64,000 nucleotides of DNA, taken from the IMG/VR virus record IMGVR_UViG_3300046779_000684, positions 44,715 to 108,714 of that record. One strand, given 5' to 3'. The stretch comes from a virus. A program made the translations under genes and the position numbers. Under the pieces are notes generated by a model, which was given only the letters and a program-made list of their open reading frames with translations, ran no database searches and was not told the origin of the DNA. Positions 1 to 64,000 of this stretch are shown here, in pieces (the stretch's first letter is position 1; the number at the start of each line of letters is the position of its first letter).

Positions 1-3000
1 GAGCCAACTCTGGGCTAGTAACTAATTCAGAAGGTAGGATAGGCTTAACAGAGTACTTGTGGAATACAGGGATACTTTCACCAGATTCTATAGCTGCGTG
101 ACCTGCATACTGAAGTTTCTTAATGTTAAATGCATAGTAAGGACCTTCGTTCAATACTTTGTCTAACTCTTCTTGATTATCTACACCAGATTGTTTCTGA
201 AGAAGCAGAGCATAGATTCTATCCTGTCTATCAAACTCTTTACGCATTGCCTCGCTAACACCTGTAGACAACTTGTAGAAACGTTTGTAGAAGTCCATGG
301 TACAGAACGCAGCTGCATCGTGACGCTTAGAATCCTTATCATTGTAGTACTGTCTTAAGGTAACTTTCTTACCGTTCTTAGTGCCGCCTACTTTCTTGTA
401 AGCATCACTGTTGTTAGCCGTATCAGAAGAAACAGCAGTATCCTTGAGGACTATGTAAGAAATCTTAGACAAGTCTCTGCTCATACCAGTAGCAACATCC
501 ACAGGGGCATTGCTCTTTGAGTTATGATGTAAGAAAGCATCACGTTGTGTGTATGCGTCCTTAACAGACTCTAAGTTTTGTTGATCTATTACTGCATAAC
601 TACCGTAAGCATTCCAAGCACTGATACGCTTTTCAATCTCTTTGGCATTCTTATAGTAGTAAGGGTGGCCATAGAATAATTTGTGTTGTTCTACACGAGA
701 GATAAAGCTTAGTACGTGATATTTTGCCAAGTCTTCAAAAGGAACAGAGTATACGCCTTGGAAAAAATTATTACTTGCCTGAATGTTGTCGTAGATATAC
801 TTACTGAATTGCTTGATTACTTCATTCTTTAAGTCAGTAGGTAACTTGTCATAGACTAAAGTGTAGTTAGCTAAATTCGGTTCTTCCTTTAAACTAGCAA
901 ACAACTGAGCACGAGTAGCTGGGTCAAGAATCTTCTGGAAATAAGATAAGATAGGGGTAGTTTCATTCTCCATTACAGGTACCCGGAACTTACTAGAAGG
1001 ATTCAAGGTTGTGTAGATCTCACCGAAGAGTATTGGCAAAATACTATTTGCAAATACTGCATCTGGAATCACCAAACTATTGTTGTAGGTAAAAGCAGAC
1101 TTCATCCCTAACTCATAGCGGAATCTGTCATCAAATACTAAACCACGTGTAGTGCTCTTACCTGAGAAACGGTTAACCTCTTCAACACCAGAAGCTAGTA
1201 AGCCCATAACATCTGTGTAGTGTTTTACAGGGGTTACAACGTCAATGGTCTTCTCTCCATCAAAACCTTCTTTAACACCCAACAAGTTAGCGATATCAAG
1301 AGTTCTGGTAGAGTTATCAGGATTCAATCTTCTGTTACCAGCTGGATTAAACATGTACTTAATCACAGCAGAGAAAGAAGCAGAAGGGTTCTTAACAGGA
1401 TCTAACTGAGGCAACTCTCTGTATACATCATTTAAGGTAGGATACAAGATAGAGTCATTCATGATAGAAAGAACTCTTGTCATGTAGGTATGAGGGTTTA
1501 CAGACCATACTTTCTTACCCAAGGCATTGTATTGCATGTCATTCACATACTCTACGTTAGCTTGTACTTCGAACTGGATAAGTTCTAGCAAAGCAGTCTG
1601 CTCAGAGAAAACAACTTCGTCTTCAGAGTTAGTATGTTCGGCAGAAATACTAGCCAATGGAGTAAAGATGTATCGTTGTGTTTCACTTAGAGATATAATC
1701 TTCTTATGGATACGTTCTACCTGTCTACGGAAATCCTTAACAGGCATAGTAAACAAAGCCTCTTTACCAAACTCACTGAAGTTAAACCCTAGTGGAGTAA
1801 GCATAGCATACAAAGACTCTTGGTAGTTAAGCTTAGCTTCTTCTGTAGTAAAGATAGGCTCGTCTGGTACAGTTGGGTAATCCTCAAAGTACTTATCTAC
1901 GTTCAGATAATAACTACCGGTTTCTCCATCAATACTCTTATAGAATCCATCGGTAACATAGAAGTCATTATCCCAGGCACGACGCAAGTTTTTAGAGTCT
2001 AGTGACTGTGCTTTGTAGATAGCGTGGGTTACTTTAGTTTGACCATCCTTTTCAGTAGTGGTTGTGATTTCATTTGTATACCCATCTATGTATGGCATAG
2101 AGAAGGTATTGAAGAAAGCGTTCTTAAAGTTTAGCGTACTCTGCTTTACATCAGTCTCAGAAGGATTAGGGAGGTAAGAAAGGAGTTGACGGAACTGACC
2201 ATAACGAGTAGTCAAGTCTTGAATCCTTCTGTACATATCTGCGTAACTGTTAGTACCAGATAAAGTCCTCTGTAAGATGTTCCAGTTAGTATCAAAGTCA
2301 CCAATCTTGTTTACTCCAAACACTTTGTCCTTTACAGGGAGGTTGTTTTTATACTGAGGCAAACTCTTGATGGCGGTGATAATCAATGGGGCTGCTTTAA
2401 GTTTTTGAGACTGCTCGTTAACTGCATTCTCAAATTGACCAAATGCAGGCATGTCATCCATCAACGTAGCATCTACTACTTCCTCGTTAAGTGCTTGTTT
2501 AACTTTATCTGAGAACAAGGTAGAAGCTGTCTTATGGAATAAGAACAATGTCTGACGATTACCTACCAACATATCAAGATACTCTTTACGGGCAACTCGT
2601 AGTGGTGTTGGGTTCTCTGCAACCAATTGATTGTATTTAGCTTGGGCTAATTGTAGAGCACCATCTACTGCTTTGTACGTACGAACTATATAAGCCTTGT
2701 TGTCAAGTACGTTAACCACAGAACCATTAAGTTGAGAAACCAAACGGTTAGCCATGCTAACAAAAAGAGAATCAAACTGGTTTAGAATCTCATCACCCTC
2801 TTTGAAGCTAAATGCTTTCTTAGTTCCATCAGCTAGGTTGACTACAAGTTTGCTACTGTTAAGTTCCTTGAAGTAGGCTTGGTCTTCGTTACGAGTGTAG
2901 CTACTGATTTGACCTTTGTACAACTGACCAAAGTAAAAGTCAACTGTTTTCTTATCAGAAACAAAGTTGGTAATGAAGTCCCAGATTTTCTGGAACACAC

Positions 3001-6000
3001 TCTTAGCTTCTTTGTTGGCTTTGATTCCTTCAGGGAATACCTTACCATTAGATAAAGCAAATTGTCTGAAGTCTTCTGCAAGTTTTTCTTCAAGTTCTAC
3101 TAGGCTTAGATCTCCGTAGATTTTTCTAGCCTGTGCATACAAAGAATCTTTCTGTTCTTTAGTCAGGTAGTACTGGGAGAATTCATGCCACGCTTCGTGA
3201 TAACCTTCTGCATAGTTTGCTCCTTCAAATAAGAACACACCGGCCTTAGACCAAACTGCATAAGCAGTAGGGTGTGCTATAGTTTTGTCAAAGATAAATC
3301 TAGTGCCTTTGAAGATAGGACTGTTCTCTACCCAAACTTGAGCAGCATTGTTCTCTTGTTCAGAGATAGCGTTTTGCAAAAGCAAAGAACGTTCTAGTAC
3401 TTCGTCAGGTGCAATATCACCGAAGATAGAGTCGTAGTCGATGTCGTCATCTAAATCCTCAATCTCATCAATAGTAGAAGTAGTATCTGCAGTTGGATGC
3501 GTAGTTACCTCGACACCTGCTTGTTCTGGAAGAAGCGTGTCCTCTGTATGAACAGTGTACTCACTATCTAAAGCAAAGGTTTGGTTTATAGTCATACTAA
3601 CTTTGGCACCGAACTCATCGCTTTTAAGCATACCTTGGTAACTACTAAAAGGTATTACAGCTAACTGGTTTCCCATCATCTTGATCAAAGAGAATGGACC
3701 ATCTAAATCTAGGTTATCTTTGTTTACGTTGTAGCGGATATTAGTAAAAGCTTCTGCTACTCGTTTTGCTTGAACTTCTGGCTTACCTGTAATGTGCTGA
3801 TACTTACCTGCCTTGTTTTTAGCTTTGTATGTAATCTTACCTTTAGAGTTAGTACCTAGAATCAAACCTCCATTATTCTTAGGAGACAGATAAAGTAAAG
3901 CGTTAACATACTCTACAAATGCTTTAGGGTTTTCAGATAATTCAGTAGGCAAACCAGCAGGTAATGTTCCGTTGTTAAATGCATCTACTAAGGTAGATAC
4001 AAATCCATCAGGAGCACTAGGCAAAATTACCGCTTGGAATGGGTAGACAGAGTCATTGTTTTGAATGTATACGCCTCCTTTGAACAAAGTGTATTCTCCA
4101 AAAGCACTCGTAATAACACGATTACTTTCATCTGTGTTCAAAACAATAGTGCCGGGAGTTTTACTTGCATCTACTATGGATTCTTTACCTGACCTAAGCC
4201 CAACTACTTTAGTAAATAGTATCTGTCCAGGAGAACTAGTAATCTTTTCTCTAAGAGCTAATTCTGCAGGAGTATTCTTTTTCAAAGTACTAACTAAAGG
4301 AGAACCTTCGCTAGATACTACACCTGCTTGATTAAACTTAAGAATCTGTTTATCGCTGTCTACAAGTACAGAACCTACACCAGTACCGATTGTTGAAGGA
4401 TTTTTAATAATGTAATTGAGGAATCCTTTGTTATGCATAGGAAGTCCTTCAGTACTAAGAATTTGTCTGATTCTAGCACCGTCTACAGGAGTACCTTTAG
4501 GACTGTTCTTAGCATTAACTAGATACTGATAATCTTCGGCATTTAAAACTAATTTGTAGATGTCCATCATAGAACCTACAAGAACGTTGTAGTCTTGTCC
4601 AACCATACCAGTCTCACGGTATTGGTGAAGAACTCGATAAGCAAAACTTACTGCAGGATCATCCAGTAAAGACTCATCAAATATGTTAGTATCAATTATT
4701 GATAAACTAATCTGATAGTCATTGTCTACCTGTACCTGGAAGGTTTTTTGAGCAGCATCTATAACCTCATCGTAGGGATTCTCTATTTCTTGGTCTGTGC
4801 TGACATCAGTAGTTTCCTCCGAAAAAAGTCCGCTAATGTCTTCGTAGGTGTTGAGGGGGTAGATTGTGTTGGTTGCGTCTTCATAAAATTCATCTAAATA
4901 TTGTAAGTATTGTGGGTCTAAAGCATTTCTAAATGCTGGAGTTTCAAGTACATCTCCAATCATTCCAAGCATGATTGGGTCATAGAAGTTAAGTGCTGAG
5001 TCAGTAGAAGGAATAAGTTCTTCAAACATAGTACCTCTGTTACGCTCACGCATCACTTCTACTAGATCATTACGTAACTCAAAAGGTAAGTTGTTCAAGT
5101 CAATAGTTGCATTTGATACAGGGTCTACTGTAAAGCGAGCTGTGTATGCAGAAACTAACTGACGTACTACGTCATCACTAATAGATACACCGAAGCCATC
5201 AATAACCTCATTCTTAATTATTCTATCAGCAACAGCTTTTCCTACTCTTGATACATATTTCTGAGTCTTATGGCGTTGCAAGAAATCAACGATGTCGTCA
5301 ATAGTTAATCCTGCTGAATCCAAAAGTTCTGTATCACTAGCCAAGTCTTCCAAAGACATAACTGATAAACCGTTTTCTTTTCTCTTATTAGATGTATAAG
5401 GAGAGAAGTTAAACGCAGTGGGTCTATCTGCAGATGCTAGCATATCCAAAGAGGCTTTGTTCAAATACACTCCACCTATCTGGCCTAAGAACTGGTCAAT
5501 CAAGAAATCAATTTGAGAATCCTCGCTAGCATATCGAATGCTTTCTGATTCAGTCAAGGCATACCTAAAGTCATGCGAATCAAACAACTGACCAGAGGTA
5601 ATCAATTGACTAACGATTGTGTCTACTACCTTACCACGTTTAAGTGACTTACCCGTGTTAGGATCTACAATACGCAGTTCTTTCTTGTTGTTAGGCTGAG
5701 GAATAATCTGAAACAAGTATGTCTTATTTCCTACTTTTATAGAAGTAAACCCTTGATTCTTCTTCGTGTCAAATGACAAGCGACTTTGAATCTCCTTACG
5801 CTTAGCTCTAACCATCTTACTGTTGATTAAGCGTCTGTCTGGATCTTCAGGGTGTACAGCATTGTCAAATGCTTCTAGTTCTTCTATGCTTTCGATTGCG
5901 TAGAAAGACTGTATGTAATTCTCAACCTTCTGATATGGAGTCAGTGCAACCGTAGCAACTTTTGCCAAGTAGAAGATTTTACTAACCATGGTAGGGGATA

Positions 6001-9000
6001 AACCTAAACCATCTATAGTAGAGATGTCAAAGTTACCCTCAGCTGCTTCTTGGAAAAACTTACTGAACGCCAAGTTTGCAGAAGGATAAAGTGCAGACAA
6101 GGCACTGTACAAATCTTCAAATGTAGTTAATCCAGACAATGCCTGTACAACTGCCACTGAGAATGCTGCCTTCTCTTCTTTCAAAGTAGACTCGTCTAGG
6201 TCAGTATTCTTAAGGATTGCTTCTAAACTATTACGGTACCCGGTAAACTCATCAAATACTATTGGGTTTATAGCGGCCAACCCTCGGAAGTTCTCGTCTC
6301 TCTGAGGAACTGGCGCAGGTTGTCTGCGTCCACCAAAGTCTTGGCGAGCAGGATTCAATGCAGCCTTTTCTCTGATTGCTTTATTTATCTGAGCAATTTT
6401 AGCAGATGGGTCAGTTTCCTGTAAGGTTACTCCGTAGAAGTTAGTAAGAGTTCCTTTTCTCTTTTTCTCTAGTTCAGTCTCATTACCGGTGTTGGTTTTT
6501 TCAGCTATGTGGGCTTCCAACATACCAGCAAGTACTGCACGTACTGCAGGCGACCACTCAGGGTGAGCATCTTCTTCAATAACACCTTTTGATAACTCAT
6601 CTTCAGTAAGTTCTGCCAAAGCCATGTCAAACTCTTGCTCTCTCTTAACATCTGGGATGTTAAGGTTCATAGCACCTTGTTCAATAGCTTGTAGTTCTGT
6701 AAGTGTAGATCTGTTAGCCAACTCAGTACGAATCAACTGAGCAAGTTCAGGGGCAGCAAATAAAGGTTGAGGGCCGGGAAGATTTGTTAATTCTGCATTC
6801 TGTTGTGTTTGTGCAAGCGGAGAGAATGGTACCTCCATATTTGCTTGTTCCAACTTGTCAAGAGCAGGTGCAAAAACTTCTGCCATAGTAAGAAGCTCAC
6901 GTACTGTGAGATTCTCTGGGTTATTCAGAAGAGTGTCTTTGAAGTTAGCAACACGTCTAGCTAAGGTGTTTACTAAAGCACTTTGGTAACGGTCATTCAA
7001 GTCAGCAATGAATTGGAATCTCTCATCCTTCTTACGTCTTTCCAAGTCAGTTGGATCTAGCATAAAGCTAGCGGTAAGTAATTCTGCTATAGTACTATTA
7101 TCGGATTGAGCCTCGGCTACCTTTTCATCGTACCTTTTCTTAATGACAGCACGCTTCTCAAGTTCAGTCATGTTAGAGTACTGGTCAATGATACGCTCGG
7201 TCTTTTGTAACTTGTTAGCCGTATTGTTTACAGAAGCCTCGTAAGACTTTCTATCTTCGTCAGATAGTTCGTCTATGTTTACATTAAGCAACTCTTCTGC
7301 AAACATCTTATCATTAAAGTACTCAACCATAGTGTTGGGGTCATCCAACATAGTATTCAAGTTCTTAATGCTCTTGATAGAAGGTAGCATCTCATTTAAC
7401 TTCTGAGACATACGCTCTACAATTGCTGTCTGCTTAATTGCTTCTTCCGGAGTGTATTCCCCAGACTCTTTTTTCTGTGAGATTAACTTCTTATAAATTT
7501 CAGGATTATTGGCTACGTTCCAACGTGCAGTATTTGCTCGTTCATGTGCTAAAGCACTTGTACTCCAGTCAGTCACATACTTAACAGTACCATCACTATT
7601 ACGGATAGTGTTACCATCAGAGTCTTTGGCTTCCTTCATACTACGACGACCAAACGCTGTTCCTCCGCCTATAATAGCGGATGGACCTAGGGAGGTAACA
7701 AAGGTTTCCCAAACAGAACCCCAGGTAAGTTCGTTGTTTTGCTCGTACTCAAAGTTTTGAGTAGCAGCATACTTATCAATAAAATAGTTAGCAACCAAAG
7801 AACCTACTTCTTCTATAGACTCTTGAGTACCTGCAGATAGAGTTTTACGTAAGCCAGGAGCAAGCAATGCAGCCATTACCTTACGATCTACCATACCCTT
7901 AGGAAGCATGCTTAACATTAAATCAGTCTGAGCAGTAAGTTTGGTATTTAATTTACCTAAAGAACCACCTGTAAGATTGTCTACTTTACCTCCTACATAA
8001 CCGGCACCACGCTTGAAAGCATTGTCAAGCAATCCGACACTTCCTCTAGAACCTAAAAACAAATCTGTATCAGGTAAAATAGATTCAGTCAAACCTTCTG
8101 CAGCAGCTCTTAAGAATGCAGTACCTGCCGCCCCACCTTCTTTAAAGTTACGTTTTTCTTCTGCATAGAATCTAGGGAAAGTACTGGCAGTAACAGAACC
8201 AAAAGTAGACACGTAAGGTCTTACCGCATTCATCCCTTCTGCAGTCAACCCTACAGTTTTTCCAATGTTGGACCAACGCAAAGCACCCATAGGTGCAAGT
8301 CTAGCAAGACCACCTGTAAGACCACCTGTAGCTCTACTTACCAAAGTAGTAACTGCTATGTCTGTAACAATAGGTAATACTTGTTCAAAAATAGCTTCAC
8401 CACTCCAATGTCTCTCACCACTAGCATCAGTATAAACAGGCATATCATGAGTGACAATGTTACCATTAACGTCTCGTGTTAATTCACTCTCATCAATCTG
8501 ATTGTTCTTGTTAAGGTCTTTACCCATACGGTAACTCAGTGGAGCTAGGCGATCCGCAGCTAATCCTGTAAAGAAAGCAGACTTTTCAAAACCTGTAAGA
8601 GACTGTAGACCAGACCAAGTTCTAGCAAGGTTGGCACCTACCATTTCAGCGGTACGACTGAAGAACTCGCCCGGATCACTGTTCTCCCCAAAGATTACAG
8701 TTTCATTAGGGTCTACTTCGTTTTTGTAGTACTCCCTACGCTTAAGATTTTGTTTCTCTTCGTAAAGGTCTTTATAGTTTGCTTTGAGGTAATTATCCTC
8801 GTTAGCAAAAAGACTCATCTGCTTACTAAGGTTATCTATGTTAACAGCAGCTTGTTGTACCTGTACCCTTTGATTGATTAATGCTTGTCTCTGTTCATCA
8901 GTAGTTGCTCGTTTAATCTCATTATTCAATCCGTTAAGTTTCTGAGATAACTCACCGCTCTTATCACGGAGTACATCAGATACAGCACGATTGTATTGAG

Positions 9001-9796
9001 TCTCTAATCCAGCTACAAGTGCACGACTACCTGCAGTGCTGCGTAACTCTTGGTCAGAGGTACTACGGAATATCTGTAAGTCAGCGTTGTTGTAAAGTTT
9101 AGAACCAATGTTCAATCCATCAAAACCAGCAACTATGTCTAGGATTTCTTTGTCAGTAGTTTTCTGACTCTTAAGTCCTTTGGGTGTTACATTCTTTGGG
9201 AGTGCACTACCTTCAGACATCCACTTGTTTACGTTGTCTTGGGCATACTTATACATAGCAACACTCTTACCGTAGTTTACTAGGTCTTGATAAGACTTAG
9301 TAAATCCAGCACGATCATCGTTACTAAGATTACGGTTAGCCGCACTATAACTACTACGCAAGTCATTGATTGCTTTGTAAATTTCACTAGGTGTACCATT
9401 CTGGATTTTATCCTTGTAAATAGTTGCAGCCCTAACAATGTCAGGGTCTTTGGTAAAGTCAGCCAGATCTTTTTTCTTCTTAAGAACAGATTCTGGTGTA
9501 CCACCTAAGCCACCCATGTTATCCAACTCAGCACCAGCAGTAATTAAATCACCAAAAGATGGGGCAGGGGCTACATCAATAGCAGCCTTAGTAGCCAAGA
9601 TATCCGTAATACCTTTACTAACTGACTGTTCTAGTTTAGCTTTATCAGCCTCAAACTTTTGTATCTGATCTACGGCATCGACAAACTGGGTTGCACGGAT
9701 ACCTGAGTCAGCAGTATCAATAATGTCTTGGGCCTTTTTAAATTCAGGTGTGTTAAGTGGTTTACCTGGAATAATTTTATATGGATCGTTTGGCAT
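1..9796 (-). CDS. Giant virion cargo/ejection protein (>3,265 aa, 3' end outside the window) with a zincin HExxH domain; occupies the position of the crAss-like giant vRNAP-associated proteins
   Basis: ATG at 9796 (MPNDPYKIIPGKPLNTPEF...). The track has no ORF fragment in this frame, and spot translations at 2-60, 2642-2700 and 3050-3350 are open. HEAWH at 3185-3199 is followed by EEKLAEDF. Gly/Ala-rich hydrophobic stretches at about 7650-8400. Confidence 0.9.
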   Translation of the reverse strand, partial: MPNDPYKIIPGKPLNTPEFKKAQDIIDTADSGIRATQFVDAVDQIQKFEADKAKLEQSVSKGITDILATKAAIDVAPAPSFGDLITAGAELDNMGGLGGTPESVLKKKKDLADFTKDPDIVRAATIYKDKIQNGTPSEIYKAINDLRSSYSAANRNLSNDDRAGFTKSYQDLVNYGKSVAMYKYAQDNVNKWMSEGSALPKNVTPKGLKSQKTTDKEILDIVAGFDGLNIGSKLYNNADLQIFRSTSDQELRSTAGSRALVAGLETQYNRAVSDVLRDKSGELSQKLNGLNNEIKRATTDEQRQALINQRVQVQQAAVNIDNLSKQMSLFANEDNYLKANYKDLYEEKQNLKRREYYKNEVDPNETVIFGENSDPGEFFSRTAEMVGANLARTWSGLQSLTGFEKSAFFTGLAADRLAPLSYRMGKDLNKNNQIDESELTRDVNGNIVTHDMPVYTDASGERHWSGEAIFEQVLPIVTDIAVTTLVSRATGGLTGGLARLAPMGALRWSNIGKTVGLTAEGMNAVRPYVSTFGSVTASTFPRFYAEEKRNFKEGGAAGTAFLRAAAEGLTESILPDTDLFLGSRGSVGLLDNAFKRGAGYVGGKVDNLTGGSLGKLNTKLTAQTDLMLSMLPKGMVDRKVMAALLAPGLRKTLSAGTQESIEEVGSLVANYFIDKYAATQNFEYEQNNELTWGSVWETFVTSLGPSAIIGGGTAFGRRSMKEAKDSDGNTIRNSDGTVKYVTDWSTSALAHERANTARWNVANNPEIYKKLISQKKESGEYTPEEAIKQTAIVERMSQKLNEMLPSIKSIKNLNTMLDDPNTMVEYFNDKMFAEELLNVNIDELSDEDRKSYEASVNNTANKLQKTERIIDQYSNMTELEKRAVIKKRYDEKVAEAQSDNSTIAELLTASFMLDPTDLERRKKDERFQFIADLNDRYQSALVNTLARRVANFKDTLLNNPENLTVRELLTMAEVFAPALDKLEQANMEVPFSPLAQTQQNAELTNLPGPQPLFAAPELAQLIRTELANRSTLTELQAIEQGAMNLNIPDVKREQEFDMALAELTEDELSKGVIEEDAHPEWSPAVRAVLAGMLEAHIAEKTNTGNETELEKKRKGTLTNFYGVTLQETDPSAKIAQINKAIREKAALNPARQDFGGRRQPAPVPQRDENFRGLAAINPIVFDEFTGYRNSLEAILKNTDLDESTLKEEKAAFSVAVVQALSGLTTFEDLYSALSALYPSANLAFSKFFQEAAEGNFDISTIDGLGLSPTMVSKIFYLAKVATVALTPYQKVENYIQSFYAIESIEELEAFDNAVHPEDPDRRLINSKMVRAKRKEIQSRLSFDTKKNQGFTSIKVGNKTYLFQIIPQPNNKKELRIVDPNTGKSLKRGKVVDTIVSQLITSGQLFDSHDFRYALTESESIRYASEDSQIDFLIDQFLGQIGGVYLNKASLDMLASADRPTAFNFSPYTSNKRKENGLSVMSLEDLASDTELLDSAGLTIDDIVDFLQRHKTQKYVSRVGKAVADRIIKNEVIDGFGVSISDDVVRQLVSAYTARFTVDPVSNATIDLNNLPFELRNDLVEVMRERNRGTMFEELIPSTDSALNFYDPIMLGMIGDVLETPAFRNALDPQYLQYLDEFYEDATNTIYPLNTYEDISGLFSEETTDVSTDQEIENPYDEVIDAAQKTFQVQVDNDYQISLSIIDTNIFDESLLDDPAVSFAYRVLHQYRETGMVGQDYNVLVGSMMDIYKLVLNAEDYQYLVNAKNSPKGTPVDGARIRQILSTEGLPMHNKGFLNYIIKNPSTIGTGVGSVLVDSDKQILKFNQAGVVSSEGSPLVSTLKKNTPAELALREKITSSPGQILFTKVVGLRSGKESIVDASKTPGTIVLNTDESNRVITSAFGEYTLFKGGVYIQNNDSVYPFQAVILPSAPDGFVSTLVDAFNNGTLPAGLPTELSENPKAFVEYVNALLYLSPKNNGGLILGTNSKGKITYKAKNKAGKYQHITGKPEVQAKRVAEAFTNIRYNVNKDNLDLDGPFSLIKMMGNQLAVIPFSSYQGMLKSDEFGAKVSMTINQTFALDSEYTVHTEDTLLPEQAGVEVTTHPTADTTSTIDEIEDLDDDIDYDSIFGDIAPDEVLERSLLLQNAISEQENNAAQVWVENSPIFKGTRFIFDKTIAHPTAYAVWSKAGVFLFEGANYAEGYHEAWHEFSQYYLTKEQKDSLYAQARKIYGDLSLVELEEKLAEDFRQFALSNGKVFPEGIKANKEAKSVFQKIWDFITNFVSDKKTVDFYFGQLYKGQISSYTRNEDQAYFKELNSSKLVVNLADGTKKAFSFKEGDEILNQFDSLFVSMANRLVSQLNGSVVNVLDNKAYIVRTYKAVDGALQLAQAKYNQLVAENPTPLRVARKEYLDMLVGNRQTLFLFHKTASTLFSDKVKQALNEEVVDATLMDDMPAFGQFENAVNEQSQKLKAAPLIITAIKSLPQYKNNLPVKDKVFGVNKIGDFDTNWNILQRTLSGTNSYADMYRRIQDLTTRYGQFRQLLSYLPNPSETDVKQSTLNFKNAFFNTFSMPYIDGYTNEITTTTEKDGQTKVTHAIYKAQSLDSKNLRRAWDNDFYVTDGFYKSIDGETGSYYLNVDKYFEDYPTVPDEPIFTTEEAKLNYQESLYAMLTPLGFNFSEFGKEALFTMPVKDFRRQVERIHKKIISLSETQRYIFTPLASISAEHTNSEDEVVFSEQTALLELIQFEVQANVEYVNDMQYNALGKKVWSVNPHTYMTRVLSIMNDSILYPTLNDVYRELPQLDPVKNPSASFSAVIKYMFNPAGNRRLNPDNSTRTLDIANLLGVKEGFDGEKTIDVVTPVKHYTDVMGLLASGVEEVNRFSGKSTTRGLVFDDRFRYELGMKSAFTYNNSLVIPDAVFANSILPILFGEIYTTLNPSSKFRVPVMENETTPILSYFQKILDPATRAQLFASLKEEPNLANYTLVYDKLPTDLKNEVIKQFSKYIYDNIQASNNFFQGVYSVPFEDLAKYHVLSFISRVEQHKLFYGHPYYYKNAKEIEKRISAWNAYGSYAVIDQQNLESVKDAYTQRDAFLHHNSKSNAPVDVATGMSRDLSKISYIVLKDTAVSSDTANNSDAYKKVGGTKNGKKVTLRQYYNDKDSKRHDAAAFCTMDFYKRFYKLSTGVSEAMRKEFDRQDRIYALLLQKQSGVDNQEELDKVLNEGPYYAFNIKKLQYAGHAAIESGESIPVFHKYSVKPILPSELVTSPELA

Positions 9797-9807
9797 TGTT
9801 TTTAACT

Positions 9808-11706
9808 TTATTCTTCACTTTCTGTACTAGCACTCACTTTGTATTTTTCAGGTCTGTTTACCTTGTTGCTTGCTTTAGTAGTAGTCTTGATTATTTTCGA
9901 ATCTGTCATAGGTTTACCAGTATTAGGATTCATTACTGGCTTTCCTTGTGCATCCAATCTAGGTACTTGTACAGTTTCTTCACTACTGTACCCAGTAGAT
10001 TCAGGAGAAGCAATAGCAAATCTTCCTGTCAAGGCATCCCCATTAAGAATAAAGTTCATATTCTCAATGCTACCAACAGAGTAATCAAACGCATCGTTAT
10101 AACTGATTTGTCTTGAACGAGCTATGTCTCCTTCTGCACCAGGTTTTTTACCTTTAGCTACTTCAGCAGCAAGCATCGCAGTAGTTGTATTCAACTGTTG
10201 GCTAACCTGTGTCATAAAGTCATCGTACTCAGCTGCAGTGTTCACGTTAGTAAAACCAAAGATACTAGCAATATCTTGTTTTAGTCTTGCATTTATTTTA
10301 GATGGGCCTAAATAAGTTACTGCTTCCTTGATTTTATTCAACTGAGCAACACCTGTTAATCCTTGAGCTTGTCTAAGAGCCTTTTGTGCTCTCTCCATAT
10401 TCATAGCAGCACCCGAGTTTTTAGGAATACCCATTTGATTTACTGCCTTACCTATAACTGTGTTAAGCTGATTAATTGCATGAGGCACGTTTTTAATTAC
10501 AGCAGTCATCTGAGGAACATCCAACTCAAGATCTTTCTTAGTAGTAATGTAACGGTCTTGAACCTCCATCTGGAACTTAGCCTTATCTCTCTGCATAGAA
10601 AGGTTGTGACGCATCAAGATACGGTTATCCTCCTTCTGTTGTACCCAGTACTCGTTCTTAATTAAGTCTCTAGATACTTTCTGACCTGCGTACATGTTAG
10701 ACATGTTGCTGATGAACTCAGACTTGTAGATACCTGCGTAGTCATTAATGTCAAACTCTTCAAAAGGAGTTTCTGATTTCTGAGAAGCCATAACTCGTAC
10801 CTGATTCTGATAGTCACGCATAGACTTGTATTGGTCTATTTGTTCTTTGATGACAGGTGACTTAGTTTTTGTGTACGACTGTTCCAACTCACCAATAGCT
10901 CTATCCAAACTATTAACTGTAGATGAAGCTGCATCAGCTGTCTGGCGCATATTCTGTACGTACCCGGTGTAAGCATTCTCTTTACCTAGGTTATCCAAGT
11001 TATAGGTTACATCAATCTGTAGTTGACGAAGTGCTTTAGGATTGTTAGCAAGGTAAGCTTCGAACTTCTGAGCAATCTCTGCCTTTGTAAACCCGTCCTT
11101 AGTTACTTTCTCCATGTAAGCAGGTCCGAACTTAGACTGCATGTTTATCTCCTCTGTTTGGTTAGAACCTTTGATGGTACCCCAGAAGTCTTTCCAGTCT
11201 TTGCTAATGTCGTAGTACTCTTCGTAAGCCTTACCGTAGGAAAGTTTTTGACCTAACTTATTTGACTTCAAGTAATCTTGAACGTCCTTCATGTAAAGGT
11301 GATCGTTAGCGGCAGACCGCTTAGAACCATCTACTTTAGCCAAGGCTTCTTGCCTACGTTGAACTTCTTTACCGTTACCTATGGCAGTTAGGATATTACT
11401 ATCTCTTTCGAGTGTCTTACCCATACCAAGAACAGCATTTACGTTTCCTTTGAATGAGAAGTCAACACCAGCGTTCTTATTGATACCTTGTACAAGGTTA
11501 GTCATTGCCTTATCGTAGTATTCTCTTTCTACGTCAGTTAAGATATTTTGTCTTAGACTTGCATAGTTATCTACAGTCTGTTTAACTTGGGCTAAGCCTT
11601 CATCATACATTGACTGTTTCTTCTCTGCATACTTGATGTACTCATCGGATGGCAGAGGAGAGATATAGTCTGGATACTTAAAGGTTTTGGAATTATGCGA
11701 AATCAT
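9808..11706 (-). CDS. Putative internal virion (ejection/cargo) protein, 632 aa
   Basis: Long, helical-looking ORF between the cargo genes and the giant protein, as in crAss-like gene order. Confidence 0.65.
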   Translation of the reverse strand: MISHNSKTFKYPDYISPLPSDEYIKYAEKKQSMYDEGLAQVKQTVDNYASLRQNILTDVEREYYDKAMTNLVQGINKNAGVDFSFKGNVNAVLGMGKTLERDSNILTAIGNGKEVQRRQEALAKVDGSKRSAANDHLYMKDVQDYLKSNKLGQKLSYGKAYEEYYDISKDWKDFWGTIKGSNQTEEINMQSKFGPAYMEKVTKDGFTKAEIAQKFEAYLANNPKALRQLQIDVTYNLDNLGKENAYTGYVQNMRQTADAASSTVNSLDRAIGELEQSYTKTKSPVIKEQIDQYKSMRDYQNQVRVMASQKSETPFEEFDINDYAGIYKSEFISNMSNMYAGQKVSRDLIKNEYWVQQKEDNRILMRHNLSMQRDKAKFQMEVQDRYITTKKDLELDVPQMTAVIKNVPHAINQLNTVIGKAVNQMGIPKNSGAAMNMERAQKALRQAQGLTGVAQLNKIKEAVTYLGPSKINARLKQDIASIFGFTNVNTAAEYDDFMTQVSQQLNTTTAMLAAEVAKGKKPGAEGDIARSRQISYNDAFDYSVGSIENMNFILNGDALTGRFAIASPESTGYSSEETVQVPRLDAQGKPVMNPNTGKPMTDSKIIKTTTKASNKVNRPEKYKVSASTESEE

Positions 11707-11713
11707 GGGTTAG

Positions 11714-14700
11714 TTAACTTTTAGGATATGTGAAGTGGTAAATCTTGCCACCTGCTTTTAAGTAAGCATGTTGAAGACCTCCGTTTTTCTTTTGGAACTT
11801 AGTACCTAAATTCTGTGTTGGGTCAGTAACCATTCCTTCTACTTCATCTAAAGTAGAAGTTGCAAATGGGAATGTACCGGGAGCAGAGGGTTCTGCAACA
11901 CCTGGAGTTCTAGTAGATACAGGGAAAGTACCCGGAGTAGAAGGTTCCATGATTCCCCTAGCTTTAGGTGTATCCATAGCTGTAGTAGGTTGCGTAGATC
12001 CTGAACCAGTACTAGTAGTGCTAGTAGTGGTAGTTCCCGTAGTACCAGTAGTAGTTGTTTTTCCAGTAGTACCTGTACTTTGCTTTTTGTTTGCGTAGTC
12101 TACTATATCACCAGGATTAACAACAGACCAAGTCTTTGTCTTAGGGTCCCAGTTATAAGAGGGCATGAAGTTGTTATGGTAGAACTCCTTCATGTTTTCA
12201 TCTGCATTGTATTGAGCACGGCTTTCTACCAAACCAGTAACTGCTGCTAACTTAGCTTCAGATTGATTAGACTTAGCAGTAGCATACATGTCATTGTAGG
12301 TCTTGTTAAAGAGTTCTGCATTCATAGCATTAGTCTTCAACTCAGCATCAAAGTTAGTAGCATCTGCTTTCCAACGACCTTCAGCATCATAGTTCTGTTT
12401 GGTTTGGAATGCTTTGTTCTTAGCATCCAACGACATTGCATAGGTCATGTTTGGATCGGCACCTGCACGCAAAGCAGAAGCCTGCATGTTATCAATATCC
12501 TGCAACTCACTCTGAATGTTCAAAGTCTGTGGCTTTATGTAAGGAGACTGAGCCTCAGGAATTGCATAAGGGAATATATCCTGTGCTTGAGCCAAACCAT
12601 AAGCTCCAGGAATAGCCTGCATTGTATCGTAAGGAGTTCTAGTATACTTACCTCTTTCTGGAAAGTTAGGGTCGCCAGGCTTACCGGGTTCTTCTGGTTC
12701 TTCAGGTACATCCTCGTATACTGGATTACCTTGGTAGTTGATTGCATCGTAATGCTCCCAACCAGACATCAAGTCGTTGCCCATAGAAGGACGAAAGTCA
12801 CCTTCTCCAAAACTCTTTTCAATGTTCTTGGTTATATCTGCGTACCGATTCTTGTAGAAGTCATCTGACAACAAAGCTTCGTCAGGCACTCCTTCGGTAT
12901 TCATTCCGATATCCTTCAAGAAAGTCTTACGGTTTTCTGCACGAACTTTAGGGTCTTGAGACTCTGCCAACTCAATAGCTTCATCCTCTGACTTACCTTC
13001 TGCCTTGGCTCTTGCGTAAGTAAAACGCTGTTCATATTCTGCAGGACTAAATCCAGCTACAAATGAACCTGTACCTCTGATGGTACCAGTCTTAGGGTCT
13101 CTTTGAGAGTATCCTTCAGTTCCTGTCTGTAATCCAATTTGAAACTGATCTGTACCAAAACCTTTACCTGACTTGTTGATTACGTCAGACATAGCCAAAC
13201 GCTCTTTCATGTTGGCAGGCTTAAAACTACCTGTAATCTCGTACTGACCTTTCTTAGGTCCTTCGTTGATTAACTTGATACTTCCCTCGTTGATACCACG
13301 CTGGAATGCAGCATTAGCTAGTTCTAACTTCTTTTGGTTCTCAGGAGATTGACCTGCCCAAGATTTAATGAAGGTCTTACCTTCATCGTAGTTAGAAGCC
13401 ACGGAAGATTTAGAAGCCTCACGTACACGTTTGGTTTCCATCTTGGTCAATTTCTTTACTGTACCGTCTGCTAGTTGGATATAGTCACCAGGTTTAACTG
13501 TCTTATCGCCTTCTTTCTTAACAACAGTTCCTTCAGGAAGTTTATACTTACGTCCGCCCTCCTGCATGTTGGCAGTAATCTTAGCTTGTACATAACCAGG
13601 AAGTGCTTCAAAGCCAGGATTGTTAATACCACCCTTAGCCATCTGCTTTTGTTCTCCGTTAGAATTTCCGTTAAGAAACTGCTGGTCTCTGAACAATTGG
13701 TCAAGCACCTTCTCATTACGTTCCTTCATCAAGCGAGCAGTCTGCTTATCTACTTCTTTAGCAAAAGGATTCTTTAGAACTTCGTCATACTCAGAAGTAT
13801 CGTAACGTTTAGCAATTTCTGCAAACGTCTTGTTACTGTCTTTACCCTTCTTAGCACGGAACATGGTAGTCATGTCTAATTGACTAAAGTCACCTCCTGC
13901 CTGTAAGTATGCACCTATCTTAGCAAACTGTTCCTCAGGATTAAGGTTAGCTACATCAGAAGGTTTCATATGGTTAGAGAATACTCTAGTGTTGTTTGGT
14001 AGGATAGTATTAACCCCACTCATAGACTGACCATCCGCTTTATAACTTTGCGAGTGAGTAGGTCCTTTAGCTATCTCAGTAGTACCGTCAGGTAGAATCA
14101 AAAACTCTCCGTTTTCAATTTCTACGTTATTGTTTACTCCTTCTGGAGTATTGTAACGGTTTGTAATTTGTGCTCCTTTTTGTGCCATAACAATAGGTTG
14201 GTACTCAGTACCTCCACTCGTAGTACGACCATACATGTAGTTGTAGTCGTAGAGAGGCTTTGATTGTCTAGATTGAATTGATTGATTTAGTTCAGTTTCT
14301 TTACGCTGATCATCCATATAATTAGCAGCACCTAATGCCCCCGTTAATCCAACAGTAGCGTAGTCCTGCCAATTCTCTTTAATGTCATTGCCAATGCTTT
14401 TTATGTTACTCTTTAACTTATCCTTGAAAGAAGGTTCGGGGATTTTATAATCCGACATAAGACCACGCTTCTCAGTCTCTGGCTTAGTCAACGGACCTTG
14501 CTCCATTTCTGGAGTGTTTTGATCTACATCATAGATATTTTCAGGATTAATATTACTGAAAAAAGGTGAGGCATCAGGAGTAAACATACTGTTAGCTTTG
14601 TCAGTATTGAATGTTCCTGGTGCATATGAAGCATTGCCAGTTGTAATGGTGCCTTCAGGTTGCTCTTTAGTACTGTAATTCCCTAGAGGTGCAGGTGGTT

Positions 14701-14791
14701 TGATTGATGGGATACCAAAAGGATTCTCATCACTACCTCCTTCCTTGTAGAATTTCTTACCAAATTTCTTATAAAGAGAATGTCTAAGCAT
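11714..14791 (-). CDS. Modular internal virion cargo protein, 1025 aa
   Basis: NVEIENGE...GPTH module, several hydrophobic-x-x-GG motifs, Thr/Pro-rich C-terminal region; follows the muzzle gene block. Confidence 0.65.
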   Translation of the reverse strand: MLRHSLYKKFGKKFYKEGGSDENPFGIPSIKPPAPLGNYSTKEQPEGTITTGNASYAPGTFNTDKANSMFTPDASPFFSNINPENIYDVDQNTPEMEQGPLTKPETEKRGLMSDYKIPEPSFKDKLKSNIKSIGNDIKENWQDYATVGLTGALGAANYMDDQRKETELNQSIQSRQSKPLYDYNYMYGRTTSGGTEYQPIVMAQKGAQITNRYNTPEGVNNNVEIENGEFLILPDGTTEIAKGPTHSQSYKADGQSMSGVNTILPNNTRVFSNHMKPSDVANLNPEEQFAKIGAYLQAGGDFSQLDMTTMFRAKKGKDSNKTFAEIAKRYDTSEYDEVLKNPFAKEVDKQTARLMKERNEKVLDQLFRDQQFLNGNSNGEQKQMAKGGINNPGFEALPGYVQAKITANMQEGGRKYKLPEGTVVKKEGDKTVKPGDYIQLADGTVKKLTKMETKRVREASKSSVASNYDEGKTFIKSWAGQSPENQKKLELANAAFQRGINEGSIKLINEGPKKGQYEITGSFKPANMKERLAMSDVINKSGKGFGTDQFQIGLQTGTEGYSQRDPKTGTIRGTGSFVAGFSPAEYEQRFTYARAKAEGKSEDEAIELAESQDPKVRAENRKTFLKDIGMNTEGVPDEALLSDDFYKNRYADITKNIEKSFGEGDFRPSMGNDLMSGWEHYDAINYQGNPVYEDVPEEPEEPGKPGDPNFPERGKYTRTPYDTMQAIPGAYGLAQAQDIFPYAIPEAQSPYIKPQTLNIQSELQDIDNMQASALRAGADPNMTYAMSLDAKNKAFQTKQNYDAEGRWKADATNFDAELKTNAMNAELFNKTYNDMYATAKSNQSEAKLAAVTGLVESRAQYNADENMKEFYHNNFMPSYNWDPKTKTWSVVNPGDIVDYANKKQSTGTTGKTTTTGTTGTTTTSTTSTGSGSTQPTTAMDTPKARGIMEPSTPGTFPVSTRTPGVAEPSAPGTFPFATSTLDEVEGMVTDPTQNLGTKFQKKNGGLQHAYLKAGGKIYHFTYPKS

Positions 14792-14855
14792 TAGTTTTTA
14801 ATTTTTTAAGTTATAATATTAAATATTAATAACTAAATAAGTTATACTTATTATA

Positions 14856-14885
14856 CAAATATACAAGATTAACATAAAAAAGCAA
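14856..14885 (-). promoter_or_regulatory. Bacteroidota sigma-A-type promoter
   Basis: TATATTTG (14863-14856) with TTGC 18 nt upstream, overlapping the U-tract of the upstream terminator. Confidence 0.65.
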
Positions 14886-14904
14886 GGGGTAATTGCTTAC
14901 CCCT
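14875..14904 (-). terminator. Rho-independent terminator
   Basis: AGGGGTAA-GCAA-TTACCCCT followed by TGCTTTTTT; overlaps the stop codon of the 53-aa ORF. Confidence 0.85.
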
Positions 14905-15058
14905 GTCCTCTGCTTTTCTTTAGATAGTTTTTACTCGACTTGAGTTTAGAAGCTCTTGTCTTTGCTACAACTCCCTTTCTACGAATCTTAGGTTTAACTT
15001 TAAACTTAAGAGAGATGGAACTTGATTTAGATTTGGTTGATTTTGATGGAGTTGCCAT
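14897..15058 (-). CDS. Small highly basic protein, 53 aa (not in the ORF track)
   Basis: Manual translation MATPSKSTKSKSSSISLKFKVKPKIRRKGVVAKTRASKLKSSKNYLKKSRGQG; fills the gap and ends at the terminator. Confidence 0.75.
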   Translation of the reverse strand: MATPSKSTKSKSSSISLKFKVKPKIRRKGVVAKTRASKLKSSKNYLKKSRGQG

Positions 15059-15083
15059 AGTATAGTTTAGTTAGGTTTAGTAA

Positions 15084-15542
15084 TTAACACTTCCAACGTC
15101 TACGTGCTTGACGTATTCTTGAGTTGGGATCATTCTTAGTAGCTTGAGAAGATCTCTTTAACTGTCCTAGTGAACGAGCACAGTAAGACTTCCTGCGATT
15201 AGCTGCTTTGCTACCTGGCTTTACATTGCCTGTAACAGCCGTTTGTAATTTAGAACCGGGGTTAGCTCTTCTATAAGCTGCCACACCCTTAGCTGTCATA
15301 CCTGCACCCGACTTAGTGGGGCGGTAGTTAGCACTGGGACCTTTAGTAGTATGACGGATAGTTCCTCCCTTAGCCATGTAAGACTGGTAAAGACTTCCTC
15401 CACTACCCATAGACTTAATCTTCTTCTCTTGCTTAAGCATTTCAGGTGTAGGCTTTTTGCCACTACCTTTATTAGCACGGATGTTATCCCAAAGACCTCT
15501 TTGGGAATAAGAACCGTCTTTACGTTTGATCATCTGTTTCAT
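15084..15542 (-). CDS. Basic protein, 152 aa: two small Lys/Arg-rich modules joined by GG motifs (possible DNA-binding core protein)
   Basis: GLWDNIRANK module plus TKSGAGMTAKGVAAYRRANPGSKL...RQARRRWKC module; ATGA overlap with the upstream gene. Confidence 0.7.
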   Translation of the reverse strand: MKQMIKRKDGSYSQRGLWDNIRANKGSGKKPTPEMLKQEKKIKSMGSGGSLYQSYMAKGGTIRHTTKGPSANYRPTKSGAGMTAKGVAAYRRANPGSKLQTAVTGNVKPGSKAANRRKSYCARSLGQLKRSSQATKNDPNSRIRQARRRWKC

Positions 15543-17929
15543 TTCTTGAGTATGTATTTTTCGTAAGCTGCTTGAGTTTTAGGACCCCAGGCTCCATCTG
15601 CCTCTAGACCTGCATTATATTTACTATTCAACATCCTTTGGTAGTTCTGCACTTTACTCTCCTCACTATTCATCTGACTACGTGAAGGTGCTTGTTTAGC
15701 AGGAGTTGTTTGCTTTGATTGAGTTGTAGTAGTAGTTAGAGTCTTCTTGATAGAAGGCTTAGCTTGCTCATAACTCTGTTGGAGTTTAGACTTCTGTACA
15801 ACAGGTTTTGATACGTTTGCAGGTGCTTTCTCTGCAGCAGGTTTAGCTACAGGCTTTGCTTGTTCCTCAGACTGTTTTACCTTTGGCTGAGCGTCTTCCA
15901 TGGCTATCTGCTTTCTAGCGTCCTCTACGTACTTTGTAGGAACTCTCAAGTTAGTTTCAGTTTCTACACCCCACTCATTTGCAAATTTCTCAGCTCTATC
16001 AACTATAGACTTACTATTTGGATTATAAGAGTCAAAGTTATACCTATCGTGTATTAAGTACTCTTCGTCGTTATACTTCTTAAAGTTAGCTTTACCTAGT
16101 GTAGGTTGCATCATTGCTGATCCCCAGTACTCGGTTACGTTATCCAGACGTTTACCTGTTTTTCCATCCAAGGAGGGTAGATTGAATAAGTTAGATAATG
16201 CAGGGTTATGTGCAACTCCTTTCTCGTCTCTGTATCCTGCAGGATAATCTGCATAGTCAAAGCTTCCTGTATAACCGGCATCGCCTGCCTTTGATTTTCT
16301 TGCCTCCGCCTTAGCTATAGCATAAGCTGCAGCTTTTTTCTGACTCTCTGTAAAATCAGCAGTTGTATTATCTTCATCTGCTAATCCCCTTATGTAAGAA
16401 GCTAAAGGAGTAGGAAGTACATTCAATACTCTTCCTGCTAATCCAGACTCCACAGATTGTCTATAGTCTTCCTCAACATCATAGTTTGCCTTCTTTGATA
16501 AGTCCATAGGAGGAATAGAATACACGGCAGTATTGTCTGCATAGATCCTATCCTCTACCTGGGACATAGCTGCTAGTCTATTATTAAGACTAGGGTTAGG
16601 CTTTGATCTAGTTACAGGCTTCTTAGGAATTACCACCGGTGTAATAGGTTTATTAGACATAACCGTGTTAACCCTTGTGTTATCTGAAGTACTCGGGTTA
16701 TCACTACGGAACGTTAAAGGTCTTTGACTAGGTGGTACGTACTTAACGTAACCAGCTTGCTGCATGTATGCTTTCTTTAGTCTAGAAGTACTACCAGAAG
16801 CAACTACAGTACCGTTAACTCCAGGTACAGACATTCCTCCCATTTGTAACTTTGGAAACCCTGCCGCTTTCCATTTATCATAGCCACCTGGACCATACTT
16901 AGCGTATAGTTTTTGTAAATCAGAACTACTCATATTAACAATGTTTTCTCTCTTAGATTGATTAGAATCTGCTATTTCTTTACCAAGACTTTTTTCAGTA
17001 ACATAGTCTAGGAATGTAGGCACAGCTTTACCTGCTAATCCAGGAGATGCCATACCAACAATACCTTGATTCATTTGGGTTCTATTACCACTAGCTGCTC
17101 CCTGAATAATGTCAGTAAAATCCATTACATCGTTTACTCCAGGAGTAATCTGTGGAATTAACTCAACTAAGCTTCTGGAACTTTCTTTTTTCTTGCCTCC
17201 ATTTTGAAAAGACTTACTGTACCTAAATCCTGCAAAGTAACTCTTATCAGTTCCTTGCTCACCTTTGTTGATGTTGTAGTTACCAGATAAAGATAAGTTA
17301 GGAGTGACTTGGTATGAACCCTCAACGCCTGCATTCTCCAACATGTTGTTACGCATGGTAGCATTGGCATTGAGATTAACTTTCTCTGTGTTGTACCCAG
17401 CACTAGCTGTTCTGTAGGTATCTTTTCCTGTAGTAGATTGAGTATAATCTATATAACCTTTGTCACCTTCATATCCGGCACCAAAACCACTAGGAGATAC
17501 ATTAGCGTTAAATCCTTTATTGGAGTAAGCTAATCTCGGAGTCAAGGAATTCATCTGTAGTGAAGGAGCATTGATTGATCCTACTACTTGACCTGAAAGT
17601 TTATTCTTAGATGCTACAGAGAAGTCTACGTCACCTCTAGAGGAGATATTATCAATCCTTCCTCCGAGTTGCATTTGGGTCTCGTAGACTTCCTTATCTT
17701 CAGGAAACTCATACTCCTCACCAGGCTGCATCATTACTTGCTTACCTGACTGCATGCCTACACCAAGTATAGGTTCTTCAAAGTAATCGTCCTCACCATT
17801 AGGACCTTTCATAGTAATCTTATTAGACGGAACAATGACATCATCATTTTGATACCACATCCCTGTCTCATCCACGGGCGTAGAAGATACTCTCTGTTTT
17901 AATCTATCAAGAAAACTACTTACTGACAT
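15539..17929 (-). CDS. Modular virion cargo protein, 796 aa, with a beta-strand-rich segment and a C-terminal peptidoglycan-binding (PG_binding_1-like) module
   Basis: C-terminal VQNYQRMLN...DGAWGPKTQAAY matches the PGBD pattern; internal GG motifs. Confidence 0.7.
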   Translation of the reverse strand: MSVSSFLDRLKQRVSSTPVDETGMWYQNDDVIVPSNKITMKGPNGEDDYFEEPILGVGMQSGKQVMMQPGEEYEFPEDKEVYETQMQLGGRIDNISSRGDVDFSVASKNKLSGQVVGSINAPSLQMNSLTPRLAYSNKGFNANVSPSGFGAGYEGDKGYIDYTQSTTGKDTYRTASAGYNTEKVNLNANATMRNNMLENAGVEGSYQVTPNLSLSGNYNINKGEQGTDKSYFAGFRYSKSFQNGGKKKESSRSLVELIPQITPGVNDVMDFTDIIQGAASGNRTQMNQGIVGMASPGLAGKAVPTFLDYVTEKSLGKEIADSNQSKRENIVNMSSSDLQKLYAKYGPGGYDKWKAAGFPKLQMGGMSVPGVNGTVVASGSTSRLKKAYMQQAGYVKYVPPSQRPLTFRSDNPSTSDNTRVNTVMSNKPITPVVIPKKPVTRSKPNPSLNNRLAAMSQVEDRIYADNTAVYSIPPMDLSKKANYDVEEDYRQSVESGLAGRVLNVLPTPLASYIRGLADEDNTTADFTESQKKAAAYAIAKAEARKSKAGDAGYTGSFDYADYPAGYRDEKGVAHNPALSNLFNLPSLDGKTGKRLDNVTEYWGSAMMQPTLGKANFKKYNDEEYLIHDRYNFDSYNPNSKSIVDRAEKFANEWGVETETNLRVPTKYVEDARKQIAMEDAQPKVKQSEEQAKPVAKPAAEKAPANVSKPVVQKSKLQQSYEQAKPSIKKTLTTTTTQSKQTTPAKQAPSRSQMNSEESKVQNYQRMLNSKYNAGLEADGAWGPKTQAAYEKYILKK

Positions 17930-17932
17930 AAC

Positions 17933-19609
17933 TTATGGTTTCTTTTTTACTACTCTTTTTTGTGCTTGTTTAAGCAATGCTTGGTCGGAAGGTCTACGAG
18001 AATCAATAACCATTACAGTGTCTCTGTCTGCTACCTGATTAAACATTGTAGATACATCACCGCAACGTCCATTAATGCAACCATAAGACTTGCCTCTTTG
18101 ATCTCCAGGCTTAGTATAGAACTGTTCTCTGTAGGCAGGATCGTAGGTCTGATGCATAGCAATGTTAGTAGCCTTGGCTTTCTTTGTACCAAAAGCATTA
18201 ATAGGCTCTAGGTGTCTGATATTACCGTTATACTCTTTATTGTCCGCAGGAGTTACTTTTCCTTTATCCATTACATAATAACCTGTAGGAGTCACTCTAC
18301 CTGATTTATTCTTTTCTAACTCAGCCACACTATAGTTATTAACGTCTGCATACATGTTGCGGTTTTGACCAGTCAATACAGGGATTTGAAAGTTCTTGTC
18401 TTTACCAAAAACAAAAGTTTCATTTGTACCTCTATCAACCACTACTCCTGTATAAGGCAACTGACGTTTATCTACTACCGTTGGCTTTTTTTTTTCAGGA
18501 CTGCCAGGGGTTTGTATAGGTGTTCTACTCTGTGTTGCTTTTGCAGCTTGGTACAGGGGTTTGCTAGCAGTCTTGTTAATAGAAGTAACTGGGGTATTAA
18601 AATTCATTTTAAAATTACCCGGCATGTCAGCCCTAGAAGGACCCATAGTACCTTTAGCAACAGGCGTGTTAAAGTTCATCTTGAAGTTACCTGGCAGATC
18701 AGCTCTTGATGGTCTCATCTCACCAGTAGACTTAGCAGTAGTAGAAGCAGGCTTTAGCATGTACTTCTCATAGGCAGCCTGTGTCTTTGGTCCCCATGCA
18801 CCGTCAGTAGCTAATCCTGCACCATACTTTTTGTTAAGCATCATCTGATAGTCTTTTACCTTAGCCATCTCAAGAGCTTTGTTGTCTTCTTTCAACATAG
18901 CTTTAGCTTGAGTTAACTTTGGATCAATTGACTCAACTCTTGGAGTCTGGTCCATACCTTCAGCATTAGACATAGCTTTAACTGCAGGTTTAGCATCAAC
19001 TGGTGCTGGCTTAGGTCCTTGAATAGCTTTGCCATTCAACATACCTAACTGAGCATAAAGTCTACCACCACGCATCATAGACAAAGGTGCCATTTGATTC
19101 TCAGGAACTCCGTTCTTCTTCTCCTGCAACTGTGCTTCTCTTTCGCCCAACATTTCTTTTCTACGCATAGTATTGGAGTCCATCAAGTTAATCTGGGTAG
19201 GATCAGTGCTTTCCATCTCCATACCGTCTTGACCGTACTTATCTTTTGATCTTATAGTAGACATCTTAGGTACTACCTTTGACTGACCTTTATTGCTTTT
19301 TATTGCAAAGTTCTTGGTAGTCTTAGTAGCTATAGGAGTTGAAGTAGTCATCATCCCCATCTCACCCTTACGCATTCCTGCAAGAGTCTTAGCTAGGTTA
19401 GCTCTCTTTACAGTCGTTGAAGAGAAGTCTTCTTTATTAGCAAGTACTTTATCACGGAACGCAGGGACAGTCATGCCTGCACCTTTAGCCTGGGCTGTAA
19501 ATGAGCCTGGCTTCTTGATAGCAGATTGAATCCAGTTACCTCCGGATTTCATTTTTGTTTTGCCACCGCATTCTAAACAGGTTGAGTAGGATTTCCTTAA
19601 ACGATTCAT
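17933..19609 (-). CDS. Modular virion protein, 558 aa: PG-binding module plus C-terminal YkuD/L,D-transpeptidase-like domain
   Basis: DGAWGPKT PGBD motif; TG...TPTG.Y...AMH-x21-SYGCIN (His 18152-18154, Cys 18077-18079). Confidence 0.75.
   Translation of the reverse strand: MNRLRKSYSTCLECGGKTKMKSGGNWIQSAIKKPGSFTAQAKGAGMTVPAFRDKVLANKEDFSSTTVKRANLAKTLAGMRKGEMGMMTTSTPIATKTTKNFAIKSNKGQSKVVPKMSTIRSKDKYGQDGMEMESTDPTQINLMDSNTMRRKEMLGEREAQLQEKKNGVPENQMAPLSMMRGGRLYAQLGMLNGKAIQGPKPAPVDAKPAVKAMSNAEGMDQTPRVESIDPKLTQAKAMLKEDNKALEMAKVKDYQMMLNKKYGAGLATDGAWGPKTQAAYEKYMLKPASTTAKSTGEMRPSRADLPGNFKMNFNTPVAKGTMGPSRADMPGNFKMNFNTPVTSINKTASKPLYQAAKATQSRTPIQTPGSPEKKKPTVVDKRQLPYTGVVVDRGTNETFVFGKDKNFQIPVLTGQNRNMYADVNNYSVAELEKNKSGRVTPTGYYVMDKGKVTPADNKEYNGNIRHLEPINAFGTKKAKATNIAMHQTYDPAYREQFYTKPGDQRGKSYGCINGRCGDVSTMFNQVADRDTVMVIDSRRPSDQALLKQAQKRVVKKKP
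18587..18718 (-). repeat. Intragenic tandem duplication, 72-nt period
   Basis: MRPSRADLPGNFKMNFNTPV versus MGPSRADMPGNFKMNFNTPV (18/20 aa identical); most DNA differences are synonymous. Confidence 0.9.
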
Positions 19610-19610
19610 T

Positions 19611-19994
19611 TTATGTAAGAGTTAATTGGTAGATAGTACTAGAGATTAAAGCTAAGATTTCGTCCACAATATTTTGAATGTGGGTGTTGTCTGAACCAAA
19701 AACACCACGGTGCTTTTTGAGGTAGTCAAACATCTGGGTTAAGTGCTGATTAGCATTCACATATTCAGATGCAGGAATCTTGAAGTTAATTCGCTTACCA
19801 CCCAAGGTTCCAAAGTAAGCTTCGATTAGATCGTCGGTTAGTCCTAGAATTCCACTGTAGTAAGCATCCAATGCTTTATGCTCGGAATAGTTAAGTGTCT
19901 GAAGGTGAACAATGTGCATTGTATCCCTAGATTGAAACAACTGTCCAAATACTATCTCTGGCTTAACAGTTGTAAAAATTTCTTTGTCTTTCAT
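19611..19994 (-). CDS. Small ferritin-like four-helix-bundle protein (DUF5856-like)
   Basis: H-x-x-H-L-Q-T...EHKALDAYY...D.LIEAY motif recalled for this phage family. Confidence 0.6.
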   Translation of the reverse strand: MKDKEIFTTVKPEIVFGQLFQSRDTMHIVHLQTLNYSEHKALDAYYSGILGLTDDLIEAYFGTLGGKRINFKIPASEYVNANQHLTQMFDYLKKHRGVFGSDNTHIQNIVDEILALISSTIYQLTLT

Positions 19995-19996
19995 GA

Positions 19997-22900
19997 TTAT
20001 AAGGCAGTTTGGTTGATTTGATTAATTTGCAAACTGTTCACAAATTTATATCTATTGTACTTATCTTGAATTAATCTTACTTTAGTAAAGTCGGCCTTGA
20101 TCTTATTCTTCTGATAAGATAATCCTACGTTACGTATTGCTTTCATGTTTGGCAACTTATCAATAGGGTAACTAGTTAACAAGTCTACCCACTTAGTTGT
20201 CCATAGAGGCTGTCCGTTTGCTTGAGCAGCAATGTTCCAGAAACCATTGAAAGTATACTTGTTTTCTCTGCGAGACAACAAAGTTTCAATTCCAGCAGTT
20301 CCCATTCTAGGATACATAAGTTTCTGTCTAGTATTACCAAACACTTCTGGTATCAAGTTAATAATACCTGAAGACTGTTCTCTGTTATAGATAATAGCCT
20401 TTGTGAAGTTCGCAACATTCTTATTGTTCGTAGTAGCCAATGAGTAGTACTCGGTCTTGCTGTAGTACTCCTGAATCTCTGCAATCAAAGAAACTGAGTT
20501 TAAGATAGAGTTTATTGGTAAGCTATTCACCACGTACTCGATGATGTATGGATACAACTTACCATAGTAAGTTTGGTACAAGTAAGGATGTAGGTTATGG
20601 TTCCACAAAGAACTACCTGCACTAGTTGTTCTGATTGTCTGGAAGTGACCTAGTTGAGCAACGTAGAAGTTAGGTAAGAAAGAATAGAACGAGATGAAGT
20701 TCTTCAACTTAGGTGCGTAGGCAACTGTCCAAGACTTGTTCTCAAAGTAAGTACTGTTAGTCAAGGAAACTCTAGTAATAGTGGTTCCCGTCTTCAGTAC
20801 ATAGTACTTATAGTTAGCATCTAGTCTATCGGTGATATAGAGTATCTCTGATGCGTTTCCTTTTCTAAACTCAGGTCTAACTCTGTAATCCAACTTAGTG
20901 ATGAACACACGCTCAAATCGCTCATCCCATCCCATAGTAATCCCAATACCCAAAGAAGGTACGTCAACATCTGCTTCTGGCAAATCTTTAATTATCTGGA
21001 ATGGAAGGTTCTCTTTGAACCAGTTGTAGTTAAGCTCTGATTTGATTTCGTTAAAGCCTTCTCCTGTGATCTGATATACGTGACCACGCTTAGCATCTAC
21101 CCAGAAGGTTCCATACTCACAACGTACATAAGCTTTGTGTTGGCTTCCGATATAACCTAAGTCAGTAGCGGCCAAGTCAACAGGCTTTTGCTTAAACATA
21201 TCTGCATTACCTATCTCCAACTGATAAGGAGAAGTAGAGGTAAGTACGATACGTGCGTTGTATACTTTAGTAGTGTTTTCAAAACGAGCATACACTCTCT
21301 CGCTCTCACCAGCATTCAAATCAATTAAGCGACCACCTTGCTTAGGGAAATCATAGAAGTTACCTGGGCGGAAGTTAAGCCATTTATCTGTCAACAGATT
21401 AGACTTACTAGCTTGGTCTGAATAGATTACACGATTCTGGTGATTCACTAAACACTCCAAGGAAGGATACTTTAACCTGTAAGGCATGTTAGGACTTAGG
21501 TTCTGGGCCGAGTAGGTAGCGTTGTAATGGTAGAAGTTATCGTATTTAATAGGTACAGTAGCTTCTTGCAACCAATCGTCAGGAATACCCCCACCTACGT
21601 TAGGATAGAAGTTTTCTTTATCAGTATCTCTACCGTGACGGAAATGGGTATTAACGTCAGACTCTACAAAGAATATCGGAAGTCCGTAAGAAGCTGTATA
21701 GAAATGACCATCCTGATAGTATCTGTGGTCACTAGAACCGTCGAGAGTAGTCTTCTTAGTAAACTTACTCCAGAGTTCATTCAAGCCTTCCATGATACCT
21801 AGGTTAATTGTGTACACACCGATGACAGCCAATGCACCTCCAGCACTTATCCCAGCAATACCTAAGACAACACCTGCAGATAACAATGCAAAGGCAGTAG
21901 CAACTTCGCCAGCACTAATTGCATTAACATTACTAGTAGTACCTATGTAGTAGGTTGGATATGCCATGTTAGGGAATAACCAGTAATCAAAAGGTACTTC
22001 ATCTACTTTGGCAGGAAGATTAACTAGGTTTCTTGTAAAGAAAGAATGTTTACGTTTGAACGAGAATGGTGTGATGTAAGTATCCCCACCGAAAGCAGGG
22101 TAGTACTTGTATTCAAGACTTACACCTCCCCCAGCACTTCTATACAAATCAACTGCATAACCAGTGGATACGTATTTAATGTTTTCAATCTGTCCGTACT
22201 GATTAGGAAATTGACGTTTAACAGAACTATAGTAAGCACGACTTGCACGTCTTTGGTGTTCTGTAGTTGCGTTTACTGTGTGTCCCTCGTCATTAACTGT
22301 AGCTCCTGTCTCGTCAACCAAGGTTGTAGCAGAGGTAATATATCTAGAGTTATCTACTAACTGAGATTCAATGTTTTTAATAAAGTCTTTTACCTTAAGA
22401 TAAACAGAAGTTTCTCTCAAGCGGTTGTGAAGCGGGGCATCATCAAATACTTGTACAATCCTTTCGTTAGCATAATAACCCAACTCAATAAATCTACGAC
22501 TACTACCAAAGTGTGCACCAGTAACCAAAGGATTAATGGCTACATATTGGTTATAGTTTGCAATAGAATTATATTGGTAAGCAAAGTTTACAAATGGAAT
22601 CAGCTTCTCAACTAAGTCAAGCATTACCTGTTCGTTGGCAAGAAGCTTGTCGTAGCGAATATCAAAGCGAGCATTATTAGACAAGCCTCCCATAACAGAT
22701 ATATCTGTCTCAGTTGTACCAGAAACGTTTGCTGATAAGATAGCAGACAAACGTCCTGCATCTCTAAACGCACCTTCTTGGAGGAATCTATACTGAGGAT
22801 GTTCAGCCACGGGAACAAAGTGCCCAAGTACTCTACCGTATTCTACAGTTTCAAGCTTCAACTCAGTTCCTATTTTTGGAAACTGAAAGCTTGTATCAGG

Positions 22901-25900
22901 AGAGTAAAAAGTAAATCTGTTGTTACCTCCGTTGTATCCGTAAGTTCTGAATCCGCCTACACGACCAATCCCATCTACAAAAGCAGAATCGGTAATAAAT
23001 ACTTGTCTGGATTCATCATACCAACGAGAAGCATTCATCAAATAAGGATCTAGACGCAAGTCATTGTATGGGTAGTTAGAGTAATAGTACTTCTTATCAT
23101 TAGTGCTATCATAGTACTCTCCTACATCATAAAGTAATCCTTTAGCAATTACAGATTTATTACCTACACGGTTACCTCTTACAATCTCATATCCGCAAAT
23201 AACATCTTTGATAGGTATCTCTTTGCGTTTGATAGGATCGTATACAGTGTAAGCATAAGTTCCATCGGCATTCTTCTGATTTAACAAACTAAGCAAAGAT
23301 GCTTCGTCTAGACGAACTCCGATTGGATGTAAAATACTTTGACTCTCTACATCAACTGATGAATCGGCCGGAGAACCAGAAGCAATGTCATGGTCATGGA
23401 TGTGGGTAACAGCTGAGTCAGGAAACTTGTGATGGCGAATAGGTTTACCTGCCAATGCTTCTGGGTTGTAGTAAGGAGCGTTAGGGTCGGTAGATTGTTC
23501 CCAAATCTCATCATAACAAGGATACAACTCGGTAGATTCCCAATAAGCAAACTCTCCTCTAACGTCACTAACAATAGCACAGTTGTATTGTTTCTCAATA
23601 TCTGATGCTAAGTCCTTATCACTATTTACACTGGTTCCAGGAGAAGCAGTGTTATAGGTTTTCCAAACAGGTAATTGATCTGGGATAGTACAGTCGGTCT
23701 GTGCTACAAACACGTCTTTGTTACTAGAACCATCTAGTAAAGTAGTATCACCAAAGTTTGAGTTCTGTGGTAGGCTAGAGAAAGCAGTTCTTCCGGGAAT
23801 GTGGAATACGTCTGTGTACTTACCATTATTCATTCGGAACTTAATACCAAATGGATACACTTCATCCCTCTGGTAAGTTCTGAAGAAGTAAGCAACTTCA
23901 GGAGATGAATAATCAAACTGACCATCGGCCGGCATCTTTACTGTTTCCCAAAGTAACTTTAATCTGCTAGCAAAACGTTGGAAGTTGTATCTAGGTGCTT
24001 CTTCAAGGTCAGCAAGCATCAGGATGTCATTCTGCTTCTCAATAATGTTAGCAGTGTCATATCTAGGACTTCTAACTACAGGAGCGATTGTAGAGAAAGT
24101 AGTCTTATAGTCGCCTGTGTAGATTACAGTGTCTTGGTCTGTAATTTGATTTACTCGATACACACCTACTAAGTGGTATGTGTTCGTTGTATTCACTGTC
24201 TCCGCTACTACTAAACTGAAGTACTCAAATATGCGAGTCTTGTGCTTAATGTTAACTGTAATAGACTTGGAAGTAACGTACTCCGTCTGCTCTGTTATCG
24301 TTCTCTCAAATACTGGAATAGGATTACTATAGTCTGTATAGTCTACAAACTCATCTCCATTCTCATCACAGTATGCTATGGCAAAAGAGTAAACACCTGC
24401 TGCCAACATACCACCACTGTCTACAGAGGTAGCGTGAACTTCTGGGATGCAGAAATTAGGAAATAACTTAGAGTCCTCACAACTTTCCTTAATGCACGTA
24501 CGATTCTTCCCACAGGCGTCTTTTCCATAAGGATACAAATCAGAAAAATAGCGAGGTGGATTATTCCTACTAATATAATAAACTTTGGTTTCACAATCAT
24601 CTATACGATACTCTGCATTTACTGGAAAGGCAGGATCAAAATTCAAACAGCAGTTTCCTTTAGCAAACACTCCGGTTGAAGTATCCTCTACTTGAACCTC
24701 TTGAATTATTTCTATGTAAGGACCTTCAATAAGTACTGTGCCTTTTCTAGCTGTGAATCTCTTAGACTCACCTAAAATAAAGTCACGAACAATGTTACCG
24801 TCACAATCCTCATAAGTGAATTCTTTCTCAATGATAAGATTTTCATTAGTCAGATCCGTTGTTAATCCGATTACATACTCATAACAACTTTGTGCACATT
24901 CATCTAGGCAGTTGTCAATGATTATATCCTCATACTTACAACAAGTAGATGGGACAGTGACTTCCTCTCTTTCTGCTGTAATTACGGTACTACAAGATGC
25001 TACGCAGTTTTCGTCTACAGTTAGTACGTATCCATCTGGACAAGCATTCTCTGTTTCTGTAAAGTAGGAACCTCTTTTTGGCAAAGAACTAATCTGCTCA
25101 CCATTACTACGAGCAATAGATGCGGTCAGAATTGCTTGGGTAAGGTTTGGATCCAACAACTGAGCTAAAGAAATGTCATACACTTCATAAGCAAACATAC
25201 CAATACCTGCAGTGTTCTTATACTCAAATCGGAATACGTGTCTACCTGCAGTTAAGGTGATTGGGAAGAAGTGAAGTCTTGACCAAAGATTAGATGCTGC
25301 CCCACCTAGAATCTTAGAAGGAGTTACAGGATCAAAGTCAAAGATTAAAACGTTGTCTACAAAAACACGAAGTGAGTCATCTGCAGCTAAAGAGATGTAA
25401 TACTCCTTAGTTTCATCAATACAAACAGTCTCAGCAAAACCAATATACCCAGAAGGATTCTCAGGAGTTACCGTGCTTACAGTATGACACTCTCGGCACA
25501 AACCTCCTGTAGGGTTTAAGTCTGCTTGAACTGCAATACTTTTTAAGTAAGTACTTACGTTAAATGTACCTATGCCATTAGGGTTCCAGAAGTTAGTACC
25601 ACTCGGTGTAGGTAATTCTGTCTTTATTGTGTAGTAGTCAACAGGGTTTAAAGTAGAGTATGCACTGGTGTATACGTTAGGCAGATAAGCCCCGTGAGTA
25701 GAAAATACACCACAGCCACTACCGTTAACGCAAGTAGCAATTACAGGTAGTGTCTGAGAACTCTCAGCAATAGGAACATACTGAACTTTCTTACAAAGGT
25801 TAGTAACGGAATCATAGAAATACCCATCAGGACATTCTAATGTAATTTCATCAGGTGGAAGATCCGTAACAACGTTAGCCGTAGTAATAATAGTACCTGC

Positions 25901-26242
25901 CTTACATCCGCAGTCTTCTTCTGTAACCTCTACGTTTAAGCACGCATCCCCTAAGGCAGTAATCTGACCTATGCGAGAACGTCCGTCTGGGTGAGCAAGA
26001 AATAGAATTACTTTAGATTGCTCAACTATGTTTGTAAAACCTACTACTATAAATCCTGATAGAGTACCTTCGTCAAATCTAAAACACTCTGTATTGCTAG
26101 GTTCGTTTGTATAAGTAACAGAGTCACCGTCATGAGCTTGCACGTTAGCATTTAAAGCCCATGTAATCTGGTTCTCCTTAACTTGCCAGTTAATAGAGTC
26201 CAGGTTAAGACCAATGATATTCTGATTTACTTTATTTTCCAT
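19997..26242 (-). CDS. Tail muzzle / tail-stabilisation protein (crAss-like, P22 gp10-like), 2081 aa, with an N-terminal PA14-like insertion
   Basis: Size, position after the ring proteins, GLNLDS...ALNA N-terminus and W.SF.SF.P C-terminal motifs. Confidence 0.8.
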   Translation of the reverse strand: MENKVNQNIIGLNLDSINWQVKENQITWALNANVQAHDGDSVTYTNEPSNTECFRFDEGTLSGFIVVGFTNIVEQSKVILFLAHPDGRSRIGQITALGDACLNVEVTEEDCGCKAGTIITTANVVTDLPPDEITLECPDGYFYDSVTNLCKKVQYVPIAESSQTLPVIATCVNGSGCGVFSTHGAYLPNVYTSAYSTLNPVDYYTIKTELPTPSGTNFWNPNGIGTFNVSTYLKSIAVQADLNPTGGLCRECHTVSTVTPENPSGYIGFAETVCIDETKEYYISLAADDSLRVFVDNVLIFDFDPVTPSKILGGAASNLWSRLHFFPITLTAGRHVFRFEYKNTAGIGMFAYEVYDISLAQLLDPNLTQAILTASIARSNGEQISSLPKRGSYFTETENACPDGYVLTVDENCVASCSTVITAEREEVTVPSTCCKYEDIIIDNCLDECAQSCYEYVIGLTTDLTNENLIIEKEFTYEDCDGNIVRDFILGESKRFTARKGTVLIEGPYIEIIQEVQVEDTSTGVFAKGNCCLNFDPAFPVNAEYRIDDCETKVYYISRNNPPRYFSDLYPYGKDACGKNRTCIKESCEDSKLFPNFCIPEVHATSVDSGGMLAAGVYSFAIAYCDENGDEFVDYTDYSNPIPVFERTITEQTEYVTSKSITVNIKHKTRIFEYFSLVVAETVNTTNTYHLVGVYRVNQITDQDTVIYTGDYKTTFSTIAPVVRSPRYDTANIIEKQNDILMLADLEEAPRYNFQRFASRLKLLWETVKMPADGQFDYSSPEVAYFFRTYQRDEVYPFGIKFRMNNGKYTDVFHIPGRTAFSSLPQNSNFGDTTLLDGSSNKDVFVAQTDCTIPDQLPVWKTYNTASPGTSVNSDKDLASDIEKQYNCAIVSDVRGEFAYWESTELYPCYDEIWEQSTDPNAPYYNPEALAGKPIRHHKFPDSAVTHIHDHDIASGSPADSSVDVESQSILHPIGVRLDEASLLSLLNQKNADGTYAYTVYDPIKRKEIPIKDVICGYEIVRGNRVGNKSVIAKGLLYDVGEYYDSTNDKKYYYSNYPYNDLRLDPYLMNASRWYDESRQVFITDSAFVDGIGRVGGFRTYGYNGGNNRFTFYSPDTSFQFPKIGTELKLETVEYGRVLGHFVPVAEHPQYRFLQEGAFRDAGRLSAILSANVSGTTETDISVMGGLSNNARFDIRYDKLLANEQVMLDLVEKLIPFVNFAYQYNSIANYNQYVAINPLVTGAHFGSSRRFIELGYYANERIVQVFDDAPLHNRLRETSVYLKVKDFIKNIESQLVDNSRYITSATTLVDETGATVNDEGHTVNATTEHQRRASRAYYSSVKRQFPNQYGQIENIKYVSTGYAVDLYRSAGGGVSLEYKYYPAFGGDTYITPFSFKRKHSFFTRNLVNLPAKVDEVPFDYWLFPNMAYPTYYIGTTSNVNAISAGEVATAFALLSAGVVLGIAGISAGGALAVIGVYTINLGIMEGLNELWSKFTKKTTLDGSSDHRYYQDGHFYTASYGLPIFFVESDVNTHFRHGRDTDKENFYPNVGGGIPDDWLQEATVPIKYDNFYHYNATYSAQNLSPNMPYRLKYPSLECLVNHQNRVIYSDQASKSNLLTDKWLNFRPGNFYDFPKQGGRLIDLNAGESERVYARFENTTKVYNARIVLTSTSPYQLEIGNADMFKQKPVDLAATDLGYIGSQHKAYVRCEYGTFWVDAKRGHVYQITGEGFNEIKSELNYNWFKENLPFQIIKDLPEADVDVPSLGIGITMGWDERFERVFITKLDYRVRPEFRKGNASEILYITDRLDANYKYYVLKTGTTITRVSLTNSTYFENKSWTVAYAPKLKNFISFYSFLPNFYVAQLGHFQTIRTTSAGSSLWNHNLHPYLYQTYYGKLYPYIIEYVVNSLPINSILNSVSLIAEIQEYYSKTEYYSLATTNNKNVANFTKAIIYNREQSSGIINLIPEVFGNTRQKLMYPRMGTAGIETLLSRRENKYTFNGFWNIAAQANGQPLWTTKWVDLLTSYPIDKLPNMKAIRNVGLSYQKNKIKADFTKVRLIQDKYNRYKFVNSLQINQINQTAL

Positions 26243-27078
26243 TAAATGATATGGTATTTAACAAACTTATTACGTGCCTTTACAACGCTATCGGCACTCT
26301 GTTGTTTAGTCTTAGTCAACAAATAGCCGAATGCTGCTTGTAGTTTAGCAAGTTGGTCTTGCTTGTAGTACTGGAATTTACGCTCAATCTGAGCAGCAGA
26401 CTCATCTAACTGAGAATGCCAAAGCATCTCAAAGAATTTAAACTTAAGATAAGCCTTAATGTATTCTTCGACTTCTAGTATTTCCGGGATCTTAGGAATA
26501 CCAAACTCATCAGTAGGTCTGGCAAAGTATCTTACGTAGATACAACCTTCCTCAAAGGAAGCAGACATTGTCCGGTTATTATTAATCTGGATTATGTCTG
26601 GGCCTGGTGCGTATAGATTAGCACACTCTTCTGTGCAAAGTGCTTTAGATCCATGGTATACACGGATAGGCCTAGGCATCTTCATGCTGATTTTAAAGCC
26701 AGGGTTTGATACAAAGATCTGCTCAAAGTACTCTGTCTTATTACTGCAGCATTCTCCACTAAAAGAACAATCTGAAGACAAGTAAAAGTATCCGTTCATG
26801 GTAGTAATACCTGAACTAAACTCTATGTGGGAATCATAAAGAGCAGCTCTATCTAGTAGTGCAAAGTCACAGGGAAGCTCTGACTTATAGTTTACAAAGT
26901 GAGCTACAGTCTCTTCAGGTTGAAGAACCATTACCTTAAGCTTACGCAAGGACTGGTCAATGAAAGTAGGAATCAAAACTTCACTAATAGCACCTGCCTC
27001 AAAGTAAGACTTAAGTTCTTGTTTAACTTCCGCCACGATTGGCTCAGAAGATATGAAGTTTATATTTTCGTACTTCAT
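26242..27078 (-). CDS. Tail ring / tubular protein
   Basis: Immediately upstream of the muzzle gene (TAATG overlap), as in crAss-like gene order. Confidence 0.65.
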   Translation of the reverse strand: MKYENINFISSEPIVAEVKQELKSYFEAGAISEVLIPTFIDQSLRKLKVMVLQPEETVAHFVNYKSELPCDFALLDRAALYDSHIEFSSGITTMNGYFYLSSDCSFSGECCSNKTEYFEQIFVSNPGFKISMKMPRPIRVYHGSKALCTEECANLYAPGPDIIQINNNRTMSASFEEGCIYVRYFARPTDEFGIPKIPEILEVEEYIKAYLKFKFFEMLWHSQLDESAAQIERKFQYYKQDQLAKLQAAFGYLLTKTKQQSADSVVKARNKFVKYHII

Positions 27079-27524
27079 CGGTGTATTTCGTTATTTTTTA
27101 TCAATTGGGCTAAGTGTCTTTGGTGCTTTATTGCGAGTCTGAATTTAAAAAATCCTAACTCAGGGAACTTCTTGGAATAACTATAAAGGTGAACCTTATA
27201 GATATACCCGTCAGTATGGGTGTTACGATACGGTGCCCAGATGCCTGTCTTACGATATCTACCCCAGTCAATGATTGCATGCGATTCACCAAAGGGAGCT
27301 ACCTTAAGTAAACGAAACAACCCTATCTTAGGTATGCGGACAGAGTAAGCACCTGAATACATTTTACTAATCATCCTCTCATGCACCATTTGAGGAATCT
27401 TACTAAACATTTCGTAGGTAATATCAGAACGTTTTGTTTCTTTGAGAAACTGATTGTAAGCTTTTTTGTTAGAGTAGTTTACGTCGGATCGGTAGGTCTT
27501 GTACTTTTTTGGGCTAACTTCCAT
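27075..27524 (-). CDS. IHF/HU-like DNA-binding protein
   Basis: Basic; VRIPKIGLFRL resembles the HU/IHF beta-arm; position between ring genes matches the crAss-like IHF homologue. Confidence 0.55.
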   Translation of the reverse strand: MEVSPKKYKTYRSDVNYSNKKAYNQFLKETKRSDITYEMFSKIPQMVHERMISKMYSGAYSVRIPKIGLFRLLKVAPFGESHAIIDWGRYRKTGIWAPYRNTHTDGYIYKVHLYSYSKKFPELGFFKFRLAIKHQRHLAQLIKNNEIHR

Positions 27525-27526
27525 AA

Positions 27527-28168
27527 TTACATTTGTTCATCCCTATTGTTATCTTCTTGTTCTACAGGCATCTTATGGTAGTTAATTAGCTCTTGGTTAA
27601 CAAGTTGCAATAAACCATCTACCAAATAAGCAGCTATTTTAAACTCCTTATCGTACATGCTTAAACATTGGCTACCGTCCATGTCTTCGATGCTTTCAGT
27701 AAAGTAAGCATACATGTTTACAGACTCAACGTCTGGATTCAAAACATAGAGATATCCATTACGGATAGTATAATAGGAACGGTTGGTTTTTACTCTAAGA
27801 CGACTGTGGTTGATAAAGTCACGGATACTGGTAGGAAACAACTCCTCAGAGTTTGAGGTATTAAATACACCCTGAATAAAGTAAGAATATAATCCCTCTT
27901 CAATCTTAGGTAATTTTTTAGCTGTTCTGCGAATAGGGCAACCTAAATCACATTCCGCACCAGGTGCTTCTATTAGACAAATACATTCGTATGCCTGATA
28001 AATACTGTCAGACATCAACAATTTTTTCAAATTAATCTCTCTCTTAATCAGGACAGATGCCTTTGATTTAAGTAGATTATAAATGAAACGGTCACTAATA
28101 AGGTCATCGCTAGTAATGAATTTATTAGCACTTTTCACTCTTGCGATTAAATCTCCATTAGTTAACAT
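27527..28168 (-). CDS. Tail ring/adaptor protein
   Basis: N-terminal helical adaptor-like DLISDRFIYNLL segment; crAss-like gene order. Confidence 0.6.
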   Translation of the reverse strand: MLTNGDLIARVKSANKFITSDDLISDRFIYNLLKSKASVLIKREINLKKLLMSDSIYQAYECICLIEAPGAECDLGCPIRRTAKKLPKIEEGLYSYFIQGVFNTSNSEELFPTSIRDFINHSRLRVKTNRSYYTIRNGYLYVLNPDVESVNMYAYFTESIEDMDGSQCLSMYDKEFKIAAYLVDGLLQLVNQELINYHKMPVEQEDNNRDEQM

Positions 28169-28182
28169 AACACTCGTTATTA

Positions 28183-28215
28183 CAAATATAATTAAATTTC
28201 AATTTTAGTCAAGTT
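28183..28215 (-). promoter_or_regulatory. Bacteroidota sigma-A-type promoter
   Basis: AACTTGACT ... TATATTTG with an 18-nt spacer after TTGA. Confidence 0.8.
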
Positions 28216-28221
28216 TTACTT

Positions 28222-28251
28222 AAACCAGTAGAGCCTAGTTTCCTAGGCTCT
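28222..28251 (-). terminator. Hairpin terminator
   Basis: AGAGCCTAG-GAAA-CTAGGCTCT, weak U-tract. Confidence 0.7.
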
Positions 28252-28299
28252 AACTAGCAATTAGACAGGGGTAACCAACCAAAAAATCCTGTCAATATC

Positions 28300-30228
28300 T
28301 TATATTGCGTAACTATTGCCTCCTACAACAACCTCAATTAAATCACCTGATGCAAGAGACAACGATCCTGATGGGTTCATCAACACAATAGCAAAGTTAC
28401 CTGCAGTGTCCAATTGAGCAGTAGCCCTAGTGTATGTAGTAGCATAACTAGCACCTACCTTAACATAAAGTTCTACGTTAAAGTATACTGGTTCTGTAGG
28501 TCTAATTGCTGTAGGAACAGTTGCTATGTTTAAACTACCTAAGTGGGCTAGTGAAAAAGGAGCAGTAATATTCATTTGAAGTACTCCATGCAATGTAACA
28601 ACTTGGCCATGTTTATACCCATGAGGGAAGCCAACACTACCCGCAGGAAAACGAACAGCATTTGTTACGTTAAACGTAGCAGCACTAACACCTGCCAAAG
28701 GATGAGCCACAGGAGTACTATCAAGTACTGCGAGGTCAAACTCAACATTACTAGATGTATCTGTACGAGTTACATTGGTAGTAGCGCCATTCAACTTAAT
28801 AGTAAAGCTTTTGTTTCTCCAGTGATTAGGGCTGATAGTAGAATCTCTTACTAAGAAGTCCCCACCTGAAGGAGTTGGAGCAGTTACATCACCTAAGTTA
28901 TCCAGTAAACAAACGTTCAAACTAGCGGCACTGAAAGCAACACCTGCAGCTAAAGCAATAGTAGGGCCGCAAGAACCGGTAGTAATTGTAAACTGGGTAG
29001 CATCAAACTTCAGGTTTAGTGTCGAAAGAACTGAAACAATTCTATCTAACTGAGTCTGAAGACTTACTGCAGAATTTGACCAGTTCCAAGTCTGGGTTTT
29101 GAATACAGAGTTAGTACCATAAGTACCACCAAAACAAGATGCCCAAGTAAGACTCATGTTGTTAGTAGTCAAAGTTGATACAGAAGTATTCAAAGAATCT
29201 ACCTGAGAAATCAAAAGAATCAAAGCAGCAGAAGCTGTGCTAGTTGCAGAACCTCCTACTAATACAGAAGTATCGACGTTAGCTGGAACTGCAGATCCAC
29301 CAGAGATATAGGTCTTTAGTGAGTTTGCAAGTGTAGATACGGTACCAATGCTTGTAGTAAGACTCTGGAACATACCACACATGTTAGTAGTAATCCAGTT
29401 AAAGTAGTCAGCTACTACACTAGTACTAGGTTTAGTAGTAAATGCGTAGGCTACGCAAGGATTAGAAGTAATAGAAGCGTAGTTTAGTCCGCTATTTATA
29501 GTAGTGATTGCAGTTGCAACCCCACCGAGTACTTCGTTAAGATTGTAGGGAGCAGTTACTCCAGGCAAAGAACCTACGTTAGTGAATGAACTAATGTTTA
29601 CAGTAGTATCGTAAGCATTCAAAGTTGTGTACAAAGAACACAAAGCAGCGGATGCAGAGGTTACAAACTGAGCTTCAGTTGTGATTGCAGTACCAATACC
29701 AGTCAATACACCTGATTGACGAAGGCATGAGTAGTTCAATGCAGAGTAGTCCAAACCACCGCCAGCTAATCCACTACACAAAGCATTGTGGAAGCTAGTG
29801 ATAATATCGTCTAGAACCGCACCAGAAGCAATTACTGGATTCAAAGCAGTAATAGTAAATACCACATCATTTGCAGGAGTAGCACCACCCAGTGCTGTAC
29901 CCAAGATTTTAACTTGGTTTCCTACTGCATACCCAGAACCACGGTTAGCAATAGCTACTGTGTAGGTATTGGTACCCACTGTACGAGTTACTTCAAAGGT
30001 AGCACCTGTTCCAGAACCACTTACGTTAGTTCCACCTAGAGTGTAAACTGTAGTAGTTCCAGGAACAACTGCAGTACCAGCAGTAGTAAAAGTTCCAATG
30101 GCTCCTAGAGAGCAATATAAATCTACGCCAGAGTAAGTGATACACTTACCGTAGTTAGTAGATATACACCCTACCGTAGCACATGGTGCTATTGTAGAGG
30201 TTCCGTAACAATCAACGCAATGTCCCAT
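28300..30228 (-). CDS. Virion fibre-like structural protein, 642 aa, Cys-rich N-terminus
   Basis: Thr/Ser/Gly/Ala-rich; GTGATFEV...GSGY..G..LGGATPAND module; beta-rich C-terminal domain. Confidence 0.6.
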   Translation of the reverse strand: MGHCVDCYGTSTIAPCATVGCISTNYGKCITYSGVDLYCSLGAIGTFTTAGTAVVPGTTTVYTLGGTNVSGSGTGATFEVTRTVGTNTYTVAIANRGSGYAVGNQVKILGTALGGATPANDVVFTITALNPVIASGAVLDDIITSFHNALCSGLAGGGLDYSALNYSCLRQSGVLTGIGTAITTEAQFVTSASAALCSLYTTLNAYDTTVNISSFTNVGSLPGVTAPYNLNEVLGGVATAITTINSGLNYASITSNPCVAYAFTTKPSTSVVADYFNWITTNMCGMFQSLTTSIGTVSTLANSLKTYISGGSAVPANVDTSVLVGGSATSTASAALILLISQVDSLNTSVSTLTTNNMSLTWASCFGGTYGTNSVFKTQTWNWSNSAVSLQTQLDRIVSVLSTLNLKFDATQFTITTGSCGPTIALAAGVAFSAASLNVCLLDNLGDVTAPTPSGGDFLVRDSTISPNHWRNKSFTIKLNGATTNVTRTDTSSNVEFDLAVLDSTPVAHPLAGVSAATFNVTNAVRFPAGSVGFPHGYKHGQVVTLHGVLQMNITAPFSLAHLGSLNIATVPTAIRPTEPVYFNVELYVKVGASYATTYTRATAQLDTAGNFAIVLMNPSGSLSLASGDLIEVVVGGNSYAI

Positions 30229-30236
30229 TTCTTATA

Positions 30237-30803
30237 TTATTGAATAGTGCAGCAGTCGCACAGTTTATTAATAATTGCTTTCAACAAGTCACCTAAAGTA
30301 AGCAGGCCTGTGTTAGGGTCACATACATTGTTTCCAAGACACTGAGCATAAGTTACGCCTGTTTCTGGGTTAACACTGTTAAGCCATGCAATGAATCCCG
30401 CACTTAAAGGCATTTCCTCCCAATGAAGATTACCTAGGTTAGTATCCGTATTCTTGGCAGTAAGGTAGTTAAGACGAGATCTCAACTCACATACAACCTC
30501 AAGCAACTTAAGTACAACCTGAGACGAGTAATACTTCTCATCTTTTACAGTAATAGTAGTTGTGTTGATTACAGGAGTAATCCCACAAGAAGTATTGACT
30601 GCATCCAGAGTAGTCTTATCAATACCTACTCGTACATCTAAAGAGGTCAAGTTGTCATCAAACAACTTGATAATATCATTAAGATAAGGGTCGCAGTAAT
30701 CCTGCTTATCAATAAGCCCGCCAGTAGTAGGCGTGCCAGTGTACTTGACACAACCAGAAGGTTCTATCTCTACACAGTTATTAGTTTGACAACATTTAGC
30801 CAT
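30237..30803 (-). CDS. Cys-rich structural protein, 188 aa
   Basis: N-terminus resembles that of the 642-aa protein (C..C...C(V/I).Y(T/S)G). Confidence 0.55.
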   Translation of the reverse strand: MAKCCQTNNCVEIEPSGCVKYTGTPTTGGLIDKQDYCDPYLNDIIKLFDDNLTSLDVRVGIDKTTLDAVNTSCGITPVINTTTITVKDEKYYSSQVVLKLLEVVCELRSRLNYLTAKNTDTNLGNLHWEEMPLSAGFIAWLNSVNPETGVTYAQCLGNNVCDPNTGLLTLGDLLKAIINKLCDCCTIQ

Positions 30804-30804
30804 T

Positions 30805-30993
30805 TTAGTGTTTTGTTTTAAAGTTTAAAGTTGTGTCGCAGTCTAGGCAATGCTGGTATCTAAGGAAACTAGCATACTTTCTAGACTTTCTATGATATGG
30901 TTTTGTCAAGTACTTGATATGCTGCAACTCTTTGTAGGCAGCATTGGCAAGTTTTTTCTTAACAGTCAAGTTCAATTCTTCTGAGTAAGTCAT
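30805..30993 (-). CDS. Hypothetical protein, 62 aa
   Basis: Fills the operon gap; start uncertain (35-nt overlap with the upstream gene). Confidence 0.55.
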   Translation of the reverse strand: MTYSEELNLTVKKKLANAAYKELQHIKYLTKPYHRKSRKYASFLRYQHCLDCDTTLNFKTKH

Positions 30994-31465
30994 CAGCTTT
31001 ACGATAAAGCTCGGTAGCTTTTACAGGGTTACACAAATCAGCTTGAGCCTCAGCTCCTCTGAGTAAGAAATCCACTTTATCTAGGTAGTAAAGCATTTTT
31101 TCGTCGTCGCAGCAGTCAACATACTTTGCCCACTGTACTGCAAGACGGCAGTCGATTTTGCAGGTCCGCAAATGGAATCTGCTATTAATGCCTAAATCAG
31201 GGCATGTTGTCAATACGAAATTATAAACCCCATCAGGTAACTCACCTACAGTATCTTCAGATGCTACCCATCCAAAAGTATATGCATTTAGAATGTTTAC
31301 CTCTCCTAGAAAAAACTCAAACTCAAAAGGAGTGTCGTATCCGGGGACATCTACTTGTAGGTTAGCAGTGTCAGGAGCAATAGGGTAGAAAGATGTGTCA
31401 AGTACTGAGATAAATCCGCAGTCTTTGGCTTTGTATACTTCGAGGTTTAATTTTACGTTTGGCAT
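30959..31465 (-). CDS. Structural protein, 168 aa
   Basis: ORF within the virion operon; LPDGVY strand followed by a helical Cys-containing C-terminus. Confidence 0.55.
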   Translation of the reverse strand: MPNVKLNLEVYKAKDCGFISVLDTSFYPIAPDTANLQVDVPGYDTPFEFEFFLGEVNILNAYTFGWVASEDTVGELPDGVYNFVLTTCPDLGINSRFHLRTCKIDCRLAVQWAKYVDCCDDEKMLYYLDKVDFLLRGAEAQADLCNPVKATELYRKADDLLRRIELDC

Positions 31466-31469
31466 AGTT

Positions 31470-31496
31470 TAAAAATAAGGGGTGGTTTCCCACCCC
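31470..31496 (-). terminator. Rho-independent terminator
   Basis: GGGGTGG-GAAA-CCACCCC-TTATTTTT. Confidence 0.8.
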
Positions 31497-31502
31497 GTTA
31501 AA

Positions 31503-31964
31503 TTACATGATTGCAAATCCAACAGTTAGAACACCGTCAAGTGCAGCAGATGCTGACACGTTTCTGATGCTAATCTTAAATGAACCAGCAACAACATCAT
31601 CTACGATGATTAGAGGGAAACCAGTACTACCTGTCCAATCAACTACGTTAGCAAGAATCAATGAATCTGCTTTAACATAAGAGTTGTTTACAGTAAAGGT
31701 TGCAGTAGTATCTGCAGCTATAGCAGCCAAAGAGAATGTTACAAGTTCGCCTGCAGGTTGATTCAAAGTAACTGCAGTCGTAACACTTGTGCCTTGAGTT
31801 ACAGTTCCTTTGGTCAATACTACAAACTTAGCGCAACAGCTAGGGTTCTTCAGCAAGTTAACTACAAACTTTTCAAGAGAAGTTCCTGGGATTCTTCCAG
31901 AAGCTACGTCCTTGTTAGTTACAGCTACGGTATGGGTGCCTGTTTTTAGAATAATATCTTTCAT
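31503..31964 (-). CDS. Putative head decoration/fibre protein, 153 aa
   Basis: Beta-rich, Thr/Val/Ala-rich, flanked by terminators like a highly expressed structural gene. Confidence 0.5.
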   Translation of the reverse strand: MKDIILKTGTHTVAVTNKDVASGRIPGTSLEKFVVNLLKNPSCCAKFVVLTKGTVTQGTSVTTAVTLNQPAGELVTFSLAAIAADTTATFTVNNSYVKADSLILANVVDWTGSTGFPLIIVDDVVAGSFKISIRNVSASAALDGVLTVGFAIM

Positions 31965-31988
31965 TTTTTATTTAAATTAAAGGGTGAT

Positions 31989-32015
31989 AAAAAGGGGAGG
32001 AGGTTAATCCTCCCC
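31989..32015 (-). terminator. Rho-independent terminator
   Basis: GGGGAGGA-TTAACC-TCCTCCCC-TTTTT. Confidence 0.85.
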
Positions 32016-32022
32016 GTTAAGA

Positions 32023-33402
32023 TTATACCAATTGAGGCAACGCAGAACCGCTCAAGAAGTTGTTCAAGAAGATCTGTACGTCAGCAACCAAACTGGCAAC
32101 TGCAGCATCTACCAACAACACAACCGCATGCTCGTTCAAGTCTTTCTTCTCAAATCCAACTGGAGAAGGATCTGTGTAGCAGATTTCGAACATAGTGTAA
32201 CCACTTGCAGTACGAGTCTGATCTACGAAGAAGAATGGGTTAGCAGCTTCGTTGTAGATAGGGTTCCAGTAGTAACGAGCTTCTGCAACTGCAGGCAAGT
32301 TATTAGTGAAGTAGTTACGCTCCATCTCAGCCAAAGCACTTACGGCACCGATTGGGTACTGGATGTTTTGTACAGTGGTGATAGCCCAAGGAGTTTGTAC
32401 ATCATCGATGTCAAAATCTTGAGAGTTGAAAGGACCTCTGTGTACTTTAGCTTGGAACTTAACCAAGTTGAATACGTAAGGAACTGCATCAGGTACGCAA
32501 GCGTTACCGAAAGCATCAACTGCTTTACCAGTTACTTTGATACCGCAAGAAGTTACTGAACCTGCAGATACCAACTGTTTTTCCCAAGCAACACCGTTGT
32601 AAACAGGCATGTTCTCAATTGCAACCAAAGGAGTAGCAATGATGAAGAAGATTTGACCAGTAGAGTCAGCATCTTCAGTGTTGGTCTCAGTGATGGTACC
32701 ATAAGTTCCAGATGGGTAGTAAGCTTGCAACGCAGTCAACAAGTTACCTTCTGCAGTTGCATCACCTGCGTCAGGCAAGTTCAATACATAGCGGTAAGTT
32801 GGAGCAGAACCTACAATAGAGTGAGTAGCACTCAAGTACTTACTCAAGATAGGGTTAGCGTTGATTTTGTCAGTCAATTCCTGCATGAAAGCCCAGCAGT
32901 TCAAAGCATCGCAACCACCACCGCACTCTGTGCAAGAAGTAGTTTTAACACGAACTGACTCTTGGATCAAAGGTTGATAAATACCCTTAGACCAGTACTC
33001 GTCAATTTTGAAAGTTACGAAGTACTCTTCGTCACAAGCAAAAGAAGGAGTTTTGCTGGTAGTGATTTCATCATAACCAATGAAGGTAATTTGCTGCTTA
33101 ACAGTGTTGTTGTAAACACTCTTAGTAACACGAGTCAAGTTCTGCTTTTTAATTACAGAAGATTTGAAACTACCAAACTTAGAACCTGCAGTATCTGAAG
33201 TTCCTACGGCAACAATAATATCATTACCAATAGTTGCAGTTGCAGCCGCACGGGCAATTACAGAGTAATCAGGTTTGTAGAAGTTCATCTGGCGAGCCTT
33301 CAAGGTATCTGTAGTTCCAGTACCTGGGAATGCTTCTGCGGAGGTGTCTACGGTCGCAGCGGATCCACCAACTACGAACACTTGTGTGATTTTGTGATTC
33401 AT
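32023..33402 (-). CDS. Putative auxiliary capsid protein (crAss-like), 459 aa
   Basis: Position three genes after the major capsid gene, followed by a strong terminator. Confidence 0.55.
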   Translation of the reverse strand: MNHKITQVFVVGGSAATVDTSAEAFPGTGTTDTLKARQMNFYKPDYSVIARAAATATIGNDIIVAVGTSDTAGSKFGSFKSSVIKKQNLTRVTKSVYNNTVKQQITFIGYDEITTSKTPSFACDEEYFVTFKIDEYWSKGIYQPLIQESVRVKTTSCTECGGGCDALNCWAFMQELTDKINANPILSKYLSATHSIVGSAPTYRYVLNLPDAGDATAEGNLLTALQAYYPSGTYGTITETNTEDADSTGQIFFIIATPLVAIENMPVYNGVAWEKQLVSAGSVTSCGIKVTGKAVDAFGNACVPDAVPYVFNLVKFQAKVHRGPFNSQDFDIDDVQTPWAITTVQNIQYPIGAVSALAEMERNYFTNNLPAVAEARYYWNPIYNEAANPFFFVDQTRTASGYTMFEICYTDPSPVGFEKKDLNEHAVVLLVDAAVASLVADVQIFLNNFLSGSALPQLV

Positions 33403-33413
33403 ATTTTTATGTT

Positions 33414-34130
33414 TTATTCTGAGTTTTTAACTAAACGATCCTCTGCAAATGCAGCTTGGATTTGATTATCATTAGACTGTGCTGCGAACTTAACTGCTAG
33501 GTCAACAATGTCTCCCTTAGCATATTCAGGTAACTCACAGTTCTGATTGACAGAGTCAGTTCCATCCAACTTACTGTAGCCATCCATGTCTATGTTTTTT
33601 GGATACCTTAGGTAAGTTAAAAAAACCTTCTGCACAATGAACTCGCCTGCTGTGTACACGAACAACTTATTATCGCCTATGGTAGCTAGTGTGCTTCTCC
33701 ATTCAAATGAAGGGCTAAAGTTTGCGTCGAGATACATAGTATCTAAGTCACCTTGTCTTACGAGGTCAATTGAAATGTTCTTGGAGCATTCTTGCTTCTT
33801 TCCCACACAATTTGATGACACGTAGAACATATAGTCAGCAACATCTTCTAGTGGACATTCATATCCGACATGAAAGAGGTCGTTAGTTTTAACGGGTTTT
33901 AAGCTAGCACCTGTTACCTTCAAAACTTGTAGGTCGTCGATACGTTTTCTAATAGATTCGTAACCTGTTTTGTAGATGTTGTTAGGATTAATTCTTGTCT
34001 TAATCCAAGACATTTGGGCACGGTTCAAATAGAGAATAATGTCCTCCACAGGGATATCAACGTTATCCTGTCTGTTGACTTTATTAATCATCAACTTAAA
34101 CTCGTACACCAGATCTTCTACAGGTATCAT
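33414..34130 (-). CDS. Head-tail ring/adaptor protein, 238 aa
   Basis: EDIILYLNRAQ adaptor-type helix; crAss-like position after the major capsid gene. Confidence 0.6.
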   Translation of the reverse strand: MIPVEDLVYEFKLMINKVNRQDNVDIPVEDIILYLNRAQMSWIKTRINPNNIYKTGYESIRKRIDDLQVLKVTGASLKPVKTNDLFHVGYECPLEDVADYMFYVSSNCVGKKQECSKNISIDLVRQGDLDTMYLDANFSPSFEWRSTLATIGDNKLFVYTAGEFIVQKVFLTYLRYPKNIDMDGYSKLDGTDSVNQNCELPEYAKGDIVDLAVKFAAQSNDNQIQAAFAEDRLVKNSE

Positions 34131-34133
34131 TTA

Positions 34134-35072
34134 TTAGAGTATGCTTATCTTTAGTTTGTTTTTCAGTTTGTCCTTAAAGGCATTATATTCTACAGTGTTT
34201 TTGGGGTCAGCCAAGAAAAGTTCAAACTCTTCAAGTGACTTAGCCCAAACATTGTCACCTTCGTAGATGATAGAACCTTTAATTCTAACAATGTTTGTAT
34301 CTAACAAGTCCTTAACCAAGGCTTTAACGTCTAACAAATCATCGCTGTATGCAGTGATTCGAGAGAAGTTCTCGATTGGGTCCATTCCTAAAGATGATGC
34401 AGGAGTACGCAAGTACTCGTCTAGGGAGATGTAGATTTCTTCTTCTGAAGAATCTGCAGATAATCCCAGACCAATCAACTTTTGGATCTTCTTACGCTTA
34501 GATGCTGTCATCTTATCTAAAGATGCAATTGCACTGTTGATCTTCTTCTTACGGTCAAACGTAACTTTAGATTCAACGGTACCATCAAACACGTAGAATT
34601 TTACCAATGAGGTGTCTACAGTTCCGGTCTCGATAGCATCAAGATTCTCTGCAATCATTTCTGTCTCCATGAGCCAGTAAAAATTCACAGCGTCTCTTGG
34701 GTTATCCAAGTTAAAAATGTTATCGCCATCTTCCAGGCCGATACCATTCTCTTTAATTTCGTCATAGAACGTGCTTGTAGGATCCAAGGACTCATCTAGC
34801 AAAGCTTCGTAGTATTCCTTCAGTTGCTTTACTCGTTGAGTTTCTTGCTCTCTTACTTTCAAATCCAGAATAGATTTCAACTTCTGAGAAGTCTCATCCA
34901 ATCCGGTTCTGATTACTCCTCGTGAATCTACCCTAGGGTAAAACTTACGAGCTGTTCCTGGAATAAAATTGTAACCATTCTGGTACAATGATCCTTCTAA
35001 CGTACGCATGTTAGTTCCGGGATCTTTTCTGTAGGGTTTAATAATACGTACCCCTCTGGCAATATCTTTCAT
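34134..35072 (-). CDS. Conserved crAss-like protein downstream of the major capsid gene, 312 aa
   Basis: Gene order only; function not recognisable. Confidence 0.55.
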   Translation of the reverse strand: MKDIARGVRIIKPYRKDPGTNMRTLEGSLYQNGYNFIPGTARKFYPRVDSRGVIRTGLDETSQKLKSILDLKVREQETQRVKQLKEYYEALLDESLDPTSTFYDEIKENGIGLEDGDNIFNLDNPRDAVNFYWLMETEMIAENLDAIETGTVDTSLVKFYVFDGTVESKVTFDRKKKINSAIASLDKMTASKRKKIQKLIGLGLSADSSEEEIYISLDEYLRTPASSLGMDPIENFSRITAYSDDLLDVKALVKDLLDTNIVRIKGSIIYEGDNVWAKSLEEFELFLADPKNTVEYNAFKDKLKNKLKISIL

Positions 35073-35116
35073 TATTTTGGTTGGTTTAGGTTTTGGTTTT
35101 AATCTTTATCCTTAGT

Positions 35117-35138
35117 AGGGGGAGTGTTACCTCCCCCT
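35117..35138 (-). terminator. Stem-loop after the major capsid gene
   Basis: AGGGGGAG-GTAACA-CTCCCCCT without a U-tract; a terminator or an RNA-stabilising hairpin. Confidence 0.55.
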
Positions 35139-35153
35139 CAAGGACCGCTAAGA

Positions 35154-36698
35154 TTACAAGCGTGGGTATTCTTTGATGATTACGGTACGGGTAGGATCTT
35201 CCAAGAAGATACCACAGAAGTCCTTCATGATGTAGGTACTGTATGGATCTTTGTTGGCGATAACAGTTTGTGACTGTCCGAATCCTACTGAACCAGCGAT
35301 GTACTGATAGTACATGTTAGGACGAGTAGACAATTTCACCTCACGGATGTTAGCACCACCTTCGTTGCTTACGTCCATAATGATGAAGATTGGAGGAGTT
35401 TTCTTGTTAGGGCCCAACTCCAAGAAAGTAGCATGCTCATTCAACTGTTCCAATTCGATGAATTCTACTGGACCTGTCTCAGTAGTCATGAAGTGGTCGA
35501 ACTGCAATGCATAACCTTGCTTCAAGCGATCTTTACCATCCATGAATTTCTCAGCATTCAAAGTCATGTTTGAGCTGTTGAAGTCTTTACGGATAGCAGT
35601 AGAAGCCAACTCCATACCTGCACGGTTGGTGTATACTTTTACATAACGATCAGCCAATTTAACACGGTTGTAGAACAAGTCTCCAATAGCAGAACGCAAA
35701 AGGTTCAAAGAGAACTGGCCACGGTCATAGTAAAGAACGTTACCCAAGTGCAATTGCTGCCACAAACCTGGCTTCAAACGAGTTGGACGACCTTTTTCAT
35801 CTTTAGTGTTACCTTGACGACCCCACATCAACATGTTGGCACGCATACGCAACATTTCCATACGCAACAAGCGAGATACTGTAGGCTCCCAACCAACGAT
35901 TTTGGTCTTATCACCTTGAGCATTAGGATCAGTTACAGAGTAGTAAGTGATATCCAAAGGATTACCAGTAGCATCAGTTTGTGCACCCAATTTGGTAGCA
36001 TCAGCCCAGTCAGTGATAGTGTGCTCTACACCATATTGGTTAAGAACATCAGCCATAACTTCCAACTGACCATCGAACAAGCCAAGACCAGAGAAGCTAG
36101 TGGTGTATTCACCCAACACGTTACCAACCTTGAAGTACTCAACCCCTACAACGAGGAAACGTACGTTAACAAAGTCAGCTGAAGTTGAACCAGCGGCACG
36201 ACAACGGTATTTGAAACCGTTCTGGAAACGCTCAGGCTCAGCAACAATTTGGATTTGGGTTTCTTGCTCGTAGCGGTGAGCAGTGATAATGTCGTTCACG
36301 TTGAAAGCTTGCTTGTCAAAAACAACGTCAAACTCTTGTCCGTCGATACCTGGTCTAGCAGGCAAAGCAGAAGTAGAACCGGCAGCGTAAGTAGCAATTA
36401 CTTTAGGCAACTCAGCACGCTTCTTGATCTTGTAGGTGAAAACACCATTAGGATCGTTAACAGAGAAAGGCTTGCCAGACTTCATAACAAGGTCGATCAA
36501 ATCGTTAGAATACAAACGAGTGTCTGTAAACAAACGAATCATCATTTTGTCATACTGGTCAGGCTTAGACTTCAACATTGTCTCAACGAAGTTCTTTTCG
36601 GTGAGTTTGTTCAAACCATTCTTAGAATAGTAAGAACTGGTCATGTGGGCGTTAGCTATAACTGACCCGTTGACCCTTGGCATACTTAGATTTGGCAT
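35154..36698 (-). CDS. Major capsid protein (crAss-like HK97 fold), 514 aa
   Basis: Size, position after portal and scaffold, E...L.WGRQG...GL..Q motifs, strong codon bias. Confidence 0.88.
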   Translation of the reverse strand: MPNLSMPRVNGSVIANAHMTSSYYSKNGLNKLTEKNFVETMLKSKPDQYDKMMIRLFTDTRLYSNDLIDLVMKSGKPFSVNDPNGVFTYKIKKRAELPKVIATYAAGSTSALPARPGIDGQEFDVVFDKQAFNVNDIITAHRYEQETQIQIVAEPERFQNGFKYRCRAAGSTSADFVNVRFLVVGVEYFKVGNVLGEYTTSFSGLGLFDGQLEVMADVLNQYGVEHTITDWADATKLGAQTDATGNPLDITYYSVTDPNAQGDKTKIVGWEPTVSRLLRMEMLRMRANMLMWGRQGNTKDEKGRPTRLKPGLWQQLHLGNVLYYDRGQFSLNLLRSAIGDLFYNRVKLADRYVKVYTNRAGMELASTAIRKDFNSSNMTLNAEKFMDGKDRLKQGYALQFDHFMTTETGPVEFIELEQLNEHATFLELGPNKKTPPIFIIMDVSNEGGANIREVKLSTRPNMYYQYIAGSVGFGQSQTVIANKDPYSTYIMKDFCGIFLEDPTRTVIIKEYPRL

Positions 36699-36721
36699 AG
36701 TAGTATTTTATGTTTGTTTTT

Positions 36722-37900
36722 TTATTTAAAGTACCTAGAGAAAACGTCTTGGTCAGACTTTGAACTCTTGGTTGTCTTTTTGGTTTTGGTCTTCAACTCA
36801 TTAAAGATGGAGTTAGTTTCTTCTGTAACTCCCTTTTTCTTTACGGGAGTTAAGTCCAAATCATTTTGAACTAAACGTGCCAGTGCTAAAAATTTTGAAG
36901 GGTCTTCTTGACGCATACGAGCAAGTTTGTATTCAAACTCAGTAATGCGTTGTCCGTTGGGTAATTGGTGAGGCTTGGCAAGAACGAATTGGAAAAGGTC
37001 GCTAGCTGATCTCTCATTAATGGGATACCCTTCGATATCACCAGATTTGATAGATTTTTCTAGAACAGCTGCGTAAGACTCTTCACGTTCCTGGTCACGT
37101 TGCTTCTGCAACATAACTTGCTCACGGCTTTGTTGAGCTAAAGCATCTTTCTCTTGGTTTAGTTTTTCAACTAGTTTACCATGATACTTCTGTGCGTAAG
37201 CTCCCAACTTATCATTGTTAACAGCAAACGTAACTTGGTCCTGAATCTCGTCCTCGTCCATTCCTGTTTTAGCTAGGTAAAGACGAACAACTCTTTCTTG
37301 GTTAACTACGTCATCCAGGTCAACATCTTCTACTACTTGCTGGTTAGCAAACATCTGAAGGTATTGTTGGATAGGTGCTTTATTAATGAAGATATCTTCA
37401 ACAAGTTTAACTCCGGCTTCTCCGTAAGTTTCCATTGCAAGTCCTTCTAATGTGTCCCAAGCTTTCTTTTCAATGGTTTCATCCATTTTAGACAAGAAGG
37501 TTTCTTCGGTCCACTCTACTTCTTCGTTCTCGTCTAGTTCAAGCATACCTGCCTTTACTAGTCCTTTTCCGAAAACTTCAAAGTAGTTAACTTCATCATC
37601 TTCATCGTCCTCTAGACCAGTAGACTCTTCTTCTTCTTCTTCATCCTCATCAATAGGATTAGCGGCAGGTTTGGGAGTAGACTTAGGAGTAGGAGTTGGA
37701 GTTGGAGTTGGATCTTCTTCCTCTTCCTCTTCTTCGTCATCTGGTTCTAGGATGGGGTCTTTAATTTTACCATCTGCACCTAAAATGTCAGGTGCAACGT
37801 TTTTGTTGGGATCATATTGAGGATTAACATCAATTGGATCGTCACTGGAGAATGTTTCAAAGAACTCTAAATTCTCTAATGGGTTTTCATTAGTACTCAT
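36722..37900 (-). CDS. Acidic capsid scaffolding protein (start re-called at MSTNENPLE, 37900)
   Basis: Poly-E/D tracts, (TP)n linker, coiled coils; lies between portal and capsid genes; the promoter overlaps the track's longer start. Confidence 0.7.
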   Translation of the reverse strand: MSTNENPLENLEFFETFSSDDPIDVNPQYDPNKNVAPDILGADGKIKDPILEPDDEEEEEEEDPTPTPTPTPKSTPKPAANPIDEDEEEEEESTGLEDDEDDEVNYFEVFGKGLVKAGMLELDENEEVEWTEETFLSKMDETIEKKAWDTLEGLAMETYGEAGVKLVEDIFINKAPIQQYLQMFANQQVVEDVDLDDVVNQERVVRLYLAKTGMDEDEIQDQVTFAVNNDKLGAYAQKYHGKLVEKLNQEKDALAQQSREQVMLQKQRDQEREESYAAVLEKSIKSGDIEGYPINERSASDLFQFVLAKPHQLPNGQRITEFEYKLARMRQEDPSKFLALARLVQNDLDLTPVKKKGVTEETNSIFNELKTKTKKTTKSSKSDQDVFSRYFK

Positions 37901-37921
37901 GTTGGTTGGTTTGGTTAGGTT

Positions 37922-37951
37922 CAAAAGTAATATATTAAAAAATTAACGCAA
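37922..37951 (-). promoter_or_regulatory. Bacteroidota-type promoter for the scaffold/capsid operon
   Basis: TACTTTTG (37929-37922) with TTGC 18 nt upstream. Confidence 0.7.
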
Positions 37952-37957
37952 GAAGTT

Positions 37958-38003
37958 AAAAAAGGCCGTTATTATTATAGAAATAGTTGACGGCCTTTAT
38001 TTT
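37958..38003. terminator. Long hairpin terminator after the portal gene
   Basis: AAAGGCCGT...ACGGCCTTT flanked by A and T tracts on both sides. Confidence 0.75.
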
Positions 38004-40446
38004 ATTTCTTTCTGTCGAAGCGGTTTTTATTAATCTCAGCAATTTTTAACTTGGTGTCAATGTCCTTCTCTTTCAACTGAAGTTCTTTCTCCTTCAGGTT
38101 GATTTCACGGGACTTGGCACTTTTAGCAAAACTTTCTTTAGAAGCAGCTTGTGATAACTTGGTCTGCTCAATCAGAAGTTGAGTAGTATCTGCTTCTGGG
38201 TTATAAGAACCTTCGTTAGCGATACCTTTCAGTTTCTCAACCTCAAGTCTGTTCTGACGGTCAAGTTCTTTGTTCAAGTCCTCACGCTCAGCTTCTTGCT
38301 GCTTCATTTGTGCTTCAAACTCCATCTTCTGCTGGAACTGTTGTTGCTGTTGTTGCAACTCTTGCTGCTTCATAGCTTGTTCTTGTTGACGAACAGCTTC
38401 TTTACGTTTCTGTACATCGTTCAAGGTCTTACGAAGACTTCTTTCAGAAGCGGCAGTAAACAAGTCAAGCATCTCTGCCAACTCTGCTCCATTCTGCATA
38501 GCAGGTTGAGCCAACTGTTTCATTTGCTCCAAAGTAACTTTGTCTTCTGCGTAAGAGGATACAAACACGAACAACTCATGAAGCAACTCATTCTTGTTCA
38601 CTTTCAAGAATACAGACTCTAACTCAGAGTTAAGATAGTTCAAAGTAGAGGTTGGCTTCTGCAACTCAATGTACTGAACAACGTCTAGCATTGTCTGGTA
38701 TACTTTCTGAAGAACAATGTCGTGGAAAGCAAACCAGGTCTCTGTTTGAGAGAATGACTGTTGGAGAGAGTTGTTAGCTGCAGTTGCTGTTTCTGAAGGA
38801 GTTGTACTACCTAGACGTTGGCGTGTGATACCAATCAACTCGTAGGCTTCCATACGGAGTGTCTGAGCTAACTGGATACGGGTTTGTATCTCAGCGCTAC
38901 GACTCAAATCCTGACGAGAGAACTGGTTGAACTGAACAGCTCCTCCGGTGTTTTCAATTGAAGTATCGATAAACAATGCTCCACGGTTCTTAGCGTTCCA
39001 AAGCATCATCTCAATTGGATCCTGTGAATCTTTCTTAGGTACAACTTTCAAGTCACCCAAGAACACCACACCAATCTCTTTCTCAAGCAATTCCCACAAC
39101 TGGTTCATACAGATGTTGTAGAGAATCTGGTAAGGTTTAATCAAATCTAAAAGTGATTTACCTTGAGTGTTACGGGTAGTATTGACAATACCTACAATAG
39201 GTACGGTCTGTGAAAACTCTAAAGGTTCGATATTAATGTAGATATCGGCCCCAATCTTAATACCTCTCCACCACTCGTTTACCCAGATTTCTTCTAAGCT
39301 TACGTCACCAAGTTTTTTGTCAAACTTGTAATCCTCAGATACGAACATCTCTTGCTGGAATCCTTCCTCATCCAAGTAGGTTCTCTTGTAGATTAGTTTC
39401 TTAGACTGCCAGTAAGCAGTAACTACTGTGAAAGCATGTTGAGAGTTAAATGAGAATACGTTGTGGTCAATACCTCCATTGGCAAAGTCACCTACGTTTT
39501 CAAAGGTCAACTGCCACAAGGGGTCATTTGGGTTAGGAAGGGCAGGAGACATCGGTGAGTACTCGTTGTTACGCAAGTTCTGCACGGCCCTCTCTTCCAA
39601 GTGGTCAATTTCCTTAGCACTCAAAGAGTATCTGTCTACAATCTCAGTCAAGGAAAGAACTTCGATAGTTCCTACTGCCCAACAGTCAGAAGTGTAATGA
39701 GCGTTACGGTTGGCTAAGTACCATACGTTAGATGGGTTTTCTACCTTGTAGTTAAAACCCATACGAGAGTTGTCGGGGTAGAAGTGGTGATACTCTTGGC
39801 CAGTAATAAGAAAGTCTAGGAATGATTCTTGAGATTGAGCTTTAAAGTTAAAGTGGTAACGCAAAGCATTCAATACTTTGTTACCCCACTCTTCAGCTAC
39901 AGAGGTATAATCCAGGATATCATTCTGAATTTTTTGTTCTCTCTCGGCCCTTTCTTCAGGACTCAACTGCTGGCCTTCTAACTCACGAGCCAAGTTCTCC
40001 AGGAAGTAATCCTTGATGATGTTGGTACGAAAGTCAATGGTCTCGTTGATTGCCTCGTCATCTACAGCCTTTACCTTGTATTTGTGGGGCCTATTAATCA
40101 ACTCACCCTTAAGCTGGTTAAGAGGAGAAGTGACAATAGAGTAGTGCTTCAAGTACTGTGGTACATCTGGTTCTTGGTCAGGTACATCAGACAGGTAGTC
40201 AATTAACTCCTTGTACTCCGGTTGGTTAACGTAATCGTTAAAGTTAAACTCTCCGTTATACAGTCGGTAGTTTTTGCGGAACTTGACGTTCTGTTTGTAC
40301 TGAGCAAATGCAATGTTTGCAAAGTAGTCCATAGTGGACTTTATGAAGGACTCCGTCTCCTTCTCTTTTTTGGTTACAAATTGCTTAGGATAAATGTACG
40401 CATTATTTAATGGGTCATTGAATTCCTTTAAAACTTCTATAATCAT
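38002..40446 (-). CDS. Portal protein (crAss-like), 814 aa
   Basis: Size, position after TerL, QLKGELINRP and YWQS...EWW.G.KIG motifs, Gln-rich C-terminal coil. Confidence 0.88.
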   Translation of the reverse strand: MIIEVLKEFNDPLNNAYIYPKQFVTKKEKETESFIKSTMDYFANIAFAQYKQNVKFRKNYRLYNGEFNFNDYVNQPEYKELIDYLSDVPDQEPDVPQYLKHYSIVTSPLNQLKGELINRPHKYKVKAVDDEAINETIDFRTNIIKDYFLENLARELEGQQLSPEERAEREQKIQNDILDYTSVAEEWGNKVLNALRYHFNFKAQSQESFLDFLITGQEYHHFYPDNSRMGFNYKVENPSNVWYLANRNAHYTSDCWAVGTIEVLSLTEIVDRYSLSAKEIDHLEERAVQNLRNNEYSPMSPALPNPNDPLWQLTFENVGDFANGGIDHNVFSFNSQHAFTVVTAYWQSKKLIYKRTYLDEEGFQQEMFVSEDYKFDKKLGDVSLEEIWVNEWWRGIKIGADIYINIEPLEFSQTVPIVGIVNTTRNTQGKSLLDLIKPYQILYNICMNQLWELLEKEIGVVFLGDLKVVPKKDSQDPIEMMLWNAKNRGALFIDTSIENTGGAVQFNQFSRQDLSRSAEIQTRIQLAQTLRMEAYELIGITRQRLGSTTPSETATAANNSLQQSFSQTETWFAFHDIVLQKVYQTMLDVVQYIELQKPTSTLNYLNSELESVFLKVNKNELLHELFVFVSSYAEDKVTLEQMKQLAQPAMQNGAELAEMLDLFTAASERSLRKTLNDVQKRKEAVRQQEQAMKQQELQQQQQQFQQKMEFEAQMKQQEAEREDLNKELDRQNRLEVEKLKGIANEGSYNPEADTTQLLIEQTKLSQAASKESFAKSAKSREINLKEKELQLKEKDIDTKLKIAEINKNRFDRKK

Positions 40447-40452
40447 GGCTTG

Positions 40453-42438
40453 TTATAATCTAAATGGTGATGAGGTACTACTTCTAAAAGGTGAATAAGG
40501 TTTACGACTCCTAAAGTATTCTTTGAGTCGGTCATCCTCGGAAGTACTATGCACAGTAATCTTGTTAGCAAGAGTTCTAGACATAGCTAATGTCAATCCA
40601 AATGCAATAATACGGTCAACGTTAAGTTTTGGTGTAAATTTTAGTAATTCTTTTAATAGGAGAGGATCTAAAATTCTAGATACACCTAACCTAGTTTTTA
40701 CAATATTACCGTCCGCATCCCGTTCAATATCAATCTCTTCTGTAAGGTATTCAATAATTAAACCTAGCAAGTGAGCTTTAATTTCTTTGGTCATGTGAAT
40801 TCCGTAGTCACGATTAACTGTAGAGTTAGGGTGAATATCTGTCAAGAATGAAGGAGTTCGCTCAAGTACTCTAGGTCCAATGTTCTTTTCTACGCAATGC
40901 TGGATGAAACCGTAGTCCATGTTTTCACATAGGGTTTTAGCGTTGTAGTACATCAGAAGCATCTTGGTAGTTTCATACCATTGCTCAATCTTCTTAGGGC
41001 GGCCTGTGTATGCAGCTACTACTATGTTTTGCCAACCTTCACCCGAAAGATTATGAATTCTTTTGTAGATGTAGGTAGAACCCAAAGAAGTTGAGTAATG
41101 GGCTTGTGATTGTTTATATGGGTCAGTTCCTGCCGTATAAAGCCCATAAGGTGCGTCTGATATTGGGTACTCCCAAATAACTACGCAACCTTCAATATCG
41201 TCTGCTGGTTTAACTGGGAAGTTTACTACTGGCTTCTTGTCGGTGAATTTATGAGCAACCTTACCATCCTGCTTGAAGTAGAGTTCTACATTGTCTCCTT
41301 TAATGTCTTGATTGACTAACTTCTGTAATTGTTCTTGAAGAAGGTCTACTGGGAAGATGTTCTGAGACATCTCCATAAAGCACTCCTCATGAGTTAGAGG
41401 GTAGTACATTATCTCCTTCAGGTAAGCTTCTAGTCCAGATGCCTTCTTAACGTTGTCACGGTTCTTAAGAATCATCTCCTTACCCTTCTCTTCGTCACTT
41501 ACCCAGATAGTAATGTTATCTAGTTCTGAAGACTCTTCCTTGCCTAGGTATAAACCTAAAGGTTTATTTTCTCTAGGTACTTTCAAAGATTTGGTTCCTG
41601 GAATAAACAATCCGTAAGACTTGCCTGTTTCATTAGCCTCTACAGATAGAAAGTTATAAGCTTCAGGGTTATTGAAAAGTTCTTCCAAGTCCCCGGCCTT
41701 AGTCATATCTCCAGAAGTCCCAATTACAATGGGAGAACAACGCCATCCAAACTCTGAGTCAAAACAGGGAATGGTAGCCGACAGACAGTTAAGCATGTTG
41801 CCCTTACCTGCTTCTTCTAACATAAAGGAAGAGAGAGTAAGACCTGCCGCTGCCTCCGTATTGTTACCTTCGTCAAAGTTACGTTTGTTACTAGTTTTGT
41901 CCTTGAAACCTAGGGTTACTTGACGCTTCCAGTCATCCTCAATACGCAAGAATCTAAAGTACTTAGGTAAGTTCTGCAGAACCAAGTCTACCGCTTGAGT
42001 AGTGTTGCTTAAATCCGGTTGGTTTAGGGCTGAGATAAGGTTATCACTACCGTACTGAGTTACGGCCTTGTGAGCCATGTAGGAAGAGGTTATGATAGTT
42101 TTAGAGATACGACGAGATCCTACTATCACCAATCCTTTCATGCCATCAGGATGATTCTCGGCCTTACCAATAGCATCGTCAATCTGCAAATAACTATCCC
42201 AAAGTTGAGGCTTGCCTAGTTTACGTACCTTTCGAGTACCAATCAGTTCATCCTTGTATAACGTACCGTAGTTTAAGTGCCAGTAAATAAACGGAGAAAA
42301 GTAAAACCCATTGATGGTTACTCCCTCTGTAATTTTCTTGTATTCGTTATCCCAAAAAGGAACAAACTCCTCAGAGTTCTCGTCCTCTGGGATGCTCCTC
42401 ATGTTGATTAAGAATTCAGCACTGTCTGGGTTATACAT
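40453..42438 (-). CDS. terL: Terminase large subunit
   Basis: Walker A-like GSRRISKT, Walker B-like FMLEE, motif III GTSG, RNase H-like GTDPY and VDRIIA. Confidence 0.92.
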   Translation of the reverse strand: MYNPDSAEFLINMRSIPEDENSEEFVPFWDNEYKKITEGVTINGFYFSPFIYWHLNYGTLYKDELIGTRKVRKLGKPQLWDSYLQIDDAIGKAENHPDGMKGLVIVGSRRISKTIITSSYMAHKAVTQYGSDNLISALNQPDLSNTTQAVDLVLQNLPKYFRFLRIEDDWKRQVTLGFKDKTSNKRNFDEGNNTEAAAGLTLSSFMLEEAGKGNMLNCLSATIPCFDSEFGWRCSPIVIGTSGDMTKAGDLEELFNNPEAYNFLSVEANETGKSYGLFIPGTKSLKVPRENKPLGLYLGKEESSELDNITIWVSDEEKGKEMILKNRDNVKKASGLEAYLKEIMYYPLTHEECFMEMSQNIFPVDLLQEQLQKLVNQDIKGDNVELYFKQDGKVAHKFTDKKPVVNFPVKPADDIEGCVVIWEYPISDAPYGLYTAGTDPYKQSQAHYSTSLGSTYIYKRIHNLSGEGWQNIVVAAYTGRPKKIEQWYETTKMLLMYYNAKTLCENMDYGFIQHCVEKNIGPRVLERTPSFLTDIHPNSTVNRDYGIHMTKEIKAHLLGLIIEYLTEEIDIERDADGNIVKTRLGVSRILDPLLLKELLKFTPKLNVDRIIAFGLTLAMSRTLANKITVHSTSEDDRLKEYFRSRKPYSPFRSSTSSPFRL

Positions 42439-42755
42439 TACATGAATTTTTTCATCAAACCATTAACCTCCTGCGAACCACGAGCAACTGTCTTCTGCTC
42501 TTCTTTCTCACGGAGTTTATCTACTGTCTCTAGTAATGCAAGATACTCTTTCATAGTATCACGCAAAGACTTAATCTGGGATTCTATAGAAGCAACTACC
42601 ATAGGCATTGCTCCACCTTTAGCTGTAGGCTTCCATTCTATCCTATCTTTTAATTCTGCGATAGGATTCTTGTCGATATAAGCACGCCACTCTTGGAGTT
42701 TGGCTTCTGCCCACTCTAATTCAGCTGATACGTATGTTTGCTTCTTAACTGCCAT
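42438..42755 (-). CDS. Putative terminase small subunit, 105 aa
   Basis: Helical, directly upstream of and coupled to terL. Confidence 0.55.
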   Translation of the reverse strand: MAVKKQTYVSAELEWAEAKLQEWRAYIDKNPIAELKDRIEWKPTAKGGAMPMVVASIESQIKSLRDTMKEYLALLETVDKLREKEEQKTVARGSQEVNGLMKKFM

Positions 42756-42957
42756 ATTTATTTAAAAATTCTTGATAGGATAAATTCATAAAGTCCTCCA
42801 ACGTTCTAGCGTAGAAGTCCTCGTTATTACCAGTCTTTCCGTAAGAGTAACCTGCCTTCCAAAAAATCTTCATAGTGGCGAATAAATCGTCCTGGAAGGT
42901 TCTTGGAGGTTCAGGTAACTCCTTACGGTTAGACTTGATAGGTTGGTTGGTTTCCAT
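42745..42957 (-). CDS. Hypothetical protein, 70 aa
   Basis: Fits the operon packing; preceded by an A-rich start. Confidence 0.6.
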   Translation of the reverse strand: METNQPIKSNRKELPEPPRTFQDDLFATMKIFWKAGYSYGKTGNNEDFYARTLEDFMNLSYQEFLNKYGS

Positions 42958-42963
42958 GTCTAA

Positions 42964-43101
42964 TTACTTCTTAATAGCTTTCGCTACGTTGATGTTTCCA
43001 TCGTTAGGCATGATGTACAGTTCTACTGCGCATTTAGTGCCTTTGTTGCCACCACACTGGTTAGTGATGGTTTTTGGTTTGGGTTGTGCCTGTGTTTTCA
43101 T
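42964..43101 (-). CDS. Small protein, 45 aa (not in the ORF track)
   Basis: Manual translation MKTQAQPKPKTITNQCGGNKGTKCAVELYIMPNDGNINVAKAIKK; fills the gap between neighbours with 4-6 nt spacers. Confidence 0.65.
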   Translation of the reverse strand: MKTQAQPKPKTITNQCGGNKGTKCAVELYIMPNDGNINVAKAIKK

Positions 43102-43105
43102 TTTA

Positions 43106-43483
43106 TTATGGGTTATATTTTTGCCACTTTAAAGGTAATTGCTTTTCTGGGTTTTCCTCATTCCAATCTGCTATACCGCAATCTGAAGAAAGGGAAGCGG
43201 TTTTGAAGTCGAGGATGCAGCCACAAAATGCACAGTGATCCTCTGGACGGGATGTGTCATAGTGCTTGCCTGTAAGTTCTGCATACTCCACAGACTCTCT
43301 AGCTGCCCTGGAGTTATAAGGACAGTTGAGACAAATCTCCATCCGGTTTGCGATGACTTCTTGCTTCTCATGACTCAGTAGGCGGAATTGGTGAGCTATC
43401 TTGTTGGTTACCCCATGTAGGACCTTGTCCGCATTCTGCAGTCCTTTTTTGCTCATACTCAGGTATTCTTTGAATGGATTCAT
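43106..43483 (-). CDS. Zn-binding protein, 125 aa
   Basis: R..IC..CP...C..CGC....K.....C...W pattern. Confidence 0.7.
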   Translation of the reverse strand: MNPFKEYLSMSKKGLQNADKVLHGVTNKIAHQFRLLSHEKQEVIANRMEICLNCPYNSRAARESVEYAELTGKHYDTSRPEDHCAFCGCILDFKTASLSSDCGIADWNEENPEKQLPLKWQKYNP

Positions 43484-43925
43484 ATAGTTGGTTTAATTTA
43501 AGGTCAATAGATTCTATTCGGGTTATTTTATTCTGATAGAGGGTCTCATTAATAATCCCTTTTTCTAACATAATACTGGCTCTCTTCTTTAACGAAGAAC
43601 TGGCTGCCTTAAATGCAGTAGCCCTTTCGTCTAAATAACTAAAGCTCATGTAGTCTTTAGAATTACCACTAAGGTACTTCTGCAAAGACTGCTCTAAACC
43701 AAAGGCACTCCTACTCAGATTGTTTACAGCAGAAGACAAGTTTATCTGAAGCATGCCAAGTCCTCGTAAGAAGATCTGGCAAGTTGGCTTCTCTACCAAG
43801 TCAGCAAACGTTTTGTTCAGGTACCAAGAGTAGACAGTATCTATCTGCGCAGTAGTATACCCAGATTGTTTTGCAACGTCCGAGTATAATCCATAAGATC
43901 TATATTCTACTTCTTTATGATACAT
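43368..43925 (-). CDS. HU/IHF-like DNA-binding protein, 185 aa
   Basis: N-terminal DVAKQSGYTTAQID...IFLRGLGML resembles the HU/IHF fold. Confidence 0.55.
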   Translation of the reverse strand: MYHKEVEYRSYGLYSDVAKQSGYTTAQIDTVYSWYLNKTFADLVEKPTCQIFLRGLGMLQINLSSAVNNLSRSAFGLEQSLQKYLSGNSKDYMSFSYLDERATAFKAASSSLKKRASIMLEKGIINETLYQNKITRIESIDLKLNQLYESIQRIPEYEQKRTAECGQGPTWGNQQDSSPIPPTES

Positions 43926-44250
43926 CTGTCTTCGTTTTGTCTAAGCTCAGTAATAGGGTTATGCTTGCAGTGTCTTTCTGAGGTAACTTAAGTTTATTGT
44001 TAATTACGTTCTTTTCAAGCAACTTCAACTTTCTAAGTTTGGTGATTACGTTGGAGATAACTTGGATTGAAGTATTATTTTTTGCTGCTAACTCATCCTT
44101 GATTTCTTTGTTGATGGTTCCATAAAAAGAGCTGTAGGCCAGCACACGTACAGATAAATCAGATAGTCTGTAGCCTGCCAATCTAAGCAATATATCTATG
44201 TACGATTGATGCAATTCGACTCCTTCTTCGTATTTTCTAGCGACTTTCAT
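43915..44250 (-). CDS. Putative winged-helix DNA-binding protein, 111 aa
   Basis: ELAAKNNTSIQVISNVITKLRKLKLL HTH-like pattern. Confidence 0.55.
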   Translation of the reverse strand: MKVARKYEEGVELHQSYIDILLRLAGYRLSDLSVRVLAYSSFYGTINKEIKDELAAKNNTSIQVISNVITKLRKLKLLEKNVINNKLKLPQKDTASITLLLSLDKTKTDVS

Positions 44251-44266
44251 TCGGGTTGGTTTTAAA

Positions 44267-44299
44267 CAAATATACTACCCTAATAAAAAAAGTCAAGTT
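44267..44299 (-). promoter_or_regulatory. Promoter of the packaging operon
   Basis: AACTTGACT ... TATATTTG with an 18-nt spacer. Confidence 0.8.
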
Positions 44300-44347
44300 T
44301 AAAGTTATAATTCTGTAGATTAATTCTATCTTAACTTAAGAAATTAA

Positions 44348-44377
44348 TGGACAAATTTTCAAATAAAACTATATTTG
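44348..44377 (+). promoter_or_regulatory. Divergent promoter for the plus-strand gene
   Basis: TATATTTG at 44370-44377, TGGAC 18 nt upstream, ATG 15 nt downstream. Confidence 0.65.
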
Positions 44378-44392
44378 TGATAAGAGGTTACT

Positions 44393-44659
44393 ATGAAAAA
44401 AGTATCTATACCTACTAAGGAAGAGTTGATGGAGGTATTCATTGACGAACTCAAAGACTGCGAAATCGGACTAGCTGGTGAGATAGAAGCATTTAGTACT
44501 AGCCTCTACAAATCGTTTCGAAAGTATATCAAGGGAAGGGAGTATAAGGACAAGCTTTTGTATGAGTTTGTTTTTGGCACAGTAGACGACCTCCTATACG
44601 ACGACTCGCCCTCACAGAGAACTGACAGTAACTTACGTCAGCAAGCTGCAGGAGAATAA
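44393..44659 (+). CDS. Hypothetical protein, 88 aa; the only credible plus-strand gene
   Basis: Has its own promoter and sits in a gap between minus-strand genes. Confidence 0.7.
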   Translation: MKKVSIPTKEELMEVFIDELKDCEIGLAGEIEAFSTSLYKSFRKYIKGREYKDKLLYEFVFGTVDDLLYDDSPSQRTDSNLRQQAAGE

Positions 44660-44662
44660 TTC

Positions 44663-44693
44663 TTTGCTCCATTCATTTTTCTTTCTATATTTG
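44663..44693 (+). promoter_or_regulatory. Canonical Bacteroidota promoter TTTG-N19-TATATTTG with no downstream ORF
   Basis: TTTG 44663-44666, TATATTTG 44686-44693. Confidence 0.75.
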
Positions 44694-44697
44694 CAGC

Positions 44698-44930
44698 GAC
44701 ACCGTTTCAAAACGATCACCTGTGAGGGCTTATGGTAGGTAGCAGGTCAGAAGTCGGATAGTATGAGTAATCCTTAGAGGTGAAAAGAGGTTTCTCCGAT
44801 AGTGTCAAAACGTTATTGACGAAATTTGCAGTGCCCTGACCTGGCAGACCCAGGCAATAAGTGGACACAACAGGGACTTGAGGCAACTCATTTGGTAAAA
44901 ACTGCTGCACTATAAGTCGCCAACGGTATA
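44698..44930 (+). ncRNA. Candidate structured non-coding RNA (about 230 nt), family not recognised
   Basis: Own promoter, no plus-strand ORF, at least 7 short helices including a GCAA tetraloop, and a closing ACCGTT/AACGGT stem. Confidence 0.6.
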
Positions 44931-44968
44931 AAAAATCAACTTGATTTTTCGTTTCTGGAAGGAGTAAA

Positions 44969-45412
44969 TTATTTCATCCGACCAACAGCAACAGCCAAAG
45001 ACTTCTCAAGTGCTTTGGAGTAGGCTTTTTTGTTGTGGGGAATCTGGTCGACTGTCAAGAACATTGCATTTACAAACACTCGTTTCTTGGCTTGACCTTC
45101 GTAAACTTTATCTCCTGCCGACAGTTTAACCATAACAATGTAATCACGCCTCAGTAACTGGATGCCAATAATATTAACTAGTTGCTCAGGCATTGCAACT
45201 GAACAGATCTGCACTTTAAGTAGCTGACCTGTATCACAGAGGCTGAACTGGTCCGCCACTAGTTGCTCGGCAGTTGTTTGAGCACCAAACGTTATGGGTC
45301 GGCCAGCAATTTCAGAGATAGAAGCAATAGATGTTACTGAGTCTACTTTGTAGCATTGTCCTTGTAGGCTTAAAGCCAATAAGGATACGAGGGTGAATAG
45401 TATAGTTTTCAT
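44969..45412 (-). CDS. Exported protein, 147 aa, possibly a CsgG-like alpha/beta fold
   Basis: Signal peptide SLQG|Q; C-terminal AYSKALEKSLAVAV helix resembles that of the neighbouring CsgG-family protein. Confidence 0.6.
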   Translation of the reverse strand: MKTILFTLVSLLALSLQGQCYKVDSVTSIASISEIAGRPITFGAQTTAEQLVADQFSLCDTGQLLKVQICSVAMPEQLVNIIGIQLLRRDYIVMVKLSAGDKVYEGQAKKRVFVNAMFLTVDQIPHNKKAYSKALEKSLAVAVGRMK

Positions 45413-45413
45413 T

Positions 45414-46397
45414 TTAGTAAGTTACTTGTCCTGCATAACCAGGTGCTATGAGATAAAGGTTTAAGGTTCCACCTGAAGTAAGAGTAGAGGTAGTGTAAGT
45501 ACTAACCCCTGAGTAAGTCCCTCTTACATTTGTGGTGGCTGCCTTAATAGAATTGTACTGTGCGGTTGTAAAGATACGAACATCCGGTGCTGTGCGCCAG
45601 TTAGAGAATAACCCAGCTCTTCTAGCGGCTACATAGTACTTGTCTGCTACTGATATCCTTCCGTCATCGTTTACGTCAAACATATGGAAGGAAAGACCGT
45701 TACGCACAGTTTTGCCTAGGATGACATTAGATACTCCCTGAACATCAGTTAAGGAGTAAGATTGTACCCGAGTCGGTGCTGGGATTTCTATGTAGTATTC
45801 TTTGGAAGGATCGTAACTTTCAGAGATTGAATAGTAACCGTTCGAGTTAGTATAAATGGTTTTGTAAAGAGTCCAAGATGAAGTTGTTACTAGATATTCA
45901 AACTCTAGAACATAAGCAAGACTAGAAGTTCCATTTAAGTCATTCCACCTACCACCTGATACAAACTGAACGTAATCTTCGTTACCTGAGTTATTGGGTT
46001 CTCCAGAGTTCCAGTTTGTGTAAGAGTAAGTTTCTCCTGTTACCCATCTCCAAGTTCCTTCATTTACTTCGTCTGTAAGTCCTATCCATCCAGAAGGCCA
46101 CAATCCATAAATAAATCCTTGTTCTCCTGAAGAAGTGATGGCTACTAAGTGTCCTCCCATATTAGCACAATTCGACTTAGCTGTTTGCCAGTTTGCTGTT
46201 CCTGTAGAACGGTAGTAGGAGTGACCGTTGTAATTCTGTTGGTTGGTGAATCCAGTAATTGTTGAGTTAGTTCTACGGTAAAGCTTGATTGGGACATTGA
46301 CAGCACCTGAACCATTACCGTTATACATATACCCTGAGTAGGTAAACTGAGCAGACAGATCAACTGCCCAAAGTAAAAGTAAGATAAGCCACCTCAT
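45414..46397 (-). CDS. Exported C-type lectin domain + dockerin-like protein, 327 aa
   Basis: Signal peptide LSA|Q; CTLD motifs GHSYY, C...GGHLV, WIGL, EPN, WND; FDVNDDGRISVAD Ca-binding loop. Confidence 0.85.
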   Translation of the reverse strand: MRWLILLLLWAVDLSAQFTYSGYMYNGNGSGAVNVPIKLYRRTNSTITGFTNQQNYNGHSYYRSTGTANWQTAKSNCANMGGHLVAITSSGEQGFIYGLWPSGWIGLTDEVNEGTWRWVTGETYSYTNWNSGEPNNSGNEDYVQFVSGGRWNDLNGTSSLAYVLEFEYLVTTSSWTLYKTIYTNSNGYYSISESYDPSKEYYIEIPAPTRVQSYSLTDVQGVSNVILGKTVRNGLSFHMFDVNDDGRISVADKYYVAARRAGLFSNWRTAPDVRIFTTAQYNSIKAATTNVRGTYSGVSTYTTSTLTSGGTLNLYLIAPGYAGQVTY

Positions 46398-47842
46398 ATC
46401 TTTAGCTTACCTCCTAGTAAGATTTGATAATTGACAATGTCCTGGTTAGCGATGTATGTGCCTCCTCCCGTAAGTCCAAACTTAAAGGTCTTGGTAATTG
46501 AGTAGTTTAGATTCAAGAACGGAACCACGATTGGCTGGCTCTTGAATAAACTCTCTGTGTAGTATTTTGTGTAGGGGGCGTAAACTGCCGCAGCAATGAT
46601 AGTCGCATCAACATTTCTAGAGAGTTGACCTTTGTACATGAAACCAGCAATAGCCATGGTTGAGATAATCTCCTCCTCAAAGAGTTGACCATACGAACCG
46701 GCTGCTCCGTAGAGTGCCGTAAAGTTCTTCAGGGAGTTCACTCTTACAAATAGAAGTGAACTTGTGTAGGACTTCGGCATAAGACCAAGTCCTGCTGATA
46801 ATACGTTAATGTGTTTGTTGCCTTTAGAATTGGTACCAATCCAAGATTTGATACCACTTACATTGCCTATCTTAGCGTTGACCATGTAGTCAGCAGATAG
46901 ACCTATTGACGCTGTGCCGTCTCCTTTTACTCTGGTAAAGGACATTGTACCCCTTGCGTCCTGTTTGTCGCTCCTAGCGGTCTGTATGCCTACTATATCA
47001 CCTGTAACTAGGATTGCAGGCTTTTGGGTTTCTACCTTACCCTTAGCAGCAGCTTTTGCTGTAGTTCCTCCACCTGCTTTTTGGGTTTCGGTCTTTTGCT
47101 CTTCTACTTGTTCGGGAGTTTTTTCTTCAGGTTTTTTATCAGTTCCACCGCCTGAGCCATTCCCTCCGCCAGAACCATTGCCACCGTTGCCAGAAGAAGA
47201 ACCAGAGCCACTCCCAGAGCTGTTCCCAGAACCACTAGAGCCACTAGAATTATTATTTGAATTGCTTCCATCGTTATTTACTTGTCCTTCCGACGACCCC
47301 ACGGATCCCTGTCCAGATGATTGGTCACCTGAATTAGAAGTATTCCCAGAACTACCAGTAGTGCTATTGCTTCCATTACTAGTAGGATTGTCGTTCGATT
47401 TTCCATTTTTGGTCTTGATACTTACTCCGGATGTCCCTGACGTTGTAGTCCCTCCTACTGATGTACTTGATCCTAGAGAAGTCGAAGATAAGTCCAAACT
47501 GGTCAAAGAGTTCAAAGTCATTACATTATTTACTAAACCCATTACCGTGTTGGTAGAAGTTGTCGTAGTGGTTGTGGTTAGCACTCCCTCGCATGGTTTG
47601 GTTGTGCTGAAGTTTGCGTACGTAGAATTTAACCAAGAATCAAACGTACCGTCTTGCAATTCTGTATATGAAAAAGCCCTCACCTGTCCATAGTAAGATA
47701 CCATTATAGGTGAGTTCATGTCTGCACTAATGAACTTCAACTCCTTAGTGCAGGGGTCGGTGTAACTGTACATAAAGGACTGAGCGTTTAGGCCCAGTCC
47801 AATAGTACACAACAACAACAATATTTTAACTCTTAAAGACAC
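46394..47842 (-). CDS. Putative outer-membrane beta-barrel protein with a Ser/Gly-rich linker, 482 aa
   Basis: GTG start, signal peptide LNA|Q, about 100-aa low-complexity linker, alternating amphipathic strands ending YQILLGGKLKI. Confidence 0.7.
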   Translation of the reverse strand: MSLRVKILLLLCTIGLGLNAQSFMYSYTDPCTKELKFISADMNSPIMVSYYGQVRAFSYTELQDGTFDSWLNSTYANFSTTKPCEGVLTTTTTTTSTNTVMGLVNNVMTLNSLTSLDLSSTSLGSSTSVGGTTTSGTSGVSIKTKNGKSNDNPTSNGSNSTTGSSGNTSNSGDQSSGQGSVGSSEGQVNNDGSNSNNNSSGSSGSGNSSGSGSGSSSGNGGNGSGGGNGSGGGTDKKPEEKTPEQVEEQKTETQKAGGGTTAKAAAKGKVETQKPAILVTGDIVGIQTARSDKQDARGTMSFTRVKGDGTASIGLSADYMVNAKIGNVSGIKSWIGTNSKGNKHINVLSAGLGLMPKSYTSSLLFVRVNSLKNFTALYGAAGSYGQLFEEEIISTMAIAGFMYKGQLSRNVDATIIAAAVYAPYTKYYTESLFKSQPIVVPFLNLNYSITKTFKFGLTGGGTYIANQDIVNYQILLGGKLKI

Positions 47843-48515
47843 CGTTCTTGATAAGGTTTTCGATCACTTTTGTACAAGCAGTTTCAAGTGATTTACGTGT
47901 AGCCTTACCTACTGTGCTTTGCGAGAATTTCATTCCGTCTAGGGATTTAAGGAAAGACTCACCAGTTTTGGTGGACTCGCCTTCTCCTGAACCAATAAAG
48001 ATTTGACCTGTCTTTGCATCTACAAAGCGAACCTGTAACCGGATAAAAGTAGTTACAACTACTTTAGCTTTAGCTCCTTCTACAGTTTCGTCCTCATCAA
48101 CGGCAAAGTCTGCAACAGTCACATAGACAAAGTATTGTGCAGCTTTAATTTTTCCTTTACCATCAATAGGTTCTTCAAAGACTCCTTTTTTAGAAGCCTT
48201 GAATTGGGTCACCATCCTTTCCTTGATTTCACCCTTTTCTTCAGTAAATACAAAACGATTTGTTTCATCTAAATAATCTAATACGGATTCTGCAAAGCCT
48301 AGGCCAACGTTCTTCTCTTGCAAGTCAGGATACATAGCCAATACTTTGGTCATGTCCATGCTGATTACCTGTACTGTTCTTTTGATAGAATCAGTGTAAC
48401 CAGATACAGTAGAGATGTCTGCTTTCTCAATAACCTCATCCTCGGTTGTGGTCTTCATAGAACCACAACCATAGATAAGGATTACTAATAATAGACTACC
48501 AAGGATCTTCTTCAT
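47826..48515 (-). CDS. CsgG/HfaB-family lipoprotein (start re-called at MKKILG, 229 aa)
   Basis: Lipobox LIYG|C; RFVFTE...ERM, AQYFVYVTVADF and LQVRFVDAKTGQI motifs. Confidence 0.75.
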   Translation of the reverse strand: MKKILGSLLLVILIYGCGSMKTTTEDEVIEKADISTVSGYTDSIKRTVQVISMDMTKVLAMYPDLQEKNVGLGFAESVLDYLDETNRFVFTEEKGEIKERMVTQFKASKKGVFEEPIDGKGKIKAAQYFVYVTVADFAVDEDETVEGAKAKVVVTTFIRLQVRFVDAKTGQIFIGSGEGESTKTGESFLKSLDGMKFSQSTVGKATRKSLETACTKVIENLIKNGVFKS

Positions 48516-48807
48516 CAGCTTGAGGTTTAGAAGCAGGAGCTGGGGCAGGAGCGGCAGCTGGTGCAGCCTTTTCCTTAATGATAACGGTCTTACCGCCACC
48601 AGTGTTTGCCTGTTGCTTCTGTTCGTTGTTCGTAGTGATGTTGATTACGGGTGCGGGAGCAGCTACGGCCGCTGGAGTTTCTGGGGCATCTTCACCACCA
48701 CCTAAGTGAGTAGCAAACCAAGCACCACCGGCAGTTACCGCTGTGGTAATTGCTCCAATGATTGCTTTCTTTACACCAGACATTCCGCTTTCTTGTTCTT
48801 CTGACAT
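48496..48807 (-). CDS. Single-pass membrane protein with a Pro/Ala-rich tail (start re-called at MSEEQ, 103 aa)
   Basis: AIIGAITTAVTAGGAWF hydrophobic segment followed by PAPA repeats. Confidence 0.65.
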   Translation of the reverse strand: MSEEQESGMSGVKKAIIGAITTAVTAGGAWFATHLGGGEDAPETPAAVAAPAPVINITTNNEQKQQANTGGGKTVIIKEKAAPAAAPAPAPASKPQADEEDPW

Positions 48808-48811
48808 AATA

Positions 48812-49162
48812 TTATGGGTTAGTTGTATTTGACAATGATACTCCGTCTTCCTCATCTACCTTTTGGATAAGCATTTTGTCTCTGTCTTCAGAGTTGAACC
48901 AGTAGTCAACTACTTTGTTCAAGTTACCTACAAATGCTCCGAAAAGGATGAGTAGCATTTCTTTCCAGGATTCTTGGATTTCTACTCCAAAGAATACAGC
49001 TGAATTGATTCCTGCAATAATGAAGAAGAACAGCCCCAACACAATGGCAGTGATACGCCAGCGATTCGCTTGCATTTGCTGCAACATGTAGTAGAAGCGA
49101 TTGTTCATCGGTACTTCTACAGGCTCGGCCTGAGTAATACCTAATTTTTCTTTTAGTTTCAT
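48812..49162 (-). CDS. Two-TM membrane protein (holin-like topology), 116 aa
   Basis: Two hydrophobic helices, GAFVG...VVDYWF. Confidence 0.6.
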   Translation of the reverse strand: MKLKEKLGITQAEPVEVPMNNRFYYMLQQMQANRWRITAIVLGLFFFIIAGINSAVFFGVEIQESWKEMLLILFGAFVGNLNKVVDYWFNSEDRDKMLIQKVDEEDGVSLSNTTNP

Positions 49163-51051
49163 ATGATTAATAGTTTAGAGTCTAGGACTTGTTTTTCAGT
49201 TTTAAGAGTTAAGATGTAAACTCCGTCAGGTAATCTTTCTAAGTCCACGCTGTACTTATAGTTTCCAACAGGCATGTGCTTGTCCAAGATATTCTGAACC
49301 AACTGACCTACCTCATTGTAAAGAGACAAGTTGATGTCAGATTCTTCAGCTATCTTAAACTGTACTTGAATGGCACCTTCTGAAGGATTTGGGAATGCTA
49401 CTAGGTCACTTACCTGGTCGATAGATACCAATCCTTTTCTACGAACCTCAATAATGCCCATAGCAGGATTAATATTCATATCCTTAGCCTTGTTATCACC
49501 TACGTACTTTTCTGCCGTCCAGATGGCTGCTGTGGCCCAAGAATCTTGTGGTTTCTTAGCAATGAACTGGAGAGTGAATACTTGTTCTCCGTCTTTCAGT
49601 AAATTAGCATTGGTCAAGTCAGCACCTCCCCAAGATACAATCCCGTTAGAAGGGTTTGTGTAGGCAGTCCACTTCATGATTTTTTCAGTAACCTCAATCT
49701 GTTTGAAAGACAAGTAAGCTGTGTCGTACTTAAGATCTAACTGGAGGGCAGTAAGGTCTTTGCCATTAGTCAAAACTTTAACTGGTACGCTTACCAGGTT
49801 GCCGTCCTCTACTTTGATTTTAGGCATATTGATTTCTACTGTCTCAAGAGTAGGATCATCGTAACTTACTGTTTTGTCAATGATGTAATTCTTAGCGTTT
49901 GCTGGGTTAATGATTTTGATAGGAGTCAAACGAGCACGCTTAAATCCTGTCTGGTTTGCATCACCACGCACGTTAATGTAGTAAGAGATAGAATCTTTTC
50001 CATCAACACTATAAGTAAAGTTGGTTACGCCTGTGTAAGTAGAAGTAAGGTTTGTGGCAGAACCGTTGATTGCGTTAAACTCTGATACAGTGAAAAACAA
50101 GATATCTTTCTTAGAGTTAGGCCATGCAGAGAATCTACCTGCCAAACGACCATACACACCGTATACGTCAGCGACAGTAATCAATCCGTCAGATCCGTTT
50201 ACGTCAAAAGAGTAGAAGTCAAATCCTGTAGCAGCGTATTGACCTAATACAGCTTGGTTAATCTTTTGTGCATCGGCAGTTGAGAACACAGCACCAGGAG
50301 TCATAGTATCTCCTTTAACAGCCATACGTACATCCCAGTAAGTAGTATCCAAGAATTTACGGAAGACAACAACACCAACAGAGTTAGTAGCCAAGGTCTG
50401 TACGGTTGTCCAAGTAGAAGAACCGGGAGCTTTTTTCTCTAGAGATACCCAAAGATTCTTAGCGTCTGTTCCAGTAGTGTTCATGAACTTAGCAGCAAAG
50501 CGAAGTACTTTTTGGTTGAAACGACCACCATAAGAATAAACTACCAATGTAGTATCGTTACCGTAGTTGGTAGCTGCTCTGTTTGTGAATGACTTTAAGC
50601 CACTGATTTTTAAAGTTTTAATAGAATCTAAGTTGTTCCAGACAGCTTCTGCTGCGTGAGTAAATGTAAGGTCAAAAGTAGCTCCGTTAGAATAACTGAA
50701 TGTAGCACTTGAACCTGTGTAAGCAAGAGTTACGGTCAAGAATCCTTGTGCGTTACTGTCAACATACTGAAGATACTGATCTGATGTAGAGATTTTCAAC
50801 GAAGGAACAACAGCAGTAAAGGCTGTGTTGTCGTAGAATACTCTGTACTGAAGACCGGTGATTTTCTCACTAGTTCCAGAATTGTAAAAGTAAAGAGGAG
50901 CAACAGTTTTACCAGCAGTTGTGGTTGCTACTTGATACCCTGAATCAATTGCGATCCAGTGACCAGTGCCAGGAGAAGTGGTAGCACTCTGTCCAAAGAG
51001 GCTAGCCGTGAGCAGGAATAACCCTACTACAAGCGATTGTATTTTTTTCAT
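49159..51051 (-). CDS. T9SS cargo: signal peptide, cohesin-like, beta-sandwich, dockerin-like, cohesin-like and T9SS CTD domains, 630 aa
   Basis: LFG|Q signal peptide; GLQYRVFYD and ALQLDLKYD cohesin-like motifs; DVNGSDGLITVAD; C-terminal FPNP...LYN..GQLV...LPDGVYILTL...KLLI type-A CTD. Confidence 0.85.
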   Translation of the reverse strand: MKKIQSLVVGLFLLTASLFGQSATTSPGTGHWIAIDSGYQVATTTAGKTVAPLYFYNSGTSEKITGLQYRVFYDNTAFTAVVPSLKISTSDQYLQYVDSNAQGFLTVTLAYTGSSATFSYSNGATFDLTFTHAAEAVWNNLDSIKTLKISGLKSFTNRAATNYGNDTTLVVYSYGGRFNQKVLRFAAKFMNTTGTDAKNLWVSLEKKAPGSSTWTTVQTLATNSVGVVVFRKFLDTTYWDVRMAVKGDTMTPGAVFSTADAQKINQAVLGQYAATGFDFYSFDVNGSDGLITVADVYGVYGRLAGRFSAWPNSKKDILFFTVSEFNAINGSATNLTSTYTGVTNFTYSVDGKDSISYYINVRGDANQTGFKRARLTPIKIINPANAKNYIIDKTVSYDDPTLETVEINMPKIKVEDGNLVSVPVKVLTNGKDLTALQLDLKYDTAYLSFKQIEVTEKIMKWTAYTNPSNGIVSWGGADLTNANLLKDGEQVFTLQFIAKKPQDSWATAAIWTAEKYVGDNKAKDMNINPAMGIIEVRRKGLVSIDQVSDLVAFPNPSEGAIQVQFKIAEESDINLSLYNEVGQLVQNILDKHMPVGNYKYSVDLERLPDGVYILTLKTEKQVLDSKLLII

Positions 51052-51503
51052 GGTTTGTATAATTGCATTTTTTCATAAGCATTTGCCGTTAACCATGGCT
51101 CTGGGGTTGGTAGTTTTTGGATGAAGGATAATTCGTACAGGTAGCATCTATATTCTTCTTCCTTTTCCGTAAAGACCGCATCCTCTAGCATAAATACTAG
51201 ATGAAGGCTCTCATGGATTAATACAGCCGCCAAGTTATTGATTGAGTTTAACTTGATGTCTGCATCTGCTATCAGTATGGTGTAGTCTCCTTCAAGTACA
51301 CCGTTGGAAGAAAAAGAACTTTTCCAAAAGTCGATTCTTTGGCACACATCCTTAAAGACTAGATACTTCTCAGGATCAGTAGTCTTTATGAGTTGTATAG
51401 CTGAGTCGACTTTTAAATCCCAACCGTCCCCTGCTTTAGCAATTGTTTGTGCTTGGCAAGGAACGGTTAGGAGTATTAAAAGACTGATAAACAGTCTAGA
51501 CAT
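51048..51503 (-). CDS. Exported zincin metallopeptidase, 151 aa
   Basis: Signal peptide CQA|Q; LIHESLH followed by EEYRCY. Confidence 0.7.
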   Translation of the reverse strand: MSRLFISLLILLTVPCQAQTIAKAGDGWDLKVDSAIQLIKTTDPEKYLVFKDVCQRIDFWKSSFSSNGVLEGDYTILIADADIKLNSINNLAAVLIHESLHLVFMLEDAVFTEKEEEYRCYLYELSFIQKLPTPEPWLTANAYEKMQLYKP

Positions 51504-52141
51504 TATTTTTTCTTGGCAGCTTTCTTAGCTTCACCCTTTGCTTTGTCTGCGGCAATGAAGTCACCAGACTCAATCAAAGTGTAAGTGAAAGAGTTACCAT
51601 GGATACCGCTTGCCAATTTGCAGAACTCAAGAAACTGGTTAAAGTCTCTCTCACGCTTGAACACTTGGCAACCTTCGCTCCAGTTTTCTACGAAAGTAGA
51701 ATCTGCACCAGCCTTGTGGATGTTGATACCAAAGATGCCTTCTTGGATTTTAGACTCATCATAAGTCATGTCCTTGTTAGCATCACGATAAACCTTCACG
51801 TTAGCTTTTTGCTTAAGAGCTTGGTATTTACCTTGGTGCAAGCCCAACTGGTGTGAACCACGGTATTGGCCAGGAACCAAACGAGCAACACCTGCTGCGT
51901 TGTGGAACTGCATAACACCCTTAGTACCTGGGTCAGTAGTTGCCTGCCATTGGTGAAACTGCCAAACACCTCCTACTTTGAAAGACACAGTCATAGTGTC
52001 ATCAAACAAGTTAGTAACGTCGTTACCTGTAGAAGAGTTACGTACTCCGATAATATTGATATCGTAGTCTTTTGCGCCATCAAAGTAAACATAGCCCTTG
52101 GCTTTTACTGCGGCTTCGATTTGTTCTCTAGTATAATTCAT
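51503..52141 (-). CDS. Putative endolysin, YkuD/L,D-peptidase-like, 212 aa
   Basis: INIH-x10-WSEGCQV His/Cys motif; no signal peptide; directly downstream of a holin-like gene. Confidence 0.65.
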   Translation of the reverse strand: MNYTREQIEAAVKAKGYVYFDGAKDYDINIIGVRNSSTGNDVTNLFDDTMTVSFKVGGVWQFHQWQATTDPGTKGVMQFHNAAGVARLVPGQYRGSHQLGLHQGKYQALKQKANVKVYRDANKDMTYDESKIQEGIFGINIHKAGADSTFVENWSEGCQVFKRERDFNQFLEFCKLASGIHGNSFTYTLIESGDFIAADKAKGEAKKAAKKK

Positions 52142-52143
52142 GA

Positions 52144-52398
52144 TTATTCAGATTCGCTAGGAGTAGATTCTGGCTTCTTCATGATCTTCTCTACAGAAGT
52201 CAAGCCCAAACAACCAAATGCCAACAAAGCAACAGCGTCTACCAAAGGAGTAGAAGGAGCAAAGTGAGCTTCAGTAAAAGAGTTGGCGTACAAAGTAGCG
52301 CACAAAGTCAATGTGCAAAATAAGCCGCACAAACGTTTCATGGAGACATTACCCTTCTCATCTTTGAAAAGTCCTCCAATAAAGTTTACAAATTCCAT
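52144..52398 (-). CDS. Putative holin, 84 aa
   Basis: Two TM segments, S.KR motif, charged C-terminus, first gene after its own promoter. Confidence 0.65.
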   Translation of the reverse strand: MEFVNFIGGLFKDEKGNVSMKRLCGLFCTLTLCATLYANSFTEAHFAPSTPLVDAVALLAFGCLGLTSVEKIMKKPESTPSESE

Positions 52399-52420
52399 AA
52401 GTTCAATTTTTTGTTCGAAA

Positions 52421-52452
52421 CAAAAATAAACTTTTGAAAAAATAAGTCAAGT
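52421..52452 (-). promoter_or_regulatory. Promoter of the lysis/envelope operon
   Basis: CTTGACT ... TATTTTTG with an 18-nt spacer. Confidence 0.75.
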
Positions 52453-52488
52453 AAAAAAAGAAAAACCCCCAAGGAGGTACTTGAGGGT
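52453..52488 (-). terminator. Rho-independent terminator
   Basis: CCCTCAAG-TACCTC-CTTGGGGG-TTTTTCTTTTTTT. Confidence 0.8.
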
Positions 52489-52527
52489 GATTCGAGGGCC
52501 TTAATTTGGTAGAATTAAGTAGGTATA

Positions 52528-52558
52528 CAAATATACCCAAAAAACTTAACTTACCAAA
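52528..52558 (-). promoter_or_regulatory. Promoter firing directly into the 52453-52488 terminator
   Basis: TTTG (52558-52555)-N19-TATATTTG (52535-52528). Confidence 0.6.
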
Positions 52559-52813
52559 TTATTGTTGCACGTATTCAAAAGTATGCGGGTCTACCAGACC
52601 TTTACCATACTTCTGTTCTAGTGCACCAAAAAATTGGTTTTGCTCAGTAACAACCTGAGCCATGCCGTCTTTAATCTGCTCTTTTACGTTGAGCAAATCA
52701 GACAACTGGAGTTCTACTTTACCCAAGTCAATAATGACTTGGTGTACTTTCTTTTGGAACTCTTGGAGAGCAGCTTTTTCTGCCTCGTCAAGAAGAATTC
52801 TAGATTCGCTCAT
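52559..52813 (-). CDS. Small coiled-coil protein (tail-fibre associated), 84 aa
   Basis: Heptad pattern; downstream of the fibre genes. Confidence 0.6.
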   Translation of the reverse strand: MSESRILLDEAEKAALQEFQKKVHQVIIDLGKVELQLSDLLNVKEQIKDGMAQVVTEQNQFFGALEQKYGKGLVDPHTFEYVQQ

Positions 52814-52814
52814 A

Positions 52815-53081
52815 TTACTTAAGTGCGTCTAAGATTTGTGCTTTAGAGAGAATAGTCAACTGCTCGTGACTCTCTACAAAAGTCTTTAGGTTCTGAAGAT
52901 CGCTAGGATCCAACTCCAAGGTTTCACCATTGTGAAGTTTCAAAGCCCAAGCCATGTACTTCAATGCATCACCTTTATTAGAGGTTACAAGCATCTGTGC
53001 TACAAGTTTACCCAGGTTAGAACCTTCAATTGCATTACCATCTAAGTCGGTAATTGATTTGTTTAAATCTACTTTTGTCAT
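52815..53081 (-). CDS. Small tail-fibre-associated protein, 88 aa
   Basis: LDG..I...LGKLVA..L...LKY..WA..L pattern, recalled from genes after Bacteroidota phage fibres. Confidence 0.55.
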   Translation of the reverse strand: MTKVDLNKSITDLDGNAIEGSNLGKLVAQMLVTSNKGDALKYMAWALKLHNGETLELDPSDLQNLKTFVESHEQLTILSKAQILDALK

Positions 53082-53099
53082 ATTGGTTGGTTTTTAAGT

Positions 53100-53387
53100 T
53101 TATTCAGTTACAGGGATGAATCCCAATTCTTCCAAGGCCCAGTCAACTACGTAACTATCGTCATCTGCCCACAAAGCGTAAACTTCGCTAGACATAGTCA
53201 AGTTACCATCCATCAAACTAGAGCCGGGGCTAAGAATAGTTTCTCCTTCCATACTTGACTCTACCTCTGACAAAATCTGCCAGTAGAAAGTAACTGAAGT
53301 AGGATTCATTGGAAAATTCAAAGCAATGATATTAAAGTACTTAGCAACACCTTTGGTTGGTACATTTACATCTTCTATCTTAATCAT
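53100..53387 (-). CDS. Small acidic protein (possible fibre chaperone), 95 aa
   Basis: Position after the last fibre gene; W...D.YV..W...LG motif. Confidence 0.55.
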   Translation of the reverse strand: MIKIEDVNVPTKGVAKYFNIIALNFPMNPTSVTFYWQILSEVESSMEGETILSPGSSLMDGNLTMSSEVYALWADDDSYVVDWALEELGFIPVTE

Positions 53388-53391
53388 ATTT

Positions 53392-53424
53392 CAAATATAA
53401 TATTTTAAATTATAAAGTCAAGTT
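53392..53424 (-). promoter_or_regulatory. Promoter, probably producing a leaderless mRNA
   Basis: AACTTGACT ... TATATTTG (18-nt spacer); the ATG begins 5 nt after the final G. Confidence 0.75.
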
Positions 53425-56400
53425 AAAATACGTTAGTAATAATACCACCATTTACTTGGATGTTCTGTTGTCCAGGAGGGTTACTTGGAATCATAATATT
53501 ACCTGTCCATCCATCTACGTTTCCTACCTTATACGCTAGTCCATTGATTACTCCAGCTACATCAAGCATGTTTCCTACGTCTGTAGTAGTGCCGATAAGA
53601 AGATTACCTGTGTTATTGGAGATACGCATATTCTCTACGTTGGCTGTTCCGAAGACCATATCGGTTCCAGAGTAAGTTCCAATTAAGAATGCACCTGATC
53701 CTCCTAAGTTAGCCAATAAGGATGCACTTCTTACAAGGGAGATTCCCATCTGAGACCCCGAAACTCCATCTCCAAATACACGATAAACCACATTATCATT
53801 CTGGTTGTTCATAGCAACCCAAGCAGCAGAAGCATTTGTACCTGTGGCAGTAATTCTTCCAAAGATGTTGGCGTTGCTTGAGTCAATGATGTGCAACTTA
53901 TCGGTAGGTGTAGCAGTGCCGATACCTACTCTGTTGTTGGTAGCGTCTACATACAAAGTGTCTGTGTCTACAACAAAGTTACTTTGCACTCTTACTGTTC
54001 CATTTACATCTAATTTGTATCCTGCATCAGTTGTTGTTCCGATAAGAATATTACCATTTCCTTTTGCGATTAAACGCTTAATTCCATTTGTGGAAAGTTC
54101 TAAATCATTTACTCCGTAAACGTAAAGACCAATGTTAGCAGTAGACACCCCGTAGATACCACCATCAATTCCAAAAATTCCCCTATCAGTTCCACTGTGT
54201 TGAAACCTAATTGTAGAAGTTCCTGGAGAATTGTTAAACACAGCACTATTGTTGAAGGTTGCAAGTTGAGCAAAAGTAGAAGTGCTATTAGCAGTAAATG
54301 CACCAGTTGATGTCAATGCTCCTGTGGAAGTTATATTTGCAGGAAACGTAACGTTTTTACTTCTATCGTAAGACTCAGCATTTCTTTTACCTGCTGGATA
54401 CCCTCCTACCCACTCAATAGAGTATATGCCAAAAGCATTTGTATTAGAGTTATGAGTGGTTTCAAAAGTAATTCTTACTTGGCTGTATTGGGAAGCATTG
54501 TTACTATATGGAATATTTGAGTGGGGAATATAAGCATGACCTGGCCAGTTATTCGTCGTAGTCGGCCCTGTAATAGTCGTCCAACCGTTAGTGTTGTGAT
54601 AAGCCTCAATTTTAATTGTTACGTTGTTACCATTGGTAGAATTGAAGACATAGAGAGCATTTAAGAATATGTAACCCGTAGTTCCTACTACATTCCAAGT
54701 AAGGCGATAACCACCATAGGTTCCTATTGTTCCAGTAGGTATTGCATTGAAGCTAGTTCCTTCCCCTTCTCCACGCATCATATCCCCTAAATTGGCTGCG
54801 GAAGCTCTTGTAGAAGTTGTCCAAGTAACTCCGTCAGTACTTTCTTCTTGAAGAGTTGGAGAGATAAATCTAAACTTATTATTGAACTGTCCGTGAAACA
54901 TAGCCATTTCTCGAACAGTAGGATCACCTAAGTTATTCCTTAGTGTATTATTGGGAACTTGATACTCAGCCTGTATTTCTCCTAGTGTCCAAGAAACGTT
55001 TCCAGAACCATTTACAGATTTTCCTGTGTTACCGATTGTTAAAGTCCTAGCATTACCCCAAACAGCCGTAGTAATATCTCCAGAGCCGTTAAAAGAAGTA
55101 CCGTTGATGTTTCTTGCTGTTTGTAAGGTAGTTGCCGTGGCAGCGTTACCAGTAATATTACTGTCTGTAAATGCAACATCTTTAAAAGTAGAATAAGCAG
55201 ATGCAGAACCCCAAGTCTGTTGGTAAATACGCATACCAATTACATCCTTACGGAAGAGAACTAAATTATCCAATCCTCCTGATGCATCTGTGTAAGAACG
55301 TAAGTGTAAAAAGTCAGCGTATGGGCTATTATTGTTGTTAGTCCAAGAAGTAAATCCAAACTTTAACTGCCCTGCTATACCTTCGCTTGGACTTATGGTT
55401 CTGTTGTCCTCTCCTAGGAGTCTTCCTGAATAGCCACTAATATTAGTTACCGAAGTTAAGTAGGTATTACTATCTACAGATCCATCAGCCTTTAGGAACT
55501 GAGCAGAAGTTCCTCCACTCTTAACAAAAGAGTTAGCAGTCAAAGAACTTACAAATCTTCCTGTGCCGTTAACATCTAGCTTATACCCTACATCAGTAGT
55601 AGTTCCTACTAGAACATTTCCTCCATCTGGTTGGAGTGATAGAGGAGTCCAACTTACACCGTAGTTTCCCGACTTAATGAATCCAAAACCATTACTATTA
55701 GTATCGTATCCAAGAATCATTCTTTTTCCTGGAGTAGTAGAGCCCTCTAAAGATAGTTGAGCTGTTCCAGGATTAATATCTCCACTTTTAGTTATATCAG
55801 CTGATATAGTAGTTTTAAATGATGGACTAGTACTTCCTATACCAACATAGCTATTGGTATCAATGGTCAGGTCTGGAGAAGATCCGTTAGAAGCTAAGTA
55901 TAATTTATTTCCGCTTGTGGCATACACTGTTGCTTGGCCTGTATCCCAAGTTAATCCTCCATAAGCAGTTGAGTAAGCACCCCAGTATCCAATAGAAGTT
56001 CCATCAGTCCATAAAGCATTTGATATAAATGTACCATTAACGTGTAACTTAGCAGACGGACTATTAGTGCCAATACCCCAGTTACCTACAGAATCAATGA
56101 TACCTCTTTGTGTACCTCCAAGAGTATGGGTAGTAGCATTATGTGTCCAAAACTGAATTTCGGTGGCAGGATTAGTCTCGTATATATTACCACCAATAAC
56201 TACTGCATTGTAAGAAGTCGTAGACAATCCTCCAATCAAAGCAAATCCCTGTGGTTGACTAGTAGCATTAAAGTGAGTACCTGTGAGATAGGACCACTTA
56301 GAACTGCCTTCTCCCACATTACCCATCAGAATATTACCACCCGATTGGTTGCCTATCCCTCTTACATTTATTCTACCTGTCGTAGAGTTTCCACGATTCG

Positions 56401-56707
56401 TAACTGTGGCTAAGGTATCTGTTTCTGTATACCCACTAATTGGGGTAAAGCCTAACGCAGTTGTTACGTCAGAACCACTAAGAGTCACTGCTCCTACCCT
56501 AGTATTAAAACTAGTTACCAAGTTAGCTGTACTCAATCCTATAGTAACATCCCCCGTTCCTGAATCCACTCCTGTGCTACTGATAGTTAAAGGAGAGTTT
56601 ACTAATAACTTAGTGATAAGGGCACTGCCCGACAGGGTAGTGTTTATATCTACCCTACGGACTGAGCCATCCTCTATTAATGTAGTTCCTATCTGCGTTC
56701 TAGCCAT
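53423..56707 (-). CDS. Tail fibre protein, 1094 aa
   Basis: Repeated GN(V/W)GIGT.SP...L.V.G knuckles and TARNINGTSF.G..DI shaft repeats. Confidence 0.85.
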   Translation of the reverse strand: MARTQIGTTLIEDGSVRRVDINTTLSGSALITKLLVNSPLTISSTGVDSGTGDVTIGLSTANLVTSFNTRVGAVTLSGSDVTTALGFTPISGYTETDTLATVTNRGNSTTGRINVRGIGNQSGGNILMGNVGEGSSKWSYLTGTHFNATSQPQGFALIGGLSTTSYNAVVIGGNIYETNPATEIQFWTHNATTHTLGGTQRGIIDSVGNWGIGTNSPSAKLHVNGTFISNALWTDGTSIGYWGAYSTAYGGLTWDTGQATVYATSGNKLYLASNGSSPDLTIDTNSYVGIGSTSPSFKTTISADITKSGDINPGTAQLSLEGSTTPGKRMILGYDTNSNGFGFIKSGNYGVSWTPLSLQPDGGNVLVGTTTDVGYKLDVNGTGRFVSSLTANSFVKSGGTSAQFLKADGSVDSNTYLTSVTNISGYSGRLLGEDNRTISPSEGIAGQLKFGFTSWTNNNNSPYADFLHLRSYTDASGGLDNLVLFRKDVIGMRIYQQTWGSASAYSTFKDVAFTDSNITGNAATATTLQTARNINGTSFNGSGDITTAVWGNARTLTIGNTGKSVNGSGNVSWTLGEIQAEYQVPNNTLRNNLGDPTVREMAMFHGQFNNKFRFISPTLQEESTDGVTWTTSTRASAANLGDMMRGEGEGTSFNAIPTGTIGTYGGYRLTWNVVGTTGYIFLNALYVFNSTNGNNVTIKIEAYHNTNGWTTITGPTTTNNWPGHAYIPHSNIPYSNNASQYSQVRITFETTHNSNTNAFGIYSIEWVGGYPAGKRNAESYDRSKNVTFPANITSTGALTSTGAFTANSTSTFAQLATFNNSAVFNNSPGTSTIRFQHSGTDRGIFGIDGGIYGVSTANIGLYVYGVNDLELSTNGIKRLIAKGNGNILIGTTTDAGYKLDVNGTVRVQSNFVVDTDTLYVDATNNRVGIGTATPTDKLHIIDSSNANIFGRITATGTNASAAWVAMNNQNDNVVYRVFGDGVSGSQMGISLVRSASLLANLGGSGAFLIGTYSGTDMVFGTANVENMRISNNTGNLLIGTTTDVGNMLDVAGVINGLAYKVGNVDGWTGNIMIPSNPPGQQNIQVNGGIITNVF

Positions 56708-56709
56708 AA

Positions 56710-58410
56710 TTATGGTTTTAAGTAATTAATTCTAATTTTATCTGTTGGTGTTGGTGTAAACAAGAAGGTAATTGTCAAAGGTGTAAGACCGCCTACAGTG
56801 TAGTCGTTACCTGCACCTGACTCCATCAATACACCATTCAAAAATACTTGTTCTGTGTTAGAAACTGCGTTTCCTGTGCAAGTAAATGTAGTAACGACTC
56901 CGTTAGGTGCTGGGGTAGGAGTTTCTCTTACAGTGTAGTTTGCACTGTTCATAGTTCCTGAAGGCAAGTCACCTGTTGACAAAGTAGTACCAGAGGTTAC
57001 ACGACCTTTTGCATCTGTTGTTACTTTGGTGTAAGTACCTGCAGTACCCACAGAAGCAAGAGTTACGCTGATTGAAGTTGTACCACTACCACTTACATCG
57101 TTACTCAATGTAATTGTTTGGTTTCCAGTAATATAAGTAGCGGTATCGAGTGACCAAGTATTCGCAGCGGTCTTCTTCAAGAATCCTGAAGTACCAGCCA
57201 AGGCAGCAATTGCATCTAAGTCAGCATCCCAAGCCTGTACGTTGGTTCCAATAGCAACTCCCAAGGTAGTTCTTGCAGTCGCTGCATCAGCATCGTCAAT
57301 CAAAGAACGACCAAACGTAGTCAAAGAAGCCATTGCAAATGTATCTACACCCGTAGCGTAAATCAACTGATTTGCAGCTGTAACCAAACCTGCCAAAGCA
57401 GTCAAGGTAGCGTCTAGACCCTGTTTACCATTTAATTGAGTTTGAATAGCAGAAGTTACACCTGACACATAACTAAGTTCAGCAGAAGTCACAGTAGATA
57501 CGGCAACTTTACCAGAACCATCCGATACCAAGGCACGGGATGCAGTCAAGTTAGAAGTAACTATTGTAGAAGCACCTCCCGTAATGGCTGCTTGAGCACG
57601 AGCATTCGTAAAAAATAAGTTAGTAGTACCTTCTGTTACGTTGTCTGAGTTTTCTGCACTACCTGCAGTAACACGTCCGTAGGCATCTACAGTTACACGA
57701 CCATAAGTACTTGCAGTAACACCTGTAGTAGCCAAGTCAATGTTGTCAGCGTTAACTACGATACGAGCAGAGGAAGCAGTCCCTACATCAAGCGTATTTC
57801 CTGTTTTAGTAAGACCTGCACCTGCTGTTACTTGACCTGCACCAGAGAACTGGGTAAAGGTAAGTGCAGTTGTATCTAGGGTGATAGTACCGTTGGTAGT
57901 AAGTACCCATCCTGAATCTCCGTTTACAGTACCTTCTTCTACGAAAGTAAACATGCCTGGAGTCACCTCAGAAGACGCATCTGCATCGGTTGCTCTAGTC
58001 CATCCACTTGACGCAACTAAATAGATACCGTTTTGAGAACCAGTAGATTGGTCTTTTACCAAGACACGATCACCTACTGATAGAGAAACACCATCTATAG
58101 TTTGAGTTCCTGATAGAGTAATGTTAGCAGTAGTTGCTGCACGCACTGAATCTTTAATATCTAGTGCTTGTTTAACAGCATCTACGTATCCTTTAGTGGC
58201 AGCATCCGTAGAAGAAGTAGGAGTGCCTAAGTTAGTAATTTTAAAACCTCCGTGGGATTGGTCAGAAGTAGGGACTACTGAACCATCCTTCTTGAGGAAG
58301 TTGGCACCATCTGCTAGTTTTGAACTAGCTATAGCGGCAGAGGCATCGATGTCCGCATTCACAATTGTGAGGGCATCGAGTTGGGATTTTTTAATTTTAG
58401 TTATAGCCAT
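56710..58410 (-). CDS. Tail fibre/shaft protein, 566 aa
   Basis: DAATKGYVD, SVRAATTANITLSGTQTIDG...RVLVKDQ...NGIY, V.VDA.GRVT.G repeats. Confidence 0.85.
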   Translation of the reverse strand: MAITKIKKSQLDALTIVNADIDASAAIASSKLADGANFLKKDGSVVPTSDQSHGGFKITNLGTPTSSTDAATKGYVDAVKQALDIKDSVRAATTANITLSGTQTIDGVSLSVGDRVLVKDQSTGSQNGIYLVASSGWTRATDADASSEVTPGMFTFVEEGTVNGDSGWVLTTNGTITLDTTALTFTQFSGAGQVTAGAGLTKTGNTLDVGTASSARIVVNADNIDLATTGVTASTYGRVTVDAYGRVTAGSAENSDNVTEGTTNLFFTNARAQAAITGGASTIVTSNLTASRALVSDGSGKVAVSTVTSAELSYVSGVTSAIQTQLNGKQGLDATLTALAGLVTAANQLIYATGVDTFAMASLTTFGRSLIDDADAATARTTLGVAIGTNVQAWDADLDAIAALAGTSGFLKKTAANTWSLDTATYITGNQTITLSNDVSGSGTTSISVTLASVGTAGTYTKVTTDAKGRVTSGTTLSTGDLPSGTMNSANYTVRETPTPAPNGVVTTFTCTGNAVSNTEQVFLNGVLMESGAGNDYTVGGLTPLTITFLFTPTPTDKIRINYLKP

Positions 58411-58415
58411 GATTG

Positions 58416-61400
58416 TTATAATTGATATTCAATGATTAGTTGGTCGGTTGGATTTGGTGCACTTGCTAAAGTTATTTGGTTGGTCCCTGTCTCCACATAA
58501 TCATATCCTACACCTCTAGTCAATCTTACACCATTAAGATAGACTCTGGTTGTAGTTAATACGAAGTTTGCACTTGAGGTAAATACTACGTTTGATCCGT
58601 TCTTAAGACCTACTATGTTGTAGTCGTAATCAATCTGGAAAGTAGTAGGCGTAGGTACGGCACCGTAGGTAAGCAATCCTGTGCTACTGTTATAGTAAAC
58701 TACGTTAGCAGTAGAAGTAGAAGCTAGCGTGGCTGTAATAGAACCTTGTGCTCTGAATGTACCATTTACGTCTAAGCGATATCCTACGTCTGTGAATGTG
58801 CCTCCGTTTTGGATTAGGACGTTTCTTGTTGCTGTAAAAATATAAAGTGCTTGCGTATTGCCAGCGACAAAATTTAATGAACCAGCCTGTGCATTAAAAG
58901 ACAATTCGGTAGCATTAGCTCCAAACTGCCCCCAAATAGTTGTACCTGCAGCATTTTTGAATCTAATTAATGGATTAGTTCCACCTCTTACAACTAAATT
59001 TTCTTGTTGAACCCCCGTAAACGCACCATTAGTAAAGGTAGGATTGATATCTAGTCCTACTAATACGTCATTGTTAGCAGCCGCAACAAGTGTTTGGTTC
59101 AAGTAAGTACCTCTAGCTATTGCTGAGGCTGCAGTTACAGATCCTGTAATCGTTGTTCTACTGTTAATAGTGGTTACATAGTTAGCAAGAGACAACTTGT
59201 TAACCCACATACCCAATCTTTCTCCGAACTCGTAACGAACCAACTCGTTGTTTAAGCTTTCGTTGTAGATAAACTTACTAACTCCTTGGAATGTCGTAGT
59301 TCCTGCCTCTGGTGCAAACAACCAAGATGAAGAAGTAAGCACAGAAGAAGTACCGTTCCATCCATAACCTTGAACCATAAAGGCAGGTGAAAACTGTTGT
59401 AAGACAGCAGTTGCTTGGATTCCGTTAGATATTGTAAATCCTGCGGAGTGCGCTTGTCCTACTCCATCCTTAAGATAACCTACAGGATACAAGAACAAAG
59501 AATACTGTGGAGTACTATCAGATCTAAGACCGAAGAATGGAATCCAAGAGCCACTATTCAAACGCTTGTACCAAATCATCCTAGTAGAATCCCAAGTTTG
59601 AGGCTCTGACTGAATTGCTATATCGTGAGTTTTTAATGCTCCTGAAACCCAAGCACTTCCAGAGAAGATTACGCTTGGAGAGTTCTGTTGAGTTACTCCA
59701 GAAGTTGCTGCTGTTGTATTTGCGAGAGTAAGTCCTCCTGAAGCAACCGTAGTTGTGAGAGAGTTAGCTTGAAATCTTCCACTACCCACCGCATCTAATT
59801 TGAACCCTGCACTTACAGTTGTACCTAATCCTAAATTGCCTCCAATATACCCATTTCCAGATATGTTAAAGTTTGCCGTTTGTACACTAGCACTTTGGTT
59901 AAGTATAAGAGTGTTAGGATTTATTAAGTCTAACCCAAATTGAACGTTTGTGTAGTAAACAGTAGCGCCAGCAACATCTCGGTTATTCAAGAACAGGATC
60001 TTAATCGCTGCTGTTCCTGGAGCAAATTTATCGGTTACGTTAGTTCCTGTTGTATCAACTCCCTCGATGGTTCCTGTGTAGTTGGTCCAGGTATTAGGAA
60101 TCTGTACGTTAACTGCCGTGATGTATTTATATGTACCTCCAGAACTACCATTGCTAAGCTGAGTACCTGCTGCAATTGTAGAAAATGCCCAAGGAACTCG
60201 CAAAGTAATAGTGTTGGTGGTGGTATTTACGGAACCTGGGTCCCACATATTACCATACCAGTTTCTAGAATATGTCAACGCAGGAAAAGCATAACCAAGA
60301 GAGTTGACGTAGTTCCAAAGAATAATTGATCTTAGGTGGGTATTAACACCTGCTGTTCCTCCGTTTTCCCAGTTTGCAGCACTAGTCAAATACATAACCG
60401 TGTCACCAGGATTCAAAGGGGCGGCCAATGTTGTAAGGGTGTTAGCCTTATACATATGATTTGAGGCATTGACAGGTAGACCATCTGCGTCAATCAAACT
60501 TACGCCTACATAATACCTTGCTCCGACATAAGGATTTTGTCTAGCAGAAACGGATAGTCTATATCTTTGGTTTACATCTACAGGAATTGCTTCATCTGTT
60601 ACTGGAGAACTATTAAACGTTGTATCTCTGAATGAACCTGTGCTATAGTAGGCTTCTGATCCTACAAAAGTAAATGCGCTGAAGTTGTAGTTTGATTTTC
60701 TGAGACCCGTTCCATTAGTAACAAGATTTTCTCCTCTAGAAGAAACATACCCAGGAACATCAATATCAGAGAGTATCTCGTTCCCTGTTCTGTACTTAAC
60801 TACACCCGAATCTGATACTAAAAATCTATCGTAGTCTGCTGTACCTGCTGCTATACTCTGAACTCTTACCGCACCATTTACATCTAATTTATAACCAGGT
60901 GAAGCAGTTCCAATACCAACACTACCTCCCCCCAAGTTTAGAATTACGTTGTTACCTAACTCGTTAATATAAAGTGGTTTACCACTATGGGTTTGAATCC
61001 AACTATAAGTTGTATTCCCGCCTAATCTTAAACTAGTGTTTGTTGTTTGTATTGTAAGAGTAGCTGTGCCAGAAGCGTCTTCTGTTGTGCCATTAACTAC
61101 GGTATTTCCACCGAGTCTAGTTGTTCCTGCTACATTTAATTTGTTTCCGTTATCTGTAGTTGTTCCTACTGCTAAGTTACCAGCAGGTATTGATGTAAAG
61201 GTTGTAGAAGAGTTTCCTAAGATTGTTGTGTTAGATCCTAATCCGCTTACACTATATCCAATTACAATTTGGTTAGTTTGACTAATCGCATTGGGTCTTG
61301 CATCATAGCCGATAAATATTGAATTAGAACTTAATGTATTTGCTGACCCATTGGATATGTAACGACCTGCGAAATATCCTAAAGCAACGTTATTATTTGC

Positions 61401-63266
61401 TGCACCTAAATTAGCAAGTGCACTAGTTCCTATTGCAATATTACTACTATGGGAAGCCCCAGATTGTCCACTTAATGCTCCACTACCAATAGCAATGTTG
61501 TAAGACCCTGTCACATTGTAAAATGAAGAGCCTTGCCCAATAGAAATATTGTCACTTGCTGTGGTTGCCCACATTAAAGCATAACTACCTAGAACAGTAT
61601 TACCGTTTCCTGTAGTAACAAATCTACCTGCTTGAGTACCAACTAAAGTATTTTGAAATCCGTAAGTAATTGCATTACCTGCATTGTAGCCCACTAAAGT
61701 TGTTAGTCCTGCAGTAGTTATATTTGCTCCTGCTCCAAAACCTATTGATGTAATAGCTGTTCCCAAAAGCATTGCTCTTGTCCCATCAATAGTAATCTGT
61801 CTGGATGTTGTGTTCTCCCTATAAGCAGCCCAGTCTCCTGTGTTTGGTAGGGTACTGTCAGCGACTGTATCTACATAAGAAGTTGTCGTATTATCATTTA
61901 TTGTGGTAAGTAACGCACCTCTATCTGAGGTTTGTCCTGCTCTTGTTCTGTAGATTCTTCTCCCTGTTACACGAGGATCTGTGGATGTTGGAATGCCTGT
62001 AATTGTAACTGTCTGAGACCCAGAAACTATAGTAATGGATGTACTAAGTGCTACGGTTGTTTCTCCTATTGCAGTAACAAAACTAACAAAATAGTAGTGT
62101 TGCCCAACATCAACACTTCCACCGGTACTTGGGGTTAAAGTTAAAGTTCCCGTAGGAGCAGCAACTCGTGAGATGTTATAGCCAATGTCCGAACTTACAG
62201 CGTGAGTTGTTGTGGTACCTTTTACATCTAATCTATAAGCAGGAGATGTTGTACCAATACCAACCCTACCATTAACCGTATCTGTGTAGATCAAGTTAGT
62301 AGCAACCGTAAGCCCACCAACAGTAATAGCATTTGTAGTTGTATTGCCTGCTGTGGTTACAGCCGCTAGGGTAGGAACTGAGACCAAAGGCGTACCTCCG
62401 AAGATGGCCGAGAAGGTTTTGTTTTTCCATAGAGAGGTGGCTGATTCGTAAACCAGTAAATCGTTATTGGCTTTTGAGGCAATGGCTACATCGTGAATCT
62501 CATCTAACTCGTATCCGTTCTGAATACGATAAACTATAGTTCCGTTAGTTGGAGAAGTTCTTGTTACAACCCCTACGTAAACTAAGTGTTGAGGGGCTGA
62601 GGGTTTTACATTCGTAAGGTATCCAGGAATCGTAGGGTGAAGGTAAAGAATATCACCGTCCGCAAGGGTTACGTCTGTAAAAGGATTAGTTGCTACTGAG
62701 CGAGTATCTAAGTTATCAATAGTTCCTTGAACAACAACGTAACCGTCTGAGTTGTTAGGAATATCTACTGCTATTACACCAAAGGTCTGAGCTGAGTTAG
62801 CGTCATTATTACCTTGTGCTTTTACGAAATTAGGAAGATGACCAGTAGAGCCTTGGATTCTAATTATGGTTCCTTTGTACAGCGTAGCCCCTGTAGAGTT
62901 CCTACCTAAAGTCATCAAGGCTTCTGCCTTGTCTACGATTCCACTATTGTCTGTGTCATAAGTAGCCTTAAGCATGTCTCCGATTCCAGGAGCACCACTA
63001 ATTACCTTCCAGGTTCCGTCATCAGCTAAATAAAGATTTCCTGCTCCTGTAGCTCCTGTTCCCAATCTATTGGGGTCGACAATACCAGTCTTAATGTAAG
63101 CCGCATCAAACAACCTCCACTTAACAGGACCATCTACGGTAGCAGGGGGCATAGTGATATACCCGGCTGCCATATAAGTTTCAGTCGTAACTCCATCCCT
63201 AGGAGTAAGACTACGATTAATTAATATATCGTATTGTTCTTCTGGAGTTATTGGATTACTTGGCAT
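58416..63266 (-). CDS. Large mosaic tail fibre / receptor-binding protein, 1616 aa
   Basis: GIGTT knuckles, N.A.G...(A)L YadA-head-like repeats, internal jelly-roll-like module. Confidence 0.85.
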   Translation of the reverse strand: MPSNPITPEEQYDILINRSLTPRDGVTTETYMAAGYITMPPATVDGPVKWRLFDAAYIKTGIVDPNRLGTGATGAGNLYLADDGTWKVISGAPGIGDMLKATYDTDNSGIVDKAEALMTLGRNSTGATLYKGTIIRIQGSTGHLPNFVKAQGNNDANSAQTFGVIAVDIPNNSDGYVVVQGTIDNLDTRSVATNPFTDVTLADGDILYLHPTIPGYLTNVKPSAPQHLVYVGVVTRTSPTNGTIVYRIQNGYELDEIHDVAIASKANNDLLVYESATSLWKNKTFSAIFGGTPLVSVPTLAAVTTAGNTTTNAITVGGLTVATNLIYTDTVNGRVGIGTTSPAYRLDVKGTTTTHAVSSDIGYNISRVAAPTGTLTLTPSTGGSVDVGQHYYFVSFVTAIGETTVALSTSITIVSGSQTVTITGIPTSTDPRVTGRRIYRTRAGQTSDRGALLTTINDNTTTSYVDTVADSTLPNTGDWAAYRENTTSRQITIDGTRAMLLGTAITSIGFGAGANITTAGLTTLVGYNAGNAITYGFQNTLVGTQAGRFVTTGNGNTVLGSYALMWATTASDNISIGQGSSFYNVTGSYNIAIGSGALSGQSGASHSSNIAIGTSALANLGAANNNVALGYFAGRYISNGSANTLSSNSIFIGYDARPNAISQTNQIVIGYSVSGLGSNTTILGNSSTTFTSIPAGNLAVGTTTDNGNKLNVAGTTRLGGNTVVNGTTEDASGTATLTIQTTNTSLRLGGNTTYSWIQTHSGKPLYINELGNNVILNLGGGSVGIGTASPGYKLDVNGAVRVQSIAAGTADYDRFLVSDSGVVKYRTGNEILSDIDVPGYVSSRGENLVTNGTGLRKSNYNFSAFTFVGSEAYYSTGSFRDTTFNSSPVTDEAIPVDVNQRYRLSVSARQNPYVGARYYVGVSLIDADGLPVNASNHMYKANTLTTLAAPLNPGDTVMYLTSAANWENGGTAGVNTHLRSIILWNYVNSLGYAFPALTYSRNWYGNMWDPGSVNTTTNTITLRVPWAFSTIAAGTQLSNGSSGGTYKYITAVNVQIPNTWTNYTGTIEGVDTTGTNVTDKFAPGTAAIKILFLNNRDVAGATVYYTNVQFGLDLINPNTLILNQSASVQTANFNISGNGYIGGNLGLGTTVSAGFKLDAVGSGRFQANSLTTTVASGGLTLANTTAATSGVTQQNSPSVIFSGSAWVSGALKTHDIAIQSEPQTWDSTRMIWYKRLNSGSWIPFFGLRSDSTPQYSLFLYPVGYLKDGVGQAHSAGFTISNGIQATAVLQQFSPAFMVQGYGWNGTSSVLTSSSWLFAPEAGTTTFQGVSKFIYNESLNNELVRYEFGERLGMWVNKLSLANYVTTINSRTTITGSVTAASAIARGTYLNQTLVAAANNDVLVGLDINPTFTNGAFTGVQQENLVVRGGTNPLIRFKNAAGTTIWGQFGANATELSFNAQAGSLNFVAGNTQALYIFTATRNVLIQNGGTFTDVGYRLDVNGTFRAQGSITATLASTSTANVVYYNSSTGLLTYGAVPTPTTFQIDYDYNIVGLKNGSNVVFTSSANFVLTTTRVYLNGVRLTRGVGYDYVETGTNQITLASAPNPTDQLIIEYQL

Positions 63267-63276
63267 ACTTATAATA

Positions 63277-63306
63277 CAAATATACTCCTTTACAAAAAAA
63301 AGTAAA
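63277..63306 (-). promoter_or_regulatory. Promoter of the tail-fibre operon
   Basis: TATATTTG (63284-63277) with TTTACT at the -33 position. Confidence 0.65.
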
Positions 63307-63342
63307 GAATTAACCTTTTAGATTATAATATGCCTAGTAAAT

Positions 63343-63840
63343 CTAGTCCCAGTGCTTATTGTACTCTTCCCAGTAGAACGTAGGGACTTCATTAACGTAA
63401 TCTCCTACTATCTTAGATTTGAACACAGAGTCTTTGTGTTCTACTAGAGCGAGAGTCAAGATATCTTCGTGTGCGAAGCCAACCTTTGTAAGCTCCTCTA
63501 TAATCCACGTATAATTACCTCCTGTAAGGACCGCTGCTTCAACCAAAACAATCTTATCCATTATCTTCTTAAGATGAGCCGCTGTAAGCTCTAAAACACG
63601 CTTATACGCATCCTTCTTTTCTTGAGAGTCATCAGGGTACGCAACATCTAAGAACATATAGTGAGGAAGTTCTCCATCCCTAGAAAGACCGTGAAGGACT
63701 CTTAACCCGACAATACTAGAATAGTCAGGACTAACACAGATTACTCCTATTTTGAGAGCATCTTTCCACTCAGACGTTTCTTCCTTTACCTTACCTACTA
63801 CCTCTGACAGTAATTTATTTTCTAACTCTTGGTTGATCAT
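63343..63840 (-). CDS. Phosphoribosyltransferase-fold protein, 165 aa
   Basis: KIVLVEAAVLTGGN resembles the type-I PRTase PRPP loop. Confidence 0.55.
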   Translation of the reverse strand: MINQELENKLLSEVVGKVKEETSEWKDALKIGVICVSPDYSSIVGLRVLHGLSRDGELPHYMFLDVAYPDDSQEKKDAYKRVLELTAAHLKKIMDKIVLVEAAVLTGGNYTWIIEELTKVGFAHEDILTLALVEHKDSVFKSKIVGDYVNEVPTFYWEEYNKHWD

Positions 63841-63844
63841 TATA

Positions 63845-63875
63845 CAAATATAATCCCTGGAAGAGAATAAGCAAA
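63845..63875 (-). promoter_or_regulatory. Promoter, probably producing a leaderless mRNA
   Basis: TTTG-N19-TATATTTG; the ATG begins 5 nt after the final G. Confidence 0.7.
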
Positions 63876-64000
63876 TAACTTAGCATTAGATAAAGTTAAT
63901 TTAATACCCCCGTCTTTGGGGAATTTTTTTCTAACCCCCCTAGTCTTGATATCTATGGGAGGTTGGGGGTGTCCAAATTCAACTACCCCGTAGCCTTTCG

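What the first reader, a model, noticed from the sequence alone, without database searches (positions are those of the whole stretch)
44698..44930. Promoter-driven, ORF-less, highly structured ~230-nt RNA candidate
Seen: canonical promoter (44663-44693), then helices ACCTG 44718/CAGGT 44743, GTCGGA 44753/TCCGAT 44795, GTCAA 44804/TTGAC 44816, and a multibranch domain GCAGT 44828/ACTGC 44901 enclosing CCCTG 44834/CAGGG 44871, CCTGG-CAGAC-CCAGG and TGAG-GCAA-CTCA (GNRA loop). The ends pair twice in non-nested order (GCGAC 44696/GTCGC 44916 and ACCGTT 44701/AACGGT 44922), suggesting a pseudoknot or switch. It is GC-richer than its flanks, and I could not match it to tRNA, tmRNA, RNase P, hammerhead or group I cores. 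Inference: a new phage ncRNA class (ribozyme, protein sponge or anti-defence decoy).
Basis: partly seen in the sequence, partly recalled or inferred. Interest (0 to 1): 0.75.

Follow-up and report, generated by a model that had tools for sequence, protein, structure and literature searches.

The report
New structured RNA of Bacteroidota phages
The ORF-less stretch is a real gene for a roughly 230-280-base folded RNA. It belongs to a previously uncatalogued family found in over a hundred phages and other mobile elements of Bacteroidota; its base-pairing is kept by compensatory mutations, but its function is still unknown.

Summary
**Observation:** mostly real. Window 44698-44923 encodes a plus-strand structured RNA.
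- Among 19 distinct close homologues, 99.7% of cells in 39 proposed pairs are paired, against 26-45% when partners are slid. Fourteen pairs show double changes.
- A covariance model of the 5' domain finds 77 copies in 78 sources, with 95% pairing and a covariation score of 0.52 against 0.15 in shuffles.

**Fold:**
- A four-way junction (P1-P4) has an invariant core, AGAA-GUYGGAU...UUUCUCCGAU-A.
- It is followed by a variable multibranch domain (P5-P8).
- A hairpin and a purine-rich 3' motif come last.

**Promoter:** Bacteroidota-type (TTTG/TAnnTTTG). It sits 3-9 nt before P1 and is perfect in 48 of 73 loci, against 1% in controls.

**Novelty:** no Rfam 15 family, tRNA or tmRNA matches, and no text match to its invariant motifs turned up in the papers library.

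- The two end-pairings (pseudoknot) and GTCAA/TTGAC are not conserved.
- The folding-energy z-score is only -1.
- The promoter is not sigma-70-canonical.

**Distribution:** unrelated phage contigs, integrase-linked islands in Bacteroidota genome bins, and 16 copies in one rumen genome bin.

**Function:** unknown. My best guess is a stable trans-acting RNA that binds a conserved host factor through the invariant core.

**Earlier scan notes:** none describes this RNA on other DNA.

The parts
44370..44377 (+). -7 box TATATTTG (TAnnTTTG) of the promoter of the 88-aa gene
   Evidence: read from the sequence; the motif type is established for Bacteroidota sigma-A promoters (my own knowledge)
44393..44659 (+). 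88-aa gene of unknown function that always precedes the RNA in window-type phages
   Evidence: conserved at 30-68% aa identity in 31 loci; only 16 cluster representatives among 1.8 billion proteins; no Pfam or PHROG family; AF2 model of low confidence, 3-4 helices
44663..44693 (+). promoter of the RNA: -33 TTTG (44663-66), 19-nt spacer, -7 TATATTTG (44686-93)
   Evidence: sequence; a perfect TAnnTTTG ends 3-9 nt before P1 in 48 of 73 distinct loci, against 1% at random positions
44698..44806 (+). domain 1, a four-way junction: P1 44698-702/44802-806; P2 44703-706/44711-714; P3 44718-722/44743-747; J3/4 AGAA 44749-752; P4 44753-758/44795-800; hairpin inside P4 44770-772/44779-781
   Evidence: RNAalifold and manual structure; model R1/R2 alignment of 75 distinct sequences, 95.4% paired; P1 found independently by complement search
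44807..44826 (+). A-rich linker between the two domains
   Evidence: AAAA after P1 is nearly invariant
44827..44909 (+). domain 2: P5 44827-832/44904-909; P6 44834-838/44871-875; P7 44840-844/44850-854; invariant GGCAAUAAGUGGACA 44853-867; P8 hairpin 44879-882/44887-890
   Evidence: covariation in 19 distinct window-type sequences; P8 by eye; this domain varies between subtypes, from one hairpin to about 150 nt
44931..44949 (+). A/U hairpin (AAAAAUCAA / UUGAUUUUU); a 3' hairpin of the RNA and possible two-way terminator facing the convergent 147-aa gene
   Evidence: self inverted repeat; relatives have a different hairpin at the same place; the terminator scan did not call it
44957..44973 (+). 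purine-rich 3' motif GGAAGGAG plus UAU-type element; probable 3' part of the RNA, overlapping the stop codon (44969-71) of the convergent gene
   Evidence: a hairpin followed by ARGGR-N5-9-URUR lies about 160 nt after P1 in 46 of 80 distinct loci, against 8-10% in controls; the exact 3' end is not mapped

Best explanation
Window ~44697 to ~44950-44975 (+) is a separately transcribed gene for a stable, highly structured non-coding RNA of a new family.

**How it is made.** A host-type (Bacteroidota sigma-A) promoter starts transcription right at the 5' strand of P1. The RNA folds into a four-way junction with an invariant core: J3/4 AGAA, P4 GUYGGA/UCCGAU closed by a G-U pair, and UUUC and a single A at the junction. 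A variable second domain follows, then a 3' hairpin with a purine-rich tail.

**Where it sits.** In this phage it forms, with an 88-aa gene, a small plus-strand module. Each of the two has its own promoter. The module is inserted between two minus-strand operons, like a 'moron' (an accessory phage gene cassette).

**What it probably does (inferred, not shown).** It acts in trans. Its invariant core binds, titrates or redirects a factor conserved across Bacteroidota, either a protein or a host RNA. This would serve phage takeover or counter-defence. The variable domain 2 gives stability or scaffolding.
For: **It is a real, structured RNA (shown).**
- Conservation exceeds that of the neighbours: the core is 75-79% identical in nucleotides where the adjacent protein is 54% identical in amino acids.
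- Covariation is strong. P1 takes more than 15 different 5-bp combinations.
- The strand is set by G-U pairs that would be C-A on the other strand: G-U in 75 of 75 sequences at the P4 closing pair, and C/U-G at a second P4 pair.
- The promoter is placed 3-9 nt before P1 in most loci.
- There is no conserved ORF.

**It is an independent gene rather than a leader.**
- The next gene is convergent in the window, in most of the rumen-bin copies examined, and in the genome-bin loci L101 and L104.
- 29 of 80 loci have a second same-strand promoter after the RNA.
- The relative L006 lacks the whole module.

**It is not tied to one phage lineage.** Window-type and L052-type loci share no flanking protein cluster.

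**Weak hints of transcription.**
- A freshwater metatranscriptome contig covers 44717-44875 at depth 19, against 4 for a contig in the neighbouring gene.
- Another RNA run has a contig on the 88-aa gene.

**Basis for the trans-acting, factor-binding inference.** The core is invariant across hosts from several Bacteroidota classes, while everything else changes.
Against: - No partner has been identified.
- The RNA-seq support comes from contigs only, and DNA carry-over is not excluded.
- The folding energy is not exceptional.
- 16 copies in one bacterial genome, and the integrase neighbours, fit a mobile-element role at least as well as a host-takeover role.
- Invariant junction nucleotides are also what a ribozyme or an aptamer would show.
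- The 3' end is not mapped.
Confidence: 0.5

Rival explanations
1. Domain 1 is the core of a new self-cleaving or otherwise catalytic RNA (ribozyme) carried by mobile elements.
For: - The invariant nucleotides are concentrated at a four-way junction while all helices covary.
- The distribution resembles that of small self-cleaving ribozymes: phages, integrase-linked islands, and many copies in one genome.
- A pistol ribozyme lies about 900 nt from the RNA in L056.
- AGAA followed by GUC recalls loop A of the hairpin ribozyme. This is my own recollection, not a test.
Against: - No Rfam ribozyme model matches, even at E<=10.
- No cleavage site can be named.
- At 230-350 nt with a large second domain, it is bigger than known self-cleavers.
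- No read-end data are available.
Confidence: 0.12
2. It is the RNA part of a mobile-element mechanism: either a guide, bridge or template RNA for a recombinase or nuclease, or itself a mobile unit that copies itself around genomes.
For: - There are 16 copies in a 1.8-Mb rumen Bacteroidetes bin, beside unrelated housekeeping genes (ClpB, AcrB, an AIR-synthase-related protein). Similarity mostly ends near the RNA's own ends.
- Copies abut the 3' ends of tyrosine integrase genes in two Flavobacterium contigs, and one copy follows an integrase in Aquirufa.
- None of 120 other genomes of the same order gave a match, so the distribution is patchy (strict filters).
Against: - No recombinase, TnpB/IscB or reverse transcriptase is consistently nearby.
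- This phage has none near the RNA, and no RT anywhere in its genome.
- I saw no terminal inverted repeats or target duplications.
- Some rumen copies share about 100 nt of extra upstream sequence, so the repeat unit is not uniform.
- There is only one copy in the phage.
Confidence: 0.12
3. It is a cis-acting leader (riboswitch, processive antitermination RNA like HK022 put, or translation element) for the genes that follow it.
For: - In most non-window phage loci the RNA lies at a divergent region, followed on the same strand by an array of small early-type genes.
- The invariant junction could be a ligand or RNA-polymerase binding pocket.
- The 3' motif looks like a Shine-Dalgarno sequence plus a start codon: AAGGGG, 6 nt, then AUG in several members.
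Against: - In the window, in most of the rumen copies examined, and in the genome-bin loci L101 and L104, the next gene is convergent.
- 29 of 80 loci have a fresh promoter between the RNA and the next gene.
- The 'start' position is AUA, GUA or UUA in many members.
- Bacteroidota do not generally use Shine-Dalgarno pairing (PMC7797042).
Confidence: 0.07
4. It targets translation: a decoy or adaptor for the Bacteroidota ribosome or for tRNA-handling enzymes. This is a sub-case of the trans-acting reading.
For: - GGAG-like purine motifs are conserved at three places (P3 loop GAGG, P4 inner loop GAGG, 3' AAGGRG) in a phylum that avoids such motifs.
- In some phages the RNA lies in or next to tRNA/tmRNA clusters: L063 within a 19-tRNA array on the same strand, and L072 and L098 near tmRNA.
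- The junction topology is cloverleaf-like.
Against: - Only 6 of about 47 phage loci have a tRNA or tmRNA nearby.
- ARAGORN and Rfam find no tRNA-like signal.
- No complementarity was demonstrated.
- The resemblances to 16S, 5S and SRP motifs that I noted are short and not kept across subtypes.
Confidence: 0.07

Closest known systems
GOLLD and ROOL (orphan ornate RNAs of phages and prophages; Rfam; cryo-EM in bioRxiv 10.1101/2024.12.08.627333)
   Same: Structured, promoter-driven non-coding RNAs of unknown function carried by phages. They are found by covariation, sometimes lie beside tRNA genes, and have conserved cores with variable periphery.
   Different: They are much larger (over 500 nt), belong to other host phyla and have a different architecture. 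cmscan gives no match. tRNA neighbourhood is seen in only a minority of loci here. Multimer formation was not tested.
FopS/GibS multicopy sRNA family of Bacteroides (PMC11697453)
   Same: A Bacteroidota ncRNA family driven by the same TAnnTTTG-type promoters. It is present in many copies in a genome (12-15 there, 16 here in one rumen bin) and also on a phage.
   Different: FopS RNAs have a single-stranded 5' seed followed by a terminator hairpin, and act by base-pairing on susC mRNAs with RbpB. The RNA here is a 230-350-nt multi-junction fold whose 5' end is buried in P1. There is no sequence or Rfam match.
UG27 reverse-transcriptase ncRNA arrays of Bacteroidota/Bacillota phages (bioRxiv 10.64898/2026.09.22.753630)
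   Same: Recently found structured ncRNAs of phages that infect Bacteroidota, with low sequence but high structure conservation and a small accessory ORF nearby.
   Different: Those are tandem arrays of ~150-nt hairpin-plus-pseudoknot units next to an RT and two accessory proteins. Here there is a single copy and a four-way junction, and no RT in the 110-kb genome.
phi29 pRNA and bacterial Y RNAs (structured phage or host RNAs that work as protein-bound scaffolds)
   Same: Similar size class (about 120-250 nt). Function depends on a junction-centred fold. Secondary structure is conserved while sequence is poorly conserved outside a binding core.
   Different: No packaging-motor context of the phi29 type: this phage has a normal large terminase. 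No Ro/Rsr gene was seen among the flanking genes searched. No Rfam match. The resemblance is functional analogy only.

Membership tests
Any Rfam 15 family (4227 models) | score at or above the family's gathering threshold | tested here: not met
   No match at the RNA in the window, nor in 37 other loci of different subtypes. At E<=10 only chance-level hits appear.
tRNA / tmRNA | cloverleaf with D, anticodon and T arms, or a tRNA-like domain plus tag reading frame | tested here: not met
   ARAGORN finds none in the window. Domain 1 is a four-way junction, but P1 has 5 bp, its 3' strand runs on into domain 2, and there is no T-loop or CCA end.
RNase P RNA | CR-I to CR-V blocks and the long-range P4 helix | tested here: not met
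   No cmscan match even at E<=10. AGAAGUCGG resembles CR-I GAAAGUCCGG only over about 9 nt (from memory). Here P4 pairs locally around a hairpin.
Hairpin ribozyme and other known self-cleaving ribozymes | family-specific conserved loops and a cleavage site | tested here: not met
   No Rfam ribozyme model matches at the RNA. Catalysis itself is not testable with these tools.
Diversity-generating retroelement template repeat (considered because a C-type-lectin gene lies 500 nt away) | a template repeat matching a variable repeat in a target gene, plus a reverse transcriptase | tested here: not met
   The region has no repeat anywhere in the window. No RVT_1 match in the 110-kb genome.
UG27 / DRT-type RT-associated ncRNA | an adjacent reverse transcriptase; arrayed units | tested here: not met
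   No RT; one copy per phage genome.
Transposon guide RNAs (omega RNA of TnpB/IscB, IS110 bridge RNA) | an adjacent TnpB, IscB or IS110 recombinase gene, with the RNA overlapping a transposon end | tested here: not met
   The flanking proteins searched gave none of these families. HEARO and IS605-orfB Rfam models do not match.
Riboswitch or cis-regulatory leader | lies upstream of, and on the same strand as, the regulated gene, with an expression platform | tested here: not met
   In the window the next gene (44969-45412) is convergent. The same holds in most rumen copies examined and in genome-bin loci L101 and L104. The question stays inconclusive for the phage groups where same-strand genes follow.
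New family proposed here ('Bacteroidota mobile-element four-way-junction RNA') | TAnnTTTG promoter; P1-P4 junction with AGAA-GUYGGAU...UUUCUCCGAU-A-P1'; A-rich linker; variable domain 2; hairpin plus ARGGR tail | tested here: met
   The window copy scores 117.5 bits with R1 and 98.6 bits with R2. All the listed features are present.

The most novel reading that the evidence does not exclude
The invariant four-way-junction core is an active site. On this reading the family is a new class of natural ribozyme (self-cleaving, ligating or otherwise catalytic) spread by phages and integrative elements of Bacteroidota, and the variable second domain tunes its activity.
Probability: 0.12. Interest if true: 0.92.

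Novelty: categorically new. Interest (0 to 1): 0.78.

Why it matters
Large structured RNAs with invariant cores are rare, and most that have been solved turned out to be ribozymes, riboswitches or the RNA heart of an RNP.

This family has several features that raise its interest:
- It is widespread: at least 82 viral contigs, plus about 20 contigs of Bacteroidota genome bins.
- It is confined to the mobile elements of one major phylum.
- It is made from a strong host-type promoter.
- Its core of about 25 nucleotides does not change, even though host range spans several classes of the phylum.

That pattern points to a conserved molecular target in Bacteroidota. This phylum has unusual transcription and translation signals, and almost nothing is known about RNA-based phage-host conflict there.

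The family comes with a ready covariance model, a minimal natural version of about 165 nt in the rumen bin, and clear mutational targets. The question of what it binds or catalyses is therefore directly testable.

Tried and rejected
- **DGR template repeat.** Prompted by the lectin-fold neighbour. No repeat and no RT.
- **Small protein on the minus strand** (44716-44910). Not conserved.
- **Thermodynamic evidence.** z = -0.97 on the plus strand and -1.36 on the minus strand, so uninformative.
- **GenBank phage records.** blastn found nothing meaningful with three queries. This is no evidence of absence, because the family shares only 11-12-nt exact blocks.
- **The 88-aa protein:**
  - No Pfam or PHROG family.
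  - The profile search found only its own small family.
  - The AF2 model was too poor (pLDDT 56) to use for fold search.
  - The ESM Atlas gave nothing usable.
  - The search for related loci with its alignment gave no new loci.
- **Mimicry of host RNAs.** I noted short resemblances to 16S (GAAGUCGGAAUCG...AGUAAUC...GGUGAA), 5S loop E, 4.5S/SRP and the 16S 3' end (GAUCACCU). All were from memory. None is kept across subtypes, and none is backed by cmscan.
- **Pseudoknot between the 3' AAGGGG motif and a pyrimidine loop** (P2 loop CCUCUU in the L052 type; CCCUUUC after P1 in the L101 type). Complementarity exists in some subtypes, but both sides are nearly invariant, so there is no covariation test. 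Left open.
- **RNA-seq.**
  - Contigs of four runs were laid on the window. They give only weak hints. One cDNA-library contig (44661-44923) starts upstream of the predicted start site and may be DNA-derived.
  - For the rumen-type copy, no RNA holder was listed.
- **Same-order genomes.** 0 of 120 matched, but strict filters were used and only 33 candidates per genome were scored. This is not proof of absence.
- **Literature.** No paper holds the invariant strings. The supplementary files of the IMG/VR csRNA catalogue (PMC10690425) are not held, so I could not check whether fragments of this RNA are among its unnamed 29-151-nt candidates.
- **Not used.** The metagenome-contig scan.

Full report
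**1. What is at the coordinates**

The window comes from a 110,154-bp virus record that is 93% complete. Almost all its genes lie on the minus strand.

Between the minus-strand genes 43915-44250 and 44969-45412 there is a 720-bp plus-strand island:
- an 88-aa ORF at 44393-44659;

Its neighbours are a large terminase at 40453-42438 and a C-type-lectin protein at 45414-46397.

No tRNA or tmRNA and no Rfam 15 family is found in the whole window. At E<=10 the region gives only chance hits.

The minimum free energy is not special: z = -0.97 on the plus strand and -1.36 on the minus strand. On energy alone the finding would fail its own refutation test.

**2. Homologues rescue it**

Searching IMG/VR with the neighbouring 147-aa protein gave eight loci.
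- In seven of them a stretch matching 44749-44917 is 75-79% identical in nucleotides, while the flanking protein is only 54% identical in amino acids.
- The eighth, L006, lacks the whole plus-strand island.

The alignment shows whole helices exchanged:
- ACCUG/CAGGU for GCAGA/UCUGC;
- CCUGG/CCAGG for CCUAC/GUAGG;
- CCCUG/CAGGG for CUCUA/UAGAG.

A pattern built from two invariant blocks found 32 viral contigs of this 'window type'. I tested a manual structure of eight helices on 19 distinct sequences:
- 99.7% of cells are paired, against 26-45% when partners are slid by 1-3 columns.
- 14 of the 39 pairs show changes on both sides.
- No shuffle out of 500 reaches the observed covariation.

The 64-aa minus-strand ORF is not conserved, and the relatives differ by indels of 3, 1, 7, 5 and 1 nt. 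The RNA is non-coding.

**3. The family is much wider**

A pattern from the most conserved part (AGAAGTYGGAT, 25-45 nt, TCTCCGATAG) hit two collections:
- 82 viral contigs;
- 23 contigs of species-representative genomes, of which 3 are coding-sequence false positives.

The true genome hits are nearly all in Bacteroidota genome bins: Flavobacterium, Aquirufa, Chitinophagaceae, Sphingobacteriales, Daejeonella, Spirosoma and a rumen 'Bacteroidetes' bin.

A covariance model of domain 1 (R1) recovered 77 copies in 78 sources. On that alignment of 75 distinct rows:
- 95.4% of cells pair, against 29-48% when slid.
- 345 cells carry double changes, against 94 in shuffles.
- The covariation score is 0.516 against 0.149 (0 of 500 shuffles).

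That alignment is fitted to the model and so leans towards it. I therefore checked P1 independently. A plain complement search finds a 5-bp partner for the 5 nt that begin at the last G of ...GAUAG in nearly every locus, with more than 15 different base-pair combinations.

**4. Architecture (window coordinates)**

| Element | Coordinates | Notes |
|---|---|---|
| P1 | 44698-702 / 44802-806 | closes the four-way junction |
| P2 | 44703-706 / 44711-714 | variable hairpin |
| P3 | 44718-722 / 44743-747 | inner loop often GAGG...AGUA |
| J3/4 | 44749-752 | AGAA, invariant |
| P4 | 44753-758 / 44795-800 | GUYGGA/UCCGAU, invariant, G-U closing pair in 75 of 75 |
| P4 insert | 44770-772 / 44779-781 | variable hairpin, preceded on the 3' side by invariant UUUC |
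| Junction | 44801 | single A before P1' |
| Linker | 44807-826 | A-rich |
| P5 | 44827-832 / 44904-909 | closes domain 2 |
| P6 | 44834-838 / 44871-875 | |
| P7 | 44840-844 / 44850-854 | |
| P8 | 44879-882 / 44887-890 | variable-length hairpin |

The G-U and U-G pairs would be C-A mismatches on the other strand, so the RNA is on the plus strand.

Domain 2 differs greatly between subtypes. It ranges from a single hairpin in the rumen copies (about 165 nt in all) to about 150 nt. Short motifs of the UAAGUG type and GCACUG/ACGUACAG recur in several subtypes.

About 160 nt after P1, 46 of 80 distinct loci have a hairpin followed by ARGGR-N5-9-URUR, against 8-10% in controls. In the window these are the A/U hairpin at 44931-949 and GGAAGGAG at 44957-964. 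The RNA therefore probably runs to about 44950-44975, overlapping the stop codon of the convergent gene. The 3' end is not mapped.

**5. Promoter**

The motif upstream is the Bacteroidota sigma-A type: TTTG at -33 and TAnnTTTG at -7. It is not TTGACA/TATAAT, and the sigma-70 scan did not list it.

A perfect TAnnTTTG ends 3-9 nt (mode 4) before P1 in 48 of 73 distinct loci, and in 61 of 73 with at most one mismatch. At random positions the figures are 1% and 13%. Transcription should therefore start at the foot of P1.

The 88-aa gene has its own copy of the motif at 44370-77.

**6. Context**

- *Window-type phages.* In these loci and the related L071/L081 group the 88-aa gene always precedes the RNA. 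That protein family is tiny and has no known domain.
- *Other phage groups.* The RNA sits at a divergent region and is followed by small same-strand genes, for example a GroES-like protein. A second promoter often lies in between, in 29 of 80 loci. Window-type and L052-type loci share no flanking protein cluster.
- *tRNA neighbourhood.* A minority of phage loci place the RNA in or near tRNA/tmRNA clusters: L063, L072 and L098.
- *Genome bins.* The RNA abuts tyrosine integrase genes in L101, L104 and L105, and an HNH endonuclease in L114, with tRNA genes a few kb away. It therefore lies in integrated elements.
- *Rumen bin G002.* This bin holds 16 copies beside ordinary genes such as ClpB, AcrB and an AIR-synthase-related protein. 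Similarity mostly ends near the RNA's own ends, although some copies share about 100 nt upstream. None of 120 other genomes of that order matched, under strict filters.
- *This phage.* It has one copy and no reverse transcriptase.

**7. Expression**

Only assembled contigs of public runs could be laid on the window.
- A freshwater metatranscriptome has a 160-nt contig on 44717-44875 at depth 19, and a contig in the neighbouring gene at depth 4.
- Another metatranscriptome has a contig on the 88-aa gene.
- A cDNA-type wastewater library has a 264-nt contig spanning 44661-44923.

These are weak hints. Neither the ends nor the strand can be read from contigs.

**8. What it is and how it may work**

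*Shown:* a conserved, independently promoted, non-coding, plus-strand structured RNA gene of a family that is absent from Rfam. The open literature I could search has no text match to its invariant motifs.

*Inferred:* it acts in trans through the invariant junction/P4 core on a target conserved across Bacteroidota. I give this about even odds because:
- the core is unchanged across phages of several host classes while all else varies;
- the gene is often convergent with its neighbours;
- it behaves as an accessory module that related phages can lack.

*Rivals:*
- a new ribozyme (invariant junction, ribozyme-like distribution);
- a mobile-element RNA (16 copies, integrase neighbours);
- a cis leader (same-strand early genes in many phages);
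- a translation-directed decoy (GGAG-like motifs, tRNA neighbourhood in some loci).

None can be settled in silico.

**9. Comparison with known systems**

It works most like the orphan ornate RNAs of phages (GOLLD, ROOL). It shares promoter type and copy-number behaviour with the Bacteroides FopS sRNAs (PMC11697453). It is a member of neither.

It differs from the UG27 RT-associated ncRNA arrays recently reported in Bacteroidota phages (bioRxiv 10.64898/2026.09.22.753630): there is no RT, no array, and the fold is different.

I considered a DGR template repeat because of the lectin-fold neighbour, and rejected it.

Parts of this RNA may be among the 8,495 unnamed short candidates mined from IMG/VR in PMC10690425. 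I could not check that, because the supplements are not held.

**10. Verdict**

Most helices are real, but two of the real helices were missed, and the end-pairings, the energy and the promoter type were misjudged.
- The interpretation 'new ncRNA class' is supported. Its proposed pseudoknot is not, and its function is open.
- Earlier notes of this scan concern only the neighbouring protein cassette.

Noticed in passing
L009:6625-6735 versus L012:5761-5871 (window equivalent about 44759-44794): Two otherwise identical RNAs differ by a coordinated swap of two separated segments inside P4: AGUAU...AAGAGG against UGUGA...AUUGGU. The same two 'alleles' recur across window-type clades. I could not find simple base-pairing between the segments. 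This could be a tertiary contact or a recombined cassette.
   Followed up: partly
G002 (rumen Bacteroidetes bin; loci L106-L121, L124-L137): There are 16 copies of a minimal ~165-nt version of the RNA (domain 1, one hairpin, CAAACGUAAG, and a GC-rich terminator) beside housekeeping genes. Several copies are followed by GC-rich REP-like palindromes (CCCACCCCGUCGCUUCGCGCCACCCCUCC...).
   Followed up: partly
L056:6884-6947 (+): A pistol self-cleaving ribozyme (Rfam RF02679, 52 bits) lies about 900 nt from the RNA in this viral contig.
   Followed up: no
L063:2111-10303; L072:13232-13929; L098:8497-8940: These are phage contigs with a 19-gene tRNA array on the same strand as the RNA (L063), or with phage-encoded tmRNA genes (L072, L098). 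L072 also has a tRNA with a UCA anticodon, called SeC by ARAGORN, which could be a suppressor.
   Followed up: no
window 44393-44659 (+): An 88-90-aa acidic helical protein with the conserved C-terminal motif P-x-Q-x-T-D...Q..AG always lies upstream of the RNA in window-type phages. It has no known family. It could be a partner of the RNA, but this was not tested.
   Followed up: partly
L006:3441-3480: A related phage lacks the whole plus-strand module (88-aa gene plus RNA). The two minus-strand operons abut each other, so the module behaves as an accessory insertion.
   Followed up: partly
L101:1529-3215 and L104:114-1479: In two Flavobacterium genome-bin contigs the 3' end of the RNA faces the 3' end of a tyrosine integrase gene within about 10-130 nt, and tRNA-Asn lies 4-6 kb away. 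L123, from the same bin as L104, has a second copy that loses similarity just before the 3' hairpin/AAGGGG motif. This could be a recombination junction.
   Followed up: no
L123:1183-1249 (-): A Flavo-1 RNA (Rfam RF01705) lies about 5 kb from the RNA in a Flavobacterium contig.
   Followed up: no

Follow-up and report, generated by a model that had tools for sequence, protein, structure and literature searches.

The eight genes described here lie at positions 44969 to 51503 of the window, the whole 64,000-nucleotide stretch of DNA that was analyzed, which belongs to an uncultured 110-kb Bacteroidota phage. They are encoded on the minus strand directly behind a holin and an endolysin gene, and together with these form a run of ten minus-strand open reading frames (ORFs) in one orientation, from the holin (52144-52398) to the gene for a 147-aa protein (44969-45412). 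The features of the locus are the following.

52418..52488, minus strand: terminator-like hairpin and T-run (hairpin at 52465-52488, upstream of the holin gene) and promoter-like region
52144..52398, minus strand: holin-like protein, 84 aa, two transmembrane (TM) segments, the first called by eye and the second above the hydropathy threshold
51503..52141, minus strand: endolysin, 212 aa, matching phrog_3000 (3.7e-36) and phrog_33083 "endolysin" (9e-12)
51048..51503, minus strand: g151, secreted 151-aa protein, putative minimal zincin, HESxH and EEE..CYxYEL invariant in the alignment
49159..51051, minus strand: g630, secreted scaffold, 630 aa (domain matches, module alignment)
49165..49395, minus strand: T9SS type-A C-terminal sorting domain (CTD) of g630 (PF18962 and TIGR04183)
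49474..49836, minus strand: cohesin domain 2 of g630 (PF00963)
48812..49162, minus strand: g116, inner-membrane protein, 116 aa, acidic C-terminus (hydropathy)
48496..48807, minus strand: g103, predicted single-pass membrane protein, 103 aa (sequence, homologues)
47826..48515, minus strand: g229, outer membrane (OM) lipoprotein, 229 aa, CsgG/LpoB-like alpha/beta fold (lipobox, profile and fold matches)
46394..47842, minus strand: g482, 482 aa, C-terminal OM beta-barrel fold (alignment, AF2, Foldseek, VIA)
45414..46397, minus strand: g327, secreted adaptor, 327 aa (PF00059, 1.6e-17), no CTD
44969..45412, minus strand: g147, small secreted protein, 147 aa (homologue alignment)

Spacing is tight throughout the cassette, where neighboring genes either overlap or are no more than 4 nt apart. 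In the upstream half, 2 nt separate holin and endolysin, the endolysin gene overlaps g151 by 1 nt, and the g151/g630 and g630/g116 pairs each overlap by 4 nt; in the downstream half, a 4-nt gap between g116 and g103 is followed by overlaps of 20 nt (the 3' end of g103 with g229), 17 nt (g229/g482), and 4 nt (g482/g327) and by a 1-nt gap (g327/g147). Each of the eight products has a signal peptide or lipobox or, failing these, TM helices. Targeting signals were called by inspection and hydropathy, and the starts of g229 and g103 were corrected from homologues to 48515 (229 aa, with the lipobox Cys17 kept in all homologues) and 48807 (103 aa). N-terminal signals of the cleavable type were called in g151, g630, g482, g327, and g147 (n = 5), in agreement with the original prediction of five signal-peptide proteins, one lipoprotein, and two inner-membrane proteins, the TM segment of g103 being subthreshold. 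ORF spacing and targeting signals likewise agree with a tightly coupled block of eight exported or membrane proteins behind the lysis genes, and because the gene set and order recur in ∼80 independent viral contigs, this block cannot be attributed to chance.

A TATTTTTG box at about 52418-52425, ∼20 nt upstream of the holin start, fits the Bacteroidota −7 consensus TAnnTTTG, and on this match the region 52418-52488 is a candidate promoter and the likely start of the transcription unit. Within the operon there were only weak terminator-like matches (13 in the region versus 8.0 ± 2.7 in shuffles). The holin-like gene adjoins the endolysin in relatives too (64-95% identity), and its product matched no family HMM.

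The scaffold g630 comprises a signal peptide, a weak cohesin-like domain (aa ∼44-147), an Ig-like and dockerin-like module (aa ∼205-372), a cohesin (aa 406-526), and a T9SS type-A CTD (aa 553-629). The CTD scored 44.9 bits against PF18962 (1.4e-11; cut-off, 27) and 39.5 bits against TIGR04183 (4.1e-10; cut-off, 23), and the match to PF00963 (4.4e-10 for the whole protein and 2.6e-8 for the domain alone) exceeded the 24.1-bit cut-off. Since g630 combines a Sec signal with a type-A sorting domain, it would be expected to be exported by the host type IX system and then fixed on the cell surface. In g327, residues 68-163 (nt 45909-46196) form a C-type lectin domain that has the sugar/Ca motifs EPN and WND and sits inside an Ig-like domain, and a dockerin-like EF-hand loop module follows the lectin/Ig part. 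The predicted CTD, cohesin, and C-type lectin were all recovered above curated thresholds in HMM searches.

The Ig-like and dockerin-like module of g630 is paralogous to the C-terminus of g327, and in other loci the head of g327 is swapped for GEVED (2.7e-14) or another domain while the dockerin-like module is constant. In the cultured Flavobacterium phage immuto, g630 is encoded as two genes, one with cohesin 1, Ig, and dockerin parts but no CTD and the other with cohesin 2 and the CTD, a split from which we take the dockerin-bearing part to be functionally linked to the anchor. The arrangement is reminiscent of cellulosomes, with cohesins and an anchor on one protein and a dockerin-like Ca-loop module with variable heads on others. 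However, only the cohesin half of the cohesin-dockerin pair originally proposed held up, as the dockerin-like module has one EF-hand loop and not a duplicated segment, falls below the Pfam threshold, and matched no PDB dockerin. The cassette also differs from cellulosomes in being virus encoded, in its anchor (a T9SS CTD, not SLH or sortase), and in its heads (lectin or GEVED, not enzymes).

The N-terminal half of g482 contains a signal peptide, an ∼90-aa domain with two conserved Cys residues, and a poly-Thr stretch leading into a disordered linker (aa ∼95-240) that is rich in Ser, Gly, and Asn and varies in length; the C-terminal half contains a conserved charged segment with a predicted helix and a barrel of 12 predicted strands (aa ∼274-482; nt 46397-47023). 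The predicted OM barrel was supported as a fold by the AF2 model (barrel pLDDT, 55-68) and by the top Foldseek and VIA matches, all of which were OM barrels (VIA Z up to 13.9; CymA, PelB, PgaA, and OmpG). The barrel would bear a small Cys-stabilized domain on a long disordered stalk.

Encoded beside it is g229, the most conserved protein of the cassette (median identity of 85%; dN/dS of 0.02-0.08). It matched PDB CsgG by profile (2e-5) and by Foldseek (1e-6), and of the 43 aligned family members, a count that includes the protein of the window besides its homologues, 16 matched Pfam CsgG. The lipobox and the periplasmic alpha/beta fold are those of the CsgG/HfaB family and of the CsgG/CsgF curli channel, in keeping with the CsgG-family lipoprotein first proposed. 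The hairpin equivalent to CsgG TM1, however, is ∼10 residues shorter and acidic, and the TM2 hairpin is absent; without the membrane hairpins of CsgG, g229 is not a CsgG-type pore, and we rejected the secretion function proposed along with the fold. The cassette also lacks CsgE, CsgF, and CsgA partners. Further fold matches of g229 were PelC and LptE, lipoproteins that partner barrels, and the uncharacterized lipoprotein GNA1162. As in PelC-PelB and LptE-LptD, the gene beside that of an OM beta-barrel specifies a small lipoprotein with an alpha/beta fold of the same class, and PelC, LptE, and the PelB barrel are all among the fold matches of cassette proteins. The cassette differs from those pairs in showing no sequence homology to them, in having no genes for polysaccharide or LPS export, and in its barrel protein, which has ∼12 predicted strands, not 16 or 26, and an N-terminal domain on the stalk.

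The second most conserved protein, g116 (70-92% identity), has a TM segment at aa 34-63 above the hydropathy threshold and another at about aa 68-85 called by eye from the sequence, giving a holin-like topology; its homologues form 2086 clusters (90% identity), all unnamed, with only weak matches to SLATT and phrog_38564. The putative N-terminal TM segment of g103 is Gly/Ala/Thr-rich and weakly hydrophobic, and is followed by a Pro/Ala-rich spacer, conserved VINxxxNxxxQQ and TxIIKE motifs, and an invariant EEDPW-type C-terminal end. g147 is present in every cassette version, including that of immuto, and evolves fast (29-84% identity); it had no PDB or Pfam match and no profile similarity to g229 (hhalign probability, 3.8%). 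For g151, annotated earlier as a protease, the HExxH motif is indeed invariant, but a protease identity was not borne out, as the zincin matches were weak and came from homologues: 3 of 16 matched SprT-like (best, 4.5e-5) and others Tox-MPTase2 or DUF5700. Feature-based Atlas leads were DUF6647 and eCIS_core. The gene is optional: the immuto stretch lacks it, as do several T4-like loci.

The gene set and order recur in ∼80 IMG/VR loci, and the cassette as a unit was found on more than 100 aquatic phage contigs overall, in two unrelated phage lineages. One consists of crAss-like-type 110-kb phages with the terminase type of the window and the other of T4-like myoviruses, which have a Gp23 capsid protein and lack a homologue of the window's terminase, and the lipoproteins are 84-88% identical across the two. 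The same gene order is seen in immuto, in marine TARA contigs, and in phage-like contigs assigned to Bacteroidota MAGs by binning. In the genomes of 185,579 species, the cassette occurs on only five contigs, all binned into MAGs, and the two checked directly are phage-like, with an endolysin and a Gp23 capsid gene; elsewhere in these genomes we found only distant lipoprotein homologues (29-37% identity), in unrelated contexts and with no cassette. It is therefore in phages, not in bacteria, that the set is conserved as a unit. T9SS CTD, cohesin, GEVED, and CsgG-like domains are typical of Bacteroidota cell-surface proteins, as would befit a host fragment acquired recently and of no use to the phage. 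The data contradict this reading, which we consider next to impossible: all ten genes have dN/dS values of 0.02-0.25 and nearly saturated synonymous sites, indicating strong purifying selection, the ORFs are intact in the ∼80 loci and in both lineages, and the bacterial occurrences are confined to the five MAG-binned contigs.

Among 30 close, same-lineage relatives, 23 carry the cassette and 7 do not, and because these 7 keep holin and/or endolysin, the cassette is accessory and is not the lysis machinery itself. Its slot is hypervariable in relatives without it: in L110 and L111 the lysis genes are present and the slot is empty, in L114 it holds unrelated genes, and in L108, L132, and L135 it holds a TM and coiled-coil protein resembling an i-spanin. 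The cassette lies ≤3 kb from holin or endolysin in 43 of the 44 evaluable loci, on either side and with differing holin and endolysin families, and in L089 a holin is found within it. The immuto endolysin is ∼27 kb away, and in marine contigs the cassette sits beside replication genes. What we describe is a horizontally moving accessory operon, carried by aquatic Bacteroidota phages and packed behind holin and endolysin, with all products bound for the envelope.

This position raises a spanin-like OM step in lysis, in which g103, g229, and g482 would link both membranes and destabilize the OM after the endolysin cuts the wall, with the scaffold and lectin genes as passengers. As with Rz/Rz1-type spanins, the locus lies beside holin and endolysin, and a single-pass inner-membrane gene overlaps that of an OM lipoprotein, as in overlapped two-component spanins; the 110-kb genome as a whole has no lipobox ORF other than g229, no further candidate for a spanin was noticed among the lysis genes of the window, conservation is highest in g229 and g116, and the i-spanin-like proteins of relatives occupy the same slot. 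However, the periplasmic part of g103 is Pro/Ala-rich with no coiled coil, g229 is a 200-aa globular protein, far bigger than known o-spanins, and the T9SS scaffold and its swappable lectin heads are left unexplained. The empty or unrelated slots beside retained lysis genes and the immuto and marine contexts also speak against such a role, and OM disruption in place of spanins, suggested at first, is weakened by the seven relatives and now appears unlikely.

No described system matches the cassette. We tentatively favor, as a real possibility short of a probable one, a mobile module for surface remodeling, in which a cohesin scaffold anchored through the T9SS and swappable adaptors that bind glycans are combined with a core of OM lipoprotein and barrel; the module probably would mask host surface glycans. 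It would consist of a surface scaffold (g630 and g327, with their shared dockerin-like module) and a constant core (g116 and g103 in the inner membrane, g229, g482, and g147). Late in infection, the core would be inserted into the envelope, g229 partnering the g482 barrel as PelC does PelB or LptE does LptD, and the Pro/Ala-rich g103 may reach g229 from the inner membrane. The cohesin scaffold would be displayed via the T9SS, and the dockerin-like adaptors would load it with lectin heads binding host-type surface sugars; export, T9SS dependence, and sugar binding are all predicted from the domains. The likeliest purpose would be to coat or mask glycans or receptors on the infected cell and its debris, which would bring superinfection exclusion and keep progeny from readsorbing. 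Masking gives no role to g229 and g116, the best-conserved parts, and leaves the OM crossing of the CTD-less adaptors unaccounted for, while the near-constant lysis-gene adjacency and the internal holin of L089 could mean a lysis-linked role.

The lipoproteins Llp of T5 and Cor of phi80/N15 block a receptor, protecting progeny from debris and excluding superinfection. With lambda Lom (an OM barrel) and Bor (a lipoprotein), they are, like the cassette products, phage OM lipoproteins or barrels encoded near lysis or tail genes. The likeness seen is in kind and gene position rather than in sequence or fold, and those are single small proteins directed at one protein receptor, whereas the cassette has eight genes, T9SS display, and lectin heads.

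The same surface-display parts could instead serve adhesion, the lectin-tipped scaffold sticking infected cells to uninfected hosts or polysaccharide particles so that progeny are freed beside new hosts. The EPN motif is typical of mannose/GlcNAc-type binding, heads differ between phages, and the hosts of related phages are particle-associated Flavobacteriia. Sequence does not separate such binding in trans from masking in cis, and late expression just before lysis would leave little time for aggregation to pay, and we think adhesion improbable.

Shiga toxin genes sit beside lambdoid lysis genes, and by analogy g327, g147, and the putative zincin g151 might accumulate in the periplasm, be freed by lysis, and act outside on host glycans, debris, or virions. 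The three have Sec signals but lack a CTD or any known way of crossing the OM, they are adjacent to and probably cotranscribed with holin and endolysin, and marine contigs, immuto, and L077 encode a secreted Endonuclease_NS within the cassette or next to it. Release of cargo nevertheless seems very unlikely, since it leaves the constant, best-conserved parts (T9SS anchor, lipoprotein, barrel, and two inner-membrane proteins) unexplained, and the dockerin-like module favors docking on the cohesin scaffold over free release.

Phage-encoded T9SS cargo, variable and located in flexible genomic islands, has been reported once before, in "Cryophage" (Bellas et al. 2020, PMC7468147), where it was proposed to alter the infected cell's surface or to mediate superinfection exclusion or competition. 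In both cases, phage genes that encode a type-A T9SS sorting domain lie in a genome region that is variable and accessory. The "Cryophage" cargo consists of single enzyme or PA14 genes, whereas the cassette is a fixed multigene operon, moving as a unit between unrelated phages, in which the sorting domain is joined by cohesin and dockerin-like modules and accompanied by a lipoprotein of the CsgG fold, an OM barrel, and two inner-membrane proteins.

The eight genes of the cassette form a conserved, mobile and accessory phage operon whose products are all addressed to the envelope. It comes from an uncultured virus in IMG/VR with a genome of 110,154 bp, 93% complete according to CheckV. The terminase of this genome shares 29-39% identity with its counterparts in two Cellulophaga phages, phi17:2 and phi4:1, and in crAss-like phages. 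All genes of the cassette region lie on the minus strand, in this setting:

53423-58410, tail-fibre-like genes, upstream of the holin-cassette block
52144-52398, minus strand, holin, first of a ten-gene run
44969-45412, minus strand, g147 gene (147 aa), last of the ten-gene run
40453-42438, large terminase, downstream of the cassette past four small genes; the portal and major head protein are also downstream

From holin to g147, neighboring genes are separated by no more than 4 nt or else overlap, by 1, 4, 4, 20, 17, and 4 nt. The start codons of two of them were reset from homologues, to 48515 for the lipoprotein g229 (229 aa) and to 48807 for the small membrane protein g103 (103 aa). A terminator-like hairpin and a TATTTTTG box fitting the Bacteroidota -7 consensus are found 5' of the holin, and a scan of the ten-gene block for internal terminators gave only weak terminator-like matches, not above the shuffled level. 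As for expression, one true metatranscriptome yielded only four short contigs at 85-90% identity, and two runs labeled RNA-Seq are probably DNA. On the 3' side of the operon lies an ORF-poor stretch of ∼720 nt (44251-44968) that holds an 88-aa ORF on the opposite strand (44393-44659), which is kept in relatives (68% identity in comparison locus L003, and also present at L108:7836-8105, in locus-internal positions).

Searching IMG/VR with the lipoprotein matched 124 contigs, and in 80 fetched contigs the order g151-g630-g116-g103-g229-g482-adaptor-g147 (the adaptor being g327 in the window) is preserved almost everywhere. The constant core consists of the scaffold g630, as one gene or two, together with g103, g229, g482, and g147; g116 is found in most loci, while g151 is absent from several T4-like loci and from immuto, a cultured Flavobacterium phage (160 kb, host strain LMO8). 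Immuto carries the same gene set, with identities to the window of 49% for the lectin, 44% for the lipoprotein, 27% for the barrel protein g482, and 29% for g147, and a further version is present in marine TARA contigs (lipoprotein identity, 34%). The stretch itself turns up in metagenomic data of at least 12 studies of freshwater or rivers, and relatives infect Flavobacterium or were binned with Flavobacterium or Sediminibacterium. Clustered at 90% identity, the families comprise 786 (lipoprotein), 1254 (barrel), and 2086 (g116) protein clusters; at 50% identity, an exhaustive search found only 164 clusters of g229 homologues. The dN/dS values of all genes are between 0.02 and 0.25, lowest in the lipoprotein, with synonymous sites near saturation.

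The carriers belong to unrelated lineages. The first has the terminase of the window, and a second group, made up of L044, L071, and L077 (165-176 kb), a 254-kb contig, and immuto, has the T4-type Gp23 capsid protein throughout; no homologue of the window-type terminase was found in any of these five. The lipoprotein is nevertheless 84-88% identical between the terminase lineage and the 165- to 176-kb phages. Among the terminase-retaining carrier loci, most identities are 72-76% and a few closer relatives reach 92%. This pattern points to transfer of the whole cassette between phage lineages. The genomes of 185,579 prokaryote species gave 12 matching loci. Five hold all or part of the cassette on MAG-binned contigs, and the two of these that were checked (L087 and L088) both have an endolysin, the L087 contig also bearing a Gp23 capsid gene. 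The remaining seven contain just a distant homologue of the lipoprotein (29-37% identity), with unrelated bacterial genes around it. The expectation that the gene set travels as a unit was borne out: its order is kept in phage contigs, and the scan of prokaryote species found no bacterial counterpart, only distant CsgG-like lipoproteins beside caspase-domain or unrelated genes.

The cassette is closely associated with lysis genes, a holin or endolysin lying within 3 kb of it, and usually within 100 nt, in 43 of the 44 loci that had at least 3 kb of flank on each side. The arrangement differs between carriers: the order is holin-endolysin-cassette in the lineage of the window and cassette-holin-endolysin in T4-like phages, which use different holin and endolysin families; L089 has the holin within the cassette, immuto has its endolysin ∼27 kb away, and in marine contigs the cassette adjoins replication genes. 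Among the 30 evaluable relatives fetched by terminase, 23 have the cassette. The seven that do not (terminase 75-82% identical) keep the holin and/or endolysin, and the slot behind the endolysin is empty in two (L110 and L111), holds five unrelated small genes in L114, and encodes two proteins in L108, L132, and L135, one with a TM segment and a coiled coil and the other, of 121 aa, secreted. Because these relatives keep their lysis genes without the cassette and the content of the slot varies, the cassette is an accessory insert in a hypervariable slot beside the lysis genes and not a required component of lysis.

A spanin-like role is possible and would draw on gene context. The g103 and g229 genes overlap by 20 nt, four genes downstream of the endolysin, and resemble a two-component spanin in that the gene of a single-pass membrane protein overlaps the sole lipobox ORF of the genome. 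In such spanins, however, the i-spanin forms a coiled coil in the periplasm and the o-spanin is small (tens of residues) and Pro-rich, whereas the g103 tail is rich in Pro, Ala, Asn, and Gln and is not a coiled coil, and g229 has a folded domain of ∼200 aa. A spanin required for lysis would also be kept by all close relatives, and the cassette is absent from 7 of the 30. It is possible, too, that the operon supplies periplasmic cargo that is freed at lysis. L108 (at L108:6748-7423), L132, and L135 fill the slot with genes for two proteins. The 101-aa one, whose N-terminal TM segment is joined to a charged helical tail, resembles an i-spanin, and the 121-aa one is secreted; neither is encoded in the genome of the window or in any cassette-bearing locus.

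The scaffold g630 was expected to carry a T9SS sorting domain and a cohesin, and both domain calls were confirmed. Its extreme C-terminus (residues 553-629 with either model) matches the type-A sorting domain (CTD) above the curated cut-offs of PF18962 (44.9 bits against 27; E value, 1.4e-11) and TIGR04183 (39.5 bits against 23; 4.1e-10). The N-terminus reads as a Sec-type signal by inspection and hydropathy, its basic start leading into a hydrophobic core and an end of the A/G-x-Q type. The protein would be displayed via the host T9SS. The cohesin at residues 406-526 scores 40.3 bits (Pfam cut-off, 24.1; 4.4e-10), and a second, N-terminal cohesin-like stretch falls under the cut-off (18.8 bits; E value, 0.002). 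A cohesin on a virion protein was also considered as a docking site for the adaptor and was rejected, as the sole match is probably spurious:

36144-36350, weak cohesin-like match in the major head protein (gene 35154-36698), 13.8 bits, E value 0.004

The adaptor g327 contains the predicted C-type lectin domain (PF00059, 64.6 bits against a cut-off of 22.6; 1.6e-17), with the EPN and WND motifs of sugar- and calcium-binding lectins in place and kept in immuto. Lectin heads of this kind probably bind host-type sugars, and an adhesion role for the cassette is possible. The rest of g327 shares with the middle of g630 a module of ∼160 aa composed of Ig-like strands, a single DVNxDG EF-hand loop, and flanking helices. 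The original prediction had called this a dockerin, which the searches did not uphold. A true dockerin has a duplicated calcium-binding loop plus helix segments, and the module has one conserved DVNxDG loop only and stays under the cut-off of Dockerin_1 (14-15 bits against 22.9; E values, 0.02-0.05); a profile search of the PDB with it found no dockerin and nothing significant at all. As far as the data go, the module is assignable no further than "dockerin-like." We infer that these modules dock on the g630 cohesins. A predicted complex of the second cohesin (g630 residues 395-548) with the C-terminal module of g327 (residues 168-327) scored 0.00, with a partner pLDDT of ∼50. Indirect support for mutual binding comes from immuto, where the g630 equivalent is split into two genes, one bearing the dockerin-like part and the other the cohesin and CTD.

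Across loci the Ig-like and dockerin-like part of the adaptor is constant and the head varies, being a C-type lectin in most, a GEVED domain (2.7e-14) in L044 and L068, and another insert of 200 aa in L071 and L077. In two T4-like loci, the adaptor gene and g147 are separated by ORFs whose N-terminus is tail-fibre-like and lacks a signal peptide (L020:7788-8426 and L053:11499-12779), which hints at a hot spot for host-recognition genes.

The g229 protein has a lipobox, with Cys17 placed behind a hydrophobic core and kept in all homologues. The 229-aa form in the window has no match to Pfam CsgG and a truncated form of 219 aa reaches an E value of 0.021; among 43 aligned family members, 16 match CsgG (best, 3.7e-23) and 7 match LpoB. 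The family profile finds CsgG in the PDB at 2e-5, and Foldseek with the AF2 model (pLDDT 77.5) gives CsgG at 1e-6, followed by FlgT, GNA1162, PelC, CT253, and LptE. The CsgG pore is a 36-strand barrel built from two amphipathic β-hairpins, TM1 and TM2. In the profile alignment, the tip of the TM1 equivalent of g229 is shortened and has many Asp, Glu, and Lys residues, and the model has no second membrane hairpin after residue 184; g229 therefore lacks the defining feature of the pore. No cassette protein has a Pfam or NCBIfam match to the curli partners CsgE, CsgF, or CsgA/B. The proposed CsgG-family lipoprotein thus stands as regards the lipobox and the periplasmic α/β fold and falls as regards the membrane hairpins and curli partners, and g229 is best described, from sequence and model, as CsgG-like in fold and not as a CsgG pore. 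Two of its fold matches, PelC and LptE, are each seated under a separate barrel, PelB and LptD, respectively, and g229 may likewise work with the barrel g482. Lipoprotein-barrel fusions were sought among distant homologues, of which several are long, but none of these resembles g482.

In alignments, g482 starts with a signal peptide and a conserved ∼90-aa domain containing two conserved cysteines. Next comes a linker of poly-Thr and Ser/Gly/Asn-rich sequence, its length differing between phages, then a charged segment, also conserved, for which a helix is predicted, and finally a conserved C-terminal domain of ∼210 aa. The AF2 model, of low overall confidence, places 12 antiparallel strands at residues 276-480 (pLDDT 55-68). 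All leading structural matches are outer-membrane barrels, namely, TamA, NanC/KdgM, and PelB with Foldseek and CymA, PelB, PgaA, and OmpG with VIA (Z up to 13.9), which supports the anticipated barrel at the level of fold class. Type Va autotransporters have a C-terminal 12-strand barrel preceded by a pore-filling helix, and g482 is predicted to have 12 strands and a helix at residues 243-252, at low pLDDT. It has no Pfam match, and in the fold matches autotransporter barrels occur only among many other outer-membrane barrels. A finer class, autotransporter-like or other, is not supported.

Of the smaller products, g116 has one hydrophobic segment above the hydropathy threshold, a second TM segment discerned by eye, and an acidic tail. 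The g103 protein has one weakly hydrophobic TM segment, a Pro/Ala-rich spacer, and an invariant EEDPW-type C-terminal end. In g151, the motifs HESxH and EEE..CYxYEL are invariant in the alignment, zincins being recognized by HExxH plus a downstream Glu; 3 of 16 homologues match SprT-like (4.5e-5), and g151 of the window matches nothing among family HMMs. PDB profile searches with g151 and g147 gave nothing significant. Atlas leads (Lipoprotein_16 and DUF4410) had suggested g147 as a CsgG paralogue, which was not supported, hhalign of the g147 alignment against that of g229 giving 3.8% probability.

We favor surface masking as the function of the cassette, which would provide superinfection exclusion and protect progeny from debris. 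This reading is favored because the module is an accessory one that is traded horizontally, what varies in it is a putative glycan-binding head, it is predicted to be anchored to the producing cell and to be expressed alongside the late genes, and the sole earlier report of phage T9SS cargo likewise placed the cargo in variable islands (PMC7468147).

A more elaborate version, in which the cassette is a complete virus-encoded surface-display machine, seems to us rather unlikely. Here, g229 and the stalked 12-strand barrel g482, coupled to the two inner-membrane proteins, would offer the dockerin-like adaptors, which have no CTD, a new route or docking site at the outer membrane; g229, g116, g103, g482, and g147 together would carry these adaptors across it. 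On the T9SS-anchored cohesin scaffold, the adaptors would next build up a lectin coat that blocks the receptors used by phages, both on the infected cell and on its debris. Unrelated phages would exchange the machine whole, with the heads changed to suit the glycans of the host.

Single phage envelope genes such as Llp, Cor, Lom, and Bor are known. In the literature searched (phage cohesin/dockerin, phage CsgG, and phage Por_Secre_tail), we found no description of the cassette; its parts are touched on in one report of phage-encoded T9SS cargo as single genes (PMC7468147) and in another that puts "csgG" first in abundance among virulence-type genes of marine phage genomes (PMC7003362), a rank that the cassette may explain. 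New relative to that literature is a conserved eight-gene envelope operon that joins T9SS display, cohesin/dockerin-like assembly, a lipoprotein-barrel pair, and inner-membrane partners. It is abundant and under strong constraint, and it moves among unrelated phages whose hosts are of the Flavobacteriia type, bacteria with a key part in breaking down aquatic organic matter. Its function, once known, would reveal how the host surface is rewired by these viruses in late infection. With immuto as a cultured carrier on strain LMO8, the question is directly testable.

Several loci contain additional genes in or beside the cassette. ORFs of ∼200 aa with a GIY-YIG-like N-terminal motif, probably homing endonucleases, sit between cassette genes (g229/g482 or g116/g103) or between holin and endolysin, the assignment being by motif only:

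L077:8747-9346, GIY-YIG-like ORF
L024:8725-9366, GIY-YIG-like ORF
L064:5480-6082, GIY-YIG-like ORF
L010:3930-4517, GIY-YIG-like ORF
L006:3614-4312, GIY-YIG-like ORF

Three genes for proteins of 196, 156, and 86 aa, all lacking signal peptides, lie between g116 and g103 at L064:6316-7665 and L018:6307-7656, and the same trio fills the post-endolysin slot of the cassette-less L114 (L114:1564-2913); it may be a separate mobile unit. An Endonuclease_NS-type nuclease with a signal peptide is found inside the marine version of the cassette (L082:5050-5670), and nucleases of this type lie directly beside the cassette in immuto (gene 12, L001:8572-9150) and at L077:13455-14030.
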